Counted from the first letter of the stretch, positions 1 to 64,000 are shown. The stretch is 64,000 bases of DNA from an uncultured bacterium (GCA_937895515.1 CALAYS010000012.1:11379-75378); one strand, 5' to 3'. Notes: a model not told the origin generated them from the sequence alone. A program made the numbers and translations.

Positions 1-23
1 CTTAAATCAGCCATTCACATTAA

Positions 24-512
24 TTACTTGAATGACTTGTCGTCTTTCACTTGTCTTTCTAATTCAGAGAGCATTCGTAATCCTTTTTTAGTTGAAATAC
101 CATCAATGGCTTCAAGGATACTGGTTCGAGCACATTCTTGAAACATTGTAATCGTATCCCATTGATAATAGGTTTTATAACTGTAATAGGTATCAAAAGC
201 TGGACCTATAAGAGGGATTCTAATAAGTAAACTTTTAATGTAACCAACAGATTCACCCATCCACCACGATATGAAATATCCTTTACCATAAGGTGCTGCA
301 CAAACATCAAAGATATTTTCTCCATCTTGAATTCGGAGGTATTCACGTTTAGAAAATAAACCACCGAAGTTGACTCGTTTAATACGAATTGAAGAAACTT
401 CTTTGCTTTTTAATTGGTTTTCGACAAGAGTATAAAATTCTTGTGCTGAAAGCTGGAAATCAGGAAAGTAATGATACCAGCGTGAATGGATTTGTTTAAT
501 CACGGATGCCAT
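24..512 (-). CDS. hypothetical protein (162 aa)
   Basis: Uninterrupted ATG-started ORF with no competing ORF; no motif I can recognise. Confidence 0.5.
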   Translation of the reverse strand: MASVIKQIHSRWYHYFPDFQLSAQEFYTLVENQLKSKEVSSIRIKRVNFGGLFSKREYLRIQDGENIFDVCAAPYGKGYFISWWMGESVGYIKSLLIRIPLIGPAFDTYYSYKTYYQWDTITMFQECARTSILEAIDGISTKKGLRMLSELERQVKDDKSFK

Positions 513-684
513 AAACAGAAGGGTTTGAAGATTGAAATTATATTAAAACATACTGCAAAAAACAATTAATTGATACAAAAAGCAATAGTTAAAATCTATT
601 AAATTTTCAAAAGATTTAAACAATTTGAAACTTCAAATCAAATAATTTAATATCATATATCTTTGTATACCTAATTAGAATAGA

Positions 685-939
685 ATGGAATGTAAACAGA
701 ACCACAGATATGAAAGTAAATTTGAAGAATTACCCTTTGATCAAGGTGGACAAGGAAGACATAAATGTGCCGGATGTGCTTATGAGAGAGGTCTTCATGA
801 TGGTGAACAAAGAATAGAACAAATTAATATAGACCTTGATAGTCTTAATGAAAGTCAGGCAGGAACAGTAAGGCATAAAAGCCCTCACGCAGCTTACGCC
901 TTAGGATATTTGGATGGAGTTAAAAAATCATATCTTTAA
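685..939 (+). CDS. small hypothetical protein with CxxC (HKCAGCAYERG), first gene of the R-M-linked operon
   Basis: 84-aa ORF ending 15 nt before the next same-strand gene; one CxxC pair; function unknown. Confidence 0.4.
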   Translation: MECKQNHRYESKFEELPFDQGGQGRHKCAGCAYERGLHDGEQRIEQINIDLDSLNESQAGTVRHKSPHAAYALGYLDGVKKSYL

Positions 940-954
940 GCAGTCTGAATTGTA

Positions 955-2268
955 ATGAAAATTCTTCCCCACCTAGATAAAATAGGAAAATCATATCAAT
1001 TCTTTCTTGAAAAAGAAAACAGTAATGGTGGATTTAAAATTAAAGATTTGGCTGATTACGTAGGTTGGACTGAGGTAACTGCTAAAACTTATATATCAAA
1101 AAAATGGGATACGATAATAGAGAAAAAAGGAGAAAATTATTTTGTTAAAAACATAAGCAAATATTCACCAGAGGCCTATCGAAAGTGGATGTCACAAGCA
1201 AATAAGAATAGTCAAGACCCATTTAAACCAGAACTCAATGAAGATGTAGAAAGATTTGTAATAAAAGCCAGAGAAAGTGCATTGCTCGCTTTAGATATTT
1301 ATAATAGGCCAGCAACTATTTTTAAGTCGGAAGGATTTGTCGTAATGATGATAATTGCATGGACATCCTTACTACACGCTATATTTCATAAGAAAAAAAT
1401 AAAATGTAATTATACAGATGACAATGGAAATGATAAATATATTGATGGCGATCTGAATTTATGGGAATTAAGTAGATGCATAAAAGAATATTTCAAAGGA
1501 GACACCAATTCTGCCAGAAGTAATATTGAATTTATGATCGGTTTGAGAAATAAAATTGAGCACAGATTTGCTCCGAAAATTGACAATCACATAGGTGGTG
1601 AGTGCCAATCACTCCTATTAAATTTTGATGAAGTACTAACTAAAGAGTTCGGAAACTACTTTTCACTTCGTGATTTACTTGTATTTCCACTTCAAACAAC
1701 TAATCTCAGAAATACGGGACAAGTAGATATTGTTAAAAAATTTCAAGGTAAACAATATGATGATATAAAGGAATACATCAATGCTTTTAGGGATGGTATA
1801 AGTGATGAGATTTACAATGACCCAAAGTATAGTTTTAGAGTATTTTTAGTTCCCAAAACTGGAAATCATAAAAAATCATCCGATATATCTATGGAATTTG
1901 TGAAATATGATCCAAATAATCCAGAAGAGGTTGAAAACCATAAAAAATTAATAACACTTATAAAGGATAAAGAAAAAATTATAAAAATTGGCAATCCTGA
2001 TGGATTAAAACCTGGGCAAGTGGTCGTAAAAGTGGCTGAGAAAATAGGTAAATCATTTAAAATACATAACCATACCCAAGCTTGGAAGTATTTTAATGCA
2101 AGACCTTTAAAATTTCAAAAGGACTATATGAGTGATTATTGCTATAGCGATGCCGCACATGAAGATTTTGTTTATACACCTGCTTGGGTCGATTTCTTAA
2201 CAGAAAAATTATCTGATGAAGTGGAATACCAAAAAGTAGTTTCTTACAAAGATGAAAAGGCTAAATAA
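955..2268 (+). CDS. DUF3644-like protein with HEPN-type Rx4H motif (putative RNase/abortive-infection-type effector)
   Basis: 437-aa ORF. Block ALLALDIYNRPATIFKSEGFVVMMIIAWTSLLHAIF resembles DUF3644 as I recall it. GLRNKIEHRF (nt 1546-1563) fits the HEPN Rx4-6H signature. N-terminal HTH-like segment. Confidence 0.55.
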   Translation: MKILPHLDKIGKSYQFFLEKENSNGGFKIKDLADYVGWTEVTAKTYISKKWDTIIEKKGENYFVKNISKYSPEAYRKWMSQANKNSQDPFKPELNEDVERFVIKARESALLALDIYNRPATIFKSEGFVVMMIIAWTSLLHAIFHKKKIKCNYTDDNGNDKYIDGDLNLWELSRCIKEYFKGDTNSARSNIEFMIGLRNKIEHRFAPKIDNHIGGECQSLLLNFDEVLTKEFGNYFSLRDLLVFPLQTTNLRNTGQVDIVKKFQGKQYDDIKEYINAFRDGISDEIYNDPKYSFRVFLVPKTGNHKKSSDISMEFVKYDPNNPEEVENHKKLITLIKDKEKIIKIGNPDGLKPGQVVVKVAEKIGKSFKIHNHTQAWKYFNARPLKFQKDYMSDYCYSDAAHEDFVYTPAWVDFLTEKLSDEVEYQKVVSYKDEKAK

Positions 2269-2560
2269 TACCCTTAGAGCTTGGCTATTTGAAAATGATT
2301 ACAAAGATGTCGCTAAAATTATAGACGACATTCTAATTGAGTGGAGAGAGAAAGGTAATAAACAACGAAGAAATTGGTGGGATATTTTGGCCGGTGATGT
2401 TAATGGAAAACCAAGGGTTATATCTGGTAGAGAAATTCCGGTTTTGAAAGCAGCACAGATTAGAAAGAATGTTTTGGTAACCGAAAATGCTCTCTGTAGA
2501 AACGAAAACGAGTCTAATCCCTTACCAATAAAGGAACAAACTAGATGGAAAAGTAAATAA
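2252..2560 (+). CDS. hypothetical protein (102 aa)
   Basis: ORF overlaps the upstream gene by 17 nt (translational coupling pattern); no recognisable motif. Confidence 0.45.
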   Translation: MKRLNNTLRAWLFENDYKDVAKIIDDILIEWREKGNKQRRNWWDILAGDVNGKPRVISGREIPVLKAAQIRKNVLVTENALCRNENESNPLPIKEQTRWKSK

Positions 2561-2593
2561 TGGACATTTTGTTAATAAATTTAATCAGCCAAA

Positions 2594-3508
2594 TTGGTTC
2601 TAAACCAATACATTTGGTTGATGATTTTAAACCCACAAGAACAGTTCATTTTACACGCAAATGCAAGAAATATTCTTGCACAGCCATTCTTAAAATGGGC
2701 TGGTGGTAAAAGGCAATTGTTACCAACAATAAGAAAATATTTACCTCAAACTTTTAATACTTACTACGAACCTTTTGTTGGTGCTGGAGCATTATTATTT
2801 GAAATGCAACCTAAAAAAGCTGTAATAAATGATGTTAATACTGATTTAATCAATTGTTATACAGTTATAAGAGATTTACCAACTGATTTAATACAGGATT
2901 TAAAGAAGCATGAAAATAGTAGCGAATATTTTTATTCAATCCGAGAACTTGATCGAACTAATGAATTCAAAAACCTTAACCTTATTGAAAGAGCTTCAAG
3001 AATAATATATTTAAATAAGACTTGCTACAATGGGCTTTTTCGGGTTAACAGACAAGGGCAATTTAACTCACCATTTGGTAGATATAAGAAACCTAACTAC
3101 TTTAATCCAGAAGTATTGTATGCAATAAGTTCATATTTAAATGAGAACGATGTTAAAATTTTAAATGTCGATTTTTCGAAGGTGGTTGAAACTGCCGAAA
3201 AAGGAGATTTTATTTATTTCGATCCTCCATATGACCCTCTCTCAGAAACTTCTTCATTTACTGGATATAGTTTAAACCAATTTGGTAAAAGTGAACAAGA
3301 AAGATTAAAAGATGTTTTCGAAGCACTAACAATAAAAGGATGTAAAGTAATGTTAAGCAATTCATCCACTGAGTTTATTTCCAAACTATATGAGGATTAT
3401 AATATAGTTCGGATACAGGCTAATAGAAATATAAACTCTGTAGGTTCTGGGAGAAAGAAAATCGAGGAATATTTAATTCTTAATTATAACCCTGATAATG
3501 ACGAGTAA
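2594..3508 (+). CDS. Dam-family (D12 class, alpha-type) N6-adenine DNA methyltransferase
   Basis: FLKWAGGKRQLL (AdoMet-binding motif) near the N-terminus and DPPY catalytic motif (FDPPYDPLS) downstream. The track start is TTG 2594; ATG at 2621 is the more likely start. Confidence 0.9.
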   Translation: MVLNQYIWLMILNPQEQFILHANARNILAQPFLKWAGGKRQLLPTIRKYLPQTFNTYYEPFVGAGALLFEMQPKKAVINDVNTDLINCYTVIRDLPTDLIQDLKKHENSSEYFYSIRELDRTNEFKNLNLIERASRIIYLNKTCYNGLFRVNRQGQFNSPFGRYKKPNYFNPEVLYAISSYLNENDVKILNVDFSKVVETAEKGDFIYFDPPYDPLSETSSFTGYSLNQFGKSEQERLKDVFEALTIKGCKVMLSNSSTEFISKLYEDYNIVRIQANRNINSVGSGRKKIEEYLILNYNPDNDE

Positions 3509-4760
3509 TGATATTGCTTGGGATAAAATATTTGAGGAATTAAACATTTCGAAAGAATTAACACGAATTCCGTATTTTCAAATTACTGCCTCGCAAATTA
3601 ATACAATTGGTAAACGGGAAGCCCGTTTGATGGCTAAATTCGATACAAAGGAATCGCTACCACAAATATTTAAAGACTCAGAATTAAATATTAATGCAAT
3701 TTCTAATGGAAGTTATATAATCTTCAAAGATGAAAAACATCAAAGTTTTATTTCTCTGCCAGATTATAAAGAAATTATTCCTCGAAAAGTAACTCCTGTC
3801 TTGGATTTTGAACTTCAAACCCTCCTATTTGCTCCAAGAATGTCGGAGAGTAATGCTCTAGATTTTGCCCATCATTCAAGAATACTTAATAACTATTGTG
3901 GTGAAAAAGAATTGAAGTTAACCACAAGGGGTAGATTTTTTTCCGATGGCTTTAATTTTCAATTAGGTAAATTGGGTGAAATAGGAGTTAAGGGGGTACA
4001 GATAGAAGTAGATGCTGGATATGAAGGGAGAGAACAGTTTCTAATAATTGAGGCTAAAAGTAGTACTCGTTCAAATTTCAACATACGTCAATTATATTAC
4101 CCATATAGGCATTTTGAAAAGAAAACAACAAAAAAAATAAGAGCTATCCTACTCTCTTTTAGTAATGGAATTTATTATTTTACTGAAATCGAATTGCATC
4201 CAAATTACTATGATTACCGAATTATCAATAATGAAGCTATAGAGGTAGTTATTGAAGAAAAATCAGAAGAAGCAAGTATTATAGCCTTTCTATCACAACC
4301 AACCCATACCCCGCATAGTATTCCAGTTCCGCAAGCAGATAATTTAGACAAAGTGATTGATTTAGCTGCTTTCTTGTTAGATGGACCTCGTGATAAATTT
4401 GAAATAGCCGAATATTTTGAATTTGATGAACGTCAAGGTGATTATTACGGAAATGCAGCGATGTATATTGGTTTGGTTGAAAAAAGTGCGGGATTGTTTA
4501 AGTTAACAGAATTAGGAAATGAAATAGTACATTTCCAAAACAGGGAAAATAGAAATTTCCAAGTCGTAAAAGCGATTTTAAAAACAAGAGTTTTCAATGA
4601 TCTAGTGAGCTTGTACCTTAAGCAACAAAACCAAATGGATGATCAACAAATTATTAAAAGACTTAGCGAAGAAGGTTTAACTGGCAGCACCCCCCAAAGA
4701 AGAAAAAGTACAGTAAGGTCATGGCTAAATTGGATTTTATCTAATCTGCCAAAAAAATAA
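3498..4760 (+). CDS. putative type II restriction endonuclease (PD-(D/E)XK fold) with C-terminal wHTH-like region
   Basis: ATG overlaps the MTase stop by 11 nt. Segment IEVDAGYEGREQFLIIEAKSS supplies a D...E-x-K nuclease motif. No family assignment possible by eye. Confidence 0.6.
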   Translation: MTSNDIAWDKIFEELNISKELTRIPYFQITASQINTIGKREARLMAKFDTKESLPQIFKDSELNINAISNGSYIIFKDEKHQSFISLPDYKEIIPRKVTPVLDFELQTLLFAPRMSESNALDFAHHSRILNNYCGEKELKLTTRGRFFSDGFNFQLGKLGEIGVKGVQIEVDAGYEGREQFLIIEAKSSTRSNFNIRQLYYPYRHFEKKTTKKIRAILLSFSNGIYYFTEIELHPNYYDYRIINNEAIEVVIEEKSEEASIIAFLSQPTHTPHSIPVPQADNLDKVIDLAAFLLDGPRDKFEIAEYFEFDERQGDYYGNAAMYIGLVEKSAGLFKLTELGNEIVHFQNRENRNFQVVKAILKTRVFNDLVSLYLKQQNQMDDQQIIKRLSEEGLTGSTPQRRKSTVRSWLNWILSNLPKK

Positions 4761-4774
4761 AATTCACCATCCGG

Positions 4775-5251
4775 TTACAAAATTCCTTCATCAGCAAAAC
4801 TGAAATACTCATTATATGCAGTTACAATCACATGGTCTCTTACTGGAATATCAAGAACATTTCCAGCATCTTTTAATTTTCTTGTAAGTAATTTATCAGA
4901 TTCACTTGGTATAAGATTTCCTGATGGATGATTGTGACTTAGAATAATGCTAGTAGCGTTAGCCAATAAAGCTCCTTGAAATATATTTCTAATATCAGCT
5001 ACTGTTCCGGTAATTCCACCTTCACTCACTTGCATTGAACCAAGTAACCTATTGGCTCTATTGAGAAACAATACAAAAAAGAATTCTTTGTGTTCAATCT
5101 TATTGGGATCATACACTTGCATAAGAATTTCAAATGCTTGTCGGGAGCTTACAATTTTATACCGATCATTCGCATTAACACGAGAGATATAGTGAAGTTC
5201 AACTTCTGCAACTTTTAATAATGGATTTTCTTGGATTTGGGACTTTAACAT
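4775..5251 (-). CDS. radC: RadC-like JAB/MPN domain protein
   Basis: 158 aa; JAMM signature HNHPSGNLIPSESD and upstream E; short stand-alone RadC typical of mobile elements. Confidence 0.85.
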   Translation of the reverse strand: MLKSQIQENPLLKVAEVELHYISRVNANDRYKIVSSRQAFEILMQVYDPNKIEHKEFFFVLFLNRANRLLGSMQVSEGGITGTVADIRNIFQGALLANATSIILSHNHPSGNLIPSESDKLLTRKLKDAGNVLDIPVRDHVIVTAYNEYFSFADEGIL

Positions 5252-5254
5252 ATA

Positions 5255-5393
5255 TTTTTTCGATTAGTAAAGCGGTCCCAAGGCTGACTAAGGTAATTGT
5301 ACGTGGAATAAAAGATGGATAGTGAAATGGAAGGTGTTTATGCCGCGAAAGCACTTACCAGTCAGACATACCTTTGCTTACTAATCGAAAAAA
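5255..5393. repeat. 139-nt imperfect long inverted repeat (rod-like hairpin; candidate ncRNA or MITE-like element)
   Basis: TTTTTTCGATTAGTA (5255-5269) pairs perfectly with TACTAATCGAAAAAA (5379-5393). Inner pairings are CTGACT/AGTCAG and GGTAA/TTACC. The apical region contains GC-GAAA-GC. Confidence 0.55.
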
Positions 5394-5474
5394 TGTTTAA
5401 ACCAAATCCAAAAAATCCACTTAAAATTAAAAGACAGGTGAAAACTGAAATACATAAATTCTAATTAGATTTGT

Positions 5475-5999
5475 TTGATTGTAAATAGTAACATGAAACA
5501 GGCAGTTTTTATAACAGGGTTCAATAATTGGGGTAAAACCAGAATCATTGAACATTTATTCAGAAGAAGAAGATTTCATAATGGGTGGTATTTTGCAATA
5601 CCAGGAATAAACGCAAACTTTACAGTTGAAAGTCATTCAAATGATGACTGGGGTTCTGCTTGGCCTGTAAGGGTTCAAAACCGGATTAACAGAGAACCTA
5701 TTAGTGATTTAAATCTTTTCACAGCCTTATGCCCTACGATGGATATAAATAACAACTTCGTTAATTTATTATCAAATCCTCCGTTTACCGCCTATGATAA
5801 ATTACATATAATCCTGATTGAATATAAATGGGAACATCACGCAAAACTTATAATAAATAATATTACAACTGCCGGAGCCAATATTCCAAATGTAAATTTT
5901 ATTACAATAAATGCGGATCAGAATCAGTTAACAGACCAATCGAGATGGCAGGCTAAGACATCTCAAATAAGACAGGAATTGGGAATATTATTCCCATAA
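5475..5999 (+). CDS. hypothetical small P-loop protein
   Basis: 174-aa ORF, TTG start (ATG 18 nt downstream); Walker-A-like GFNNWGKT; the palindrome GGGAATATTATTCCC overlaps its end. Confidence 0.5.
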   Translation: MIVNSNMKQAVFITGFNNWGKTRIIEHLFRRRRFHNGWYFAIPGINANFTVESHSNDDWGSAWPVRVQNRINREPISDLNLFTALCPTMDINNNFVNLLSNPPFTAYDKLHIILIEYKWEHHAKLIINNITTAGANIPNVNFITINADQNQLTDQSRWQAKTSQIRQELGILFP

Positions 6000-6460
6000 A
6001 AATCAATTAAAATATCAATGCTCCGCAGGACAGCACAGGCAGTGGCTACTTGGGTTTACCCCCTTGAACATAATGACTTATTATAGAATTTTTTTACTAT
6101 TGAATAAAAATAGGTATACCAAAAAAATGCGAAGCGAATCTATAATTCGTAATTATGTTAAGTAGCTTCCGGTAGTTTATTCTGTCATAAACAGTACGAA
6201 GGGGCGCAAATGCGTACTGTGGCTTTTTGCTTAAAATTTATACTTGGAAGAGGTCATGTGTTGAGGCTTTGAAATGAAATGGAAAAGCTATAGCACATGG
6301 GCTAAGTGATTTGGTAAATTTATAGCAAAAAGTATGAAAGAATAAATTACCGGCACTGCCTGTGTGGGTTAAAATTATATTATTTGGAAAACTTTATAAA
6401 AATAGCAATATTAAAAAAATAGCTTAAATTAGCATAATTATTAGGTCATAAATAAAAGAC

Positions 6461-7693
6461 GTGATTAAAATACTTCATACAAATGACATCCATTCCAATA
6501 TCCATAATAGTATTGAACTATTCGAGTATTTGCATCAGGAAAAGAAAAACGATACTTTAACTATTGATTTAGGTGACTTTTTTCAAGGTAATTCATTTTA
6601 TAACCTATTTAAAGGGAAACCAGAAAGAAAGCTTCTATTAAAGACATTTGATATTGTTGTACCTGGTAATCATGGTTTTAATGAGTATTTAAAAGTGAAT
6701 TCATTAAAGAAGAAGAAGTCTTTCGTGTTATGTTGTAACATATTCAGAGGGAAATATGAAGTCTTTGATAAGTACCTCGAAATGGAATTCGCAAATACTA
6801 AATTAGGTTTTATAGGTATAATGTCCGAGGATTGTTTTAATTCAATAGAATTACGAACAAGAAAAAACTATTCAGTAATGAATCCCTTTGAAATAGTGGA
6901 AGGGATTATTTCTGAAATAAGATATAAAATAGATTATTTGTTTATTTTAAGTCACTCAGGAGTAGATTTCGATGTAAAATTAGCAAAGTCTTTAAAAGGT
7001 ATTGATTTCATTTTAAGTAGCCATTGCCATTCCTCTATTAAAAAAATAAAAATAGGTAAAACAATCATTAAAAAAAGTTTAGAACTTGGAAAAGGGGTAG
7101 GCATTATAGAAATCAATAATAATAAGATTAAGCTTAGCGAAAAAACATTTAATCATATGGTTATGGATTATACTAATCCTAAATTAACATTTTTAAATCC
7201 TTATCTAGATTTATACGATAAAAAATCAAGTGAAATTATAACTATAATACCACAAAAAAGAATAGAATGGTTTTCAACTAGAGAAAATTTGATGACATTT
7301 TTTATTGAATTAATAGCAGGAGTTTTTAATTCCAACATTTATTTATTTAATCTTACAACAATAAGGTCAGGGATATCTGATCCTAACTTAAGCACTAATG
7401 ATTTATACAATATTTTACCTTTCGAAAATTCAATAATTAAATTTAGTGTAAGTAAAACCAAATTTAATAAATGCATTAAACAAATACCTAGTGACATTAG
7501 AAAGTATCTAATTATCAATATTGTATCCGAACCAAAATTATTATCTATTATTACAACATCTTATTTATATAATAATTACTTTGCAAAATTTATCACTAAA
7601 CAAAAATATATCCATTTAGCTTCTTTTAGGACATTTATAAGCGAACAACTAAAGAATATTGAATTCAACAAATCTCAACATTTAAATTTATAA
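6461..7693 (+). CDS. metallophosphoesterase / 5'-nucleotidase-family protein (no signal peptide)
   Basis: GTG start. Calcineurin-like motifs are intact: HTNDIH, DLGDFFQG, GNHGFNE, LSHSG, SSHCHS. Long C-terminal domain as in UshA-type nucleotidases. Confidence 0.75.
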   Translation: MIKILHTNDIHSNIHNSIELFEYLHQEKKNDTLTIDLGDFFQGNSFYNLFKGKPERKLLLKTFDIVVPGNHGFNEYLKVNSLKKKKSFVLCCNIFRGKYEVFDKYLEMEFANTKLGFIGIMSEDCFNSIELRTRKNYSVMNPFEIVEGIISEIRYKIDYLFILSHSGVDFDVKLAKSLKGIDFILSSHCHSSIKKIKIGKTIIKKSLELGKGVGIIEINNNKIKLSEKTFNHMVMDYTNPKLTFLNPYLDLYDKKSSEIITIIPQKRIEWFSTRENLMTFFIELIAGVFNSNIYLFNLTTIRSGISDPNLSTNDLYNILPFENSIIKFSVSKTKFNKCIKQIPSDIRKYLIINIVSEPKLLSIITTSYLYNNYFAKFITKQKYIHLASFRTFISEQLKNIEFNKSQHLNL

Positions 7694-7706
7694 TTATGTT
7701 TCTAAT

Positions 7707-8510
7707 ATGACAGCACTAGAAGAAATGAACCTAATTTATGGCATTAGATTAATTCTCATCCCATCATCAGAGTTTTATATGGGCAGGCTACCATTGGATC
7801 GTGAGTATCCAATTTTAACTGATCCAGTAAAGAAATCAATAGAAAAAAGCTTTTGGATGAGTGATACACCAATAACTAATAGACAATATGCCAGTTATTT
7901 GGATGATGCAAACAAACCTATTCCAACTTATACAATAGAGCATTGGGATTTTAGTTGGGTTAAGGTAAACGGATTTGATAAGTATCTTTTAGAAAACCCA
8001 AACGCACCTTTAGTAGGAGTAAATTATAAAGATGCGTCAGCGTTTATTTCTTGGTTAACAACCAAGTCCAATTTAGCCATTAGATTTCCAACGGAAGCCG
8101 AATTTGAATATGCATCTAAAGCTGATTGTTCATGCAAATATTATTGCCAAAAGGCGGTAAATATTAAAAAGTCACTACGAGATTATGGAGAACCTTCAAA
8201 TAAGAAAGTTCCCTCAGTAAAAAGGTATGAAGCCAATAGTTTTAAGCTATTTGATATGCAAGGATTAATATGGCAATGGTGTTCTGATTGGTTTTGGCCT
8301 CTTGAAAACGTTAAAAATCTTAATCCAAAAGACCCACATGAAAAGCCATCTTATACACCGTGGAAGGGTCATAACTTGTCTCCAGGGAGGGTAATAAGGG
8401 GTGGTTCTTTTAATTATAGCGTCTTACATTCCCGATGTTCATCAAGGCATTACACAAATGAAAACGATAGAAATTTCAATTTGGGTTTCAGAATAGCAGC
8501 CAATTTATAG
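7707..8510 (+). CDS. FGE-sulfatase (SUMF1/formylglycine-generating enzyme family) domain protein
   Basis: 267 aa; VGVNYKDASAFISWL, QWCSDWF, IRGGSFNY and terminal NLGFRIA blocks typical of the family. Confidence 0.8.
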   Translation: MTALEEMNLIYGIRLILIPSSEFYMGRLPLDREYPILTDPVKKSIEKSFWMSDTPITNRQYASYLDDANKPIPTYTIEHWDFSWVKVNGFDKYLLENPNAPLVGVNYKDASAFISWLTTKSNLAIRFPTEAEFEYASKADCSCKYYCQKAVNIKKSLRDYGEPSNKKVPSVKRYEANSFKLFDMQGLIWQWCSDWFWPLENVKNLNPKDPHEKPSYTPWKGHNLSPGRVIRGGSFNYSVLHSRCSSRHYTNENDRNFNLGFRIAANL

Positions 8511-8536
8511 ATACTTCATTTAAATATAAATAAGTA

Positions 8537-9586
8537 CTAAACTATTTCTTCTCCTTCAAGAATATCTTCAATAACTGTTTGCGCCAATTCCTTTGGGATA
8601 ATCTTAATCATGTTATTCTTAATCTCGTAAGATGATGCACTAATCTGTTTTAATTTTAGACTGATATCAGATGTTATGAATTCCTCTTGTTCCAAAAAGA
8701 CCGTTATTCCTAATGATGCAAAATATTCACAATTTTCAATTTGATCACCACGACTAACACTTAAAGGTAATGGGATTGCTAAATGCGGAATCCCTGCCAA
8801 AATTAGCTCCCAAAGAGAATTTGCACCTCCTCGGCAAATAGCTATATCCACTTCAGACAAGACTGATGAAAAATCATGAACAAATTCAAACTGGGAATAC
8901 CCATTAAGAGAAATTAAGTCTAAGCTTAAATTTCCTGCTCCACAAATATGAATTATATCATAGTCTATTAAAAGTTCATTAATTGAACTCCGAACTTTTT
9001 GATTTATTGCTTTTGCTCCTAAACTTCCACCATACACTAGGAGTTTTTGTCTTGAACGATCACTATTTAGCTCAATAGAGGATTTTTTAATATATGAAGC
9101 AATTGGACCTACGTATTTGCCTTTTTTGAATTTTTCTGCTGTTCTTGAAAATGTACAAGTTATGTGTGTAGCGAAAGGTATACTTAATTTATGCGCCAAG
9201 CCTAATGAAAGGTCACAAACATGTATATCAATTATTTTAACGCCAATTATTCTTGCTCCAACAACTACAGGTAAACTAGCAAAACCCCCTGTTACAAATA
9301 CGGCATTAGGTTTTAGTTTTAGAAATAAGAAAAAAGATTGAATAATTCCGATTAGATTAAAAAAAGCAGACAGAGGTAATGTTAGTTTATGAGTTCTATC
9401 GAATTTGGCTGTTTTTATTGAAAAAAATCGCACACCATGTTTTTTACACAGGGTCTCTTCTATAGAATTCTTACCACCAACATAATAAATATTCCAATTC
9501 TTATCCTTAAGATGTTCGGAGATTCTTAAGCTAGGAAGCACGTGCCCCGCACTTCCTCCACCTCCAATAATCAGGGTTCTTGACAT
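8537..9586 (-). CDS. MurG-like family 28 glycosyltransferase
   Basis: 349 aa; N-terminal GGGGSAGHVLPSL and C-terminal RGGANSLWELILAGIPHLAIPLP...GDQIENC match MurG/GT28 signatures. It lies in the AT-rich accessory locus, so housekeeping murG identity is uncertain. Confidence 0.8.
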   Translation of the reverse strand: MSRTLIIGGGGSAGHVLPSLRISEHLKDKNWNIYYVGGKNSIEETLCKKHGVRFFSIKTAKFDRTHKLTLPLSAFFNLIGIIQSFFLFLKLKPNAVFVTGGFASLPVVVGARIIGVKIIDIHVCDLSLGLAHKLSIPFATHITCTFSRTAEKFKKGKYVGPIASYIKKSSIELNSDRSRQKLLVYGGSLGAKAINQKVRSSINELLIDYDIIHICGAGNLSLDLISLNGYSQFEFVHDFSSVLSEVDIAICRGGANSLWELILAGIPHLAIPLPLSVSRGDQIENCEYFASLGITVFLEQEEFITSDISLKLKQISASSYEIKNNMIKIIPKELAQTVIEDILEGEEIV

Positions 9587-9663
9587 AATACAAGTATAGT
9601 TTGTCTATGTTTAATAATCAAGTCATTTATTTATAAGTTAGAATTTATTTTGATTATTTAATA

Positions 9664-10884
9664 CTATTTTCTGGTTAGAATCTTTTCAACTAAAATTTCG
9701 ATATCTGATTCGTGAACATCTAAGTTTTGATTTTTATATTGTAACTTAAATAATCCGGTTTCATAAAATATGTTCAAACTACAATTTAACATATCTGATA
9801 AGATAAGTTTTTGATTCACATGAAGTTTTCGGCTATCATAAAGTGTCCTAAATCCATTTTGTGATAGTTTTTTGTATAACTCCCTAGATTTTTCTGATGA
9901 TTCATTCATGTTATTTTGACAGATCATTATCTGAAAAGGTGAAATAATAGATGGAGCGATTTTTCTATTCATATCAAACTCTGTTTCCACTAAAATCTGA
10001 AGTAATCTTGTAACACCAATACCACTGCAATTCATGTAGGGATATTCTAAATTATTTTTTGAGTTTAGAATTCTCATTCCCATTGTCTTTGTATAAATTT
10101 GGTCAAGTTGAAAGATATGAGCAAGTTCTGCACCTCTTTTTTGAATCAACTTATGATTACATATCTGACAATAGTCATTTTGATTATGATTCATTATTGT
10201 AGTCCAAGTATTGCAGTTCTCGCATCCTACCAAAAATGATTCGCCTAAATTATATAAATAAATAAATTCTTGGCTTAATGAACCTCCAATATCACCGTTA
10301 TCAGCCTCAGCCTCAATAAGTTTTAAGCCGAGCCTATTAAATATCAAACGATGAATTTCAATTAATTGTTTATATTGCTCATTTGAAGAATTACTATTTA
10401 TTGCAAAAGAATATGCATCTGCCATTATAAACTCTTTTGTTCTCAATAGACCATTTCTGACCCGAATTTCGTCACGATATACCTTATTAAGACAATACAT
10501 TGTAATTGGCAAATCCTTATGTGATTGAATTACATTACTTAAGGTTTCGACAGATGCTTCTTCATGTGTAGGATTTAGGCACATAAATTTGTTGGATCTG
10601 TCTTTAATTTTCAGTAATGAATCAAAAGATTCCCATCTTAAACTTTTTCTCCATATTTTTTCGGTTAGTAATGTGGGAAATCGAACTTCAAAACAATCAA
10701 AATCGTTAAAACACTTTTTTATTGTTTCTTCCAATCTAGATACCAAAACTGCTCCTAATGGAAGAAGGCAGTAAACACCAACGGATGATTTAGTAACTAT
10801 TTTTAACTTTTCAAGTAGTTCAATGCCTTTTAATGAACTATTAAAATCTCTGAGATCTGGGATTATTGAATTATTTGCGATCAT
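9664..10884 (-). CDS. truncated ProRS-like class II aminoacyl-tRNA synthetase paralog (no INS editing domain, internal CxxC...CxxC)
   Basis: 406 aa. ProRS-type blocks: LLPLGAVLVSRLEETI, NPTHEEAS, motif 2 YRDEIRVRNGLLRTKEFIMADAYSF, HIFQL, motif 3 GIGVTRLLQILVE. Also has a C-terminal anticodon-binding-like domain and CENC...CQIC. Confidence 0.8.
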   Translation of the reverse strand: MIANNSIIPDLRDFNSSLKGIELLEKLKIVTKSSVGVYCLLPLGAVLVSRLEETIKKCFNDFDCFEVRFPTLLTEKIWRKSLRWESFDSLLKIKDRSNKFMCLNPTHEEASVETLSNVIQSHKDLPITMYCLNKVYRDEIRVRNGLLRTKEFIMADAYSFAINSNSSNEQYKQLIEIHRLIFNRLGLKLIEAEADNGDIGGSLSQEFIYLYNLGESFLVGCENCNTWTTIMNHNQNDYCQICNHKLIQKRGAELAHIFQLDQIYTKTMGMRILNSKNNLEYPYMNCSGIGVTRLLQILVETEFDMNRKIAPSIISPFQIMICQNNMNESSEKSRELYKKLSQNGFRTLYDSRKLHVNQKLILSDMLNCSLNIFYETGLFKLQYKNQNLDVHESDIEILVEKILTRK

Positions 10885-10892
10885 ACAATTTG

Positions 10893-10966
10893 TCGGGGTG
10901 GTTGGATTCGAACCAACTCCTCACCATCTAAAAATGATTTGCGCTCACCAGCTACGCTACACCCCA
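10893..10966 (-). tRNA. tRNA-like gene with non-canonical anticodon arm (nominal anticodon UUU)
   Basis: Cloverleaf by hand. The acceptor stem is UGGGGUG/CACCCCG (U1-G72 wobble plus 6 WC pairs) with discriminator A. The D arm is GCGU-AGCUGGUGA-GCGC and the T arm is GUUGG-UUCGAAU-CCAAC. The anticodon arm AAAUCAUUUUUAGAUGGU cannot form a 5-bp stem with a 7-nt loop. It sits 8 nt from both flanking ORFs. Confidence 0.55.
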
Positions 10967-10974
10967 AATTTTAT

Positions 10975-11595
10975 TTATGCTTTTTGAAATAAATTAAGTG
11001 TCAAATAATTTGTGTGCTCAATATGTAGCAAGTTAAATCCACTCAAATTAATTTGTTTAAAATTTAGATAATTAGACTGTTCACACAAATATTTTGCATC
11101 TAAATTGTTATATATTCCAAGCCCTTCTGGAGGTTTTCTCCAAAAAGATATTACCAATATACAACCCAAACTCATCTTTTCTTCTAAAATACTAATAAAT
11201 TGACCTAGTTCTATTTTATTTAAATGGTTGATTGTTCCAAACATAACTGTACAACTGTCAATTGGTCCAATCCCATCATAAGAGGTTTTGTTTGTACAAC
11301 AACCATGCAATAAGGTTGTTTTAAATAAAATATTCTTTTTACAAAAGTATATAGAATCTGCAGATTTGTCCAACCCAATAATATTTCTACAACCCTTATC
11401 ATAAGCCCATTTCAAATACCTACCTGTGCAAGTCCCAACATCAAGATGAGTATGACCTTTAAGCGATTCTAATCCGATTTTTTGATATAAAATCGATAAT
11501 AACTTTAATTCCTCATCCTTAATTTTCTCTAAATCTTGGGATCCACAATCATAACTCTTCAAAAGTTCTTTGCTATAATATTTAAAATCCAACAT
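10975..11595 (-). CDS. class I SAM-dependent methyltransferase
   Basis: 206 aa; motif I HLDVGTCTGRY followed by IIGLDKS (acidic post-I residue). Confidence 0.75.
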   Translation of the reverse strand: MLDFKYYSKELLKSYDCGSQDLEKIKDEELKLLSILYQKIGLESLKGHTHLDVGTCTGRYLKWAYDKGCRNIIGLDKSADSIYFCKKNILFKTTLLHGCCTNKTSYDGIGPIDSCTVMFGTINHLNKIELGQFISILEEKMSLGCILVISFWRKPPEGLGIYNNLDAKYLCEQSNYLNFKQINLSGFNLLHIEHTNYLTLNLFQKA

Positions 11596-11604
11596 ATAAT
11601 AATT

Positions 11605-12699
11605 CTATTGATTTAATACAGTCAAACTTAACTCTTTAACATTTTTAATAAAATATTCCATTTTAAAAGCATTAGCATATTCTTTACCGTTTTTTGAAAT
11701 TGATTCCCAAAAGTGAACTGAATTACGAAGCTTTAAAATAATGGAAGCAAGTTCTTTAAAATTTCCAGGTTCAAACATAATTGAACTTGATGATGGTGGA
11801 ACTGTCTCAACAAGCCCAGATATTTTTGAAATTGCAACAGGTAATCCCACCGCTTGTGCTTCTGCCACAATTAAACCAAAAGCTTCAATTTCTAAACTTG
11901 GAAGCACTAATAATTGGTGTTGTCTCAATAAATGTGGAAGGTCAACTCTATCAATCCAGTCCATATATTTAATTCTGCTTCCTATACGTTTGATTAATTT
12001 ACTTTGGGTTGAATTAAACCTATCACGAGACACAATAGTTAAAGATACTTCTGGTGGCAGGATACAGAATGCTTTTAGGATTGTTTCAATGGATTTGCCA
12101 ATATTTATTCTGCCAGCATATATAACTCTAAACGAATTTTGATCATGAACTGGTAGTTTTTTCAAAGAATTGGTAAAGAAATAGTCTGGAATACCCCAAG
12201 GTATAACATGAGATTTCTTTTTTATCGGGGAAACATATTGACATAGGTTTTCATAAATCCCATTGGACGGAAATATAATTGCGTCCATTTTCTCGATATT
12301 AGTTGAAATTTCTTGCCTTCGTTTTTTAGACCTTATTGCTTCCATTACGTCTGTACCATGGCAAAATCCAATACGTTTTACATTTGGTATTGTAGTTAAA
12401 ATTGATGTCATTGAGAAACAAAGGTGGTGACAGTGAATAACATCTGGAGCTTCTTTAGTGACAATCTCTTTAACAAGTAAATTTAATTCGGAATGATATT
12501 CTTTTGGCTGTAATAATTTTTGATGCTGGGTCAAAGGAAGCAAGTATTTTACAGCTTTTATGTATTTTACATCCTCAGGATTCAAAGCAATAAAGGGTGT
12601 TTCAAAGCCGATTTTTCCAGATAAATATAAATCTTCAGCTAACTTAATACTCCCACATCCATAATCAATAGGTAAATCTATTCCAGATAGTACTTTCAT
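11605..12699 (-). CDS. GT4-family glycosyltransferase
   Basis: 364 aa; C-terminal EAFGLIVAEAQAVGLPVAIS (E-x7-E type GT-B retaining signature). Confidence 0.85.
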   Translation of the reverse strand: MKVLSGIDLPIDYGCGSIKLAEDLYLSGKIGFETPFIALNPEDVKYIKAVKYLLPLTQHQKLLQPKEYHSELNLLVKEIVTKEAPDVIHCHHLCFSMTSILTTIPNVKRIGFCHGTDVMEAIRSKKRRQEISTNIEKMDAIIFPSNGIYENLCQYVSPIKKKSHVIPWGIPDYFFTNSLKKLPVHDQNSFRVIYAGRINIGKSIETILKAFCILPPEVSLTIVSRDRFNSTQSKLIKRIGSRIKYMDWIDRVDLPHLLRQHQLLVLPSLEIEAFGLIVAEAQAVGLPVAISKISGLVETVPPSSSSIMFEPGNFKELASIILKLRNSVHFWESISKNGKEYANAFKMEYFIKNVKELSLTVLNQ

Positions 12700-12701
12700 T
12701 T

Positions 12702-13217
12702 TCAGAGTTTTAATTCTATTTTAGAGGGCATAGGACCTATAGAGTTTTGATACTTTCCACAATATAATCGTTTTTCACCTATTGATTTCCAAAATGAAAC
12801 CTGACCAATTTTCATTCCTGGGTAAACTACTATCGGCAAAACCGGATGAAGTTGAAGAGTGAATTGACCATAGAAACCCAAATCAATTAGATTTGCTGTA
12901 ACATGAACAAATAACCCTAACCTTGCAATGGAAGACTTTGCACTTATTATTGGAACAAACTCATTACTTCCAATACATTGTATTGTGTAACCTAGAAAGA
13001 ATGATCCAGCCGGCAATGTTAAGCCACTTTCTGGTATTATTACCTCCTCGTAATTATTGTTACCTAACACAGATACTACCTCGGAAGTATACCTTATTAA
13101 ATAATTCCCAAGTCTAAAATCATAGCTATTTGGGTTTATTAGTTCAACATCAAAAGGGTCAATCATAATGCTGCCTTTACTAACTTGTTTAATAATTTCA
13201 GGACCTGTCAATATCAT
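12702..13217 (-). CDS. dCTP deaminase-fold (Dcd/dUTPase superfamily) paralog with Gln at the catalytic Glu position
   Basis: 171 aa; AKSSIARLGLFVHVTA aligns with E. coli Dcd GRSSLARLGL. The LE of the catalytic VLE block reads TLQL here (Q122, codon 12852-12854). Confidence 0.8.
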   Translation of the reverse strand: MILTGPEIIKQVSKGSIMIDPFDVELINPNSYDFRLGNYLIRYTSEVVSVLGNNNYEEVIIPESGLTLPAGSFFLGYTIQCIGSNEFVPIISAKSSIARLGLFVHVTANLIDLGFYGQFTLQLHPVLPIVVYPGMKIGQVSFWKSIGEKRLYCGKYQNSIGPMPSKIELKL

Positions 13218-13734
13218 CGTTAAATAAAAGAGGATTAGGGAAAGAGGGTTCGTTTAGCGTACCTAATAGACCTGAATATTTTTTCACAATACCTTTGGGT
13301 TTCCAGAAACTAACTTGTCCAATTGGAATTCCTGGATACACTCTAATAGGTACAGTAGGCACTAGTTCTAAGGTCCATCGATGGAAAATGCCAATATTAC
13401 TTAAATCAGCTGAAACCTGCATAAATAGGCCAAGTCTACCTATAGAACTACGTCCAATAAGTGAAATAACATACGATGATGAACCGATTTTTTCTTCGGT
13501 AACTCCCAAATACAGATTCCCAGGTGTCAAAATCATACCTTTTTTATCCATTACAGTAAGGTTATTTTCAAAATTTGATAAAGGGTTAATTTCTGTTCCC
13601 GGTGGTATTGTCTTTATTTCAGCCCCTAAATGATAATTATAACTATTAGGATTTATAGATGATTCCCTAAAAGGTGAAATTAAAATTTTGCCTGAAGTAA
13701 TTTTTTCTTTTATTTCACAACCTGTTAAAATCAT
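13198..13734 (-). CDS. dCTP deaminase-fold (Dcd-like) protein, catalytic Glu retained
   Basis: 178 aa; GRSSIGRLGLFMQVSA and WTLEL (E123, codon 13366-13368); overlaps the downstream paralog by 20 nt. Confidence 0.8.
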   Translation of the reverse strand: MILTGCEIKEKITSGKILISPFRESSINPNSYNYHLGAEIKTIPPGTEINPLSNFENNLTVMDKKGMILTPGNLYLGVTEEKIGSSSYVISLIGRSSIGRLGLFMQVSADLSNIGIFHRWTLELVPTVPIRVYPGIPIGQVSFWKPKGIVKKYSGLLGTLNEPSFPNPLLFNDDIDRS

Positions 13735-13788
13735 TTTTATGATAAAAGCCCGATATTAATTATTTATTAATCATTTTGAAAATTAATT

Positions 13789-14466
13789 ATGAATATTTTT
13801 GAAAAAAATAATGGTACTAAGATTTGTGCTATATTTTCTCATCCCGATGACGCAGAATTACTGTGCTACGGAACGTTAGCTAAATACAGAAAAGAGAACT
13901 TTGATATTACTATAATAATAGTAACTGGAGGAATTCATGGTGTTGCGGTATCAGAAGAAAAGTCGCAAGATTTAGAAGAAATTAGATCTTCAGAAACCAT
14001 TGAAGCTTTAAAAGAAGTTTCCTTTGACATCCGATTTCTTGGATTGCCCGATGGTTCAGTACAATTTACAAATGAAAATGTTTCAACAATCGAGAAAATA
14101 CTAAACCACCTTAGCCCTTCCGTTGTTATAACTCATTACACCGATCTTTCAGGAATAGATCACCAAGATCATCACATCGTTTCAAAAATTGTTAAAAACA
14201 TCAGTAACAGAAAGAGTTATATTAAGCTATTATTATGCGCAGAGCCTTTAAAACGAGGGACTGGCTTTAACCCAAACTTATTTGTGAGGGTAGGAGAATT
14301 TTATAAGCAAAAATTGGCAGCAATAAACAAACACAAGTCTCAATTTGGTCGAATTTATATGACAGAATCTTTCCACAATGTCAGAAGTTTGGTTTGGAAA
14401 AACAATTTAGGATTTAGTGACGAAGAATATATAGAAGCATTCATTATTGAAAAAGCCATATCATAA
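13789..14466 (+). CDS. PIG-L/LmbE-family N-acetylglucosaminyl deacetylase
   Basis: 225 aa; AIFSHPDDAELL zinc-binding signature and downstream HQDHH. Confidence 0.85.
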   Translation: MNIFEKNNGTKICAIFSHPDDAELLCYGTLAKYRKENFDITIIIVTGGIHGVAVSEEKSQDLEEIRSSETIEALKEVSFDIRFLGLPDGSVQFTNENVSTIEKILNHLSPSVVITHYTDLSGIDHQDHHIVSKIVKNISNRKSYIKLLLCAEPLKRGTGFNPNLFVRVGEFYKQKLAAINKHKSQFGRIYMTESFHNVRSLVWKNNLGFSDEEYIEAFIIEKAIS

Positions 14467-15221
14467 TGATTAATCAAAAAGTCATTTGTATTCATCAACC
14501 TCCTTTCGCACCTTGGCTTGGTATTGTTGAGAGTATGTTTGCTTCCGATTCTTTTATTATATTCGACGATGTACAATTTGAAAGAGGAGGATATCAAAAT
14601 CGAAATAGAATTAAGTCAATAAAAGGTTCAGAATGGCTAACAATACCTGTAAATCTTGATTTTGGAACTCAATTAAACACGGTTCGCATTGCAGAAAATT
14701 ATTCGGCTAATTCACTTATTAAAACCTTGCGTTCATCATATGGAAAATCTATCTTTTTTAATCAAGTTATGCCAGATTTAGAAAGAATCTTATGCTCCTA
14801 TAAATCTGGAAATTTATTATGTGATTTGAATGTTGAAATTCTCATGTGGATTTCAAATGTTTTAAAATGCTCCTGCGAGTTTATTTATTCAAGTTCTCTT
14901 CAAATAACATACTACGATAGAATAGATAGAATTGGTAAAATTTGCTCTAAATTGGGTGCTACGCATTTGTACAGTGGCTCAGGGATGCTTGGATATTGTA
15001 ATCCTGAAGATATTTTGAAGCAAGGTGTAATACCAATATTCCACAATTATCAAAATCGACACATTGTTTATAATCAACGATTCACTGAAAAAGGATTTAT
15101 ACCTTGTTTATCCGTTTTAGATTTATTCTTTAATATTGGATATAATCAATCTTCAGAATTATTAAAACAATCAGCAAATAAGATACTCAAAGAAGCATTA
15201 AAATTAAATACTATATATTAG
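14466..15221 (+). CDS. WbqC-family protein
   Basis: 251 aa; N-terminal IHQPPFAPWLGIVESM...IFDDVQFERGGYQNRNRI matches the WbqC signature as I recall it. The start overlaps the PIG-L stop (ATAATG). Confidence 0.7.
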   Translation: MINQKVICIHQPPFAPWLGIVESMFASDSFIIFDDVQFERGGYQNRNRIKSIKGSEWLTIPVNLDFGTQLNTVRIAENYSANSLIKTLRSSYGKSIFFNQVMPDLERILCSYKSGNLLCDLNVEILMWISNVLKCSCEFIYSSSLQITYYDRIDRIGKICSKLGATHLYSGSGMLGYCNPEDILKQGVIPIFHNYQNRHIVYNQRFTEKGFIPCLSVLDLFFNIGYNQSSELLKQSANKILKEALKLNTIY

Positions 15222-16092
15222 CGTAATTAAAATATGCCCTCCATAGTTGTCTTGATAAGGAAGGGTTTACTTCTATTTGTCCTTCTCCTAAAGCTGTGCG
15301 TCCGTGAGCATAATGCAATTGACTAAATATCAAAGCTTGAGAACTTTCCAAACTAATAATAATTTGATTCCTTTTTAAAAGTGTTTCATATTGCATTATA
15401 GCATGTATTAAAACTTCTCTTTGATTAAGCTTTAAATTTGGATGTAAATTAAACCATTTTGATAGTTTGGAAGTAAATCTTACCCTTGAAGATTCTCTAG
15501 CTGGTAGTATTGAGAAAGTGGTTAAGTGTTGACCTACTTGTTCCAAGCCTTCATCTTTCCAGTAGGTAAATCTTTTCTTCCTTAACACGTCAGCATATTT
15601 TTGAGGTAGTTTTGAATGCACACCTAAATCTGAAAGAAGAGTACTCCCTCCATTTTTTGAGTCTGGTCGCTCACAAAGTATAGTCATCCCCAAAGGGAAA
15701 TGCGAAAAAGTTAACATATCAATATGAAATGGATTTTCTCCTATGCCATTACCGGCATTGGGGTCTGCCATTAAATCAACTCCTAATGAATACCAAAATG
15801 AATTATCCCTTTTTTCAACTTGTAACACCATTCCTATTAATGCCATTAATGAAATCAATGCTCTTTTAATTTCTTCCATCTCTGATTCAAAGGTCAGTAA
15901 AAAAATTTTACCTTCTGACACTTCATTTAATTTATTAATAAATACTTGGCAATCTTTAGTTGGGGTACCCATCAAATCATTGTGATCAATAATTCTGTGG
16001 GTATTAATTTCAGTCGGCAATAACTTTGATAGTTCTTTTACAATATTTTGACCAACCGACATTCTAAATAATCTAGATTCATCTTGCTTCAT
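15211..16092 (-). CDS. TauD/TfdA-type Fe(II)/2-oxoglutarate dioxygenase
   Basis: 293 aa; HxD (PFHIDM), GGSTLL block and distal HGRT consistent with the 2-His-1-carboxylate plus Arg pattern. Converges on WbqC with an 11-nt overlap. Confidence 0.65.
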   Translation of the reverse strand: MKQDESRLFRMSVGQNIVKELSKLLPTEINTHRIIDHNDLMGTPTKDCQVFINKLNEVSEGKIFLLTFESEMEEIKRALISLMALIGMVLQVEKRDNSFWYSLGVDLMADPNAGNGIGENPFHIDMLTFSHFPLGMTILCERPDSKNGGSTLLSDLGVHSKLPQKYADVLRKKRFTYWKDEGLEQVGQHLTTFSILPARESSRVRFTSKLSKWFNLHPNLKLNQREVLIHAIMQYETLLKRNQIIISLESSQALIFSQLHYAHGRTALGEGQIEVNPSLSRQLWRAYFNYANI

Positions 16093-16150
16093 TCAACAAA
16101 TCTAATTTGTGTATCTCAATTCCAGTATTCAATTATTAATATTTTTAAAC

Positions 16151-17335
16151 TCAATTTCTTTTAATAGTACATGCACTGAATGGCTGACAAGTAGCTCCAT
16201 CAATCATTAATTTTAGATACATTGTATAACGAGGTAAATTAACCAAATCTATTTCCGTAAATACCGGATGAAATTCCTTTACTAAAAATTCAGCATCACT
16301 TGCTCCAATCCTAAAAGAGATTAAAGTTCCGATATTCCCGAAAATTGCTGAACGTATTTCATCTTTTAATTGCTCAATATATTGGTTTGCCAAAAATAAC
16401 CCCAAACCATATTTCCTGCTTTCGGCCAATATATCAGCTATAGAGTTTGTAATAAATGACTGACATTCATCAATATATAAATAAAACGGTCTGCGGGTGT
16501 GTTCCGGTTGCCTTGCCCTATATAAAGCAGAAAGTTGTATTGTATTGACCAACATACAACCTAAGAGTGATGATATATCCTCACCTAACTTTCCCTTACC
16601 AAGATTAGCAATGAATATCTTACCTTCATCCATTACTTTTTGCATATGGAATCCTGTGGTTTTTTGCCCAACAATGCCTCGCAAAATTGCACTACTTGAA
16701 AAAATACCTACCTTGTTTAAAATCGGTGCAATAGCTTCCGACCTGAAACTTGGTGAATACTTTTCAAATTCATCATACCAAAATCGCAAGACCTCTTTGG
16801 TCTCAACACTTGATAAAATATCGTTTCTAAACTCTTTACTGGTCAACAATGGCTGTATATCAAGCAAGGTAGCATTTCTGTATTCCAACAGAGTCAATAA
16901 ACTAAACCGTAATATATGTTCAAGCCTTGGACCCCAACTATCAGCCCAAATTTTCTTAAATGTACTCAAAAGCCCTGAACAAACTAAATGATGAAAATTT
17001 GGGTGTACATTTTTTAATGGATTATACGCGATAGGATGCCCAACATCGGCAGGGTTGAAATAGATAAGGTCTTCTTTTCGGTCATCTGGAATATATTTTA
17101 AAAGTGTTTCGGCAACATCACCATGTGGATCAATCACACAAAATCCGTTACCACGTTTAATATCTGAAATAGCCATATTTAAAAGCAAGGTAGATTTACC
17201 TGTGCCGGTTTTACCAATACAGTAAATATGCCCTAATCTATCTTTGTCTTTAATACCAAATATTCGGTCATCGTTTCTAAAATTGACTCTCCCAATGGGG
17301 GTGATTTGTTCTTTGTATTCATAATTTTTGTTCAT
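16151..17335 (-). CDS. soluble T4CP (TraD/VirD4/TrwB)- or HerA/FtsK-like P-loop ATPase
   Basis: 394 aa; Walker A GKTGTGKST, Walker B FYLYIDECQSF, no N-terminal TM segment. Confidence 0.75.
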   Translation of the reverse strand: MNKNYEYKEQITPIGRVNFRNDDRIFGIKDKDRLGHIYCIGKTGTGKSTLLLNMAISDIKRGNGFCVIDPHGDVAETLLKYIPDDRKEDLIYFNPADVGHPIAYNPLKNVHPNFHHLVCSGLLSTFKKIWADSWGPRLEHILRFSLLTLLEYRNATLLDIQPLLTSKEFRNDILSSVETKEVLRFWYDEFEKYSPSFRSEAIAPILNKVGIFSSSAILRGIVGQKTTGFHMQKVMDEGKIFIANLGKGKLGEDISSLLGCMLVNTIQLSALYRARQPEHTRRPFYLYIDECQSFITNSIADILAESRKYGLGLFLANQYIEQLKDEIRSAIFGNIGTLISFRIGASDAEFLVKEFHPVFTEIDLVNLPRYTMYLKLMIDGATCQPFSACTIKRN

Positions 17336-17676
17336 ACAATACCAATGATACGAGATGGAACAAATGAATATAAGATGGGTAAAAAGGCTTCATATAGCAA
17401 ATATGCCTGACTTATTTAACAGTTAATATTGATCCAAAATAGAGGTATTAACAAATAATATAGACTGATATATAATGGGCAAGCTATACAAAAAGGGTTT
17501 AACACAAAAAGAAGTAAAATCTAAAGAAGGGCAGCGAAACTTTTTGTATAGCAACAAAGGTGTTAATCGCTGTCCTTCTTTGGGCTTTGATATTAATAGT
17601 AAGAATATACCTGAGGAAATACGGATAAATCATCTTGCCGGAATCTTAGTCCGAATATTCCTTAGTCAGAAATCAC

Positions 17677-19197
17677 ATGAGCAACGTAATACAAATAGAG
17701 AATAAAAGGGCTGTAATATATTGCCGCGTATCAACCAAAGAACAAGTTGATGAAGGTAATAGTCTTGCATCTCAAAACAAAATATGTCGGGATTATGCTC
17801 TAAAAAACGGCTATGAAATAGTTGAGGTTTTTGTTGAGCAAGGTGAAAGCGCAAAAACAACTGACCGGACTGAATTAAAGAATATGCTTGCATACTGCGC
17901 TCAAAAGAAAAACCGTATCAATGCAGTCATAGCTTACAAAATTGACCGTATATCTCGAAATATGGACGATTACAGCTATATTAGAATAGCACTCAAAAGT
18001 CAGGGTATAGAAATTAAATCTACCTCAGAACATTTTGAAAATACCCCTGCCGGACGTTTTATGGAAAACATAATCGCAAATGTGGCTCAATTTGATAATG
18101 ATGTCCGAACTGAACGCTCTGTTGGTGGGATGCGTGAAGCCACTAAAGAAGGCCGTTATGTTTGGATGGCACCTGTGGGATATGACAATATTAAAATAGC
18201 AGGAAAATCAACGATAGCTAAAAATGCATTAGCTCCTCTAATTTTAGAAGCTTTTCAAAAAGTTGCACAAAATGAATGTTCAATAGATGAGGTCTATCGT
18301 TGGGCAAGACAACAAGGTTTAGTCAGTAGAAACGGCAAACCTGTTGTTCAATCATATTTCTATATGATGTTACGGAATGAGCTCTATGCTGGTTGGATAT
18401 TAAAATTTGGAGAACGACATAAAGGATTATTTGAACCTATTATATCTGAGGAGCTATTTAACCGTGTCCAAAGGGTTATTAAAAACAGAACAAGGGTTAG
18501 TCATAACTATCTGATTGAAAATCCTGACTTCCCATTAAAACGCTTTATTCAGCACCCATCAGGGTTGAAACTTACAGGTTGTTGGTGTCAAGGTAGAAAT
18601 GCCAAATATCCATTTTACAGATTTTTAATTAAGGGTGGCTCATTTAATAAGGATTCATTGGAACTAAAGTTTCAAAACCACGCAGATAAGTATCGCTTTG
18701 ACGATAACAAAATAAAGGCTCTGAAAGAAAGTATAAGGGAAAATCTGGTAAAGGAGCAAAAAGGCCAGCAAAAGGAATCTGAAAGACTAATAAGCTATAT
18801 TGGAGAATTAAAAACAAAACAGAGCCTTCTTATTCAGAAAAATCTTGATGGGGTTATAAGTAATCAAATCTTACAAGGTGAACTTGATAGAATAGATCAG
18901 GAACTCATCAAGGCTGAAACTACTTTGGATAGAATTCCTAAAACCTATTACTCAATTGAAGATATGGCTGATTTTATTGAGAAATTTCTAAAAAACCCAA
19001 GTAAAATATGGTCTATTGCAGAACCAGATGAAAAACGAAATTTGCAATGGTTTGAATTTCCGCAAGGTTTGACCTTTGATGGAGCAAACTTTCAAACCAA
19101 AGAAATATCCAGTCTTTTCAAGCTGAATGAGGAATTTTCTGATGAAAATTCCTTTAGAGTGCTCTCGGCAGGAATCGAACCTGCAACTATTCCTTAG
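17677..19197 (+). CDS. large serine recombinase (integrase)
   Basis: 506 aa; resolvase catalytic domain (AVIYCRVSTKEQ, YKIDRISR), recombinase domain and long coiled-coil C-terminal part. The last 38 nt overlap the tRNA-Arg gene on the opposite strand. Confidence 0.9.
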   Translation: MSNVIQIENKRAVIYCRVSTKEQVDEGNSLASQNKICRDYALKNGYEIVEVFVEQGESAKTTDRTELKNMLAYCAQKKNRINAVIAYKIDRISRNMDDYSYIRIALKSQGIEIKSTSEHFENTPAGRFMENIIANVAQFDNDVRTERSVGGMREATKEGRYVWMAPVGYDNIKIAGKSTIAKNALAPLILEAFQKVAQNECSIDEVYRWARQQGLVSRNGKPVVQSYFYMMLRNELYAGWILKFGERHKGLFEPIISEELFNRVQRVIKNRTRVSHNYLIENPDFPLKRFIQHPSGLKLTGCWCQGRNAKYPFYRFLIKGGSFNKDSLELKFQNHADKYRFDDNKIKALKESIRENLVKEQKGQQKESERLISYIGELKTKQSLLIQKNLDGVISNQILQGELDRIDQELIKAETTLDRIPKTYYSIEDMADFIEKFLKNPSKIWSIAEPDEKRNLQWFEFPQGLTFDGANFQTKEISSLFKLNEEFSDENSFRVLSAGIEPATIP

Positions 19198-19231
19198 GAC
19201 GGAACTGTTATATCCATTTAACTACAAGAGC
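19160..19231 (-). tRNA. tRNA-Arg (anticodon CCU)
   Basis: Hand-folded cloverleaf: acceptor GCUCUUG/CGAGAGC, D arm GUUA/UAAC, anticodon stem GUUCC/GGAAU with loop GUCCUAA, T arm GCAGG-UUCGAUU-CCUGC, discriminator A. Confidence 0.9.
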
Positions 19232-19260
19232 AGTTTATTGCAAGGTCTTGCCTCGCAATT

Positions 19261-21051
19261 TTATTTCTCGTTTCTGATCATCTTTAAAAAGACATCATGG
19301 GGAATGTTTACCTTACCGGATTCTTGCATTTTCTTCTTCCCTTTCTTTTGTTTTTCCCATAGCTTCATACGGCGTGTAATGTCACCTCCGTACATATGCT
19401 GAGTCACATCTTTTCTAAATGCATTTACTGATTCGGATGCAATAATGCGCCCCAAAGCTTTGGCTTGGATTTTAATATTGATTTGCTGGCGTGGCATGTG
19501 CTCTTTTAACATATCAACAGCTGTTCGTGCATCTTGCTCAACACGTCTTCGAGATACGATTCTACAAAATGCTGGAATAATTTCATTGTTAATTAGTATA
19601 TCCATGCGCACTACATCGGCATCACGGTATTCGGCAAATTCATAAGCAATAGATGCATAGCCCGATGAGACTGATTTTAATTTATCAAAAAATCCTCGCA
19701 TTAATTCGCGCAATGGCATTATCATTGAAATTTCGTTTCTTCCTGATCCGAAATTAATTGTTTCCATAACTTCAGCTTCATGCTCGTACAGTAGTGGCAT
19801 TAATGGTGAAATATAGTCCACTGGTAAAATAATACGCGCCATAACCCACGGCTCTAAAACCCTAGTTACTGACCCATCATCAGGAAATGCTATCGGAGTA
19901 TAAATCATTATTGGGTCTGGATTACCCTTTACATAAATATTATAAGCAATACTAGGTAGTGTAATAATTAAACGAAGATCATATTCACGATGCAGTCTTT
20001 CGGTAATAATTTCCATATGTAGCATTCCTAAAAATCCAACTCGGAATCCTCGCCCTAATACTAACGATGTTTCTTCTTCAAAATTAAAAGCAGCATCTTC
20101 TAAATGTAGTCTTTCTAACGCTGTTTTAAGCGTACCAAAATCATCTTGGCTTTCTGGGTAAATACTAGCCCATACAACTGACTTGGGCTGAGTATATCCG
20201 GGTAGTGGGCCAGCGCGTTTTTTAGTATCGGTAATTGTGTCACCGACAGATGCTACACCGGGCTTTTTAATACCGGTTACAATATAACCAATCTCCCCTG
20301 CATCTAAACTTTCTTTTTTATTTTCTTTAGGTGAAAGTATTCCAACTTCAATTGGAGAAAAAGTCTCATCAGCACCAATTAATTGCAATTGCATTTTAGT
20401 ATTGAATGACCCAGCAATAACTCGCACAAACACAACAATGCCTTTGTGTTCTGAATATTTAAAATCAAAAACCAATGCTTGCGGATTTGCATCTTTGGCT
20501 TCAATAGTAGGTGCTGGAATACGTTTTATAATTTGTTCCAATAATTCAGGAACACCGTCACCGGTTTTACCAGAAACTTTTAAAATAGTATCTTTTTCAA
20601 TATGCAGTAATTCTACAATTTCATTAGCAATATCATCAACGCGTGATAGTGGTGAATCAATTTTAGTCATTACCGGAATAATTACTAACCCTAAATTTTG
20701 CGCCATTTCCAATGTAGTTAGTGTTTGAGCTTGGACACCTTGAGTTGAATCAACTAAAAGTAGTGTACCTTCTACGGCTTGCATTGCGCGAGAGACTTCA
20801 TAAGAAAAATCAATATGTCCCGGAGTATCAATTAAATTAAGTTCATAATTCTTGCCACCATAAAGATACTTCATTCGAACTGGTTGCATTTTAATGGTAA
20901 TACCACGCTCCCGTTCTAGCTCCATAGAATCCAATACTTGGGCTTTCATGTCACGCTTGGCAATTGTACCAGTAGCTTCAAGTAGCCGATCTGCAAGAGT
21001 CGACTTACCGTGGTCAATATGGGCAATAATGCTAAAATTCCGAATATCCAT
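19261..21051 (-). CDS. lepA: elongation factor 4 (LepA)
   Basis: 596 aa; GTPase motifs AHIDHGKST and DTPGHIDF; full-length LepA-type architecture. Confidence 0.97.
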   Translation of the reverse strand: MDIRNFSIIAHIDHGKSTLADRLLEATGTIAKRDMKAQVLDSMELERERGITIKMQPVRMKYLYGGKNYELNLIDTPGHIDFSYEVSRAMQAVEGTLLLVDSTQGVQAQTLTTLEMAQNLGLVIIPVMTKIDSPLSRVDDIANEIVELLHIEKDTILKVSGKTGDGVPELLEQIIKRIPAPTIEAKDANPQALVFDFKYSEHKGIVVFVRVIAGSFNTKMQLQLIGADETFSPIEVGILSPKENKKESLDAGEIGYIVTGIKKPGVASVGDTITDTKKRAGPLPGYTQPKSVVWASIYPESQDDFGTLKTALERLHLEDAAFNFEEETSLVLGRGFRVGFLGMLHMEIITERLHREYDLRLIITLPSIAYNIYVKGNPDPIMIYTPIAFPDDGSVTRVLEPWVMARIILPVDYISPLMPLLYEHEAEVMETINFGSGRNEISMIMPLRELMRGFFDKLKSVSSGYASIAYEFAEYRDADVVRMDILINNEIIPAFCRIVSRRRVEQDARTAVDMLKEHMPRQQINIKIQAKALGRIIASESVNAFRKDVTQHMYGGDITRRMKLWEKQKKGKKKMQESGKVNIPHDVFLKMIRNEK

Positions 21052-21066
21052 AATATATATCTTACT

Positions 21067-22677
21067 TTAACGGAACTTGGGCAAAAGAGCAAGGATAGAT
21101 TTTTTAATAGTGTTTTTTAGATAAAGTCTATCTTCTGCAATGTGTTTATCATGAACCATACCCAAAATTACATATGAACATATTAAGAAAAATCCAAAAA
21201 TTATGAATGAAAAAATTAAATGAATAATTATTCCGCGATGACCCAAAAGCATTACATATAATATATACCTTGAAGAGATGGCGACAATTCCAATAGTTAC
21301 AATGATTTTAAAAATATACAAAAATCCTAAATATGGTTTTTTAATAACTTTATTTTTATGATAAATAATTAAACAAACACCCAATGAAATATACTGTGCC
21401 AAGCTATAAGAAAGTGGTATTGATAATGCAGTATAAAAACTGCCTTTTAAATGATTAAACGCAAAAAAAGAAAAAACATACATTAATAAAGCCGACAGTG
21501 CATTAGTAACTAACGGCAAAATATAATCGCCTTTGGCATATGATGCCCTTGAAATTAAAAGTATTATATTTTGAGCATACAAAGAAATAGTAAATATACC
21601 TAAAGCTCCGGCTGTTAGCAGTACATCGTGGTTAGTAAATTTACCACTACCAAACAATATATAAACTATCTCATAACGAAATAGTATAACCAATGCTGTT
21701 AAAACTATTGAGATTAAAAATATTTTTTTAAACCCTCGAGAAAAAATAGAATCAAATAAAATATGGTCACCTTTGACATAAGCATCGGCTAACTGCGGGA
21801 AAATAGTTGTAGTATATGACACACCAATTAATGTATGGAATACGGTTTGCAATGTAAAAGCTAAACTAATAATTGTAATTGAACCCACTGGGTAAAGTGA
21901 AGCAAAATAAGTTAATAAGAAAAAAGTTACAGCTGATGCTATCAAAGACAATGTTCGAAGAAATGATTTTTTTAAAGTTTGTTTTAATAAACTAAAAGAA
22001 AAAGCTTTGTTGATAAACGACAAATACCCCACAAATAAACCTTCTTTTAAAGCTACCGGCATTGAAACCGACAAATGCATAATTGACCCCAAGACGACAC
22101 CCACACAAACCCCACCAATACCCCAAAATGGTCTTAAAAATAAAATCCCAATAACTGCACCCAAATTATATAAAATGGGAGCAACACCTACTGCAAAAAA
22201 TTTACGCTTTTGTTGGGATACACTAGAAATAATTGATGAAAGGGACAAGAAAAATGTTGAAATCAAAAGAATTGACCCATAAATAACAATTGAATGTTGA
22301 AAGGCTTTTTCAGTATGACCATATAAATGCTTTATTATATAGGGTAAAAAAATCATTACCGCTCCATAAACAACAATAAAAAATACAGCAAATGTTGTTA
22401 AAAGCTTTTGAAACCAAATTACCCTATCTTCATCATAAAGTTTTTTTGAAAAAAGAGGCACAAGTATAGCGCTACTAACAAATGAACCAATAGACAGATA
22501 CATGAATTCTGGAACCCGAAATGCAGCATAGTAAGAATCCAAGAAAAATCCAGCCCCATAAATATGGGAAAGTAATTTATCACGAATAAAACCCAATAAC
22601 TGTGAGATTAGTGAACTCACCGCTAAAAACAAAGTACTATTAAAAATATTACCGTGTTTATTTTGCATACTAATCAC
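21067..22677 (-). CDS. murJ: lipid II flippase MurJ
   Basis: 536 aa polytopic membrane protein; N-terminal LGFIRDKLLSHIYGAG...YYAAFRVPEF typical of MurJ/MviN. Confidence 0.88.
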   Translation of the reverse strand: MISMQNKHGNIFNSTLFLAVSSLISQLLGFIRDKLLSHIYGAGFFLDSYYAAFRVPEFMYLSIGSFVSSAILVPLFSKKLYDEDRVIWFQKLLTTFAVFFIVVYGAVMIFLPYIIKHLYGHTEKAFQHSIVIYGSILLISTFFLSLSSIISSVSQQKRKFFAVGVAPILYNLGAVIGILFLRPFWGIGGVCVGVVLGSIMHLSVSMPVALKEGLFVGYLSFINKAFSFSLLKQTLKKSFLRTLSLIASAVTFFLLTYFASLYPVGSITIISLAFTLQTVFHTLIGVSYTTTIFPQLADAYVKGDHILFDSIFSRGFKKIFLISIVLTALVILFRYEIVYILFGSGKFTNHDVLLTAGALGIFTISLYAQNIILLISRASYAKGDYILPLVTNALSALLMYVFSFFAFNHLKGSFYTALSIPLSYSLAQYISLGVCLIIYHKNKVIKKPYLGFLYIFKIIVTIGIVAISSRYILYVMLLGHRGIIIHLIFSFIIFGFFLICSYVILGMVHDKHIAEDRLYLKNTIKKSILALLPKFR

Positions 22678-25318
22678 TAATTTTAATTACAAAATTAATT
22701 ATTTTATTTGGTATAAAAATAGTACGGACTAATTCCCCGCTTTCAAAATATTTACGGTATTTATCATCCATATTTATTATTCCAACTATTTCTTCTTGTT
22801 TAGTATCTGGTAAAACAGAAACTTCACCACGAAGTTTACCATTGAATTGAACAATTATTTTTTGCATCAAAATACGCTCTTTTAGTTTTTTAGATTTTGG
22901 CCAATCATTTTTATGAATACTCGATTTAAACCCAAAATTAGAATAAATTTCATCAGTTACATATGGAGCAAAAGGAGCAAGTAATTTTATAAATAATATA
23001 AAATCATCATTGGATATTTCACAATTTTTATCTTCAATTAAACCTAAAAATATCATCATTGCCGATATGGCAGTGTTAAATTTAAATTCAGCAATATCAT
23101 TACTTACTTTTAATATTAAATCCTGCAATGCATAAGAAATATCAATATTGGTTTTACTTTTAGATTCCAAAACTTTTAAACTAGCTCGCCAAACACGCTC
23201 GATAAACCGCCGTGAACCCATAATGCTCTCTGTATTCCAAGGTAAATGCGAATCAAAAGGCCCTAAAAACATTTCATAAACCCGCAGTGTATCTGCACCA
23301 TAGGTTTTAACTATGTCGTCAGGATTAATAACATTACCCCAGCGTTTACTCATTTTACGGCCATCAGCACCACCTATCATACCTTGGTGACGAAGTGACT
23401 TAAAAGGCTCGTCAGACTTAACTACTCCTAGATCATGCAGTACTTTATGCCAAAAACGTGCGTATAATAAATGCCCAGTATTATGCTCGGTACCACCTAT
23501 GTACATATCCACTCCGCCATTTTTACCAAAGAAAAAGTCTAAATTTTCTTTACTTGCAATTTGTTTTTTATTATTAGGGTCGGTATACCGCAAAAAATAC
23601 CAACTGGACCCTGCCCAGCCCGGCATAGTATTTGTCTCATAGCCATTTTTAACCCATTCTTTGGAATTTGCAAGTGGACTCTCTCCATTACCTGATGGAG
23701 CAAAAGATTTTAAATTAGGCAGTACTAACGGAAGATTTTTTACTTCATGAATTAGTCCATCTTTATCTTTATATAGTGGTATTGGTTCACCCCAATATCG
23801 TTGCCGTGCAAAAATTGCATCCCGCATTTTGTAATTAGTTTTTTTCTTTGCGTAGCCTTTATTAATTACATAATTTGAAATTTTTTCCCGATTATCTTTA
23901 GCATTTAAACCATTAAATTCTTTTGGTTCTATAAGAAAACCATTTTGGGTATCGGAAAAACATATTTCTAAATTTTTAACAGCTTTTGCTAATTCTGGAT
24001 CTTTTGGGAACAATACTGGTTTTAATTTAATATTATATTTTTTAGCAAAAGCAAAATCACGCTCATCATGACAAGAACATTTTACAATTCCAGTACCATA
24101 ATCAGCCAAAGCAAAACTGGCTACCCATATTGGAAGCTCTCCATTACCTAGTGGGTCTATAGCATATCTACCAGTAAAAATACCTTCAACTTCTTTTTCA
24201 TTATTTTGATTCAAATTTCTTTTATTAGTAATTTCTTTTGCTTGTTTTAAAATATATTCACTATCTTTTAATCCATCTACCAATTTAGGTAACAATGGAT
24301 GATCAGGTGCAATTACAAAAAAAGTATCTGCATAACATGCTTCAAAGTGGGTTGAATAAGTTTGTATTGTTATATTTGAATCTTTTACTTTTGCAGAAAA
24401 AACTAAACCTTCACTTTTACCTATCCAATTTCTTTGAGTTTCTTTAGTAGAATCCAAAAAATCAACATGATTTAGACCATCTAACAATCTATCCCCATAT
24501 GCACTGATGCGCATAAACCATTGGCGCATAGACTTTTTAACAACAGGATATTCTCCACGCTCGGATACTGGACCATTAGGTGTATCAACTATTTCATCGT
24601 TAGCTAAGACTGTGCCTAAATCAGGGCACCAATTAACTTCAGCATAACCAACATACGCCAAACGATAATTCATTAAAATATCTTGTTTTTCTAGTTTAGA
24701 AAAAGCTTTCCATTCTTTTGCAGTAAATAGGCTTACATCTCCATGTGCAGTATTTTCATTTATAATTTTATTTCCAGACTTTTCAAAAATTTTTATAAGC
24801 TCATTTATATCAAAAGCTTTTTGTTTTTTAGTATCAAAATAACTATTATAAATTTTTAAAAATATTTCTTGGGTAAATTTATAATATTCTGGGTTATGAG
24901 TAGTAACCATTCTATCCCAGTCATAAGAAAACCCAATTATAGAAAGTTGTTTTTTATATTGTTCAACTAGTTTATCAGTAAAAGGCCCAGGGTGTTTACC
25001 GGTCTTTATAGCGTATTGTTCCGCAGGAAGCCCAAAAGAATCAAAACCCATAGGGTGTAGTACATTGTAGCCCTGCATTCTTTTCATCCGAGCGTATACA
25101 TCGGACCCAATATAACCCCGTGGATGCCCCACATGGAGCCCTGCCCCCGATGGGTATGGGAACATATCTAAAACATAATGTGGTTTTAGCTTTTTAGAAA
25201 TTGCAGATTTTGCATCAAGGGTTTTGTAAACTTTGTTTTCATCCCAAAATTTTTGCCATCTTTTTTCTATCTTACTGTGGTCGTAAATTAAATTATTTTT
25301 TATTTTCTTATTTTCCAT
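22670..25318 (-). CDS. leuS: leucyl-tRNA synthetase
   Basis: 882 aa; HIGH-type HVGHPRGY, GFDSFGLPAEQYA, KMSKRWGN (KMSKS). Confidence 0.97.
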   Translation of the reverse strand: MENKKIKNNLIYDHSKIEKRWQKFWDENKVYKTLDAKSAISKKLKPHYVLDMFPYPSGAGLHVGHPRGYIGSDVYARMKRMQGYNVLHPMGFDSFGLPAEQYAIKTGKHPGPFTDKLVEQYKKQLSIIGFSYDWDRMVTTHNPEYYKFTQEIFLKIYNSYFDTKKQKAFDINELIKIFEKSGNKIINENTAHGDVSLFTAKEWKAFSKLEKQDILMNYRLAYVGYAEVNWCPDLGTVLANDEIVDTPNGPVSERGEYPVVKKSMRQWFMRISAYGDRLLDGLNHVDFLDSTKETQRNWIGKSEGLVFSAKVKDSNITIQTYSTHFEACYADTFFVIAPDHPLLPKLVDGLKDSEYILKQAKEITNKRNLNQNNEKEVEGIFTGRYAIDPLGNGELPIWVASFALADYGTGIVKCSCHDERDFAFAKKYNIKLKPVLFPKDPELAKAVKNLEICFSDTQNGFLIEPKEFNGLNAKDNREKISNYVINKGYAKKKTNYKMRDAIFARQRYWGEPIPLYKDKDGLIHEVKNLPLVLPNLKSFAPSGNGESPLANSKEWVKNGYETNTMPGWAGSSWYFLRYTDPNNKKQIASKENLDFFFGKNGGVDMYIGGTEHNTGHLLYARFWHKVLHDLGVVKSDEPFKSLRHQGMIGGADGRKMSKRWGNVINPDDIVKTYGADTLRVYEMFLGPFDSHLPWNTESIMGSRRFIERVWRASLKVLESKSKTNIDISYALQDLILKVSNDIAEFKFNTAISAMMIFLGLIEDKNCEISNDDFILFIKLLAPFAPYVTDEIYSNFGFKSSIHKNDWPKSKKLKERILMQKIIVQFNGKLRGEVSVLPDTKQEEIVGIINMDDKYRKYFESGELVRTIFIPNKIINFVIKISD

Positions 25319-25327
25319 TGGTGTATT

Positions 25328-26332
25328 TTAAAGATTGTCTTTTTTGTAAACTGGATAAAATTTAATATCAATATTTCTTTTAAAACAATATTGACCTGCT
25401 GGGTGATCCCAAGAAAGATTATTAGCATCAGAACTAATAGCAATATCAGTAGCTCCGTAATAAACAGGTGATGTTTTATAAACATATCCTGATTGATCCA
25501 TATAGCTTTTAATTACATCAGTTGATAAATTAAAAGTAGTACACAATTCATAATTACGTTTTTTTAAATCTGTTAATTTATAAGTATATATTGACAAATC
25601 TTGATCTGGGAAAGAATAGCTATCATTACCTGGGAATTTATCTAGATCAGCCATGGTTTTAGGCATTTCACCTGTTGTTTGCCAATAATTAATAACATTA
25701 TAATTCATAGTTTGAATTGTAGTTTGTCTTTGATCATCAATACGAATTAATCTTTGAGTTTTAGGAGAACCAATAAGATAAAATCCAAAAACAATAACTA
25801 AAATAGAAACTAAAATCCCAAGGTAAGAAAAAGCTTTACGTGAATGACGTGACCAAACATTATCCCAAGTTAAAACATGGAAATAATAAATAAACACCAT
25901 AGCTGAAAAACCAAACAAAGCCAAAACTTTTGAAATAAATCTAACAGTTACTTCACCTGAAAGAAAATATTTTAAAAGAGTAATAAGGTCGCCCAAAATA
26001 ACCAAACCTAAAACAAACAAAACAGAAAGTAACATCCATTTGCGAAGTGGAATTAAAAGATATTCTTTATTTTTGTTAATTCTTTTTTTATTAATGTATT
26101 CTAAAACATAAAGCACAATAATACTGATAATAAAAAAGGCTAAAGAATTTTGAACACCGCTATTTATACTTAAATAACTATTTAATGTATCAGGCATGAT
26201 TCGGTCAAATCCTTTGAAAACTAAAGAGATACAAGATACAAAAGTTGCAATTAAAGAAATTAAAATACCTAATAATAAGAAAAAATCTACTGCTTTTAAG
26301 TGGGTTTTTGAGTGATGATGTGTATTTTCCAT
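25328..26332 (-). CDS. hypothetical polytopic membrane protein
   Basis: 334 aa; about five hydrophobic helices in the N-terminal two thirds, soluble C-terminal domain. Confidence 0.6.
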   Translation of the reverse strand: MENTHHHSKTHLKAVDFFLLLGILISLIATFVSCISLVFKGFDRIMPDTLNSYLSINSGVQNSLAFFIISIIVLYVLEYINKKRINKNKEYLLIPLRKWMLLSVLFVLGLVILGDLITLLKYFLSGEVTVRFISKVLALFGFSAMVFIYYFHVLTWDNVWSRHSRKAFSYLGILVSILVIVFGFYLIGSPKTQRLIRIDDQRQTTIQTMNYNVINYWQTTGEMPKTMADLDKFPGNDSYSFPDQDLSIYTYKLTDLKKRNYELCTTFNLSTDVIKSYMDQSGYVYKTSPVYYGATDIAISSDANNLSWDHPAGQYCFKRNIDIKFYPVYKKDNL

Positions 26333-26379
26333 ATACGGATATTATAGCAAAAATATAGATATTTTGGTAGAATAGACCA

Positions 26380-26967
26380 ATGACACCAAAAATACCTAAA
26401 AACCGAAACAACGATAAAAAAAGAACCACTATGGCTATTGAGCGTGGAGCCCAAGTTGCTACCCGCTGGATTGGTTCAACTAAATCATTAGTTGCTCATT
26501 CAGTACTTTTTTTATTCTTTTTTTCTTTAGTGATTTTTGGAATAAAAGTTGATACTGTAATGCTTATTTTAACTACGATTGTATCACTCGAGGCTATATA
26601 TCTTTCTATTTTTATTCAAATGTCAGTTAATGATCATTCATATAGATTAGAAGAAGTCTCCGAGGATATTGAAGATATTCAAGAAGATATGGGTGAAATT
26701 CAAAAAGATGTGGAAGAAATTTCTGAAGATGTCGAAGGTATTGAAAAAGACATTGATGAGATTCAAAAAGATGTGGATGAAATTCAAGAAGATGTTGGAG
26801 AGATTTCAGAAGACGTTGAAGAAATCGGACGAGATATTGAAGAAATTTCTGAAGATGAACAAACCACAGAAAATATAAAATGCGATAATATCGCACTATC
26901 AAGAATAGAAGATACACTAACTAAACTAATCAAAGAAATAAACGAACTTAAGAAAACACAAAAATAA
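26380..26967 (+). CDS. small membrane protein (DUF1003 / low-affinity iron permease-like core) with acidic heptad-repeat tail
   Basis: 195 aa; two TM helices, then nine consecutive 7-aa repeats of pattern [EKR]D[IVM]xEI[QSEG] (nt 26662-26850). Confidence 0.65.
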   Translation: MTPKIPKNRNNDKKRTTMAIERGAQVATRWIGSTKSLVAHSVLFLFFFSLVIFGIKVDTVMLILTTIVSLEAIYLSIFIQMSVNDHSYRLEEVSEDIEDIQEDMGEIQKDVEEISEDVEGIEKDIDEIQKDVDEIQEDVGEISEDVEEIGRDIEEISEDEQTTENIKCDNIALSRIEDTLTKLIKEINELKKTQK

Positions 26968-26979
26968 CCCCTAATGGGG

Positions 26980-27558
26980 TTATTTTATTACAACTAATCC
27001 TTGACGGATGATTTTAGGTTTATCTTTTGTATAATCTACAACAGTTGAAGCAATTCCCTTTTTAGTTCCACCATCTAAATACGCATCAACAGTACTGCCA
27101 AAATATTTATGGGCTTTGTGGATACATGTTGCAGGTGGAAGACCTTGAGGATTTGCACTGGGGGCTACAATTGGTCCAACAGAATTAATTATAGAAAACA
27201 AATTACGATTAACAGGACCAATCATTCGAAAAGCAATACTACCACTGCCCCGATGAATATATTTAAATTTATTTTTATTAACTGGCAATATTATACTAAC
27301 TTTACCTGGCCAATTTTTATTTAAAAAATTATTTTGATTATGATTTAATTTAACTCCAAAAACTTTTAAACTATCAATGTTGTTAATTAATACAATCAAA
27401 GGCTTGGTATCATCTCGGCCTTTGGCTTTATAAACCTTGTCTACGGATTTTTTATCCTCGGCTTTGGCAACTATACCGTAAATAGTGTCTGTTAAAATAA
27501 CAGCAATGCCCCCAGAATTTAGGGCTTTAATTACTTTGTTTTTATTGGACTTGATCAT
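26980..27558 (-). CDS. tsaC: L-threonylcarbamoyladenylate synthase (YrdC/Sua5 family)
   Basis: 192 aa; GGIAVILTDTIYGIVA, KGRDDTKPL and SANPQG blocks of the YrdC domain. Confidence 0.85.
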   Translation of the reverse strand: MIKSNKNKVIKALNSGGIAVILTDTIYGIVAKAEDKKSVDKVYKAKGRDDTKPLIVLINNIDSLKVFGVKLNHNQNNFLNKNWPGKVSIILPVNKNKFKYIHRGSGSIAFRMIGPVNRNLFSIINSVGPIVAPSANPQGLPPATCIHKAHKYFGSTVDAYLDGGTKKGIASTVVDYTKDKPKIIRQGLVVIK

Positions 27559-27598
27559 AAATTGATATTATACCACAGGTTTAGTATAATTATGTTAT

Positions 27599-27877
27599 AT
27601 GGAAAATCCTAAAGAAAAACAACTGCACCTAAATCTAGAGGTCAGAAAAGAACCATCATTTAGAAGCATTACTAATGAAGAATTTATATATTTAAGAGAC
27701 AAATATCATATTGGTCCTGGTTTAACAGTTTTTGTATTAGGTGACCAAGAAGGTGATGAAAAATACAGAGTCAACGAACCCACAGGGCAAACAATAGCAC
27801 AGTGGAAAGAAGAACAAGATAAACTTGACGAAGGATTAAAAGAACTGGAAGACCATAGAACCTATCACCGTAGATAA
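27599..27877 (+). CDS. hypothetical protein (92 aa)
   Basis: ORF followed by a strong hairpin terminator; no recognisable motif. Confidence 0.45.
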   Translation: MENPKEKQLHLNLEVRKEPSFRSITNEEFIYLRDKYHIGPGLTVFVLGDQEGDEKYRVNEPTGQTIAQWKEEQDKLDEGLKELEDHRTYHRR

Positions 27878-27896
27878 TATAAAAACTAACACAAAA

Positions 27897-27932
27897 AATA
27901 ACTTGGAGGTCGGACCTCCAAGTTATTTTTTA
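27897..27932. terminator. bidirectional intrinsic terminator
   Basis: AATAACTTGGAGG-TCGGA-CCTCCAAGTTATT flanked by an A-run upstream and a T-run downstream. Confidence 0.75.
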
Positions 27933-28065
27933 ATTTATATTAAAAAGAAAAACTAAAACCAAAGGTTGCAGAATATAGCTTTAATAAAACAATTATGATT
28001 ATGATGATACAGATTATTCTCCACATTAGTTTAGTATGACACTAATATTGAATTTATCCTAAGTT

Positions 28066-29202
28066 TTAAACTTTAAACTCTATTGTGTCACCGTCTTTTA
28101 CAATATAGTCTTTACCAACGGTCATAAGTTTACCTTTGGCGCGGGCTTCGGCATAACTACCGGCTTCTAACAAATCTTTCCAATACACAACTTCGGCACG
28201 GATAAATTTATCACGAAAATCAGTATGGATGGCCATACCTGCAACTGGGGCAGTTGACCCACGCTCGATAGTCCAAGCCCGTGTCTCTGTCTCACCTGTT
28301 GTAAAATAAGTCTCAAGACCTAATAGATGATATGATGCACGGATTAAATCAGTAATACCATCCCCACTTTCTCCTCCAAATTCACTACGCATCATTTCTT
28401 TTTCTTCACCTTCGAAATCTTTTAACTCTTCTTCTATTTTGGCATCAAACAAAACAAATTCCGCTCCTTGGTCTTGAATTTCAGCTAATAGTTCATTATA
28501 TATTTGAGGGGCTTCAGTATTTAAATTCTTGGCTCCTGCGCGTGTATTTAGCCCGTAGAGCATTGGTTTAAGAGTTATAAGCCCAAGTTGCTTCATGGCT
28601 TTGAATTCGTCCTCGTCCAATACTGCGCGCCGTGCAGGCATACCGTTTTCAAGCATTGCGTAAACCTTTTCAATAGCCGCAAATTCTATAACAGCTTCTT
28701 TTACGCCTTTAGATGCGTCTTTTTGGACATTGGCTCGTCTTTTAGTTACAGTATCCAAATCAGCCAAAGCTAATTCCATATTAATAACGCTCATGTCTCT
28801 TGATGGATTAAAATCAGTATAAACATGTTGCATTTCCCCACCACTTAAAGATTTACCATCCTTACCAATGTTTGTTATTGGAAAAAGTCTAACAAGATGA
28901 AGTATTGCATCAACTTCACGAATATGAGTTAAAAATTTATTACCTAAACCTTCACCTTTACTTGCCCCTTCTACAAGCCCTGCAATGTCTACAAATTCAA
29001 CAACTGCTGGGACTGTTTTTATAGATTTGGAAAATATTCCAAGCAAGTTTAATCTTTCATCTGGCACAGGGACAATACCCACTGATGGATCAATAGTACA
29101 AAATGGATAATTCTCTGCCGGAACAGATTTTTTAGTTAAAGCGTTAAACAATGTTGATTTACCAACATTCGGTAGCCCTACAATTCCAATACTTAATTTC
29201 AT
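28066..29202 (-). CDS. ychF: ribosome-binding ATPase YchF
   Basis: 378 aa; GIVGLPNVGKSTLFNALT P-loop; C-terminal RAWTIERGSTAPVAGMAIHTDF...FIRAEV block. Confidence 0.95.
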   Translation of the reverse strand: MKLSIGIVGLPNVGKSTLFNALTKKSVPAENYPFCTIDPSVGIVPVPDERLNLLGIFSKSIKTVPAVVEFVDIAGLVEGASKGEGLGNKFLTHIREVDAILHLVRLFPITNIGKDGKSLSGGEMQHVYTDFNPSRDMSVINMELALADLDTVTKRRANVQKDASKGVKEAVIEFAAIEKVYAMLENGMPARRAVLDEDEFKAMKQLGLITLKPMLYGLNTRAGAKNLNTEAPQIYNELLAEIQDQGAEFVLFDAKIEEELKDFEGEEKEMMRSEFGGESGDGITDLIRASYHLLGLETYFTTGETETRAWTIERGSTAPVAGMAIHTDFRDKFIRAEVVYWKDLLEAGSYAEARAKGKLMTVGKDYIVKDGDTIEFKV

Positions 29203-29243
29203 AAGGTTAATATAGCAGAAATTAAGTATTTTTCAAACAAAAA

Positions 29244-29271
29244 AACAAACCCCGCAACGCGGGGTTTGTTT
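29244..29271 (-). terminator. intrinsic terminator downstream of the SBBP gene
   Basis: ACAAACCCCGC-AAC-GCGGGGTTTGT; on the minus strand it is followed by a T-run. Confidence 0.75.
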
Positions 29272-29281
29272 AATAAATTAA

Positions 29282-30364
29282 TTATTGAACTAAATCAAAC
29301 TTTGCAAAGAATATATCTTTACCACCATTTGAAGTTAAATTACGTGTAGTTGCACCTGGTGCAAAATCTACAGTACCTTCGAATTGTCCAGCAATGTACA
29401 CATTATTTGATGAATCAATATTTATAGAATTTGCTTGATCATCACCTGTACTACCAATACCAACAGCAGCTATATAATTACCTGAATTATCAATAACACT
29501 AATGAATACGTCTTTTGCTCCAGCTGAAGTTAAGTTAGCTGTATTTGCACTTGGGTCAAAGTCAGCTGTACCTTCAAAGTATCCTGTTGAATAAATATTT
29601 GCATTTGAATCAAGAACTAATGAATAACCAGTGTCCCATAGATTACCCCCAAAATTTTTAGCCCAAACATAATTACCTGATGCGTCTAATTTTGAAATAT
29701 AAACTTGATCAAGATAAGTTTGTCCACCTGGAGCTGTCATGTTAGCTGTACCTGCACCTGGGTCAAAGTCAGCTGTACCTGCAAATAGGCCCTTTGTATA
29801 GACATTACCATTAGCATCAACTGCTATAGAGTTACCTACTGTCCAACTATTACCACCCATGTTTTTTGCCCAAACATAGCGACCATTTGAATCTAATTTA
29901 AGAACAAAAGCATTTGCCCCACTTGAAGTAGACAAATTTACTGTTGGTTCACCTGGGTCAAAGTCAGCTGTACCATTAAAGTAACCAGTAATATAAACAT
30001 TACCATCAGTATCAAGACTAATAGCGTTACCATGTTCGTCTGATGTACCACCTATACGGCGCACCCAAACTAAATTACCGCTTGAATTTACTTTTTGAAT
30101 AAATACATCGCCTGCACCTTTTGATGTATAACCTCGTACAGTAGAGCTTGGGTCAAAGTCAGCTGTACCTTCGAAATACCCTGTAATGTATGTATTTCCT
30201 GCTGTATCGACAACAGAAGCCAATGCGACATCTACACCATTACCACCAACGTTTTTAGCGTATGTGTTAGATAGATCAGCTGCGCTAACAGTTGAAACTA
30301 AACCAAAACCAATAATAATTCCTAATAATATAGAAAATATGGAAAATTTATTTTTGTTAATCAT
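29282..30364 (-). CDS. secreted SBBP (beta-propeller) repeat protein
   Basis: 360 aa; signal-peptide-like N-terminus; about seven repeats of GN.Y.TG.F.GTADFDPG. Confidence 0.8.
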   Translation of the reverse strand: MINKNKFSIFSILLGIIIGFGLVSTVSAADLSNTYAKNVGGNGVDVALASVVDTAGNTYITGYFEGTADFDPSSTVRGYTSKGAGDVFIQKVNSSGNLVWVRRIGGTSDEHGNAISLDTDGNVYITGYFNGTADFDPGEPTVNLSTSSGANAFVLKLDSNGRYVWAKNMGGNSWTVGNSIAVDANGNVYTKGLFAGTADFDPGAGTANMTAPGGQTYLDQVYISKLDASGNYVWAKNFGGNLWDTGYSLVLDSNANIYSTGYFEGTADFDPSANTANLTSAGAKDVFISVIDNSGNYIAAVGIGSTGDDQANSINIDSSNNVYIAGQFEGTVDFAPGATTRNLTSNGGKDIFFAKFDLVQ

Positions 30365-30432
30365 ATAACAATATACTACTCTTTATGAAAATAAAAAGCA
30401 AGTATATTTGGTTTTTGTAAATAGGTGATTTT

Positions 30433-32622
30433 TTACTTAAAATTATTGATTTTTTTAATAGTAGCTGAACCCAAATAACCATTAGCTGGTTTTATATTAT
30501 TAGATTTTTGAAAATCAATTAAAGCCTTGCGAGTATAAAAACCAAAATATTTTGTCTCTTTTCCTGGTGAGCCAGCTCCATTTTTAGAAACTAAAAACCC
30601 GTTATTATTTAAAAACTTTTGAAGCTCAACAACACTATCGTCTCTAACTCCAAATTTTAAAGTTTTATTAAATTTAAAATTATCAGTTATTTCTTCTTTA
30701 GGAGAATTATTTTGATTTAAATTATTGTCTATTTTTATTTGATCATTTTGTTGTTGTAACGGAGGTTGATTAATAGTTTGAACATTTTGTTGTTGTGATA
30801 TAGGTTGATTAATATTTTGATTTTGTGCTGTAGCACTTATTGATTGTAAAATTGATATAGGTATAACCCCACAACCTGGCATAGAAAATGAAGAAACTGA
30901 GCTATAAGATACATTTGAATATTGGTCTGTAGATTTAACTCGGTAAGAATAATCAGAACAAGAATTTAAGTCTGTAAGAGAAACAGAATGTGTTGTTACT
31001 GGAGATGTTATGTCTGTTTCTGTTGTAGTTGAACCTAATGATGAAGTTTTACCGTATTCAACCAAAGTGCTTGAAACTTCATTAGTCTGCCAAGATACAA
31101 TAGCTGATGATCCAGCAATATTAGAAACTGATACAGAAGTAATTTCAGGAGCAGTAGTATCAGGAGCTAAAACAGAAAGAAAAATATCTGTACTACCCAA
31201 TGATGTTGCGTTTGATGTACCTAAACTTGGATCAAAATCAACAGTTGATGAAAATTGACCAACAGTATAAATAATTTCATTTATTGTATCAACATACAAA
31301 CCATTTGAACTATCCGCCCCAGATCCAGAAAGTCCTTTGGCATAAACATAATTAGCGCTGGAATCAAGCTTTAAAATAAAAGTATCAGTTGAGCCACCAG
31401 ATATCAAGTTAGCTGTACCTGCACCAGGGTCGAAATCAACAGTTCCAATAAAAGACCCGGTTAGGTATATAGCGCCTGAAGTATTGTCTATAAATAATGA
31501 ATTACCAATTGCTGGCTGGTCGTTACCATCACTGCCACCAACTTGTTTAACCCAAGAAAAAACCCCGGTTGAGTCAAGTTTACTTATAAATAAATCTCGA
31601 CTACCGGCAGAAGTTAAGTTAGCAGTACCTGCACCTGGGTCAAAGTCAGCAGTACCATTAAAATAACCAGCTGTATAGACATTACCATTAGTATCAACAG
31701 CGATATTCATACCAATGTCACTACCTGAACCACCCATTTTTTTAGCCCAAACATAAGTACCACTGGAATCAAGCTTGAGTACAAAAATATCATCACCACT
31801 AGCTGTAAGATTAGCAGTACCTGCACCTGGGTCAAAGTCAGCAGTACTTTCAAAATAACCAGTTATGTAAACATTACCGCTAGAATCAAGAGCTAAAGAA
31901 TAAGCTGTGTCCCATTGGGAACCACCAATACTTTTAGCCCAAGAATAGTTACCGCTTAAATCAAGTTTTAAAATAAAAGATTGATCAAGATAAGTTTGCC
32001 CACCTGGAGCAGTTAAATTAGCCGTACCTGCGCCGGGGTCAAAGTCAGTAGTACCAGCAAATAAACCAGTAGTGTATATACCATTAGTATCAACAGCGAT
32101 AGAATAAATTGCATTCCAACTATTACCACCCATATTTTTAGCCCAAGAAAAATCACCGTTTGAGTCAAGTTTTAAGATAAAAGCGTCACCATTAGAACCA
32201 CCAGTTAAGCTTGATGTACCTGCACCAGGGTCAAAGTCAGTAGCACCAATAAAAGAACCAGCAACATATATATTACCACTAGAATCAACAGTAACAGCAT
32301 TACCTGAATCAGCACTACTACCACCAACTTGTTTAACCCAAGAAAAAGCCCCGGTTGAGTCAAGTTTTAAAATAAAAATATCAGTAGAACCATTTGAAGT
32401 TAATTCGGCAGTACTACTAGATGGATCAAAATCAACAGTTCCACTAAAAGAACCAGTTATGTAAATATTATTAGAAGAATCTAAAAATACAGATTTTGCA
32501 ATATCTGCGCCGGTACCTCCGACTGTTTTTGCATAGCTATAACCAACATCTGCATTTGCAGAATTAGAGATTAAAAATAATAGTATAAAAGATACTAAAA
32601 AAATTTTTTTATAATTTTTCAT
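30433..32622 (-). CDS. secreted SBBP-repeat protein with Fn3-like and C-terminal peptidoglycan-binding (PG_binding_1-like) domains
   Basis: 729 aa; N-terminal signal peptide, about ten SBBP-type repeats, an Fn3-like segment (SVSNIAGSSAIVSWQT...YSYRVKSTD), a Q/N-rich linker, then VVELQKFLNNNGF...FGFYTRKALIDFQ. Confidence 0.8.
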   Translation of the reverse strand: MKNYKKIFLVSFILLFLISNSANADVGYSYAKTVGGTGADIAKSVFLDSSNNIYITGSFSGTVDFDPSSSTAELTSNGSTDIFILKLDSTGAFSWVKQVGGSSADSGNAVTVDSSGNIYVAGSFIGATDFDPGAGTSSLTGGSNGDAFILKLDSNGDFSWAKNMGGNSWNAIYSIAVDTNGIYTTGLFAGTTDFDPGAGTANLTAPGGQTYLDQSFILKLDLSGNYSWAKSIGGSQWDTAYSLALDSSGNVYITGYFESTADFDPGAGTANLTASGDDIFVLKLDSSGTYVWAKKMGGSGSDIGMNIAVDTNGNVYTAGYFNGTADFDPGAGTANLTSAGSRDLFISKLDSTGVFSWVKQVGGSDGNDQPAIGNSLFIDNTSGAIYLTGSFIGTVDFDPGAGTANLISGGSTDTFILKLDSSANYVYAKGLSGSGADSSNGLYVDTINEIIYTVGQFSSTVDFDPSLGTSNATSLGSTDIFLSVLAPDTTAPEITSVSVSNIAGSSAIVSWQTNEVSSTLVEYGKTSSLGSTTTETDITSPVTTHSVSLTDLNSCSDYSYRVKSTDQYSNVSYSSVSSFSMPGCGVIPISILQSISATAQNQNINQPISQQQNVQTINQPPLQQQNDQIKIDNNLNQNNSPKEEITDNFKFNKTLKFGVRDDSVVELQKFLNNNGFLVSKNGAGSPGKETKYFGFYTRKALIDFQKSNNIKPANGYLGSATIKKINNFK

Positions 32623-32632
32623 AATAGTATCA

Positions 32633-32962
32633 TTATACTATGTTCTGCATATTAATACTACCCATTAATTCCATCAATGGTGCTAGAGCTTCACGGTGTT
32701 TTACGAACTGGTCTTTATACTTCATCATTACTGTTATTTGTGCCATTTGGGCATTCATACCACCAGCGATTTTTTCTTCAGTTTCAGTTTGAACTTTTTC
32801 AAGAAGCTCTTTGACTTCTTTATTATCTTCTAGTGATTTTAATTTATTAGCAAGGTCTGGATTTGCTTCAATTTTTTTTACCAAATCATCAATTTGTTCC
32901 TCGGAAGCCCCCTTCATTTTGCTACCTAAAACCTTTTTTAATACAAAACTCTTTAATCCCAT
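32633..32962 (-). CDS. hypothetical protein (109 aa)
   Basis: ORF in an operon-like position upstream of the SBBP genes; no motif recognised. Confidence 0.45.
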   Translation of the reverse strand: MGLKSFVLKKVLGSKMKGASEEQIDDLVKKIEANPDLANKLKSLEDNKEVKELLEKVQTETEEKIAGGMNAQMAQITVMMKYKDQFVKHREALAPLMELMGSINMQNIV

Positions 32963-33047
32963 ATAATATGTATATTACTTGTATACCCACAATATAGCAT
33001 AAAATCTCCTATTTTACGAATTCATAAAAAGTGATATAATTTCCTAT

Positions 33048-33389
33048 ATGTTTAATTTTATGTCACTGGTGAGTGAAAAAGGTAAAGAAAAACACAAAAG
33101 TGTGCTTAAGGATTTTTATGAGAAATTTATTAAAGGTGAAGTAACAGCCCAAGATGCGTTTGATAAATTAAAAAATAGTGATATTGACCCAGATAATTAT
33201 GATGATAAGAAAAAATATTGGAAAATTTTTGATTTCATAAATAAAAATCTATCATCATTATCAAATGAAGATAGAGACTATTGGGAAGATGAGGATAATC
33301 AAAATAAAATTTATGCAAAATGTTCCGAAGCTGCAAAAGATATTTTAGAAGGTCGTGAACCAGAAGAAATATCAGACGAAGAAGAATAA
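33048..33389 (+). CDS. hypothetical acidic protein (113 aa)
   Basis: ORF followed directly by a hairpin terminator. Confidence 0.45.
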   Translation: MFNFMSLVSEKGKEKHKSVLKDFYEKFIKGEVTAQDAFDKLKNSDIDPDNYDDKKKYWKIFDFINKNLSSLSNEDRDYWEDEDNQNKIYAKCSEAAKDILEGREPEEISDEEE

Positions 33390-33390
33390 C

Positions 33391-33420
33391 AAAAACCACA
33401 GAATATTCTGTGGTTTTTGT
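33391..33420 (+). terminator. intrinsic terminator
   Basis: AAAAACCACAGAAT-ATTCTGTGGTTTTT palindrome followed by T residues. Confidence 0.75.
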
Positions 33421-33469
33421 TATTGAAAATAATCTGTTATTCTGTTATAAATGAATGATAAACAAATAT

Positions 33470-33541
33470 GGCCCTATCGTCTAACGGTTAGGACATCGCC
33501 TTCTCAAGGCGGTAATCAGGGTTCGATTCCCTGTAGGGTCA
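33470..33541 (+). tRNA. tRNA-Glu (anticodon CUC)
   Basis: GGCCCUAUCGUCUAACGGUUAGGAC... typical tRNA-Glu 5' half; anticodon stem UCGCC/GGCGG with loop UUCUCAA; T arm CAGGG-UUCGAUU-CCCUG; acceptor GGCCCUA/UAGGGUC. Confidence 0.9.
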
Positions 33542-33715
33542 CATGGAATAAAATAATATGTTCTTTGTATTATTTTATTACACCGTGAATCTCTATGAGA
33601 TAATCGAAAGTCGGAAGAATTTTAATTCTGAGACCGGGTCGGGACATTGAGATAGAATTTGAGTACTACGAAAAATTATATCCAATGATCGTGACCGATT
33701 CCCTGTAGGGTCACA
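33524..33715 (+). repeat. exact 20-bp direct repeat of the tRNA-Glu 3' end (att-like) bracketing 152 bp
   Basis: CGATTCCCTGTAGGGTCACA occurs at 33524-33543 (inside the tRNA) and again at 33696-33715. Confidence 0.85.
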
Positions 33716-33894
33716 AAAGCAGGTGGCATAAAAGACTGAACTTCTTCAGTCTTTTTTGCTTTTGTGAAGGCGCAGGTATATTTTTGTTTGAGTGATAACG
33801 AAAGGCAAAAATACCGAGCTGGGGTCGCGCAAAATTTGAGTCAACAAATTTATGTGTGACACAATTTTTTCTATGTTATAATTTTCTTATGTAA

Positions 33895-34206
33895 ATTTGG
33901 ATTATATCGCTAATAGGATTAATTGTTTTAGAAGCCATTGCCGATTATTATGCTGGTGGCTTTGCTAAAAATGGAAAAATTATTTGGGCTATTGTGGCAA
34001 TAGCTACATATACAATGGCTAATATTAGCTGGCTTATTTCCATCCGCAATGGGTCAGGGCTTGCAAAAGGAGCTTCAATTTTTGCTTTATCGTCAGTACT
34101 ACTAGGCGTAGGTATTGGAATTTTAATTTATAACGAACAATTAACACACCTTCAATATTTTGGTGTTGGGCTTGGAATTGTAGCACTAGTATTGATTTTA
34201 TATTAA
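33895..34206 (+). CDS. SMR-family (EmrE/SugE-like) small membrane transporter, start codon unresolved
   Basis: The open frame from 33895 encodes about 104 aa with four hydrophobic helices and a TM1 Glu (LIVLEAIADYY). The first canonical start (GTG 33994) would delete TM1. An in-frame ATG-TAA lies at 33889-33894. Confidence 0.5.
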   Translation: MWIISLIGLIVLEAIADYYAGGFAKNGKIIWAIVAIATYTMANISWLISIRNGSGLAKGASIFALSSVLLGVGIGILIYNEQLTHLQYFGVGLGIVALVLILY

Positions 34207-34226
34207 AAAATATTTAAGTTTATTCA

Positions 34227-35228
34227 CTAAACATAAAACAAAGATAGTTCTTTATTTATTGCTTCGTCTAAAAGTTCTTTTTCTATCATCCAGTTTTCTG
34301 AAAAAGCATGCGATAAATAACTATCCCCGCTATCACCTATTACCAAAACCATATTTTTAGGAACTTTATTTTCTTCACTATTTTTTATAAATTTCATAGC
34401 ATAATAAAGAATCATTCCACTTGAATCTCCAACAAGTAAACCTTTATTTCTAGCAAAAAATCTCATAGTATTGAAAGCTTCAGCATCTGAAACATAATCA
34501 TGTATATCAATTATGGAATGATCAATATTTTTAGGTAAAACAGCTCCTGATGGGTAACCTGGACCAGATATAAAATACCCATGACCATGTGGTGAAAAAT
34601 GACTAGACCCTACTGGTTCAAGAGCTACAACTTTTGCTTTACTATTTTCCTTTAAATATTTTCCTGAACCACAAAGAGAACTACCAGTCCCAACACTTCC
34701 TATAAAATAATCTAAATCAGGGATTTGTTCTAAAATTTCTTTACCTAAATTATGATATCCCAAAGGATTTGCGGGGTTATCATACTGGTCAAGATTAATA
34801 CCATTATTTTCATTTGCTAATTTTTTTGCAGCATTACGCCGTACATCTACCAAATGCCCACCTTTTGTATCTTCTTCATCGGTACAAAAATGAAGCTTGC
34901 CACCATAAGCTAAAATAGAGTTAAGTTTGTCTGCTGGAGCATGCTTGTCCACAACTGCTACAAAATTATAACCTCTTTCAGCGGAAATCATTGCCAAAGC
35001 TCTGGCAGTATTACCAGAAGAAGATTCATATATAGTCATACCCCTTTTTAATAATCCTTTCTTTTCTGCTTCTTCAATAAGAGATTTAGCGGTACGGTCT
35101 TTAAAACTACCACTAGGATTAAAATATTCTAACTTTAAATAAATATTCCAGTCTGGTCTTGTGGTTTTTATTTTTAATAATGGGGTGGCACCAATTAAAT
35201 CAGATAAATTTTCTTTTATATTATTCAT
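34227..35228 (-). CDS. PLP-dependent cysteine synthase / CBS-family enzyme
   Basis: 333 aa; PLP-lysine motif NPSGSFKDRTA, SSGNTARALA, GTGSS loop. Confidence 0.85.
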   Translation of the reverse strand: MNNIKENLSDLIGATPLLKIKTTRPDWNIYLKLEYFNPSGSFKDRTAKSLIEEAEKKGLLKRGMTIYESSSGNTARALAMISAERGYNFVAVVDKHAPADKLNSILAYGGKLHFCTDEEDTKGGHLVDVRRNAAKKLANENNGINLDQYDNPANPLGYHNLGKEILEQIPDLDYFIGSVGTGSSLCGSGKYLKENSKAKVVALEPVGSSHFSPHGHGYFISGPGYPSGAVLPKNIDHSIIDIHDYVSDAEAFNTMRFFARNKGLLVGDSSGMILYYAMKFIKNSEENKVPKNMVLVIGDSGDSYLSHAFSENWMIEKELLDEAINKELSLFYV

Positions 35229-35232
35229 AGAT

Positions 35233-36531
35233 TTAACTTCTTAACCATTCTTCATCCTGACGGGCGATGAGGTTTTTTATATTTGCTTTATCTTCAATTA
35301 ATTCTGCAACGAGTTTTTCCATGCGCATACCTTGGGAACCTTTGACCAGTATTGCGTCCCCGGATTTCATTACCTTTTCTAAGTGTGGCAAAACATCCAA
35401 TGGCTTTTCAAAATGAAAAATTCTGGATTTTAAATATTTAGATTTTATAGCTGATTCATAAGCATATTCCATACGTGGCCCGACTAAAAATACATAGTCG
35501 GTATTTTCTTTAAGCATTGTCCCAATTTCACTATGAACATCCATTGTCATTTTACCTAAATCCAGCATATCCCCTAATACAGCAATTTTGCTACCGGATC
35601 CGCCAGCTGGCGGATCAATCATTTTAAGAGTCTCTATGGCTGCCTCCATTGCGGCTGGTGATGCATTGTATGAATCATCCAGTATCAAAGTATTTCTAAC
35701 CCCAACTAATGGGCGTAGCCTTCCCGCTGTTGGCTTTAAACTGCTCATAGCCATGCCAACTTGCTCGACATCGTAACCCAAAGTATCGGCCACGGCGATT
35801 GCAAACAAAACTCCGTAAATTTGGTGGTTAGCTACAAACCCCGGAACAGTTACTGGGAAAATTTTATTTTTACAATTTATAATAAATTCCAAACCATATT
35901 GCCCATCATTTGTTAGAATTCTTTTTATATTTGTGGCCCGCACATCTGCACCCAAATTAAATCCAACAGACACTATTGGGTGTTTTGAATTTTTGGCAAT
36001 ATTCCAAACATATTCACTATCCCGATTAAGAATTATACTTCCACCCTTTTTTGTATATTTTGCCAAAGCACTTTTTTCATCAACAATATGATCACGAGAT
36101 TCAAAAAATTCAATATGTACTGGAACTTCAGGAATATGGGTAATTATCGAAACATCGGGGCGTAGCCATTTTGCAATTCGTGGTATATCACCCGGGAAAC
36201 GCGTACCAACTTCTAAAACCAAAACCTTGTGATATTCTGATTTAAAGAAAACATTAATTCCTTTTAAAATAACGCTAAACCATGCTAAAACTTTTCCATT
36301 AGGATTTTCCCCTTCGATTATGGAAAGCGGCACACCAAAATCAGTATTAAAATTTTTCTGTGATTTACAAACGTCGGTCACGCTGGATAACCCATGCGCA
36401 ACAATGTCTTTAGTCATAGTTTTACCAACGGACCCAGTAATAGCAATTACGATTGGTTTATGACGCCAAAGTATAGCTTGGGAAACAAGCTGAAGAAGAA
36501 TTCTAATTGTTTTTTTTATGTATCGATTCAC
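35233..36531 (-). CDS. murF: UDP-MurNAc-tripeptide--D-alanyl-D-alanine ligase
   Basis: 432 aa; ITGSVGKTMTKD P-loop, DDSYNASPAAMEAAI, position in the dcw cluster. Confidence 0.9.
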   Translation of the reverse strand: MNRYIKKTIRILLQLVSQAILWRHKPIVIAITGSVGKTMTKDIVAHGLSSVTDVCKSQKNFNTDFGVPLSIIEGENPNGKVLAWFSVILKGINVFFKSEYHKVLVLEVGTRFPGDIPRIAKWLRPDVSIITHIPEVPVHIEFFESRDHIVDEKSALAKYTKKGGSIILNRDSEYVWNIAKNSKHPIVSVGFNLGADVRATNIKRILTNDGQYGLEFIINCKNKIFPVTVPGFVANHQIYGVLFAIAVADTLGYDVEQVGMAMSSLKPTAGRLRPLVGVRNTLILDDSYNASPAAMEAAIETLKMIDPPAGGSGSKIAVLGDMLDLGKMTMDVHSEIGTMLKENTDYVFLVGPRMEYAYESAIKSKYLKSRIFHFEKPLDVLPHLEKVMKSGDAILVKGSQGMRMEKLVAELIEDKANIKNLIARQDEEWLRS

Positions 36532-36567
36532 TTTATTTATATTTGATTAACTTTATAAACTTTCCAT

Positions 36568-38280
36568 CTATCGGTCTGGCTTTATTGTTCCATATGATAT
36601 TAAAAACTGCAAATATGAGAAAAGTGGTTTAGCCAATGAAGACGAAGCGTATTCTACACCTTTGGGGTAAACATTGTACAGGAATACTAAATATTTTGGA
36701 TCACTAGCTGGAATATAAGCAAACATTGAATGCAAATATCGGTCTTGTGAATATTTACCATTTTGTCCAACCATCTGCGCAGTCCCCGTTTTTGCTGCAA
36801 CACTATGATGTGGAAATGCTAACGCTCCATTTTGCAGTGATGTATCCACAACATGAGTTAAGACAATGCTAATTTCTTTTGCGGTTTCAGGTTTTAATGC
36901 AGGGTCTAAATATGTTGGGCTAAATGATTTTACAACTTTGCCGTCTGGAGTTCTGATTTCTTTAACTATATATGGATTAACCGGTACTCCATTATTAGCC
37001 AGTGCACTAAATGCTCGGATAACTTGAACTGGGGTTACGTTAAAACCTTGCCCAAAACTAGCTGTTGCAAATTCAACATCACGATTAGAATCAAAGTTCT
37101 TAGTTAAACTATTTACTTCACTAGGTAAATCAATTCCGGTTTTTTTGCGTAAACCATATTTTTCAAAATAGCTTCGCATATTATCTTTGCCTAATTTTTG
37201 TTCAATCATAACCATCCCAGTATTAAGAGATTGCCCTAAAATTTCATTAATTGTAACTATTCCTCTTCCCTTTTTATCAAAGTTATGGATTGTTTCCACG
37301 CCAACTTTAATACTACCTGTGTCATTAAATTTTGTTTCAGTATTAATAACACCAGCATCCAAAGCAGCAGAAACAACCAATGGTTTAATAACTGACCCAA
37401 ATTCATAAACACGCGACACCGCTGGGTTTAAAAAAACTTCTTCACTACTAGCAGTTCCTGGAGTATTGGGATCAAAATTAGGAGTATAAGCCATGGCTAA
37501 CACTGCCCCGGTTTTAGGGTCAATAACAATACCACCAACACCTTCGGATTGATATTGCTTTTGAACATCATCTAATGTTTTTTCGAGTGCAACTTGAATT
37601 TCCGGTTCAATTGTAGTTATTATATCTTGCCTTTTTTCATTACTATCATCAATATTTCGAAAAGCTGCCGCAAAAGGATTAATGCTTTTGTGTTGACCAG
37701 GTGGAGCAAGTTCCTTTTCATAAAACTTTTCTAGACCATAAACCCCTTGTTCATAATCACCAACATGTGCAACAACACCCAGTACATGTGCTGCCCGCAC
37801 ACCACCCGGATAATTCCGCCATAATTCACGAGATAGTGAGACGCCTTGGATTTTTTTATCCATAAGTGTTGTCATTATATTTTTAGGTACACGATGAGCT
37901 ATTTCTTCATAAGGGTCGGTAGTTTTTGCGACTTTTTTATAAAAAAGCTCTTTATCAATTGGGTAAATAGCTGATATTTGATTATAAACTTCATCAGCAT
38001 TAGTTATAGTATTTGGAGAAATAGCCAAAGTATAACCACTATTCATTGTAGCGGCACTAATTAATGTTCCATCTTGTCTTGAAAAATAAATAGTTCCGCG
38101 GGGTTCTTTTTCTTGACGGTTGGCAATGTATTGTGACGAACCTAATTTTTTATAATAAGCTAAATGGATAACTTGAACATAAAATAACCGAGCGATTAAT
38201 GCTAAAAAAAGAATTATTATACAAAAAGCAAAAATTCGTATTCGGCTATGCATATTATCGTTTAGCTTCTGCGTAAGCAA
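36568..38280 (-). CDS. ftsI: class B penicillin-binding protein (FtsI-type transpeptidase)
   Basis: 570 aa; N-terminal TM; SxxK (GSVIKP), SxN (SLNTG), KTGTA; lies between the ftsL-like gene and murF. Confidence 0.85.
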   Translation of the reverse strand: MLTQKLNDNMHSRIRIFAFCIIILFLALIARLFYVQVIHLAYYKKLGSSQYIANRQEKEPRGTIYFSRQDGTLISAATMNSGYTLAISPNTITNADEVYNQISAIYPIDKELFYKKVAKTTDPYEEIAHRVPKNIMTTLMDKKIQGVSLSRELWRNYPGGVRAAHVLGVVAHVGDYEQGVYGLEKFYEKELAPPGQHKSINPFAAAFRNIDDSNEKRQDIITTIEPEIQVALEKTLDDVQKQYQSEGVGGIVIDPKTGAVLAMAYTPNFDPNTPGTASSEEVFLNPAVSRVYEFGSVIKPLVVSAALDAGVINTETKFNDTGSIKVGVETIHNFDKKGRGIVTINEILGQSLNTGMVMIEQKLGKDNMRSYFEKYGLRKKTGIDLPSEVNSLTKNFDSNRDVEFATASFGQGFNVTPVQVIRAFSALANNGVPVNPYIVKEIRTPDGKVVKSFSPTYLDPALKPETAKEISIVLTHVVDTSLQNGALAFPHHSVAAKTGTAQMVGQNGKYSQDRYLHSMFAYIPASDPKYLVFLYNVYPKGVEYASSSLAKPLFSYLQFLISYGTIKPDR

Positions 38281-38590
38281 CAGAATTTATAGATGCAATT
38301 CCATCTTCATTTACATATGATACATTTTTAGCTTCCATAAAATCTGTACTAGATACGCTCTCCAATGCAACAATGTTTTGAGCTTTCATATAATCAAGCT
38401 CAACTGTAGCTAATTCGGTTTTTTTGTCATCTACAACTTTGGATAATGATTTTGTTGTTACAATGTTAGTAGCAGTCAAACCAAGTAAAATCAAATAAGA
38501 AAACATTAAACCGCAAACAGAACAAATTATTTTAAAATTTGTACGAGAAAGTTTGTCTATTTGTTTTGTGTGTTTTTTTGTATTTCTCAT
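38255..38590 (-). CDS. FtsL-like single-pass membrane protein
   Basis: 111 aa with one TM helix; position between rsmH and the PBP gene is the only argument. Confidence 0.5.
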   Translation of the reverse strand: MRNTKKHTKQIDKLSRTNFKIICSVCGLMFSYLILLGLTATNIVTTKSLSKVVDDKKTELATVELDYMKAQNIVALESVSSTDFMEAKNVSYVNEDGIASINSVAYAEAKR

Positions 38591-39489
38591 TATATTTTTT
38601 CGATTATTCGCATTTTACTAGTTCGACTTCTAGGGTTTTCTTGTATTTCTGTATCAGTGGGAATTATTGGCTTTTTGGTGATTAGTTTAAATTCTTGCGT
38701 TTGTTCCAAATTTTTAAAAGCTTGTTTAACGATTCTGTCTTCAAGACTATGGAAACTTATTACCAGCATTCGCCCATGGGGAGATAAAAATTGTGATAAT
38801 TCATCGAGTGCTTTTTTTAAATGGCTTAGTTCCCCATTAATTGCAATTCTTAAAGCTTGGAATGTTTTTGTTGCGGGATGAATCCGTCCAAATCTTTTAT
38901 GCATTGGGTAAGCATTATAGACAATATCACGCAGTTCAAATGTAGTTGTAATTGGTTTTATTTCTCTTTGTTCGATTATTTTTTTAGCAATTTTGTAAGC
39001 GTAATCTTCTTCGCCAAGTTCTTTTAAGACTTCGATTAATTCGGATCCATCTACAGTATTAATATAGTCAGATACAGTATCGGTATTACTACCATCTAGT
39101 CTCATAGAAAGTGGCGCATCAAAACGGAAAGAAAAACCACGATCAGGATTATCCAGTTGCATTGAGCTAACACCCAGATCAAGCAGTATTGTGTCAGCAC
39201 TGTTTACGCCTTTTTCTTTTAGAATTTCTACAGCTTCGCTATAGTTTTTATTTATATAGTGAACACATGGATAGTTGTTTAGTTTTTCTTTAGCTAAATT
39301 AATAGCAGAAGAATCAACATCAAAAGCATAATATGATTTGATGTTTTTATGTTTATTTAAAATTTCATATGCATGACCACCCAGTCCAATAGTTCCATCA
39401 ATAACAATTGCATTATCAGGTATATACACCGCGCCTAATACTTCATTAATCAAAACTGGAATGTGTTTATACATATTACAAAACTCCAA
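38590..39489 (-). CDS. rsmH: 16S rRNA (cytosine1402-N4)-methyltransferase
   Basis: 299 aa; HIPVLINEVL, DGTIGLGGHA, LLDLGVSS, SFHSLEDRIVK. Confidence 0.95.
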   Translation of the reverse strand: MEFCNMYKHIPVLINEVLGAVYIPDNAIVIDGTIGLGGHAYEILNKHKNIKSYYAFDVDSSAINLAKEKLNNYPCVHYINKNYSEAVEILKEKGVNSADTILLDLGVSSMQLDNPDRGFSFRFDAPLSMRLDGSNTDTVSDYINTVDGSELIEVLKELGEEDYAYKIAKKIIEQREIKPITTTFELRDIVYNAYPMHKRFGRIHPATKTFQALRIAINGELSHLKKALDELSQFLSPHGRMLVISFHSLEDRIVKQAFKNLEQTQEFKLITKKPIIPTDTEIQENPRSRTSKMRIIEKI

Positions 39490-39910
39490 GATTACCTAAT
39501 GTTCCAGCAATTGTGTCGACATCACCTGCAATTCCTTTTTTGTATTTATTCCAAGAATCTTCGCTCCAAATTTCCATCCGGTTCTTGACCCCAATCAAAA
39601 CAACTTTACCAGTAAGGTTTGCCATTGTGCGCAAATTCTCTGGAACCAAGATTCGGCCTGCGGTATCAACATCAACTTCCATTGCTTGTCCAAATAAATA
39701 ACGAGAAAAGCTTCGAGTATTTTGTTCCAGCATTGAACCACTGGATAATTTTTCGGACATTTTAGACCATTCGGATTTAGTTAGTAGAAACAAACAAGAA
39801 TCTATTCCTGGAGAGACAACAACGCTCTTACCCAATTCTTTGCGTAATTTTGTAGGAAGAGTAATTCTCTTCTTATCGTCTAGTGTATGTGTGAATTCTC
39901 CAATTAACAT
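39476..39910 (-). CDS. mraZ: transcriptional regulator MraZ
   Basis: Two SpoVT/AbrB-like halves (DDKKRITLP and GRILVPENLR). I chose the internal ATG at 39910; the track ORF extends to 40051 with non-conserved sequence. Confidence 0.88.
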   Translation of the reverse strand: MLIGEFTHTLDDKKRITLPTKLRKELGKSVVVSPGIDSCLFLLTKSEWSKMSEKLSSGSMLEQNTRSFSRYLFGQAMEVDVDTAGRILVPENLRTMANLTGKVVLIGVKNRMEIWSEDSWNKYKKGIAGDVDTIAGTLGNLGVL

Positions 39911-40086
39911 AATGTTCTTATTTGTAAGGCTTTTATGGTTAAAATTATTTAACCCACTTTGCCCCACTTGAGTATAATTATACACCACTTTGTCCCACAA
40001 TGCTACAATAAAGTTTTCCACAATGACCAATTCCCCACTAGACAACGCCATCCAAAAGGTGTAAAGTAAAACAAATAAAATATTAT

Positions 40087-40332
40087 ATGAAAACAGCTAA
40101 CCAAAATCCTTACACAAGAGGCATCATGGATTATTTATTATCCAGAAACAAAATAACATTAAGACAGTTAGAATCTTCAGCTGATCAAGAAAGAAAAAAT
40201 GGAAGATTTTACAATTTTTTCAAATTACACCTTCAAACTCAAAAAAAAGAGCAAGACATAATTGCTATAACAAGAGAGATTGAATTTTTTAAGAATTTTA
40301 TACCAAAAACTGAAACAAATTTACTTTCTTAG
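40087..40332 (+). CDS. hypothetical protein (81 aa)
   Basis: ORF followed by a CCCGG-ATAAATA-CCGGG hairpin and T-run. Confidence 0.4.
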   Translation: MKTANQNPYTRGIMDYLLSRNKITLRQLESSADQERKNGRFYNFFKLHLQTQKKEQDIIAITREIEFFKNFIPKTETNLLS

Positions 40333-40360
40333 AAAATTATCAAATACCCAAACAAAAATT

Positions 40361-40390
40361 CCCGGATAAATACCGGGCTTTTTTATTTTT
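40361..40390 (+). terminator. intrinsic terminator
   Basis: CCCGG (40361-65) / CCGGG (40373-77) stem followed by CTTTTTTATTTTT. Confidence 0.65.
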
Positions 40391-40475
40391 GATTTTTTAT
40401 TTTTATAACCCCTCCCAACCTCCCCTTATCAAGGGAGGATTTCGAAAATAATCACAAAACCCTGCGATTAAAAAT

Positions 40476-40501
40476 AAAAATCCCCTTGATAAGGGGGATT
40501 T
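40476..40501 (-). terminator. intrinsic terminator of lysS (REP-like palindrome)
   Basis: AAATCCCCTT-GAT-AAGGGGGATTT; on the minus strand it is followed by TTTTTATTTTT. Confidence 0.7.
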
Positions 40502-40512
40502 AGGGGGTTTGT

Positions 40513-41997
40513 CTAGTCTTGTTTTGGGCGCATGATTGGGAAATAAATTGTATCGCGAAGATTATTTTGCTCGGTAAGAATTGCTACAATACGGTCTATA
40601 CCCATACCAAATCCTGTCATTGGTGGCATACCATGTTCCATTGCAGTTAGGAACCTCTCATCAACATCCATGGCTTCCTCGTCGCCTGCAAGCTTGGCTT
40701 TGGCTTGGTCTTCCATTAATTTTCTTTGAATTGTAGGATCAACTAATTCGGCATATTGGTTAGTAATTTCAGCACCAGCAATAACAAGCTGAGCAACTTC
40801 TGCAGTGCCGTCAGTATTTTGCTGAGCAAGTGGTTTTAATACCCCCGGGTAATTAGTAACAAAAGTTGGATTAATTAATTTAGGTCTTGCTGTACGCTTG
40901 TAAATATAATCCAGCATATTAGCCCGACTAGTTGTTTTAACTTCATCATCCCCCATACCGTATTTTTTAACTTCGGCTATCAAATCATTTTCAGTAATGT
41001 TATTAAAATCAACATTTGCATATTCCATCAAAAGTTCGTCAAAGCGTCTCTTAGGCCAAGTGCCATCAAAAGAAATAGTGTGTTCATTGTTTTCTTTATC
41101 CCAAACTTTAAATTCGGTTTTACCAACAACATCCATAGCTAAATGTTTTAATAATTTTTCAGTCCATTGTATGTTTTCTTGAAGAGTATTGTATGCGCTG
41201 TACCATTCAATCATTGTAAATTCTTGAATGTGTGATGGGTCACTACCCTCGTTACGGAACATTTTACCTAGCTCGTAAATCCGTGGTATTCCCCCAGCCA
41301 TAATCATTTTGTGGTCAAGCTCAACAGCAATACGCAAAACCATATCCATATCATAATCATTATGGTGAGTATCAAAAGTCTTGGCATTGGCCCCACCAGC
41401 TTGGTTTTGAAGTACTGGAGTTTCAACTTCGATAAAACCTAGTTCATCAAAAAAATTCCTAATAGCAGAAACTATTTTAGAGCGCAAAACCATTCTTTGG
41501 TAAACAGATACATCTGAAACCATTTCCAAATATCGTTTACGGTTACGCTCTTCATCATCTTCTAGTCCATGCCATTTTTCAGGTAGTGGTAATAATGATT
41601 TAGTAGCCATTACCCAATTTTTAGCTAAAATACTATTTTCACCTCTTTGAGTTGTAAATAAATTACCAGTTACAGAAATAAAATCACCAATATCACTAGT
41701 ATCTACAAAAAGATTAAAATCTTTTTCGTTAAGTTCATCTTTTTTAAATACAGCTTGAAAAGTCTCGCCGGCATCAAGCAATGTTACAAACAAAATTGCA
41801 CCTTGACCACGAATAGAAATAATCCGTCCAACAATACTAACAGTACTGCCAGAATTTACTAGATTATCAAATTCATTTTTAATATTTAAAATAGAATGTG
41901 TCCGAGGTACACTTGCAGGATATGCTAAAAAACCTTGGTCTTCCAAAATACCTTTTTTAAGCAATCTAGCATGACGAAGTTCATCAAGCCCAGCCAT
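40513..41997 (-). CDS. lysS: lysyl-tRNA synthetase, class II
   Basis: 494 aa; OB-fold N-domain; class II motifs (FRNEGSDPSHIQEFTMIEWY, GFGMGIDRIV). Confidence 0.95.
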   Translation of the reverse strand: MAGLDELRHARLLKKGILEDQGFLAYPASVPRTHSILNIKNEFDNLVNSGSTVSIVGRIISIRGQGAILFVTLLDAGETFQAVFKKDELNEKDFNLFVDTSDIGDFISVTGNLFTTQRGENSILAKNWVMATKSLLPLPEKWHGLEDDEERNRKRYLEMVSDVSVYQRMVLRSKIVSAIRNFFDELGFIEVETPVLQNQAGGANAKTFDTHHNDYDMDMVLRIAVELDHKMIMAGGIPRIYELGKMFRNEGSDPSHIQEFTMIEWYSAYNTLQENIQWTEKLLKHLAMDVVGKTEFKVWDKENNEHTISFDGTWPKRRFDELLMEYANVDFNNITENDLIAEVKKYGMGDDEVKTTSRANMLDYIYKRTARPKLINPTFVTNYPGVLKPLAQQNTDGTAEVAQLVIAGAEITNQYAELVDPTIQRKLMEDQAKAKLAGDEEAMDVDERFLTAMEHGMPPMTGFGMGIDRIVAILTEQNNLRDTIYFPIMRPKQD

Positions 41998-42001
41998 AAA
42001 T

Positions 42002-42484
42002 TTATTGAATAGAAATTATTGTATAAACAACTTGACCTTTGGGTGCATCAACAGTAACGCTATCACCAGCACTTTTACCAAAAATAGCTGCTCCAATTGG
42101 AGAAAGGTATGAGATTTTAGCTTCAGCAATGTCGGCTTCTTCGCCACCAACAATAGTGTACATTACTTGGTCTTTATCACCTTTTTTTTGAATAGTAACA
42201 CGAGCTCCAATATCAACAGTACCGTGTTTTGATTTAGTAACAACTTCTGCAGTTTGCAATATATGCTCGATTTCGGAAATTCGGTCTTCATTACGGCCTT
42301 GGTCTTCACGGGCTTGGTGGTATTCGGCGTTTTCAGATAAGTCCCCAAGAGATTTAGCAAATTCTAATTGGTCTTTAATTTCTTGTCGTTTAACGGAACG
42401 ACGCATTTCCAATTCTTGTTTTAGCTCTTCTTGGTTTTCTTTTGTTATATATGTTTTTTCTTCCATTGCAATATTGTACATCAA
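42002..42484 (-). CDS. greA: transcription elongation factor GreA
   Basis: 160 aa; coiled-coil N-domain (AKSLGDLSENAEYHQARE) and C-terminal FKBP-like domain. The start may be the ATG at 42466. Confidence 0.9.
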   Translation of the reverse strand: MMYNIAMEEKTYITKENQEELKQELEMRRSVKRQEIKDQLEFAKSLGDLSENAEYHQAREDQGRNEDRISEIEHILQTAEVVTKSKHGTVDIGARVTIQKKGDKDQVMYTIVGGEEADIAEAKISYLSPIGAAIFGKSAGDSVTVDAPKGQVVYTIISIQ

Positions 42485-42507
42485 AATAGGTTAATTTGCA
42501 AAAATCC

Positions 42508-44232
42508 TTACTGGTTCAAATATTCAATAACTTCGGGGTGTTCCTGCGCAAGGATTTGGAAAAAATCTCGCATTACAAAAGATGCTGACTGTGAAGCCGA
42601 AGATGGCGCGCCTTCCATAAGTACAGCAAAAGAATATTTAGGATGATCATAAGGGAAAAATCCAACAACCCAAGAATTAATTCTTGAATTACCAACACCC
42701 ACCTGTGCAGTACCAGTCTTAACAGATAATTTCATTTCTGGAATATTTAAAACAGTAGCACTACCGTCGGTTACTGTCATGCGCATACCTTCTCTGACAA
42801 CTTGATATTGGTTAGGTGTAAAATTTTGCGAAACTTGTTTAACTTCTATTTTTTCATCAAATGTTATTCGAGGTTTAACTAGTTTACCATTAGTAGCAAG
42901 CCCACCAACGGCTCGTGCCATTTGCAACGGCGTGACTTGCCATCCATACTGACCAATGGAACTATTATATGTATCACCAATTCGCCAAGGGTCACCTTTG
43001 AAGACTTTTTCTTTCCAAGCGGGTGACGGTATGACTCCATTAACTTCACCAGGGAAAATTATATTAGTTTTTTGAGCGATACCAAAATTTTTTGCAACTT
43101 CTTCTATACCGCTAATACCAATACCCTTTTGTGATCCAAAACCACCACCAATTTCATAAAAATAAATGTCCGATGAAACAGCAATGGCTCGGCGCATATC
43201 AGTATAACCATTGGCTCGCCAGTCTTTAAAAACTGTTGGGTTTTTAGGGTCATAAGGGTTAGGTAAACTAATTGACCCAGTAGAAAGTATATTTACTTCG
43301 GGTGTAATTACGCCTTTGTATAATGCTTGTATCGCTAAAAATGGTTTAACAATTGAACCCGGAGCATAAGAACCTTGAAAAACACGATTTAGAAAAATTG
43401 ACCGTGTATCACTAAAATATGAATTAATCACACTTTTGTTTTCTGCTTTTGAAAGAATATTACTATTGTATTCTGGAAAACTAGACATTGTTAAAATATC
43501 ACCAGTGTTTACATCCATTATAACCCCAGCTCCACCACGATAACCCATATTAGAAGAAAGTGTAACCATACTACGATACATTGCATCAGACATACGAGAA
43601 TCAATAGTTAAAACAATTTTTTGCCCAGGGATTGGGTCTTCAGCTAAATTTGTTGAAAGAATATTCCCCGCAACATCAACTTCAACTAACCTTGCACCAT
43701 TAACACCAGTTAATTCTTTGTCATATAATTTTTCAACACCATCACGCCCAACAAAACTAGTCCGCCAGTAGAAACCCTTGGAATCTTTTTGTGGGTAAGA
43801 AACATATCCTAAAATATGCCCCATACCAGATTTGTTAATATAAAGACGATCAGGAATATATTCCAAAGTTTCGTCTTTTTTAACATTTTCATTTTCTAGT
43901 GTATTCCAAACTAAAAGTTCTCCATTGCGATCAGTTATGACTCCACGACGAGCAAACAAAGGAATTGCGTCTAGTCTATTGTTTTCAGACCTTTTAACAA
44001 AACTTGAACCTTTTATTAATTGTAAATGTATAGCTTTAATTCCAATACCAATTATTAATAAAAAAGAAATACCCATTAAAATAGAAACTGTGCGTCTATT
44101 TATTGTTTGTTCAATTGTTCCTTCTTTTTGAGAACGGTCAAAAAGAGGCATATTTTTATTGTCTAAAAAAATGGTATCAACATCAAATGCTGAGTATTTC
44201 TTTTTGCGTTTAAAGAATCGGAAAAATGACAT
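42508..44232 (-). CDS. mrdA: penicillin-binding protein 2 (MrdA-type transpeptidase)
   Basis: 574 aa; N-terminal TM; SxxK (GSIVKP), SSDIYF, KTGTAQ. Confidence 0.85.
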   Translation of the reverse strand: MSFFRFFKRKKKYSAFDVDTIFLDNKNMPLFDRSQKEGTIEQTINRRTVSILMGISFLLIIGIGIKAIHLQLIKGSSFVKRSENNRLDAIPLFARRGVITDRNGELLVWNTLENENVKKDETLEYIPDRLYINKSGMGHILGYVSYPQKDSKGFYWRTSFVGRDGVEKLYDKELTGVNGARLVEVDVAGNILSTNLAEDPIPGQKIVLTIDSRMSDAMYRSMVTLSSNMGYRGGAGVIMDVNTGDILTMSSFPEYNSNILSKAENKSVINSYFSDTRSIFLNRVFQGSYAPGSIVKPFLAIQALYKGVITPEVNILSTGSISLPNPYDPKNPTVFKDWRANGYTDMRRAIAVSSDIYFYEIGGGFGSQKGIGISGIEEVAKNFGIAQKTNIIFPGEVNGVIPSPAWKEKVFKGDPWRIGDTYNSSIGQYGWQVTPLQMARAVGGLATNGKLVKPRITFDEKIEVKQVSQNFTPNQYQVVREGMRMTVTDGSATVLNIPEMKLSVKTGTAQVGVGNSRINSWVVGFFPYDHPKYSFAVLMEGAPSSASQSASFVMRDFFQILAQEHPEVIEYLNQ

Positions 44233-44236
44233 GGAA

Positions 44237-44482
44237 TTATTGTTTACGAATAAATGGTTTTAAGAAATAACTAATAATTATAAAACCCAAAGTAATAATA
44301 CTAAATATTGGAATATTTTTAGGCATAAAAACTAAATCATAAATTATTGCAAATGGTAGCAATGTTAAATAAGGCAATGGCATTATAAAAACGCTGCACA
44401 ATAAAGTCACAATTTGTAAATAAAAATTGTGACTAATAAAAAAAATAAAAATTAATCCAAACCCAATTATTAACCTTGCCAT
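44237..44482 (-). CDS. small hydrophobic membrane protein (81 aa)
   Basis: Three hydrophobic segments; tightly packed upstream of the PBP2 gene. Confidence 0.5.
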   Translation of the reverse strand: MARLIIGFGLIFIFFISHNFYLQIVTLLCSVFIMPLPYLTLLPFAIIYDLVFMPKNIPIFSIITLGFIIISYFLKPFIRKQ

Positions 44483-44484
44483 AA

Positions 44485-45303
44485 CTAGCTATTCCGTCCT
44501 AAATGGTTATGGAATTTTTTAAAGATAAAACGAATAATCAAAAATACAATTAAAAATACAAGACCGTAGAACAAATAAATATTTGCTAAAATATAACTAA
44601 TTGCAGCTAGACCCCAAGCATATAAATACTGAAGCGGGGTTAATAAACTACCGTCAGATCGGGGCAGAGATTTACGAAGCTCATTAAGTCTTTCTTCATA
44701 TTGTTCATTTTGTTTAACATTTTCTTTTATATCTTGTTTAATTGTATCCATTTTGATTTCAGCACTATTTAAAAAATCTTGCCGATAAGAATCAATCCCG
44801 GAACTAGTGTCAACGACTTGGGTTTCATTTTGTACAGGATATTCTTTTAAAATACCATCAGATACCGGAGAAATACCGTCTTTATTTTGAACATGGATTA
44901 TGGTGCTTAATTCCCTATTTTTTAGAACGACAATTTCTTTGGCGGTTTTAGGTTTTGTTATGGTTGTATCTTCTAATTTTATAACTAAATTATGATTACC
45001 ACTGGTAACTTTTAAATCAAAATTTACACCACTAAATTCATTATTTTTAACAACAATGTTGTGCTCGTTTATTTTTTTATCATCTTGATAAAACCTAACT
45101 ACTCCGGATAATGTTCCTCCAGATTGGTTATAAAGTGGGATTGATAAATGAACTGTTTCTCCATTTACAGGAGTAGAGCTAGAAATTAAAATAGATTCAC
45201 TACCAAAACCAGCATTTGTAACAATTGCACCATAAACAGAACCACTAAATGTAAATGCTAGTAGTAAAAATAATGCAAAATACAAACGGGTTTTAAATAA
45301 CAT
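44485..45303 (-). CDS. hypothetical exported protein with C-terminal membrane anchor
   Basis: 272 aa; signal-peptide-like N-terminus, beta-rich middle, C-terminal TM helix. Confidence 0.55.
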   Translation of the reverse strand: MLFKTRLYFALFLLLAFTFSGSVYGAIVTNAGFGSESILISSSTPVNGETVHLSIPLYNQSGGTLSGVVRFYQDDKKINEHNIVVKNNEFSGVNFDLKVTSGNHNLVIKLEDTTITKPKTAKEIVVLKNRELSTIIHVQNKDGISPVSDGILKEYPVQNETQVVDTSSGIDSYRQDFLNSAEIKMDTIKQDIKENVKQNEQYEERLNELRKSLPRSDGSLLTPLQYLYAWGLAAISYILANIYLFYGLVFLIVFLIIRFIFKKFHNHLGRNS

Positions 45304-45305
45304 AA

Positions 45306-46088
45306 TTATTTAAATGAAAATGAAACTTTGGCTGTAACCATTATTGTTTTGTTAATAGTAGAAGTATCGTATGAACCGTAATCTTGAACTTCGATTGATC
45401 CAGGAGAAAGAACTTGGACTACACCAGAAGATGCGCTTTGGATATTACCAATTTTGCGTCCGCTTTTTTCAGCGATAGATTCAGCACGCAAACGAGCATC
45501 ATCAATAGCTGCAGATAATAAACCGACTCGCTCATCAGCTAATTTTGAATATGTATAACTAGTATTAACATTTAAAACAATTCCGTTGCTAGCTAACGAA
45601 GTAATGTCTTTTGAAGTTGCATCGATCAAGTTTACATTTCCACTATTAACTTCAATATTTTGACGAAGGTCATAGTCTTTGTATTGTTTTTCTTTATCAC
45701 TCCAAACATCACTAGCGCTAATTGAACTAGTTGTTATTTCGGCGTCAGTGAATCCTTTTTTCTTAAGATAAGCAATGATTGTATTAGCATCATTACCCAT
45801 TAGTTTGTAATCACTACCCAAAGAGCTAACACTTGCCCCGCGAGAAAATGAAATATTTAAATTACCCTTGTCACCAACAACATCTTTTGTTGCAGAACCA
45901 GTGACATTGACTACATCACCTAATTTTTTAGATTGAAAAAAAGTAAAACTACCGATTAGTGTCATTAAGACCATACCAATAGCTAAAATAATTCCAAGCC
46001 AAACTAACCCCAAATGAAGACGAGTGATTTTAGAATTAGTAGTAGCCGGAATAATTGGAGTTGGGTTTATGTTGTTTGTTTCTTCCAT
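45306..46088 (-). CDS. SIMPL (DUF541) domain protein
   Basis: 260 aa; N-terminal TM; C-terminal block AIDDARLRAESIAEKSGRKIGNIQSAS resembles the SIMPL/BP26 family as I recall it. Confidence 0.65.
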   Translation of the reverse strand: MEETNNINPTPIIPATTNSKITRLHLGLVWLGIILAIGMVLMTLIGSFTFFQSKKLGDVVNVTGSATKDVVGDKGNLNISFSRGASVSSLGSDYKLMGNDANTIIAYLKKKGFTDAEITTSSISASDVWSDKEKQYKDYDLRQNIEVNSGNVNLIDATSKDITSLASNGIVLNVNTSYTYSKLADERVGLLSAAIDDARLRAESIAEKSGRKIGNIQSASSGVVQVLSPGSIEVQDYGSYDTSTINKTIMVTAKVSFSFK

Positions 46089-46148
46089 AAATAGATTTAA
46101 TTATTAATACACTATAAGTATACATTAAAAACGCCCACGACAAAAGAG

Positions 46149-47576
46149 CTAATCTTTGTATTCTTCAATTACAACTTCTCGGTCATCAAAATGATTTTTG
46201 ACTCCATTTATTTCTTGGTATGTTTCGTGGCCTTTACCTAAAACCATTACAACATCACCTGATTTTGCAATTAATTTAGACTGGGCAATGGCTAGTCTTC
46301 TGTCAGGCTCAAAAACTACTTGTTTTGTAATTTCATCAGGTAAACCTTTTTTAATTTCATTTATTATAATTTCAGGGTCTTCTGTGCGGGGGTTGTCACT
46401 AGTAATTATTAAAATATCTGACAAATCATAAGCCAGCCGTCCCATAACAGGGCGTTTAGCACTATCTCGGTCCCCTCCGCAACCCATAATTGTTATTAGG
46501 CGCCCATTATCTTTTATTAAATTTCGGGCAGTCTCTAAAACATTTTCTACACCATCTGGCGTGTGCGCATAATCAACAACAACTCGAATTCCAAAATTGT
46601 TATAAACTAATTCAAACCGCCCGCGAACAGTTAAACTTTTTATTATTTTTTTGATATGAGTTTTATCAAAACCTAAAAGTTCACCAACAACATATACAGC
46701 CAAAGTATTGTATTCATTAAAATGCCCAATTAATTGTGAATCAATTATCTCACTATAGTCCGCAGTGCCATTGAACCCATATGTATAAATCTTGGCTTTG
46801 GAATCCAAAACCATATAGCGACCATAGCTATCGTCAATATTGATAACAGCAAAAGATGTTTCTGGTAAAATATCGAAAAAACCTTTTTTAGCTAAAGCGT
46901 AATTTTCAATAGTATGATGATAGTCCAAATGATCATGTGAGAGATTTGTAAAAACTGCGCCGGTAAAATTAATCCCATTTATACGGTGTTGAACAACACT
47001 ATGTGAAGAGACTTCCATTACAACATAATCACAACCAGCATCTAATGAATTTTTAAAAAACTTTTGAATAAAAATAGCATCTGGGGTTGTTGGTGATTCT
47101 CTTTTAAAACTATAAATTTCATCATTTATAAAATCCCCATTTGTAGAAAGTATTGAAGATTTGCGCATAAACCCAATAAGCATTTTATAAACCATAGTAG
47201 CAATTGTTGTTTTACCATTGGTTCCGGTTACTCCAATTACTTTTAATTTTTTAGATGGGTTACCATAAAAATTAGCAGCCATTGGCCCAACAAACAAACT
47301 AGAATCATCAGTTAAAATATAAGTTACGCCATCTTGCAATTTTTCTGGTAATACTTGGCAAACAATACAAACAGCACCTTTACTAATAACATTGTCTATA
47401 AAATCATGACCGTCGGATTTAACTCCATTAATTGCAAAAAAACATGTTCCCGAAACAATATGAAATGAAGATAAAGAAACATCTTTAATTTCAATATTCT
47501 TGTCGCCAACGATAGTATAGGGGTCATTTATCCCTAATAAAATTTCATTTAAAGTCATGGTTAAATTATAGCACAA
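46149..47576 (-). CDS. murE: UDP-MurNAc-L-Ala-D-Glu--2,6-diaminopimelate (or L-Lys) ligase
   Basis: 475 aa; GVTGTNGKTT P-loop, DYAHTPDG, SDNPRTEDP motif. Confidence 0.92.
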   Translation of the reverse strand: MCYNLTMTLNEILLGINDPYTIVGDKNIEIKDVSLSSFHIVSGTCFFAINGVKSDGHDFIDNVISKGAVCIVCQVLPEKLQDGVTYILTDDSSLFVGPMAANFYGNPSKKLKVIGVTGTNGKTTIATMVYKMLIGFMRKSSILSTNGDFINDEIYSFKRESPTTPDAIFIQKFFKNSLDAGCDYVVMEVSSHSVVQHRINGINFTGAVFTNLSHDHLDYHHTIENYALAKKGFFDILPETSFAVINIDDSYGRYMVLDSKAKIYTYGFNGTADYSEIIDSQLIGHFNEYNTLAVYVVGELLGFDKTHIKKIIKSLTVRGRFELVYNNFGIRVVVDYAHTPDGVENVLETARNLIKDNGRLITIMGCGGDRDSAKRPVMGRLAYDLSDILIITSDNPRTEDPEIIINEIKKGLPDEITKQVVFEPDRRLAIAQSKLIAKSGDVVMVLGKGHETYQEINGVKNHFDDREVVIEEYKD

Positions 47577-47622
47577 AGCAAAATAGAAAGAATTTTTTAA
47601 ATGTTTATGTTATAATAAAATT

Positions 47623-47910
47623 ATGAGTCAAACATTAATTCATGCTGATATTTTCTTTTTTATTGCATCCATTGGAACTATTATTTTTATAATTCTAATA
47701 AGTATTGCTATTTATTACCTTATTGGGTTATTGCGTAATGTAAGGGATTTAACAGGAACATTGCAAGATAAAGTAAATGGGGTTAGTGAAAATTTGGAAG
47801 AAATGCGCAAAAAAATATCTGAAAGCTTGATTTATAACCTTATTTTTATGAAGAAAAAGGATAGTGAAGCTAAAAAAACTAAATCTAAAACTAAAAAGAA
47901 AGACGAATAG
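47623..47910 (+). CDS. hypothetical small membrane protein
   Basis: 95 aa; one long hydrophobic segment and a lysine-rich tail. Confidence 0.5.
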   Translation: MSQTLIHADIFFFIASIGTIIFIILISIAIYYLIGLLRNVRDLTGTLQDKVNGVSENLEEMRKKISESLIYNLIFMKKKDSEAKKTKSKTKKKDE

Positions 47911-47975
47911 CCACCGTAAAACCCCACTAGGGGGTTTTATTTTAACCTTATTTTATTTGACAAAATGTCTATTTA

Positions 47976-48956
47976 GTGCTAAATTATAGATCAATCAAAA
48001 AGAAATCAGAAATGAAAAAATTTATAAAAAATATCAAAATTAGCAATACTGCTAAAGCTTTTTTATATTTGGGAGGAGCCCAAATTATATTTATAATCTC
48101 ACTTTTTATAAACCATTTATCATTACCTTCGCATAACAGCGATGTGGATTATGGTGAATACACAATTATTGAAGCTCCAAAGGCTTCGGTGAACCAAGAA
48201 AATAAAAAAGAGTCAATCACTGAACCTGTTAAATATGTTCAGACTGATACTGAAAAAGCTATTGTTCCTATTGTTAAAACAGTGAAAGTTTCAAAAGTTG
48301 TTCCTATTAAAAAATTTGTTGTAAAGAAGCGTAAGATTGAAATCATTGAGATGACATCGATCCCCGCTTTGACAGTTTCAAATACTGAATTGAATCATGA
48401 TAACGATCTAGCTTTAGATACTTTCATTAAACAAAATGAAATCATTACTGAAGCCATTGAAGTTATTGATTCTGTAGAAGTTACGGAAAATGATACAACT
48501 GTTACTGATTCTATTTATTATGTATTGGACATTCGTACCATTGCAAAAAATGAAGATTCAGAAAATATTGAAACAATTACAACTAACCCAAATTCAAAAA
48601 TTATTCCTATTAAATGGAATGATAAAAAAATTTGGACTAAAGCTGACACTAACGACAAACTAACAACGAACGCAAAAGGAAATTGGACTTTGTATAAAAA
48701 TGAAAACACTGAAACTGCAACAACCCAAACCGGGTCTTCAAAAGAGACAACATACGGGGGTTATAAAATTTTACTTCCTAGCGCACCTAACGAGGGAGTT
48801 ACCGATAATTTGGATTATAACGGTTACGAAACCGTAAATCAAACTCAACAAATGAAAGAAACTATCTACTGGCCACCGCCAATTTTTGACAAATGGCATT
48901 GGCAAGAGAATTCGAATCTTTTACTCTTCTATCAACATCAACAATTGTTGGAATAA
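47976..48956 (+). CDS. hypothetical membrane-anchored protein
   Basis: 326 aa; N-terminal TM, T/N/E-rich low-complexity body; terminator-like hairpin downstream (about 48985-49020). Confidence 0.5.
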   Translation: MLNYRSIKKKSEMKKFIKNIKISNTAKAFLYLGGAQIIFIISLFINHLSLPSHNSDVDYGEYTIIEAPKASVNQENKKESITEPVKYVQTDTEKAIVPIVKTVKVSKVVPIKKFVVKKRKIEIIEMTSIPALTVSNTELNHDNDLALDTFIKQNEIITEAIEVIDSVEVTENDTTVTDSIYYVLDIRTIAKNEDSENIETITTNPNSKIIPIKWNDKKIWTKADTNDKLTTNAKGNWTLYKNENTETATTQTGSSKETTYGGYKILLPSAPNEGVTDNLDYNGYETVNQTQQMKETIYWPPPIFDKWHWQENSNLLLFYQHQQLLE

Positions 48957-49029
48957 AAAAAGAAAATGATATAAAAAATAACTATGGCCATCTCTATTGC
49001 AGGGGTGGCTTATTTCGTTTTTAATGGTT

Positions 49030-49281
49030 CTAATCTTTATGGTTAATTAAATTTAACTTTTTTTCTTTTGTTAAAGATTTGAGTTCGGCTTCCCTTTTTC
49101 GTGCAGCGCCATATGTCTCAAGTTCTTCTTTGTATTTTAAAGCTACTGGCCGGCGGATTTTTGTATAATGCGCGCCAGATTTTAAATTATTATGTTGATG
49201 TAATCTTTTTTCAATATCATTTGTTGAACCAACATATAATGTTTTATCAGCACATTCTAGAATGTAAGTAAAATAAGGCAT
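49030..49281 (-). CDS. stand-alone GIY-YIG nuclease domain protein
   Basis: 83 aa; [29 protein letters not shown] (GIY...YVG...R...H.N). Confidence 0.85.
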
Positions 49282-49298
49282 GGGGTTATTATAACAGT

Positions 49299-49610
49299 TT
49301 GATTATTTTTATTAAAAAGAGTAACATGAAAAAAAATATCGATAATATGAAAAAGGAAGAAATTGCCCAAATTGCTATTGCACAGGCGATTTTTAATGGT
49401 GCTATTTTGGATAAAGACGGCTATTGTGGTTGTCATATATGTGGTTCAAGGAATTTGGAACACGATGGTTATGCACTTGATTATGGATATTTAAAGTGTT
49501 TAGATTGTAATTTTTGGATTAATGGTACTGATCCATATGAAATGATTTCACGTTGGAATTTATTTAACAGAAATTCATTTCAATTAAAAATAATATTCGA
49601 GGAAGTCTGA
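49299..49610 (+). CDS. hypothetical zinc-ribbon protein (possibly Lar-like)
   Basis: 103 aa; CGCHICGS...CLDCNFW cysteine pairs followed by ISRWN; the Lar resemblance is from memory only. Confidence 0.4.
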
Positions 49611-49705
49611 TTTAATTATTCGGCTTCTTTTTATTTTTACTACGAATGTGGGATGATGTTAGGAAAGTAATTTTATCAAATGAATTCTAGTAATTAAGAT
49701 GTTTA

Positions 49706-50362
49706 TTAGTTTATCTCTAAAAATTCTCCCTCAGTAATAATTTTTACCATACCATCATTAATTTCTATTGCTGATTTGTCATCAAGTGCATATATTTTAC
49801 TTTTTATACCTTTAGTTGCTTTTATTACATTTTCCTTACTTCTTATAGAAGATGATGATTTATTAAAATGAGGGAGTAGATAAAAATCAACTAAATTTAG
49901 TCCATTCATATTTTCTAATCTTTTTAAATCTTCTTTGTATAAATCTTGAGTAATGTTTAATAATAAGTCCGAGCTTGGTATCATACTTCCAGCACTTATA
50001 CCAACGTACACTTTTGTTTTTAATAATTCTGGTAATATTTCTATTAAACCAGATTTATTTACCCATTCCATTAAGTAAAAAGTATCACCGCCACCAAAGA
50101 CTAAAACATCCGCTTGTTTTAATTGGGGCTCCCAAATGTTTCTTTCAATAGCGGATATATCCACTATACTAATAGATTTTAAATCTAGGTTTTTTAAATT
50201 AATAAAATCATTGATAAGCCAACTCTTGTCACCTTGTTCTATATTTGAAGCGGTTGGTATGAAAGCTAAACAGATATCCTCTGGGTTTTTACCCACTAAA
50301 TTTAAAAATGATTTTTTAATAGAGTCATTAGAGATTCCATTTGAGGTTAATAATAATTTCAT
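49706..50362 (-). CDS. peptidase S51 (dipeptidase E-like)
   Basis: MKLLLTSNG start, FGGGDTFYL, GISAGSMI nucleophile block. The internal ATG at 50362 was chosen because the track extension to 50422 translates a conserved promoter block. Confidence 0.8.
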   Translation of the reverse strand: MKLLLTSNGISNDSIKKSFLNLVGKNPEDICLAFIPTASNIEQGDKSWLINDFINLKNLDLKSISIVDISAIERNIWEPQLKQADVLVFGGGDTFYLMEWVNKSGLIEILPELLKTKVYVGISAGSMIPSSDLLLNITQDLYKEDLKRLENMNGLNLVDFYLLPHFNKSSSSIRSKENVIKATKGIKSKIYALDDKSAIEINDGMVKIITEGEFLEIN

Positions 50363-50374
50363 ATATATAGATAT

Positions 50375-50410
50375 TACCATAGGTTCGAACTTGTAAAAAG
50401 GTAACAAAAA
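50375..50410 (-). promoter_or_regulatory. conserved promoter block, copy 1
   Basis: Minus strand reads TTTTTGTTACCTTTTTACAAGTTCGAACCTATGGTAATAT. It has an extended -10-like TGgTAATAT, which ends 8 nt before the ATG at 50362. Confidence 0.5.
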
Positions 50411-50438
50411 AGGCTGAACCATGATTTGATTCAGCCTC
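50405..50438 (-). terminator. intrinsic terminator of the 50457..50945 gene
   Basis: AGGCTGAA (50411-18) / TTCAGCCT (50430-37); on the minus strand it is followed by TTTTTT. Confidence 0.7.
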
Positions 50439-50456
50439 GCTGTTATTTTAAGTTAA

Positions 50457-50945
50457 TTAATAACCTTTGGTATGTTTATCATATTTATCTATAAGCAATC
50501 CAAATTCATTATTGTAAATAATCTGGTGTTTCTTCTTTTCGTTAAAATCCTCAAACTCAAGAGACTTAACTACCCAAGATTCAGATTTGCTAATCATTTC
50601 ATTGATAATACCGAAGAATGTGGCATCAACTTTAGAAAAAGGAGCAACACCGTCTCTCCCTTTTGTCCCGTTTGGTTCAATAGATAAAGAAAACTTATTT
50701 TCAGAAAGTAATCTTCCATCTAAATAAATTTCAATAATTGTTTTATGTGAGCTTTTAAAAAGAATACGTCCTTCGCTATTCTCTTCAATTTTAACTACAT
50801 CAGAAAGATTCTCTTTGAATAAACATACAATTTTATTTTTGAGATTTTCAATAGTGTCGGATATTTCCTGGATGGCTGGATTTGTGTACATGCTATTTAT
50901 ATTTAATTGTTTATCACAAAAGCCAACAGCTTCTCTGAAAAACAA
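50457..50945 (-). CDS. hypothetical protein (162 aa)
   Basis: ORF with its own terminator; no motif recognised. Confidence 0.5.
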   Translation of the reverse strand: MFFREAVGFCDKQLNINSMYTNPAIQEISDTIENLKNKIVCLFKENLSDVVKIEENSEGRILFKSSHKTIIEIYLDGRLLSENKFSLSIEPNGTKGRDGVAPFSKVDATFFGIINEMISKSESWVVKSLEFEDFNEKKKHQIIYNNEFGLLIDKYDKHTKGY

Positions 50946-51122
50946 TCAAATACAATATTAGAAAGAACGACATTGTTTATACAATATCATAATATATTTA
51001 TTTGTCAATATTTGCTACGAATGTGGGACGATGTTTGGATACAAATAAAAAAGCTCAAAAATAATGGGTCTTGATTTTTTTATTATTTATGTTAATATTT
51101 AGTTAAATCAAAGAATTTTAAA

Positions 51123-51743
51123 ATGAACAGTATTTTAAACACGAATAACACAGAAACAATACCTGCAGGATTATTTTTAGCGATTAAACCTAACCAATAC
51201 TCTGCAATAAAGCAGGTGGAAAAAATTGGTAAAAATATTGCAAATAATCATAGCCAAATTGCTGAAATGTACCTCAATACTAAACTCCCATTTCGTTCTG
51301 AGGATTTAGCAAAAGAACTTATTCCTGATTTATATTCAAAATTTCCCCAAGTATCAATCAAAGCTGTTGCATATGCATTAAGACTTCTTATTCCAAAAAA
51401 GGAAAGAGACCAAGCTACTACTATAAGAAAGAGTAATCGCCTGAAAGAACGAATTGATTTTACGAGCGAAGAATGGAAAAATCATTGTCGTCAAGCTTTG
51501 GAAGCAAGAAATTTAACAGGGTTTGTGGTTAATATGCATAATGCGATTATCGAAAGAGGTCAAATACCATGGACTGAAGATGAAAAAAACTACGTGATGT
51601 TTTGTGTTAAAAACCAAAAGTTTCTCAGAAACAAAAAGCCACATTGGAATAAAATAACAGATGAAATCAATAAATATTTCCATGAAGGTAAAAAAGTAAG
51701 AACAACTAGCGCTGTTTCAGTAAAGTATTCAAAAATAAAATAG
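51123..51743 (+). CDS. hypothetical protein (206 aa)
   Basis: ORF followed by a hairpin terminator; no motif recognised. Confidence 0.5.
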   Translation: MNSILNTNNTETIPAGLFLAIKPNQYSAIKQVEKIGKNIANNHSQIAEMYLNTKLPFRSEDLAKELIPDLYSKFPQVSIKAVAYALRLLIPKKERDQATTIRKSNRLKERIDFTSEEWKNHCRQALEARNLTGFVVNMHNAIIERGQIPWTEDEKNYVMFCVKNQKFLRNKKPHWNKITDEINKYFHEGKKVRTTSAVSVKYSKIK

Positions 51744-51747
51744 CACT

Positions 51748-51780
51748 AAACCTGACAAAATAAAGTCAGGTTTTTATTTT
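51748..51780. terminator. bidirectional intrinsic terminator between convergent genes
   Basis: AAACCTGAC-AAAATAAA-GTCAGGTTT followed by TTATTTT. Confidence 0.7.
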
Positions 51781-51803
51781 GGAGAATTTTAAAATAACTA
51801 AAA

Positions 51804-52424
51804 CTAACTATTACGAGTAAAATAATGCTTCTCATTTTCTATTAGTTTTTTATAAATTGATTGTCTTATTTCTGTATCATTTGAAATCATCTCTCTTGTC
51901 TCTTCATTTGCTTTCGGTAGTTCAGTTTCTCTTAGTTTTAAAATCCAATTATGATATTCCTCTAATTTACCATCTTTTAAGGCTTGCTGATATTCTTTAT
52001 ATATCGCGTACTCATGGCGAAATTCGTAATTATAAATAGATAATTCCCCATAAAATTCTTTTCTCGAAGAATCATCAAATTCAAAAATATTTCTATCTCT
52101 TTTATATTCTCGCACAGATTTTTTAAACAAATTAAATCCATCTTTTCGTGCAACATAAGCCTCCCACTTTTCGTGGGTTTCCAAGTAAGGCATATACTGT
52201 TCTGGGAAAATATCATTACGCATTAAAACAATTGTTTTTCCACCACTATCATAATTCCAACCTTTCGCTTGTAAAATTTCTTCGTCAGATAAATCTGAAT
52301 GTTCTTCTTTCATTTTCGTAAGAAATTCTTCTTTTGAAACAATAAGAACTTCAATTTTATTATCAAAAAAATCTTTCTCCTGTTCTATTTTATTCATATT
52401 AGGATTTTCTTGTAAGTTTTTCAT
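51804..52424 (-). CDS. hypothetical protein (206 aa)
   Basis: ORF directly downstream of promoter block copy 2; no motif recognised. Confidence 0.5.
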   Translation of the reverse strand: MKNLQENPNMNKIEQEKDFFDNKIEVLIVSKEEFLTKMKEEHSDLSDEEILQAKGWNYDSGGKTIVLMRNDIFPEQYMPYLETHEKWEAYVARKDGFNLFKKSVREYKRDRNIFEFDDSSRKEFYGELSIYNYEFRHEYAIYKEYQQALKDGKLEEYHNWILKLRETELPKANEETREMISNDTEIRQSIYKKLIENEKHYFTRNS

Positions 52425-52434
52425 AATAAAATTA

Positions 52435-52470
52435 TACCATATGTTCGAATTTGTAAAAAGGTAACAAAAA
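52435..52470 (-). promoter_or_regulatory. conserved promoter block, copy 2
   Basis: Minus strand reads TTTTTGTTACCTTTTTACAAATTCGAACATATGGTATAAT. It has a perfect extended -10 TGGTATAAT, whose hexamer ends 6 nt before the ATG at 52424. Confidence 0.55.
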
Positions 52471-52475
52471 TAACT

Positions 52476-52644
52476 AGACTAGGAATCGCCTCTCCTTGGC
52501 AGTCGAAATCCTAAATTTATATAGTCGCTATACTCTTTATAAATTTGGACCTTCGGTTCGATTCCAAGCTCAATATAATAAACTAAAAAACACCCATCTT
52601 TTAAAGACGGGTGTTTTTTAGTTTTGCTACCAGACTAGGAATCG
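52476..52644 (-). repeat. 13-bp exact direct repeat of the tRNA-Gln 3' region (att-like) bracketing about 140 bp
   Basis: AGACTAGGAATCG occurs at 52632-52644 (inside tRNA-Gln) and at 52476-52488. Confidence 0.75.
52585..52620 (-). terminator. intrinsic terminator downstream of tRNA-Gln
   Basis: CACCCATC / GACGGGTG imperfect stem flanked by an A-run and a T-run. Confidence 0.65.
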
Positions 52645-52697
52645 AACCTAGATTAAAAGCTTCAAAGGCTTCTGTCCTACCGTTAGACGATCTGGTA
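52627..52697 (-). tRNA. tRNA-Gln (anticodon UUG)
   Basis: Hand-folded: acceptor UACCAGA/UCUGGUA, D arm GUCU/GGAC, anticodon stem GAAGC/GCUUU with loop CUUUGAA, T arm CUAGG-UUCGAUU-CCUAG, discriminator G. Confidence 0.85.
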
Positions 52698-52743
52698 ATA
52701 GCTATATTATACACATTTTTAAGCTTTTGTATATATAAATAAT

Positions 52744-52767
52744 AAAACCCATAAATTTATGGGTTTT
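52744..52767 (-). terminator. intrinsic terminator of yceI
   Basis: AAAACCCATAAATTTATGGGTTTT palindrome with flanking T-run on the minus strand. Confidence 0.7.
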
Positions 52768-52786
52768 ATTATTAAAAATTTTTACT

Positions 52787-53314
52787 TTATTTTTCTTCTT
52801 TAAATTCAGCGTTTATTTCTAGTTTTACTTCTTCGGATACAACTACCCCGCCGGTTTCTATTGCTGCATTCCAAACCAAACCAAAATCTGTACGGTTTAA
52901 AGATCCACTAACATCAAAACTAATAACATTATTACCATACGCATCAACTACGCGTCCATTTAAAACAGTGTTTAATGTGACTTCTTTAGTTACACCGTGC
53001 ATTGTTAAATCCCCTACAACGCTAAAATTATTCTCCCCCAAAGATGTGATAGATTTTGAGACAAAAGATAATGTTGGGAATTTTTCTGAATCAAAAAAAT
53101 CAGCGGATCGTAAATGCTCATCGCGCATAGAATTATTAGTATCAACACTACTAGTGTTAGCAGTAAAACTAATACTTGCGTTAGCAAAGTTATCGTCTGG
53201 CATCATTATAGTGCCATCAAATTCTTTAAAATAACCTCGAACATTTGATATCATCAAATGTTTAACCTTGAAAGCTATTTCTGTATGCGCTGGGTCTATT
53301 TTCCAATTTGCCAT
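52787..53314 (-). CDS. yceI: YceI-family polyisoprenoid-binding protein
   Basis: 175 aa; WKIDPAHTEIAFKVKHLMISNVRGYFKEFDG and RDEHLRSADFFD blocks. Confidence 0.9.
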   Translation of the reverse strand: MANWKIDPAHTEIAFKVKHLMISNVRGYFKEFDGTIMMPDDNFANASISFTANTSSVDTNNSMRDEHLRSADFFDSEKFPTLSFVSKSITSLGENNFSVVGDLTMHGVTKEVTLNTVLNGRVVDAYGNNVISFDVSGSLNRTDFGLVWNAAIETGGVVVSEEVKLEINAEFKEEK

Positions 53315-53382
53315 AAATTTATGTGTTTAGTTTATAAGATATTGATTATAGCACACTAGTAGATATAGCAAGAAAAAGGTAT

Positions 53383-54387
53383 TTAATTAATCTCGATATC
53401 AATATATGCTATTTGGGGGAATTCTTCGCGGATTTGTTTTTCGATTTTATCAATATGGTTCCCTACTAACCGCGGAATACGGTCGGTAGTACGGAACATT
53501 AATTTAGTAAACTCTTTAAAATCATCTTTGATGTAGTCAAATTCTTCTTTTAAATCACCTTCTTCATAAATTTCGCCATAAAGTGGTGAACCATTCCATT
53601 CCACAGTTGTATAAATACGGTATTTGTTAACATCAATAGCTACTGATTTAAATTCAGAGATACTTTCCACGCATGGGTCACGAAGCAAAAATTCAATGAC
53701 TTCTTCGGTGGTTTCTTCATCTAGTGATTTACCAATGATGTACCCATGATTTTTTTTAATTAAAATAATTGCTAAAAATCCCAATATTAAACCAACAATT
53801 ATTCCAGCTATTGGGTCATAAATATAGTTCCCAGTAAAATAAACTAATCCTTGGGCTAGTAGTACAACTAACACACCCAATACCGCTGCCCCGTCTTCAT
53901 AAACTACAGCTAGTGTTACTGGGTCAGCATCGGCGAAAATTTTCTTTGAAAATTTTCGCCCAGCTTTTAATTCCCGAAGAGCAATAAAAAGTGTAATGCC
54001 TTCTACAACAAAAGCTAAAACTAAAACACAAATAGAAATATAATTAAATTCATGAATAGCATGACTATGATCCATTAATGAATCAATCGAATGGTAAATT
54101 GTAATTCCTGCCCCAATAAACAAAATCCCGCAAGCTGAAATTAAAGACCAAAAGAATCGCTCAATACCATAACCATAACCCCGAATATCATCAGCTGGTC
54201 TTTTAGACCTTTTAAGCCCAATTAACAATAATGATTGATTCAATGTATCCGCAAAACTATGAACACTTTCCGCAAACATACTGGCTGATCCGGAAACAAT
54301 AGCAACTATTGTTTTTAAAATTGTAACAAAAATATTACCCAATAAAGCAGCAATTACGGACTTATTACCATGAGTGGATTCTTTCAT
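53383..54387 (-). CDS. cation diffusion facilitator (CDF) family transporter
   Basis: 334 aa; six TM helices; SASMFAESVHSFADTLNQ (TM2 metal site); C-terminal cytoplasmic domain. Confidence 0.88.
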   Translation of the reverse strand: MKESTHGNKSVIAALLGNIFVTILKTIVAIVSGSASMFAESVHSFADTLNQSLLLIGLKRSKRPADDIRGYGYGIERFFWSLISACGILFIGAGITIYHSIDSLMDHSHAIHEFNYISICVLVLAFVVEGITLFIALRELKAGRKFSKKIFADADPVTLAVVYEDGAAVLGVLVVLLAQGLVYFTGNYIYDPIAGIIVGLILGFLAIILIKKNHGYIIGKSLDEETTEEVIEFLLRDPCVESISEFKSVAIDVNKYRIYTTVEWNGSPLYGEIYEEGDLKEEFDYIKDDFKEFTKLMFRTTDRIPRLVGNHIDKIEKQIREEFPQIAYIDIEIN

Positions 54388-54388
54388 A

Positions 54389-55429
54389 CTACTGACCTAA
54401 AATGTCGCTGATTACTAATTCCAAAGGTAATGATTTGATTGGGCTACGGCGGATTAAATTATAAGCATCAAGTAATTTAATTATTATTTGAGAATTTAAT
54501 TTATTGTTAGCATCCATTGCAACTGTTTCAATAAATTTTGCAACATCTTGCCCAAAAGTTTTTTCAACTTCAACAATTGTTATCATTTTATGGCGTAGCA
54601 TATGCACACTACGGACACGTGCTAAAAGTAATGTTAAAAGTAATTCATGATTCATTGAATTAAAATGTGGGGCACTTGTTGCACTGTTAGCGCTATCAGC
54701 ATCCGCTAAGCAAATGGCTTTGGTTAAATCATTTAACATTTTACTACTAGGTACACCAAAGCTTTCCGAAATTACATCGGCATTTATTTCACTTCCATTA
54801 CTGCGCACTATTGATTCTTCTAGCCTTCCACAAGCATCACGGTATGACCGGTCCGCTAATTGGGCCAGCAGTGCTACAGCTTCTTTTGTGATTTTTACTT
54901 TTTCAAGCTTGGCAATGTCGGCAATATAGTTTTCCAAAATTTCTTGCGATGGATGACGAAATTGCATTATTTGAGACCGTGAGCGAATAGTGTCCGGAAC
55001 TTTATCAATTTCGGTTGTTGCTAGTATAAATATTACATGCTCGCCAGGCTCTTCTAGTGTCTTTAAGAGTGCGTTAAAGGCTTCTTTAGTTAGCATATGG
55101 ACCTCGTCTATAATATAGACTTTGTATTTGGATTCCATTGGTGCCCCGCGGACATGTTCACGAAGCTCTCGAATATCATCAATTCCACGGCGTGATGCTG
55201 CGTCGATTTCATAAATATCTACCGGTTGTGTATTTAATGCAGCTGCAAAAATCCGCGCGACTGTGGTTTTACCCAGTCCCCGCCCACCAGTAAACAAATA
55301 AGCATGGGCTGGTTTGCCACTAGCCACAGCCGAGCTAATAAGAGAAATTACATTCTCCTGCCCCCGAACATCTTCAAACTTTGCCGGTCGGTATTTCCGG
55401 TATAGTACTGTATGCGCTACTTCTTTCAT
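54389..55429 (-). CDS. dnaX: DNA polymerase III subunit gamma/tau (short form)
   Basis: 346 aa; YRKYRPAKFEDVRGQ, GGRGLGKTT Walker A, IIDEVHML Walker B, SRSQ sensor. Confidence 0.9.
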   Translation of the reverse strand: MKEVAHTVLYRKYRPAKFEDVRGQENVISLISSAVASGKPAHAYLFTGGRGLGKTTVARIFAAALNTQPVDIYEIDAASRRGIDDIRELREHVRGAPMESKYKVYIIDEVHMLTKEAFNALLKTLEEPGEHVIFILATTEIDKVPDTIRSRSQIMQFRHPSQEILENYIADIAKLEKVKITKEAVALLAQLADRSYRDACGRLEESIVRSNGSEINADVISESFGVPSSKMLNDLTKAICLADADSANSATSAPHFNSMNHELLLTLLLARVRSVHMLRHKMITIVEVEKTFGQDVAKFIETVAMDANNKLNSQIIIKLLDAYNLIRRSPIKSLPLELVISDILGQ

Positions 55430-55454
55430 ATGACTATAATACCATAAATTAGAT

Positions 55455-56240
55455 TTATCTTAAAAAGTTTCCACTTTCGTACCTTTTAATAGATATTTTA
55501 AATATAATAACTGTAATTAATAACCAGAATAAAGTAACACAAAATGATAATAAGAATATATTAATAGAATTTGTTTTTATATAATCAATTGGCACAGTAC
55601 TAGTTAAAAGTGAAGGGATAACTGTCATAAAAAATAATTTCATTTTACTAGGAAACATGGATCCTGGGTAAAGTCCTGGACGAAGAAATAATTTAAATAT
55701 TTGACCTGAAATTAATTCTCCATCATGGATATAAAAAGAAATAAGTGATACTAAGATTCTTACACAAAGAAATGTTATAACTCCTAAAAAGATAACTACT
55801 AGAAACATTAACCATTGTTCAAATGAGAATAATTTTGTAATTCCATACCAAACAAAAACTCCAAATCCCATAAATAAATCCCCTAATGCAGTTATTGAAA
55901 AATTCATTCCCGATAATCTATTTAAGATTAATCTTGGGGAAAGTAATACTGCATCAAAATCACCCCGAGTAACAATACTAGGCATTTTAACAACCCCATA
56001 GAAAAAACTATTAGTTATACCAAAACAAAATGTTGAAATTCCAAGCATCCCAAAAATGTCATAACTACCCCATCCATTAATATCACCAGTAGCTGAAATA
56101 AAAAGATACCAAATGATATAAAAACTAGTATTATTTAAGACCATACTAAAAACTCCAATCCAAAAAGAGCTACCTAAAACATAAGCATTTTTTAAATTGT
56201 ATTTAATCGATACTAAAAAATATTTTATTTCTCTATACAT
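55455..56240 (-). CDS. ABC-2-type transporter permease
   Basis: 261 aa; six hydrophobic helices; in an operon with an ABC ATPase. Confidence 0.7.
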   Translation of the reverse strand: MYREIKYFLVSIKYNLKNAYVLGSSFWIGVFSMVLNNTSFYIIWYLFISATGDINGWGSYDIFGMLGISTFCFGITNSFFYGVVKMPSIVTRGDFDAVLLSPRLILNRLSGMNFSITALGDLFMGFGVFVWYGITKLFSFEQWLMFLVVIFLGVITFLCVRILVSLISFYIHDGELISGQIFKLFLRPGLYPGSMFPSKMKLFFMTVIPSLLTSTVPIDYIKTNSINIFLLSFCVTLFWLLITVIIFKISIKRYESGNFLR

Positions 56241-56242
56241 AA

Positions 56243-57037
56243 TTAACTTCCATTAACAGATAATTTTTTAAAAGCTTGAGTAGAAACAAAATAAGTAAAT
56301 ACTCCTAATACAATAATCCAAAATAAATTAATACCTACCCAAAATAAATACCTATCCATAAAATTTGGGTACATAGCAAAAGCAATTGAATTCACAGCCC
56401 CAAAAGGAGAATATTCTGCAAATACTCTAAGACCTAAAGGGAAAAAAGCTACAGGTACCCAGGAATTTCCAAAAATCATAATAAATTTAGATACAACTAA
56501 ATAAACAGGATTACTATCCTCTAACCAAAAACTAGTGAGTCCACACAATATAAAAATAAAAGCATTTAAAATTTGACTCAATACGAAAATTAAAACAACA
56601 CTAATTATAAAAATTATTGGATTTGTGTTAACCACAGGCCAACCGACTAATAGATAAGGAACAATAATTGATGTGATAAGAGCAAAAGTAAATGGTAATA
56701 AACCTTCACCTATTACGGTCAATAATTTTTGAGTTATATAACCCATTGGTTTAGTTAAATATACTTCTATATTTCCTGTTTTTACATCATTTTGAAAAAC
56801 ATTATGTAAGAGACGAAACCCTAACCAAAAAATAACATAATACATTGCCATGCTCCAAATTGTATTTGTTAGTGGAATTTTTAAACTAACATTAGGTGAA
56901 AGTAAATAAACATTTTTATATAAATAAAAAACAAAAATAAGAAAAACCAAATGATTAATCATTTGTGCAAATAATTTTTTTCTTGTACTAAAAGTATTTT
57001 TAGCAACTACCCAAATATAAGTAAAATACTTATTCAT
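56243..57037 (-). CDS. ABC-2-type transporter permease
   Basis: 264 aa polytopic membrane protein adjacent to the ABC ATPase. Confidence 0.7.
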   Translation of the reverse strand: MNKYFTYIWVVAKNTFSTRKKLFAQMINHLVFLIFVFYLYKNVYLLSPNVSLKIPLTNTIWSMAMYYVIFWLGFRLLHNVFQNDVKTGNIEVYLTKPMGYITQKLLTVIGEGLLPFTFALITSIIVPYLLVGWPVVNTNPIIFIISVVLIFVLSQILNAFIFILCGLTSFWLEDSNPVYLVVSKFIMIFGNSWVPVAFFPLGLRVFAEYSPFGAVNSIAFAMYPNFMDRYLFWVGINLFWIIVLGVFTYFVSTQAFKKLSVNGS

Positions 57038-57041
57038 AAAA

Positions 57042-57776
57042 TTACAATTGGTTTACGTAGAATCCAGCAATAACATCTTCAAGTTCTCCATGCAAATCTC
57101 TTAATTCACTTGTTGGTTTATCAACTACAATTACACCGTGATTAACAATAATTGTTCGCTCACATACAGCGTCAATATCCCCCACATCATGCGATGTAAG
57201 GAAAATTGTTACATTATTATCATCACGCAATTTAAGCAAAGTTTCTCTTAATGCTTGTTTAGCTAAGATATCAAGACCAATACTAGGCTCATCAAGGAAA
57301 AGTATTTTAGGTTTATGAATTAAAGCACAGGCAATTTCTACTCGCATTCTTTGACATAATGATAAAGTCCGAACTGGTTGATCAATAAATTCACTTAAAT
57401 TCAATTCTTTTTCAAGCTCTATAGTTCTTTGTTTTATTTCTTCTTTTTTTAAACCATACATTGCGCCATACAATTTAAAAGTATCTTTTGCTGGAAGATT
57501 TGGCATTAATTGACTACGTTGTCCAAAAACTGTACCAATTTGACTAACAACTTTTCGGCGATTATTTTGAGGTGAAAAACCAAGGACTTTTATTTCCCCA
57601 CTTGTAGGATGAAGTATACCGGTTAGCATTTTTATAGTTGTAGATTTACCAGCACCATTGGGACCAATAAAAGCAACACTTTCACCTTGTTCAATAGTAA
57701 AAGACAAACCATTTACTGCAACGGTTTTAGTCTTTTTGTTCTTAAATTCCTTAAATAAATCTTTAACTTCTATCAT
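57042..57776 (-). CDS. ABC transporter ATP-binding protein
   Basis: 244 aa; Walker A GPNGAGKST, signature-like LSLCQRMR, Walker B ILFLDEP. Confidence 0.92.
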   Translation of the reverse strand: MIEVKDLFKEFKNKKTKTVAVNGLSFTIEQGESVAFIGPNGAGKSTTIKMLTGILHPTSGEIKVLGFSPQNNRRKVVSQIGTVFGQRSQLMPNLPAKDTFKLYGAMYGLKKEEIKQRTIELEKELNLSEFIDQPVRTLSLCQRMRVEIACALIHKPKILFLDEPSIGLDILAKQALRETLLKLRDDNNVTIFLTSHDVGDIDAVCERTIIVNHGVIVVDKPTSELRDLHGELEDVIAGFYVNQL

Positions 57777-57831
57777 ATATTTATGATAGCACTATATAAA
57801 ATAAAAACCAGTGTGCACATTAATGACTAAT

Positions 57832-59202
57832 TTATTTATTTTTTACTTGGTTTATAAATTTACTTATTTCAACAAGAGCTATATTTTGTTTTTCATTTGC
57901 AATATTTCTAATATTGCCCATAACTTTCTCTAAATTTATAAAATTATTTTCTTTATCAATAATAGGTTCTAAAGTAAAACCATATTTTGTGTTCAAATTA
58001 TCATATTCTCTAAATAGTGCATCTAGAGAATCTTCTTTTTTACGAATAAGTTTTTTTATTGAATTAAAAATAAAACAAATAAAAAAATCTATTCGGTAAG
58101 TTTCTGGGACAGAAATTTTTTGAGGATTAAAACCAATTATTTCACCCACTGGTAAATCAATATCCCCAAATATTTTTTTACTCTCTTTTGTAATAAAAGA
58201 TGTTGATATGGGACAAAGATAATAATCAACCATAATTAATCCGACTTTTGTTTTATATAGTACAGAAGAAAAAATACCATTTAGTGGAGCATTTTGAGGT
58301 GGTTCACAAATATGAATAACCTCTCCAACTTGATTATATAACTCAAAATGTTTTTCTGAAAAAGATTGAAATGTTTCATCATCAAAAGTAAACCAAATAT
58401 CAACATCGCTAAAGTTGTCTGCTCTATTTTCAGAAATCGAACCAAATAAATGTCCTTCTATGGCAACATCTTTAAAAATTTTTGTGATTTTTTCTACTAG
58501 TTTACCTCTGCGACGAGATAAAAAAGAATATAATGGGAAATTAGGATAGCTACCTACCAGTGCATCAATATTTTCATCATAAAGTCCATGAAAACCAAAA
58601 GGTTTTCCATATACTTCTACTTTTGATTCAACACTAAATTTATGTGCCAGATCTGCAGGCGCAAATTTAATACCGGCTTTTTCAAATTCGTCTCTATACC
58701 AAACACACATTGCAACATCTTCGGGATGCTTTATTGGGATTTTACCATCATTTGAAAGTCTTGCTGATGTTTCTAAAAAATTTTTACTTCTAAGGCAAAA
58801 ACCACCATTACCAACAATAAGTGTTCCTAAAGACTCTGGTGGAAAATTAAAATCTCTTATAGAAAAGTCAGCAACAAGCCATGGTGCACCAATATAATCA
58901 TATTTTAAAAATTCATCGGTCCAACTTTCTGGATTTAAAACAAAACCATCATATTGAACAAGTAATACATAATCGGTATCCACATATTTATAAAGATCTT
59001 CAATACAAAAACGAGAAAATTCATTAATTGAATCAATGTGCGGGATTTTGACTTTTCTAGTATCATCTGTTGGTAATGATGTAAGTAATTTTATTGCACC
59101 AAATTCTATATTTTGCTGAGATGCATTCATGGCTTCTATTAATCTTTCTACATTTACACAGTCGATACCAAGAAGAGTCACATTTGGAAGTTTTATTTTC
59201 AT
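57832..59202 (-). CDS. fusion protein: DUF5672-like N-domain + minimal nucleotidyltransferase (pol-beta fold) C-domain
   Basis: 456 aa; N-terminal block YVLLVQYDGFVLNPESW resembles DUF5672 as I recall it; C-half has the GS...DxD NTase pattern (HLFGSISENRADNFSDVDIWF). Confidence 0.6.
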   Translation of the reverse strand: MKIKLPNVTLLGIDCVNVERLIEAMNASQQNIEFGAIKLLTSLPTDDTRKVKIPHIDSINEFSRFCIEDLYKYVDTDYVLLVQYDGFVLNPESWTDEFLKYDYIGAPWLVADFSIRDFNFPPESLGTLIVGNGGFCLRSKNFLETSARLSNDGKIPIKHPEDVAMCVWYRDEFEKAGIKFAPADLAHKFSVESKVEVYGKPFGFHGLYDENIDALVGSYPNFPLYSFLSRRRGKLVEKITKIFKDVAIEGHLFGSISENRADNFSDVDIWFTFDDETFQSFSEKHFELYNQVGEVIHICEPPQNAPLNGIFSSVLYKTKVGLIMVDYYLCPISTSFITKESKKIFGDIDLPVGEIIGFNPQKISVPETYRIDFFICFIFNSIKKLIRKKEDSLDALFREYDNLNTKYGFTLEPIIDKENNFINLEKVMGNIRNIANEKQNIALVEISKFINQVKNK

Positions 59203-59205
59203 AAA

Positions 59206-60396
59206 TTATTGTTTCTTTAAAAATTCATTTATTACAATCTCAAGTTCGGTGACATTGTTTGTTGCCATTAATTTTTCGCGCAAGGTTTTAGCACCTACAA
59301 ATCCATGGCAGTATGCTTTGAAATGCTTTTTCATAACGCTGTAGCTTTTTACATCGCCTAATTTTTTATTAAATAGTTTTGCATGCTCTAGTAGTACGCG
59401 CATTTTTTCATCTTGCGGTACAGCGGAAGCTGTATATCGCATTGAACCCAATATTTTTTTAATCCATTTATTTGGTAAAATTTGGTAAACAAATTTAGGT
59501 AACCTTACCGGCCTTTTAACCACCATTCTATCCCAATCAAAAATCCATGGATTACCAAACACTGCTCGGCCTATCATTACGCCATCTACTCCATATTTAT
59601 TATATAATTCTTGCGCATGATTTAAATCCATAACATCCCCATTACCAATAATGATTGTTTCGGGTGAAATTTTATTTCGCAATTTAATAACATCTTTAAT
59701 GAGTTCCCAATTTGCTGGAACTGCAGACATTTCTTTCCTTGTCCTAACGTGGACAGTTAATGCATCAATATTACAATTAAGCAGTATTGGCATCCATTCA
59801 TTAATTTGAATAGTGTTGTAACCAACGCGGGTTTTAACACTAACGGGAATAATTGGTTTATTAAATTCTTGTGCACCATCTTGCACCCCGCGCTTTACAG
59901 CATTTATAACAGCTACTGCAATTTCTGGTGTCTTTATCATACTGGCGCCGGCGCCTTGCTTCTCGATGGCTTTATCGGGGCAACCCATATTAATATCCAC
60001 CCCATCAAAACCCAGTTCAACTATTAATTTTCCAGCTTTGTACATTTTATCCGGATCAGCGGAAAATATCTGGGCAATTATTGGGCGCTGGTTTTCGGTA
60101 TATTGCAAATCCTTAAGTAGCGCATCACGCCCCAATGAACAAAGTCCATTAGCTGAGACAAATTCTGTCCAAAAAACATCCGGACCCCCGCCTGCAGAAG
60201 CTATGCTAACAGCATTGCGGGCAGGCCCATTATTTTGTCCAGATCTTGAATAAATAGAAATCATTTCCCTAAAAGCCACATCTGTAACATCGGCCATTGG
60301 TGCTAAAACTACAATAGGCCTGTTTAAAGTATTTGATTTTTCTTTTAGTTTTTTCCAAAAATTTATATTATCATTTTCCATTATTTTTCTTTTCAA
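59206..60396 (-). CDS. dus: tRNA-dihydrouridine synthase
   Basis: 396 aa; VLAPMADVTDVAFRE, DINMGCP, TVHVRT and GNGDV blocks of the Dus TIM barrel. Confidence 0.9.
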   Translation of the reverse strand: MKRKIMENDNINFWKKLKEKSNTLNRPIVVLAPMADVTDVAFREMISIYSRSGQNNGPARNAVSIASAGGGPDVFWTEFVSANGLCSLGRDALLKDLQYTENQRPIIAQIFSADPDKMYKAGKLIVELGFDGVDINMGCPDKAIEKQGAGASMIKTPEIAVAVINAVKRGVQDGAQEFNKPIIPVSVKTRVGYNTIQINEWMPILLNCNIDALTVHVRTRKEMSAVPANWELIKDVIKLRNKISPETIIIGNGDVMDLNHAQELYNKYGVDGVMIGRAVFGNPWIFDWDRMVVKRPVRLPKFVYQILPNKWIKKILGSMRYTASAVPQDEKMRVLLEHAKLFNKKLGDVKSYSVMKKHFKAYCHGFVGAKTLREKLMATNNVTELEIVINEFLKKQ

Positions 60397-60447
60397 TACT
60401 TTTAATTTTTGAATTTCAATTTTGACTTTTGAATTTTGACTTATAAC

Positions 60448-61305
60448 TTATATTTCACCTTTTTTCTTATATACTACTTGCCCATCAAAACGCAAATCAA
60501 CATACGCTAAACTATTTAAATTATCAAGTAAAAGTTTTTTAACAATTGGATCTTCTAGTGCAATACCCAGTGTTAAATGTATATCTTTATCTGTTGCTCC
60601 GTTTAAAACCCGAATGCGTGGTAAATTTGCAAATTCATCACCAGTATCCAGGAGTATTTCATCATAACCATTTGCGTAAACAAAACCATACACTGGCATA
60701 CCATATGAACTAATTTCATCACCTAGTTTGGTTATTCGAACTATTTCTGTTGGGTCAATTATTTGTTGACCTAAGATGGGTACAGCTCCACCACTACTAA
60801 AAAAAGTAAACAATGGCATATACGGGTATTTAGGGGCAATAGACCCCGCTACCCCATTTGAATGAAGCAGCGCACAACTAATACTGGGTTTATTTGACCC
60901 ATCAAGTGGGCAATACATTGTTTGAAAAACTGGTTCCCCTATTTCAATTTTTAAATTATTACCAGTATGCACTACAGCCGATGATAGCCGTGGAAAATTT
61001 TTTACAATTTCTTTTTGTAAAATATCTTTTTTAATAAACAAAATAGAATTTCGAGGTATTAAAAAATATTTGTATCCTGATATTTTATTTTCTACAAATT
61101 TTTGAACTTCGGTATTATCTACCAAACCATTACCAACGACGCTAACACTACGCACCCGCAGAAATGGTTTACGAATTACATAGAAAAAAGAAACAACTAA
61201 TAGTAAAAAAATTATTATAAAAAATATTCTTTTGCGCCTTGCCCCAGCTTCACGTCTTTCGTAAAGTACTGCTTGTTTTTGTTTTACAAGGTCGCGACTA
61301 TTCAT
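60448..61305 (-). CDS. FtsQ-like cell-division protein (POTRA domain)
   Basis: 285 aa; N-terminal TM then VRSVSVVGNGLVDNTEVQKFV (POTRA-like). Confidence 0.6.
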   Translation of the reverse strand: MNSRDLVKQKQAVLYERREAGARRKRIFFIIIFLLLVVSFFYVIRKPFLRVRSVSVVGNGLVDNTEVQKFVENKISGYKYFLIPRNSILFIKKDILQKEIVKNFPRLSSAVVHTGNNLKIEIGEPVFQTMYCPLDGSNKPSISCALLHSNGVAGSIAPKYPYMPLFTFFSSGGAVPILGQQIIDPTEIVRITKLGDEISSYGMPVYGFVYANGYDEILLDTGDEFANLPRIRVLNGATDKDIHLTLGIALEDPIVKKLLLDNLNSLAYVDLRFDGQVVYKKKGEI

Positions 61306-61307
61306 GT

Positions 61308-62576
61308 TTATTTTTTAGTTATTCTGTCTTTACCACCCATGTACGGACGCAAAACTTCGGGAATTATAATTGATCCATCAGGCTGCTGATAGTTCTCTAT
61401 TAGTGCTGCCGGTAAACGAGATGTCGCGCAAGCTGTGTTGTTAAGAGAATGAACAAAACGAAGTTTACCAGTCTCATCACGGTATTTAATGTTTAAACGA
61501 CGAGTTTGAAAATCATGGAAATATGATGATGAATGAGTCTCACGGTATTTGTTTTGTGATGGCATCCAAGCTTCGATATCGTATTTTTTAACTTGACCTA
61601 AACCAAGATCCCCACCACAGTTAACAACAACATGGTATGGCAATTTTAATTCTTGCATTAAATGTTCAACATGGGCAGTAATCTCTTCATGCCATTTAAC
61701 TGATTCTTCATGATTAGCTTCACAAAGTATGACTTGTTCTATTTTAAAGAATTCATGAACGCGGATTATACCCTTAGTATCAGCCCCATGCTTACCAGCC
61801 TCGGCACGAAAACATGGTGAGAAAGAAATAAACTTTTTAGGTAAATCAGATTGTTCAATGACTTCGTTCATATAGTAACCCATAGTTGCAACTTCGGCTG
61901 TACCCGCTAAATATTCGGATTCACCAACTTTATATAAATCATCTTCTGATTGCGGAAGCATCCCTGTACCAATTAATGATTCTTTACGGACAAGTGATGG
62001 CACAATCATAGGTGTGTAGCCAGCAGCTATAAAATAATTTAAAAAATACTGCCACAATGCAAAAAACAATTGTGCCCCATCATTTTTCATAAAGTAACCT
62101 CGAAAACCAGAAACTTTTATTCCTCGGTCAAAATCAACCATGTCTAAATTTTCCATTAATTCAATATGGTCTTTGGGTGCAAAATCAAATTTTGGAATTT
62201 CACCCCAAGATTTAATTTCTAGATTATCTTCATCGCTTTCTCCATCTGGCACAGAAACATCGGGCACGTTAGGGACTTCTAACATCATCTTTTGCCAAGA
62301 AGTCATTATGTCTTTAAGCTCGGTTTCGTTTTTTTGTAAGTCTTCTTTTAAAAGAGTCATTTCTTTTATGATTTGCTCTTTCTCTTCGGGACTAGCACCC
62401 ATAATAGAGAGTGATGCTTCGTTTTGTTCAGCTCGAAGAGACTCGACTATTTTAAGAATCTCAAGGCGTCTGTCGTCAAGCTTGATTAATTCATCCAAAT
62501 CCAAAGTTATGTGCTTTTTAGTAATTGCAGATTTAACGATATCGGAATTTTCGCGTATAAATTTAATGTCTAACAT
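61308..62576 (-). CDS. serS: seryl-tRNA synthetase
   Basis: 422 aa; N-terminal coiled coil (MLDIKFIRENSDIV...); class II motifs FRAEAG...RVHEF and TACATSR. Confidence 0.96.
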   Translation of the reverse strand: MLDIKFIRENSDIVKSAITKKHITLDLDELIKLDDRRLEILKIVESLRAEQNEASLSIMGASPEEKEQIIKEMTLLKEDLQKNETELKDIMTSWQKMMLEVPNVPDVSVPDGESDEDNLEIKSWGEIPKFDFAPKDHIELMENLDMVDFDRGIKVSGFRGYFMKNDGAQLFFALWQYFLNYFIAAGYTPMIVPSLVRKESLIGTGMLPQSEDDLYKVGESEYLAGTAEVATMGYYMNEVIEQSDLPKKFISFSPCFRAEAGKHGADTKGIIRVHEFFKIEQVILCEANHEESVKWHEEITAHVEHLMQELKLPYHVVVNCGGDLGLGQVKKYDIEAWMPSQNKYRETHSSSYFHDFQTRRLNIKYRDETGKLRFVHSLNNTACATSRLPAALIENYQQPDGSIIIPEVLRPYMGGKDRITKK

Positions 62577-62673
62577 CCCGTTTAGAAGCAGGTCACGATC
62601 TAAATTTAGTATCGTTAATGCTTTAAATTAATTTAATAATAACCTTATTTATATATCTCCCATTTTAATCTTC

Positions 62674-63585
62674 GTGATCGTGGCTTCTAACGGGATAACA
62701 TATGGCAATAGTATAGCAAAAATAGTAAAATATATAAACATGGAGATTCGGGAATTAAACAGTAATGAAATTCCAAAAAGATTGACTGAAATTTCTCAGC
62801 CGGCAAAAAGACTTTTTATTCGTGGAGTACTGCCACCAAATAATTTAAAAAATTTAGTTATTGTTGGGTCCCGTAAACACAGTAATTATGGTAAACAAGT
62901 AGTTTGCGACATTATAGCCGGGCTTGTTGGCTACCCTGTTAATATAGTATCCGGACTGGCACTGGGTATTGATAGCTTGGTCCATGAACAAGCACTAAAA
63001 CATGGAATGTACACGACATCGTTTCCAGGATCGGGGTTAGATAAAAAATCTATTCATCCTCAGACCAATATAAAACTAGCTGACAAGATTGTAGAGTCCG
63101 GTGGATGTTTGGTAGCGGAATTTCCACCAAATTTTAAAGCAACTCAATATAGCTTCCCTCAAAGAAATAGATTAATGGCAGCATATAGTGATGCAGTACT
63201 AATAATTGAAGCGGAAGAAAAATCAGGCACATTAATAACTGCACGGTTAGCATTAGAATATAATCGTGATGTGTTAGTTGTGCCTGGGTCAATATATTCC
63301 GAAACTTCACGCGGGACAAATTATTTGTTATCTCAAGGTGCAATGCCGGTAATGTCCGCAAATGATGTTTTGTTGGCTTTGGGGTTTGATATTAAGTCCC
63401 CAATTAAACGCACTGATATATCAGATGATGAAAAAGTAATATTAGATATTTTACGTGAGCCAATGACGCGTGATGAAATCATAAGAGAATGCGAAAACCC
63501 AGCCGATGAAGTAAATAGTTTACTTATGATAATGGAGCTCCGTGGATTAATAATTGAAGACGCGGGCTATTTCCGTAGAACTTGA
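62674..63585 (+). CDS. dprA: DNA-processing protein DprA
   Basis: 303 aa from GTG (ATG at 62740 is the more likely start); IVGSRKHSNYG, GLALGIDSLVHEQAL, SGTLITARLALEYNRDV; C-terminal wHTH. Confidence 0.9.
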   Translation: MIVASNGITYGNSIAKIVKYINMEIRELNSNEIPKRLTEISQPAKRLFIRGVLPPNNLKNLVIVGSRKHSNYGKQVVCDIIAGLVGYPVNIVSGLALGIDSLVHEQALKHGMYTTSFPGSGLDKKSIHPQTNIKLADKIVESGGCLVAEFPPNFKATQYSFPQRNRLMAAYSDAVLIIEAEEKSGTLITARLALEYNRDVLVVPGSIYSETSRGTNYLLSQGAMPVMSANDVLLALGFDIKSPIKRTDISDDEKVILDILREPMTRDEIIRECENPADEVNSLLMIMELRGLIIEDAGYFRRT

Positions 63586-63634
63586 CATGACTCAATATCG
63601 GTATAGAATATGGGTAAATTTAAACAACTATATT

Positions 63635-64000
63635 ATGAACCAAAAGCAAAGAGATGAGTGGGATGGCGTAGGGATGCCAGACACATGGGTATCTACAAAA
63701 AAAATTAAAACTGAAATTCTTAATCCTTCGATTGTAAGAGTCAAGGTTTCTAATGGAAAAAAATATTTAAACATACCATTATCGCTTGATTGGACAATCA
63801 ATTGTTTTAAACTTGAGAAACAACTAAAAAAGTTTTTAAAACGAAAAGAGATTTTTGATTTAAAAAGTTTCTTAGACAATTATAAAAAACTTAATGATGA
63901 CTGCCCTAAAAAAGTAATCATTTATTTGGAAAGTTTTAAACATGACATTGATGGAATAATAGCTGGGCCACCTTTTCAAGAAAAAGTTTTTAGAAGAATT
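63635..64000 (+). CDS. hypothetical protein, 3'-truncated by the window end
   Basis: ATG at 63635 opens a frame with no stop through 64000 (122 codons read by hand). It is absent from the ORF track, presumably because no stop is present. Confidence 0.5.
   Translation, partial: MNQKQRDEWDGVGMPDTWVSTKKIKTEILNPSIVRVKVSNGKKYLNIPLSLDWTINCFKLEKQLKKFLKRKEIFDLKSFLDNYKKLNDDCPKKVIIYLESFKHDIDGIIAGPPFQEKVFRRI

Follow-up and report, generated by a model that had tools for sequence, protein, structure and literature searches.

The closest described system is the tRNAProX operon of Streptomyces and Kitasatospora, in which the genes are arranged as lmbE-WbqC-GT4-proSx-tRNA-murG (PMC10404621, Fig. 2 legend). 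ProRSx and tRNAProX were the subject of Vargas-Rodriguez et al. (PNAS 2021) and Schuntermann et al. (JBC 2023; PMC10404621). This published work covered the synthetase/tRNA pair only and read it as mistranslation machinery, and a role beyond protein synthesis was allowed by Schuntermann et al. (PMC10404621).

A second comparison is offered by mycothiol (MshA/B/C) and bacillithiol (BshA/B/C) synthesis, where a GT4 enzyme adds GlcNAc, an LmbE-family enzyme deacetylates it, and an amino acid is then placed on the freed amine. Aminoacyl-tRNA serves as a non-ribosomal donor for FemXAB (peptidoglycan bridges), MprF, PacB (pacidamycin) and a Fem-like enzyme acting on the amino sugar of a streptothricin-type antibiotic, and in S. 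aureus dedicated tRNA isoacceptors are reserved for non-ribosomal aminoacyl transfer. In tunicamycin and teicoplanin tailoring (TunE, Orf2*), an LmbE-family deacetylase frees the amine of a sugar, which then receives a different N-acyl group, and tunicamycin is itself a nucleoside-sugar conjugate. In these systems an acyltransferase brings in a fatty acid, and neither tRNA nor synthetase takes part; the likeness to the present locus was drawn at the level of enzyme family.

The window, the whole stretch of 64,000 nucleotides analysed here, contained a conserved unit of twelve genes and one tRNA at 6461-16092. An earlier note, made from the sequence, had delimited it as 8537-16092. Profile searches of each ORF against Pfam and NCBIfam bore out all ORF coordinates and gene identities of that note, and locus comparison placed a metallophosphoesterase gene and an FGE-sulfatase-domain gene, both outside its coordinates, in the same cassette in other genomes. 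The features were as follows.

6461-7693, plus strand: 5'-nucleotidase (UshA/CD73)-type metallophosphoesterase (Pfam Metallophos)
7707-8510, plus strand: FGE-sulfatase-domain protein, accessory cassette member (Pfam PF03781)
8537-9586, minus strand: MurG-like GT28 glycosyltransferase (Pfam PF03033 and PF04101)
9664-10884, minus strand: bacterial-type ProRS paralogue, ProRSx-like (ProRS models, below cut-off)
10893-10966 (Rfam) or 10892-10966 (ARAGORN), minus strand: tRNAProX-like dedicated tRNA (Rfam tRNA, ARAGORN)
10975-11595, minus strand: class I SAM-dependent methyltransferase (weak Pfam methyltransferase matches)
11605-12699, minus strand: GT4 retaining glycosyltransferase, BshA/MshA-like (Pfam PF00534, PF13439, PF20706)
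12702-13217, minus strand: DCD-fold paralogue b (Pfam DCD; TIGR02274, 112.8 bits)
13198-13734, minus strand: DCD-fold paralogue a (Pfam DCD)
13735-13788, no strand: 54-bp spacer separating the divergent gene groups (read from the sequence)
13789-14466, plus strand: PIG-L/LmbE-family N-deacetylase (Pfam PF02585)
14466-15221, plus strand: WbqC-family protein (Pfam PF08889, E = 1.9e-51)
15211-16092, minus strand: TauD/clavaminate-synthase-like Fe(II)/2-oxoglutarate dioxygenase, convergent (Pfam PF02668)

The earlier note had also described an AT-rich locus with two divergent operons starting from the 54-bp region. The spacer is present, but a promoter scan of 13735-13788 gave no enrichment over shuffled sequence, so that the divergent promoters are putative, and the composition was not distinctive (GC 0.31-0.33, against 0.325 for the whole window).

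Judged from sequence comparison, the window cassette is an orthologous, distant relative of the ProRSx/tRNAProX operon of Streptomyces and Kitasatospora (PMC10404621). The view that no described pathway has such a gene set was thus superseded by a published arrangement. Orthologues in actinomycete cassettes were found for 11 of the 12 window proteins, ten of them in Kitasatospora/Streptomyces loci and the FGE-like one in a metagenomic locus (L015). The Kitasatospora/Streptomyces loci contained genes for a methyltransferase, metallophosphoesterase, TauD, two DCD proteins, PIG-L, WbqC, GT4, a 556-aa ProRSx, a tRNA (AGU or AGC) and GT28, in agreement with the Fig. 2 legend of PMC10404621. In both lineages a ProRS paralogue adjoins a tRNA with tRNAPro acceptor identity (G72, A73, G37) and a non-proline anticodon, next to lmbE, WbqC, GT4 and murG-like genes, and two DCD genes (pairing one-to-one), TauD and a metallophosphoesterase were found here to be shared as well. 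Motifs 2 and 3 carry derived changes common to the two synthetase clades, and A48 occurs in both tRNA groups.

There were also differences. The window clade lies outside Actinomycetota, with one member in a Saprospiraceae MAG and the other loci at 30-55% GC. Its synthetase is 406 aa and has lost the INS domain, in contrast to the 556-aa ProRSx; the gene order is rearranged, with the window tRNA upstream of the synthetase. Window-clade tRNAs have U33/U34 and A21 in place of the published A33/A34/G21 signature of tRNAProX, the window tRNA has U1·G72 rather than C1:G72, and the anticodon loops read UUA, UAA, UUG or have 8 nt, as against AGC, AGU and AUU (the last reported in PMC10404621). The window methyltransferase differs in type and showed no detectable similarity to the RrnaAD-type methyltransferase of the actinomycete cassettes, so that the correspondence is by position only; those cassettes additionally carry a HIT protein and the rRNA-adenine-methyltransferase-family (RrnaAD-type) gene.

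The synthetase matched the NCBIfam ProRS models but fell below every equivalog cut-off. Its best PDB matches were bacterial ProRS, with the INS editing region absent and only a weak match to a divergent anticodon-binding domain. Of 72 near-invariant ProRS columns 51 were kept, among them the arginines of motifs 2 and 3, which supports well a catalytically intact ProRS paralogue. K-to-A and Y-to-S/T changes are common to the window clade and ProRSx at columns with 95% or more conservation among housekeeping ProRS, and the clade relation of the two is compatible with a common origin. Only three close relatives were found among 5.8e9 clusters, and the close clade formed one 50%-identity cluster among 1.84e9 (1.84 billion) representatives. 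The possibility, raised in the earlier note, that this gene is the housekeeping ProRS is contradicted by the sub-cut-off scores, the missing editing domain and the single-cluster clade.

The tRNA-like gene proved to be a real tRNA gene (Rfam tRNA score 46 bits, gathering score 29; called 'tRNA-???' by ARAGORN). Gaps of 8 nt separate it from the methyltransferase stop codon on one side and the synthetase start codon on the other, and it has U1·G72, A73, G37, an 8-nt anticodon loop (UUUUUAGA) and no encoded CCA. A tRNA adjoins the synthetase gene in every locus covering the synthetase region. In an alignment of eight loci, 97% of cloverleaf cells were paired, eight pairs showed compensatory changes, and G72, A73 and G37 were invariant across cassette tRNAs. 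The synthetase's gene partner is thus well supported as a structurally sound tRNA that keeps the acceptor marks of bacterial ProRS (G72/A73) and has no proline anticodon. Six anticodon-loop states occurred in the loci read here (UUA, UAA, UUG, AGC, AGU and the 8-base loop of the window). The loop is not evolving freely, since three loci of the low-GC clade with differing anticodon stems share the core U33-U-U-A-G37. The earlier note had taken the tRNA-independent ligase MshC as its model for the synthetase and regarded the tRNA as incidental; because the tRNA is the synthetase's most conserved partner, any ligation step is probably tRNA-dependent.

The two glycosyltransferases have known relatives. 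GT28 scored 255.8 bits against NCBIfam MurG NF009102 (E = 5e-76; cut-off 339), and its orthologues adjoin the synthetase/tRNA in all full loci (31-59% identity). The nearest solved relatives of GT4 include BshA and MshA, the Pfam 'GT4-conflict' family was matched too, and orthologues were present in L011, L012, L014, L015 and L019. For PIG-L/LmbE, with orthologues in all full loci, the nearest NCBIfam models were BshB2/BshB1, below cut-off, and the PDB relatives TT1542 and BcZBP. The nearest named relatives of WbqC were the WbqC proteins encoded in the tRNAProX operon in Kitasatospora and Streptomyces; the AF2 model of the window protein (pLDDT 96) gave no significant fold neighbour in the PDB, and WbqC genes elsewhere occur without any tRNA or synthetase. 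Methyltransferase orthologues were found in L001, L004, L009, L014 and L019 (29-53% identity). The dioxygenase has HxD...H and Arg motifs conserved across orthologues, and its model, of moderate quality, had the amino-acid hydroxylases CAS, AsnO, VioC and KDO1 as fold neighbours. In DCD paralogue b, 49-57% identical to the second DCD of actinomycete cassettes, the catalytic Glu is replaced by Gln (TLQL) in every orthologue, and paralogue a, 47% identical to the first, keeps the Glu (TLEL) and has lost the IDPG aspartate. The 5'-nucleotidase-like enzyme matched the nucleotidases 3ivd and 2z1a in the PDB by sequence, and orthologues of it are encoded by the cassettes of Kitasatospora/Streptomyces, L015 and L019 (E = 1e-28 to 1e-35). 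The FGE-like protein is 36% identical to the L015 FGE, whose gene is flanked by the tRNA and GT28 (E = 9e-48), with a further orthologue in L019 (E = 6e-51). No Fem/GNAT, cyclodipeptide synthase or LanB-type domain was found in the cassette proteins with Pfam/NCBIfam.

All or most of the gene set recurred in the Saprospiraceae MAG, in L004, L009, L014, L015 and L019, and on a linear plasmid of Streptomyces, at 30-72% GC and often next to recombinases or transposases. The same gene set in at least seven independent loci indicates that the arrangement is not due to chance, and a single shared pathway is suggested by the finding that ten or more enzymes have stayed with the synthetase/tRNA pair in different phyla. 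A DCD pair, GT4 and metallophosphoesterase were absent from the 21 kb read of the Saprospiraceae locus, so the nucleotide-related part of the cassette is not universal. The accessory, mobile character proposed in the earlier note agrees with what lies beside the cassette in the window, where a TraD-like gene is adjacent and a recombinase abuts a tRNA gene.

16151-17335, minus strand: TraD/TrwB-like ATPase
17677-19197, plus strand: large serine recombinase
19159-19231, minus strand: tRNA-Arg(CCU), overlapped by the recombinase 3' end

This layout suggests that the tRNA gives proline to a small molecule rather than to proteins. The reading we favour, which has about an even chance of being right, is a pathway in which a deacetylated amino sugar receives proline from Pro-tRNA, off the ribosome. 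The ProRS paralogue would charge its private tRNA with proline or a close analogue, and the Pro-tRNA would supply the activated prolyl group for the synthesis of a small molecule or glycoconjugate. GT4 (BshA/MshA-like) and/or the MurG-like GT28 would add GlcNAc to an acceptor, the LmbE-type enzyme would strip the acetyl group, and the prolyl group would move from the tRNA to the freed amine; the product may then be tailored by the clavaminate-synthase-like dioxygenase and the methyltransferase. WbqC as the Pro-tRNA-using transferase is a guess, as no cassette enzyme belongs to a known aminoacyl-tRNA-dependent transferase family. A pyrimidine nucleotide may be the source of the acceptor or of a co-substrate, as the DCD-fold pair and the 5'-nucleotidase-like enzyme suggest. 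The lincosamide-like or nucleoside product envisaged in the earlier note is speculative. The sequence of glycosyl transfer, LmbE deacetylation and amino-acid addition put forward in the earlier note is still the most economical account of the locus. None of the three findings named there as contrary (genes not syntenic elsewhere, a housekeeping ProRS, a routine polysaccharide cluster with no ligation step) was obtained, and synteny was kept in many genomes. Matches to the mycothiol and bacillithiol enzymes were far below equivalog cut-offs, the place that the tRNA-independent CysRS paralogue MshC, or BshC, has in those pathways is taken by a ProRS paralogue of class II accompanied by a tRNA, and GT28, WbqC, DCD, dioxygenase and nucleotidase genes are additional. 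If the proposal holds, an aminoacyl-tRNA donor outside translation would be shared with FemXAB, MprF and PacB, which differ in their transferase domains and lack a private synthetase accompanying the tRNA.

The main rival, itself unlikely, is programmed mistranslation or stop-codon read-through, in which the ribosome uses the Pro-charged tRNA and the proteome is diversified under stress. A UUA anticodon would place proline at UAA stops, UAA and UUG anticodons would place it at Leu or Gln codons, and the 8-nt loop would act through quadruplet reading; the linked enzymes would be unrelated cargo or serve a separate cell-wall function. Streptomyces tRNAProA, tRNAProT and tRNAProN do cause mistranslation in E. 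coli, and tolerance to carbenicillin is increased by some of them (PMC10404621), but all these supporting data come from a heterologous host. Window-clade tRNAs keep the canonical features required by the ribosome (U33, G18G19, T-loop), and UUA is retained in three loci despite diverged stems; yet a decoding tRNA normally keeps its anticodon, and at least seven loop states, including the 8-nt one, occur in this single orthologous tRNA. We would expect an ochre suppressor to be harmful at 32% GC, where TAA stops are presumably common, and the fixed place of the tRNA in a cassette of at least ten enzyme genes across phyla is left unexplained. Rather less probable is remodelling of the cell envelope, with the MurG-like enzyme acting on lipid I/II or another polyprenyl-linked precursor and GlcNAc being deacetylated and prolylated from Pro-tRNA, by a logic like that of Fem peptidoglycan bridges; the change in the wall would confer resistance to lysozyme, antibiotics or phage. 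Besides the strong MurG similarity, tRNA and murG are the sole surviving pair in some Streptomyces and tRNAProT expression led to clumping and lysis in E. coli (PMC10404621), the host murein genes MurJ, MurF and a PBP are present, and a Kitasatospora MurG paralogue can make Lipid II (bioRxiv 10.1101/2020.10.12.336396), although the cassette GT28 may or may not be this MurG2. However, no flippase, polyprenyl-phosphate transferase or other membrane protein is encoded in the cassette, and a wall modification would have no need of DCD-fold, 5'-nucleotidase or HIT/NUDIX-type nucleotide enzymes.

We consider it improbable that the cassette is conflict or defence cargo, making a toxic aminoacyl-aminosugar nucleoside (an antibiotic, or an anti-phage chain or translation terminator) or depleting or altering dCTP on infection, with the private synthetase/tRNA pair supplying the aminoacyl group or self-resistance. 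Its chemistry overlaps that of off-ribosome prolyl donation, the difference being mainly one of purpose. The islands carry recombinases, IS elements and TniQ, with SIR2+HerA-like genes in L019; the 'GT4-conflict' match, the linear-plasmid copy and the DCD pair travelling with methyltransferase, GT4 and NUDIX genes on other plasmids fit such a role. HIT proteins and rRNA-adenine-methyltransferase-family genes, as in the actinomycete cassettes, are known self-resistance factors. Against this, a PADLOC scan of ten cassette proteins gave no family match but one weak generic methyltransferase hit, the tRNA pattern was absent from the phage/viral contigs searched, and a sensor, effector or exporter gene was not consistently present. 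A housekeeping ProRS beside a routine polysaccharide cluster, with the tRNA a decayed pseudogene, is hardly credible: the protein is clearly a ProRS homologue, and surface-polysaccharide loci often contain WbqC, GT4 and GT28 genes, but the synthetase sits on a mobile island and the cassette-bearing actinomycetes have a canonical ProRS too (PMC11415595). An ordinary ProRS with a pseudo-tRNA was largely refuted by the sub-cut-off scores, the INS loss and the compensatory tRNA changes.

For prolyl donation off the ribosome, several observations pull in different directions. Streptomyces tRNAProX reaches the ribosome and mistranslates in E. coli (PMC10404621), the U33-U-U-A-G37 core persists in the low-GC clade, and the Saprospiraceae locus lacks the nucleotide-related part in the 21 kb read; these speak against it. 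In its favour, BshA/MshA and BshB are among the nearest solved or curated relatives of GT4 and PIG-L, and the dioxygenase model is similar to amino-acid hydroxylases.

The cassette (6461-16092, twelve genes and one tRNA) is a distant and mobile variant, lacking the ProRS editing domain (INS), of the ProRSx/tRNAProX cassette of Streptomyces and Kitasatospora, in which a ProRS paralogue and a tRNA without a proline anticodon were published as mistranslation machinery (PMC10404621). Genes were assigned from the ORF list and profile searches, which bore out every gene identity named in the earlier note. Metallophosphoesterase and FGE-sulfatase-domain genes lie at the left end; the genes to their right were as follows.

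Genes of the cassette (ORF list and profile search; for the tRNA gene, Rfam and ARAGORN)
8537-9586, minus strand, GT28/MurG-like protein
9664-10884, minus strand, ProRS-like synthetase
10893-10966, minus strand, tRNA gene
10975-11595, minus strand, SAM methyltransferase
11605-12699, minus strand, GT4
12702-13217 and 13198-13734, minus strand, two DCD-fold proteins (paralogues b and a, respectively)
13789-14466, plus strand, PIG-L/LmbE
14466-15221, plus strand, WbqC
15211-16092, minus strand, TauD-like protein

The 54-bp spacer between the divergent gene groups, also taken from the earlier note, is present in the sequence; a promoter and terminator scan showed no enrichment, promoter-like sites being no commoner than in shuffles. 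A distinct base composition was not observed (GC 0.31-0.33 for the locus vs. 0.325 window-wide). The gene set had been taken as undescribed, which was wrong: the Streptomyces/Kitasatospora tRNAProX operon was published as lmbE, WbqC, GT4, proSx, tRNAProX and murG (Schuntermann et al. 2023, Fig. 2 legend; PMC10404621). Like that operon, the window carries a ProRS paralogue with an adjoining tRNA that has G72, A73 and a non-proline anticodon, together with murG-like, GT4, WbqC and lmbE genes, all four orthologous to the Kitasatospora/Streptomyces copies. The nearest named relatives of the window WbqC in the homologue search were those of Kitasatospora and Streptomyces, and by BLASTP ten window proteins were one-to-one orthologous to the loci of these genera, each DCD paralogue pairing with its own counterpart. 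The actinomycete loci comprised an RrnaAD-type methyltransferase, metallophosphoesterase, TauD, DCD, DCD, PIG-L, WbqC, GT4, ProRSx (556 aa), tRNA (AGU or AGC) and GT28, with a HIT gene opposite. The published operon is larger than its description, with a pair of DCD paralogues, a dioxygenase, a methyltransferase and a nucleotidase-like enzyme in addition. Orthology of the window methyltransferase to the RrnaAD-type enzyme was rejected (no detectable similarity), and the two were treated as positional analogues.

The ProRS/tRNA pair is not restricted to Streptomycetaceae, and the cassette loci span 30% to 72% GC. The metagenomic contig L019 carried the whole twelve-gene window set, its metallophosphoesterase gene being cut by the contig end; in L014, IS66 and TniQ genes flanked the tRNA and 7 of the 12 window genes; and the FGE-sulfatase gene was common to the window, L015 and L019. 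A Streptomyces linear plasmid bore the actinomycete version. In the Saprospiraceae MAG (locus L001) the order was serine recombinase, PPDK-like, TauD, WbqC, PIG-L, methyltransferase, tRNA, synthetase and GT28; no DCD pair, GT4 or metallophosphoesterase gene was seen in the 21 kb covered at this locus.

To the right of the window cassette are a TraD/TrwB-like ATPase gene and then a 506-aa serine recombinase gene, the 3' end of which overlaps tRNA-Arg(CCU) (16151-19231); past tRNA-Arg lie the core genes LepA, MurJ, LeuRS, YchF, MurF and a PBP. To the left (1-6000) are RadC, a D12 Dam-type methylase, DUF3644 and a DUF6996/6997/7226 protein. The recombinase at tRNA-Arg, the flanking element genes and the core genes beyond identify the cassette as cargo of an integrated element. 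The tRNA-Arg end had no further att copy in the window, so the left border was placed outside it. A few kb upstream of the L019 cassette (2256-5272), two recombinase genes accompany SIR2_2 and HerA-like (DUF87) genes, a setting that resembles a defence island.

The window synthetase is a bacterial-type ProRS without INS, with motifs 2 and 3 intact and a weak anticodon-binding-domain match in the profile search. It scored below the NCBIfam ProRS cut-offs (TIGR00409, 286 vs. 307; NF006625, 308 vs. 558), its partner tRNA lacks an NGG (proline) anticodon, and the gene lies outside the core, in the recombinase-bounded element at tRNA-Arg; a housekeeping ProRS was thus ruled out, in line with the paralogue named in the earlier note. 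Among 5.8 billion clusters, three close proteins were recovered (self, 61% and 52% identity, the last from the Saprospiraceae MAG), after which the search fell to ordinary ProRS at 34-38% identity, and against 1.84 billion representatives the synthetase profile gave a single cluster at 808 bits, the next being at 295 bits. Peptide patterns of the synthetase, scanned against the genome collection, matched housekeeping ProRS only, and plasmid tblastn with the synthetase as query returned ordinary proS only. In a Neighbor Joining tree without an outgroup, housekeeping ProRS was separate from both ProRSx and the low-GC clade of the window (the cassette loci outside Actinomycetota), the latter two standing on separate long branches. 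Two derived residues common to the window clade and ProRSx support a common origin.

The cassette tRNA scored 46 bits in Rfam (threshold 29). ARAGORN could not name its anticodon. The anticodon loop has 8 bases (UUUUUAGA) and holds no NGG, and RNAfold favored a longer stem with a 4-base loop. The tRNA is set off by 8 nt on either side, from the stop codon of the methyltransferase gene and the start codon of the synthetase gene. It is packed between these two same-strand coding genes (10884-10975), CCA is not encoded, and its excision would cleave a polycistronic transcript between methyltransferase and synthetase. In an alignment of eight tRNAs, 97% of cells paired under the cloverleaf (slid controls, 28-44%), compensatory changes occurred at 8 pairs, and G72, A73 and G37 were invariant. 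An attachment site or pseudogene was rejected as its identity, since the tRNA is internal, is found beside the synthetase every time and has a cloverleaf maintained by compensatory changes.

The anticodon loop, in contrast to the fixed acceptor identity and fold, was variable: UUA in three loci, UAA, UUG, AGC, AGU and the 8-nt loop of the window, while an AUU loop of tRNAProX has also been published. Published tRNAs have C1:G72, whereas the window has U1·G72; position 1 was likewise U (U·G) in L001, L004 and L009, and C in L014 and L019. tRNAProX has been published with a signature of A33, A34, G21 and an A15:A48 pair; of these the window tRNA retains A48 only, having U33, U34, G15 and A21 at the other positions (numbering assigned on the tRNA alignment); A33, A34 and G21 are absent from the low-GC clade, which has A48 in common with tRNAProX, and A15:A48 was present in L004 and L009. 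Pattern scans with the tRNA matched only L009 and the Saprospiraceae contig in metagenomes, and had no match in viral contigs.

The two DCD paralogues were compared for the catalytic Glu (E138, E. coli numbering) and the Ser/Arg/Asp active-site set. Paralogue b had Gln for the catalytic Glu in every locus compared, and paralogue a kept the Glu and had lost the IDPG Asp across the cassette loci compared. From sequence comparison, these complementary losses hint at a function other than deamination or at obligate assembly of the two into a mixed oligomer, where one active site could be restored. The same DCD pair, without synthetase or tRNA, was also seen on the Rhizobium etli plasmid pRetMIM1e (9496-14300) and a Nonomuraea plasmid (8438-14731), beside SAM methyltransferase, NUDIX and metallophosphoesterase genes or epimerase, oxidoreductase and GT4 genes, which suggests that the pair is a separable module for pyrimidine-nucleotide modification. 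The cassette metallophosphoesterase is of the 5'-nucleotidase type. The dioxygenase kept the HxD...H and Arg motifs, and its moderate model (pLDDT 67) resembled clavaminate synthase, AsnO, VioC and lysine hydroxylases; with a model of this quality, the likeness to amino-acid hydroxylases is only a hint.

No PDB sequence relatives were found for WbqC or the TauD-like protein. The AF2 model of WbqC (pLDDT 96, pTM 0.92) had no significant neighbor among PDB folds, a HUP/TyrRS-like resemblance being non-significant (E at least 0.03, TM < 0.3), so Fem-like, cyclodipeptide-synthase-like and class II synthetase folds were rejected; the family appears to be without a solved or characterized member. 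Fem/GNAT, cyclodipeptide synthase and LanB/PEARL domains had no Pfam/NCBIfam match in the twelve cassette proteins. BshA/MshA and BshB were among the nearest solved or curated relatives of GT4 and PIG-L, and the mycothiol-like chemistry proposed in the earlier note (GT4, deacetylase, amino-acid addition) is plausible. The cassette differs from bacillithiol and mycothiol loci in falling below the equivalog cut-offs (BshA, 54.8 vs. 273.7; BshB2, 76 vs. 195) and in lacking BshC/MshC, the candidate ligase being the ProRS paralogue.

Because the anticodon drifts, yet across phyla the synthetase/tRNA pair stays with at least ten enzymes that modify sugars, nucleotides and amino acids, we infer, as the simplest reading, that Pro-tRNA is a pathway substrate, from which proline would be handed to the deacetylated amino sugar. 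Proline charging of the tRNA by the paralogue is established for Streptomyces members alone, with E. coli as the expression host (PMC10404621, PMC11415595). A fuller proposal, put forward tentatively as one that we would sooner doubt than affirm, is that the private, orthogonal pair makes a ribosome-independent RNA 'carrier' of proline for a prolyl-aminosugar conjugate, possibly nucleoside-linked, with WbqC or another cassette enzyme representing an unrecognized class of aminoacyl-tRNA-dependent transferase. The main rival is true mistranslation or ochre suppression by the pair, for which there is experimental support in E. coli, and the UUA anticodon recurs in three loci; were the carrier proposal true, the 'deliberate mistranslation' by Streptomyces tRNAProX would not be its function but a side effect in E. 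coli. Cell-wall remodeling is possible for the acceptor and the role, as is an antibiotic or defence purpose. A PADLOC 2.0 scan of ten cassette proteins, the FGE-like protein not among them, found no defence family, the sole match being a weak generic MTase (mad2, E = 2.4e-5).

The host role of ProRSx/tRNAProX is openly unsettled in published work (PMC10404621, PMC11415595), and searches of the available literature for the gene combination and for follow-up after 2023 found nothing on function; the chief value of the present find is that it bears on what the pair is for. New here are its occurrence beyond Streptomycetaceae, within a conserved mobile enzyme cassette, and an anticodon loop that varies while acceptor identity and fold are fixed. 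The wider spread, conserved cassette, larger operon and variable loop together predict that the product is a glycoconjugate containing proline and that a new transferase uses the tRNA. For reconstitution, the window clade offers AT-rich, compact versions of the system without INS, and a naturally orthogonal pair with a synthetase predicted to be anticodon-blind could serve genetic-code engineering.

Further genes were observed near the cassettes. A PPDK_N/PEP-utilizer protein of 661-676 aa (PEP synthase or rifampin-phosphotransferase-like) was encoded in L001 (4822-6807) and L004 (3449-5479), the two copies being 39% identical; the L004 contig, at 6.6 kb, is too short to judge absence of other cassette genes. 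Radical-SAM or SPASM-domain genes flanked the cassette in L009 (17-445), L012 (13535-14431) and L021 (17270-19704), and not in the window. In the core region of the window, two adjacent genes (29282-32622) encode SBBP-repeat beta-propeller lipoproteins with LipL53-family matches.
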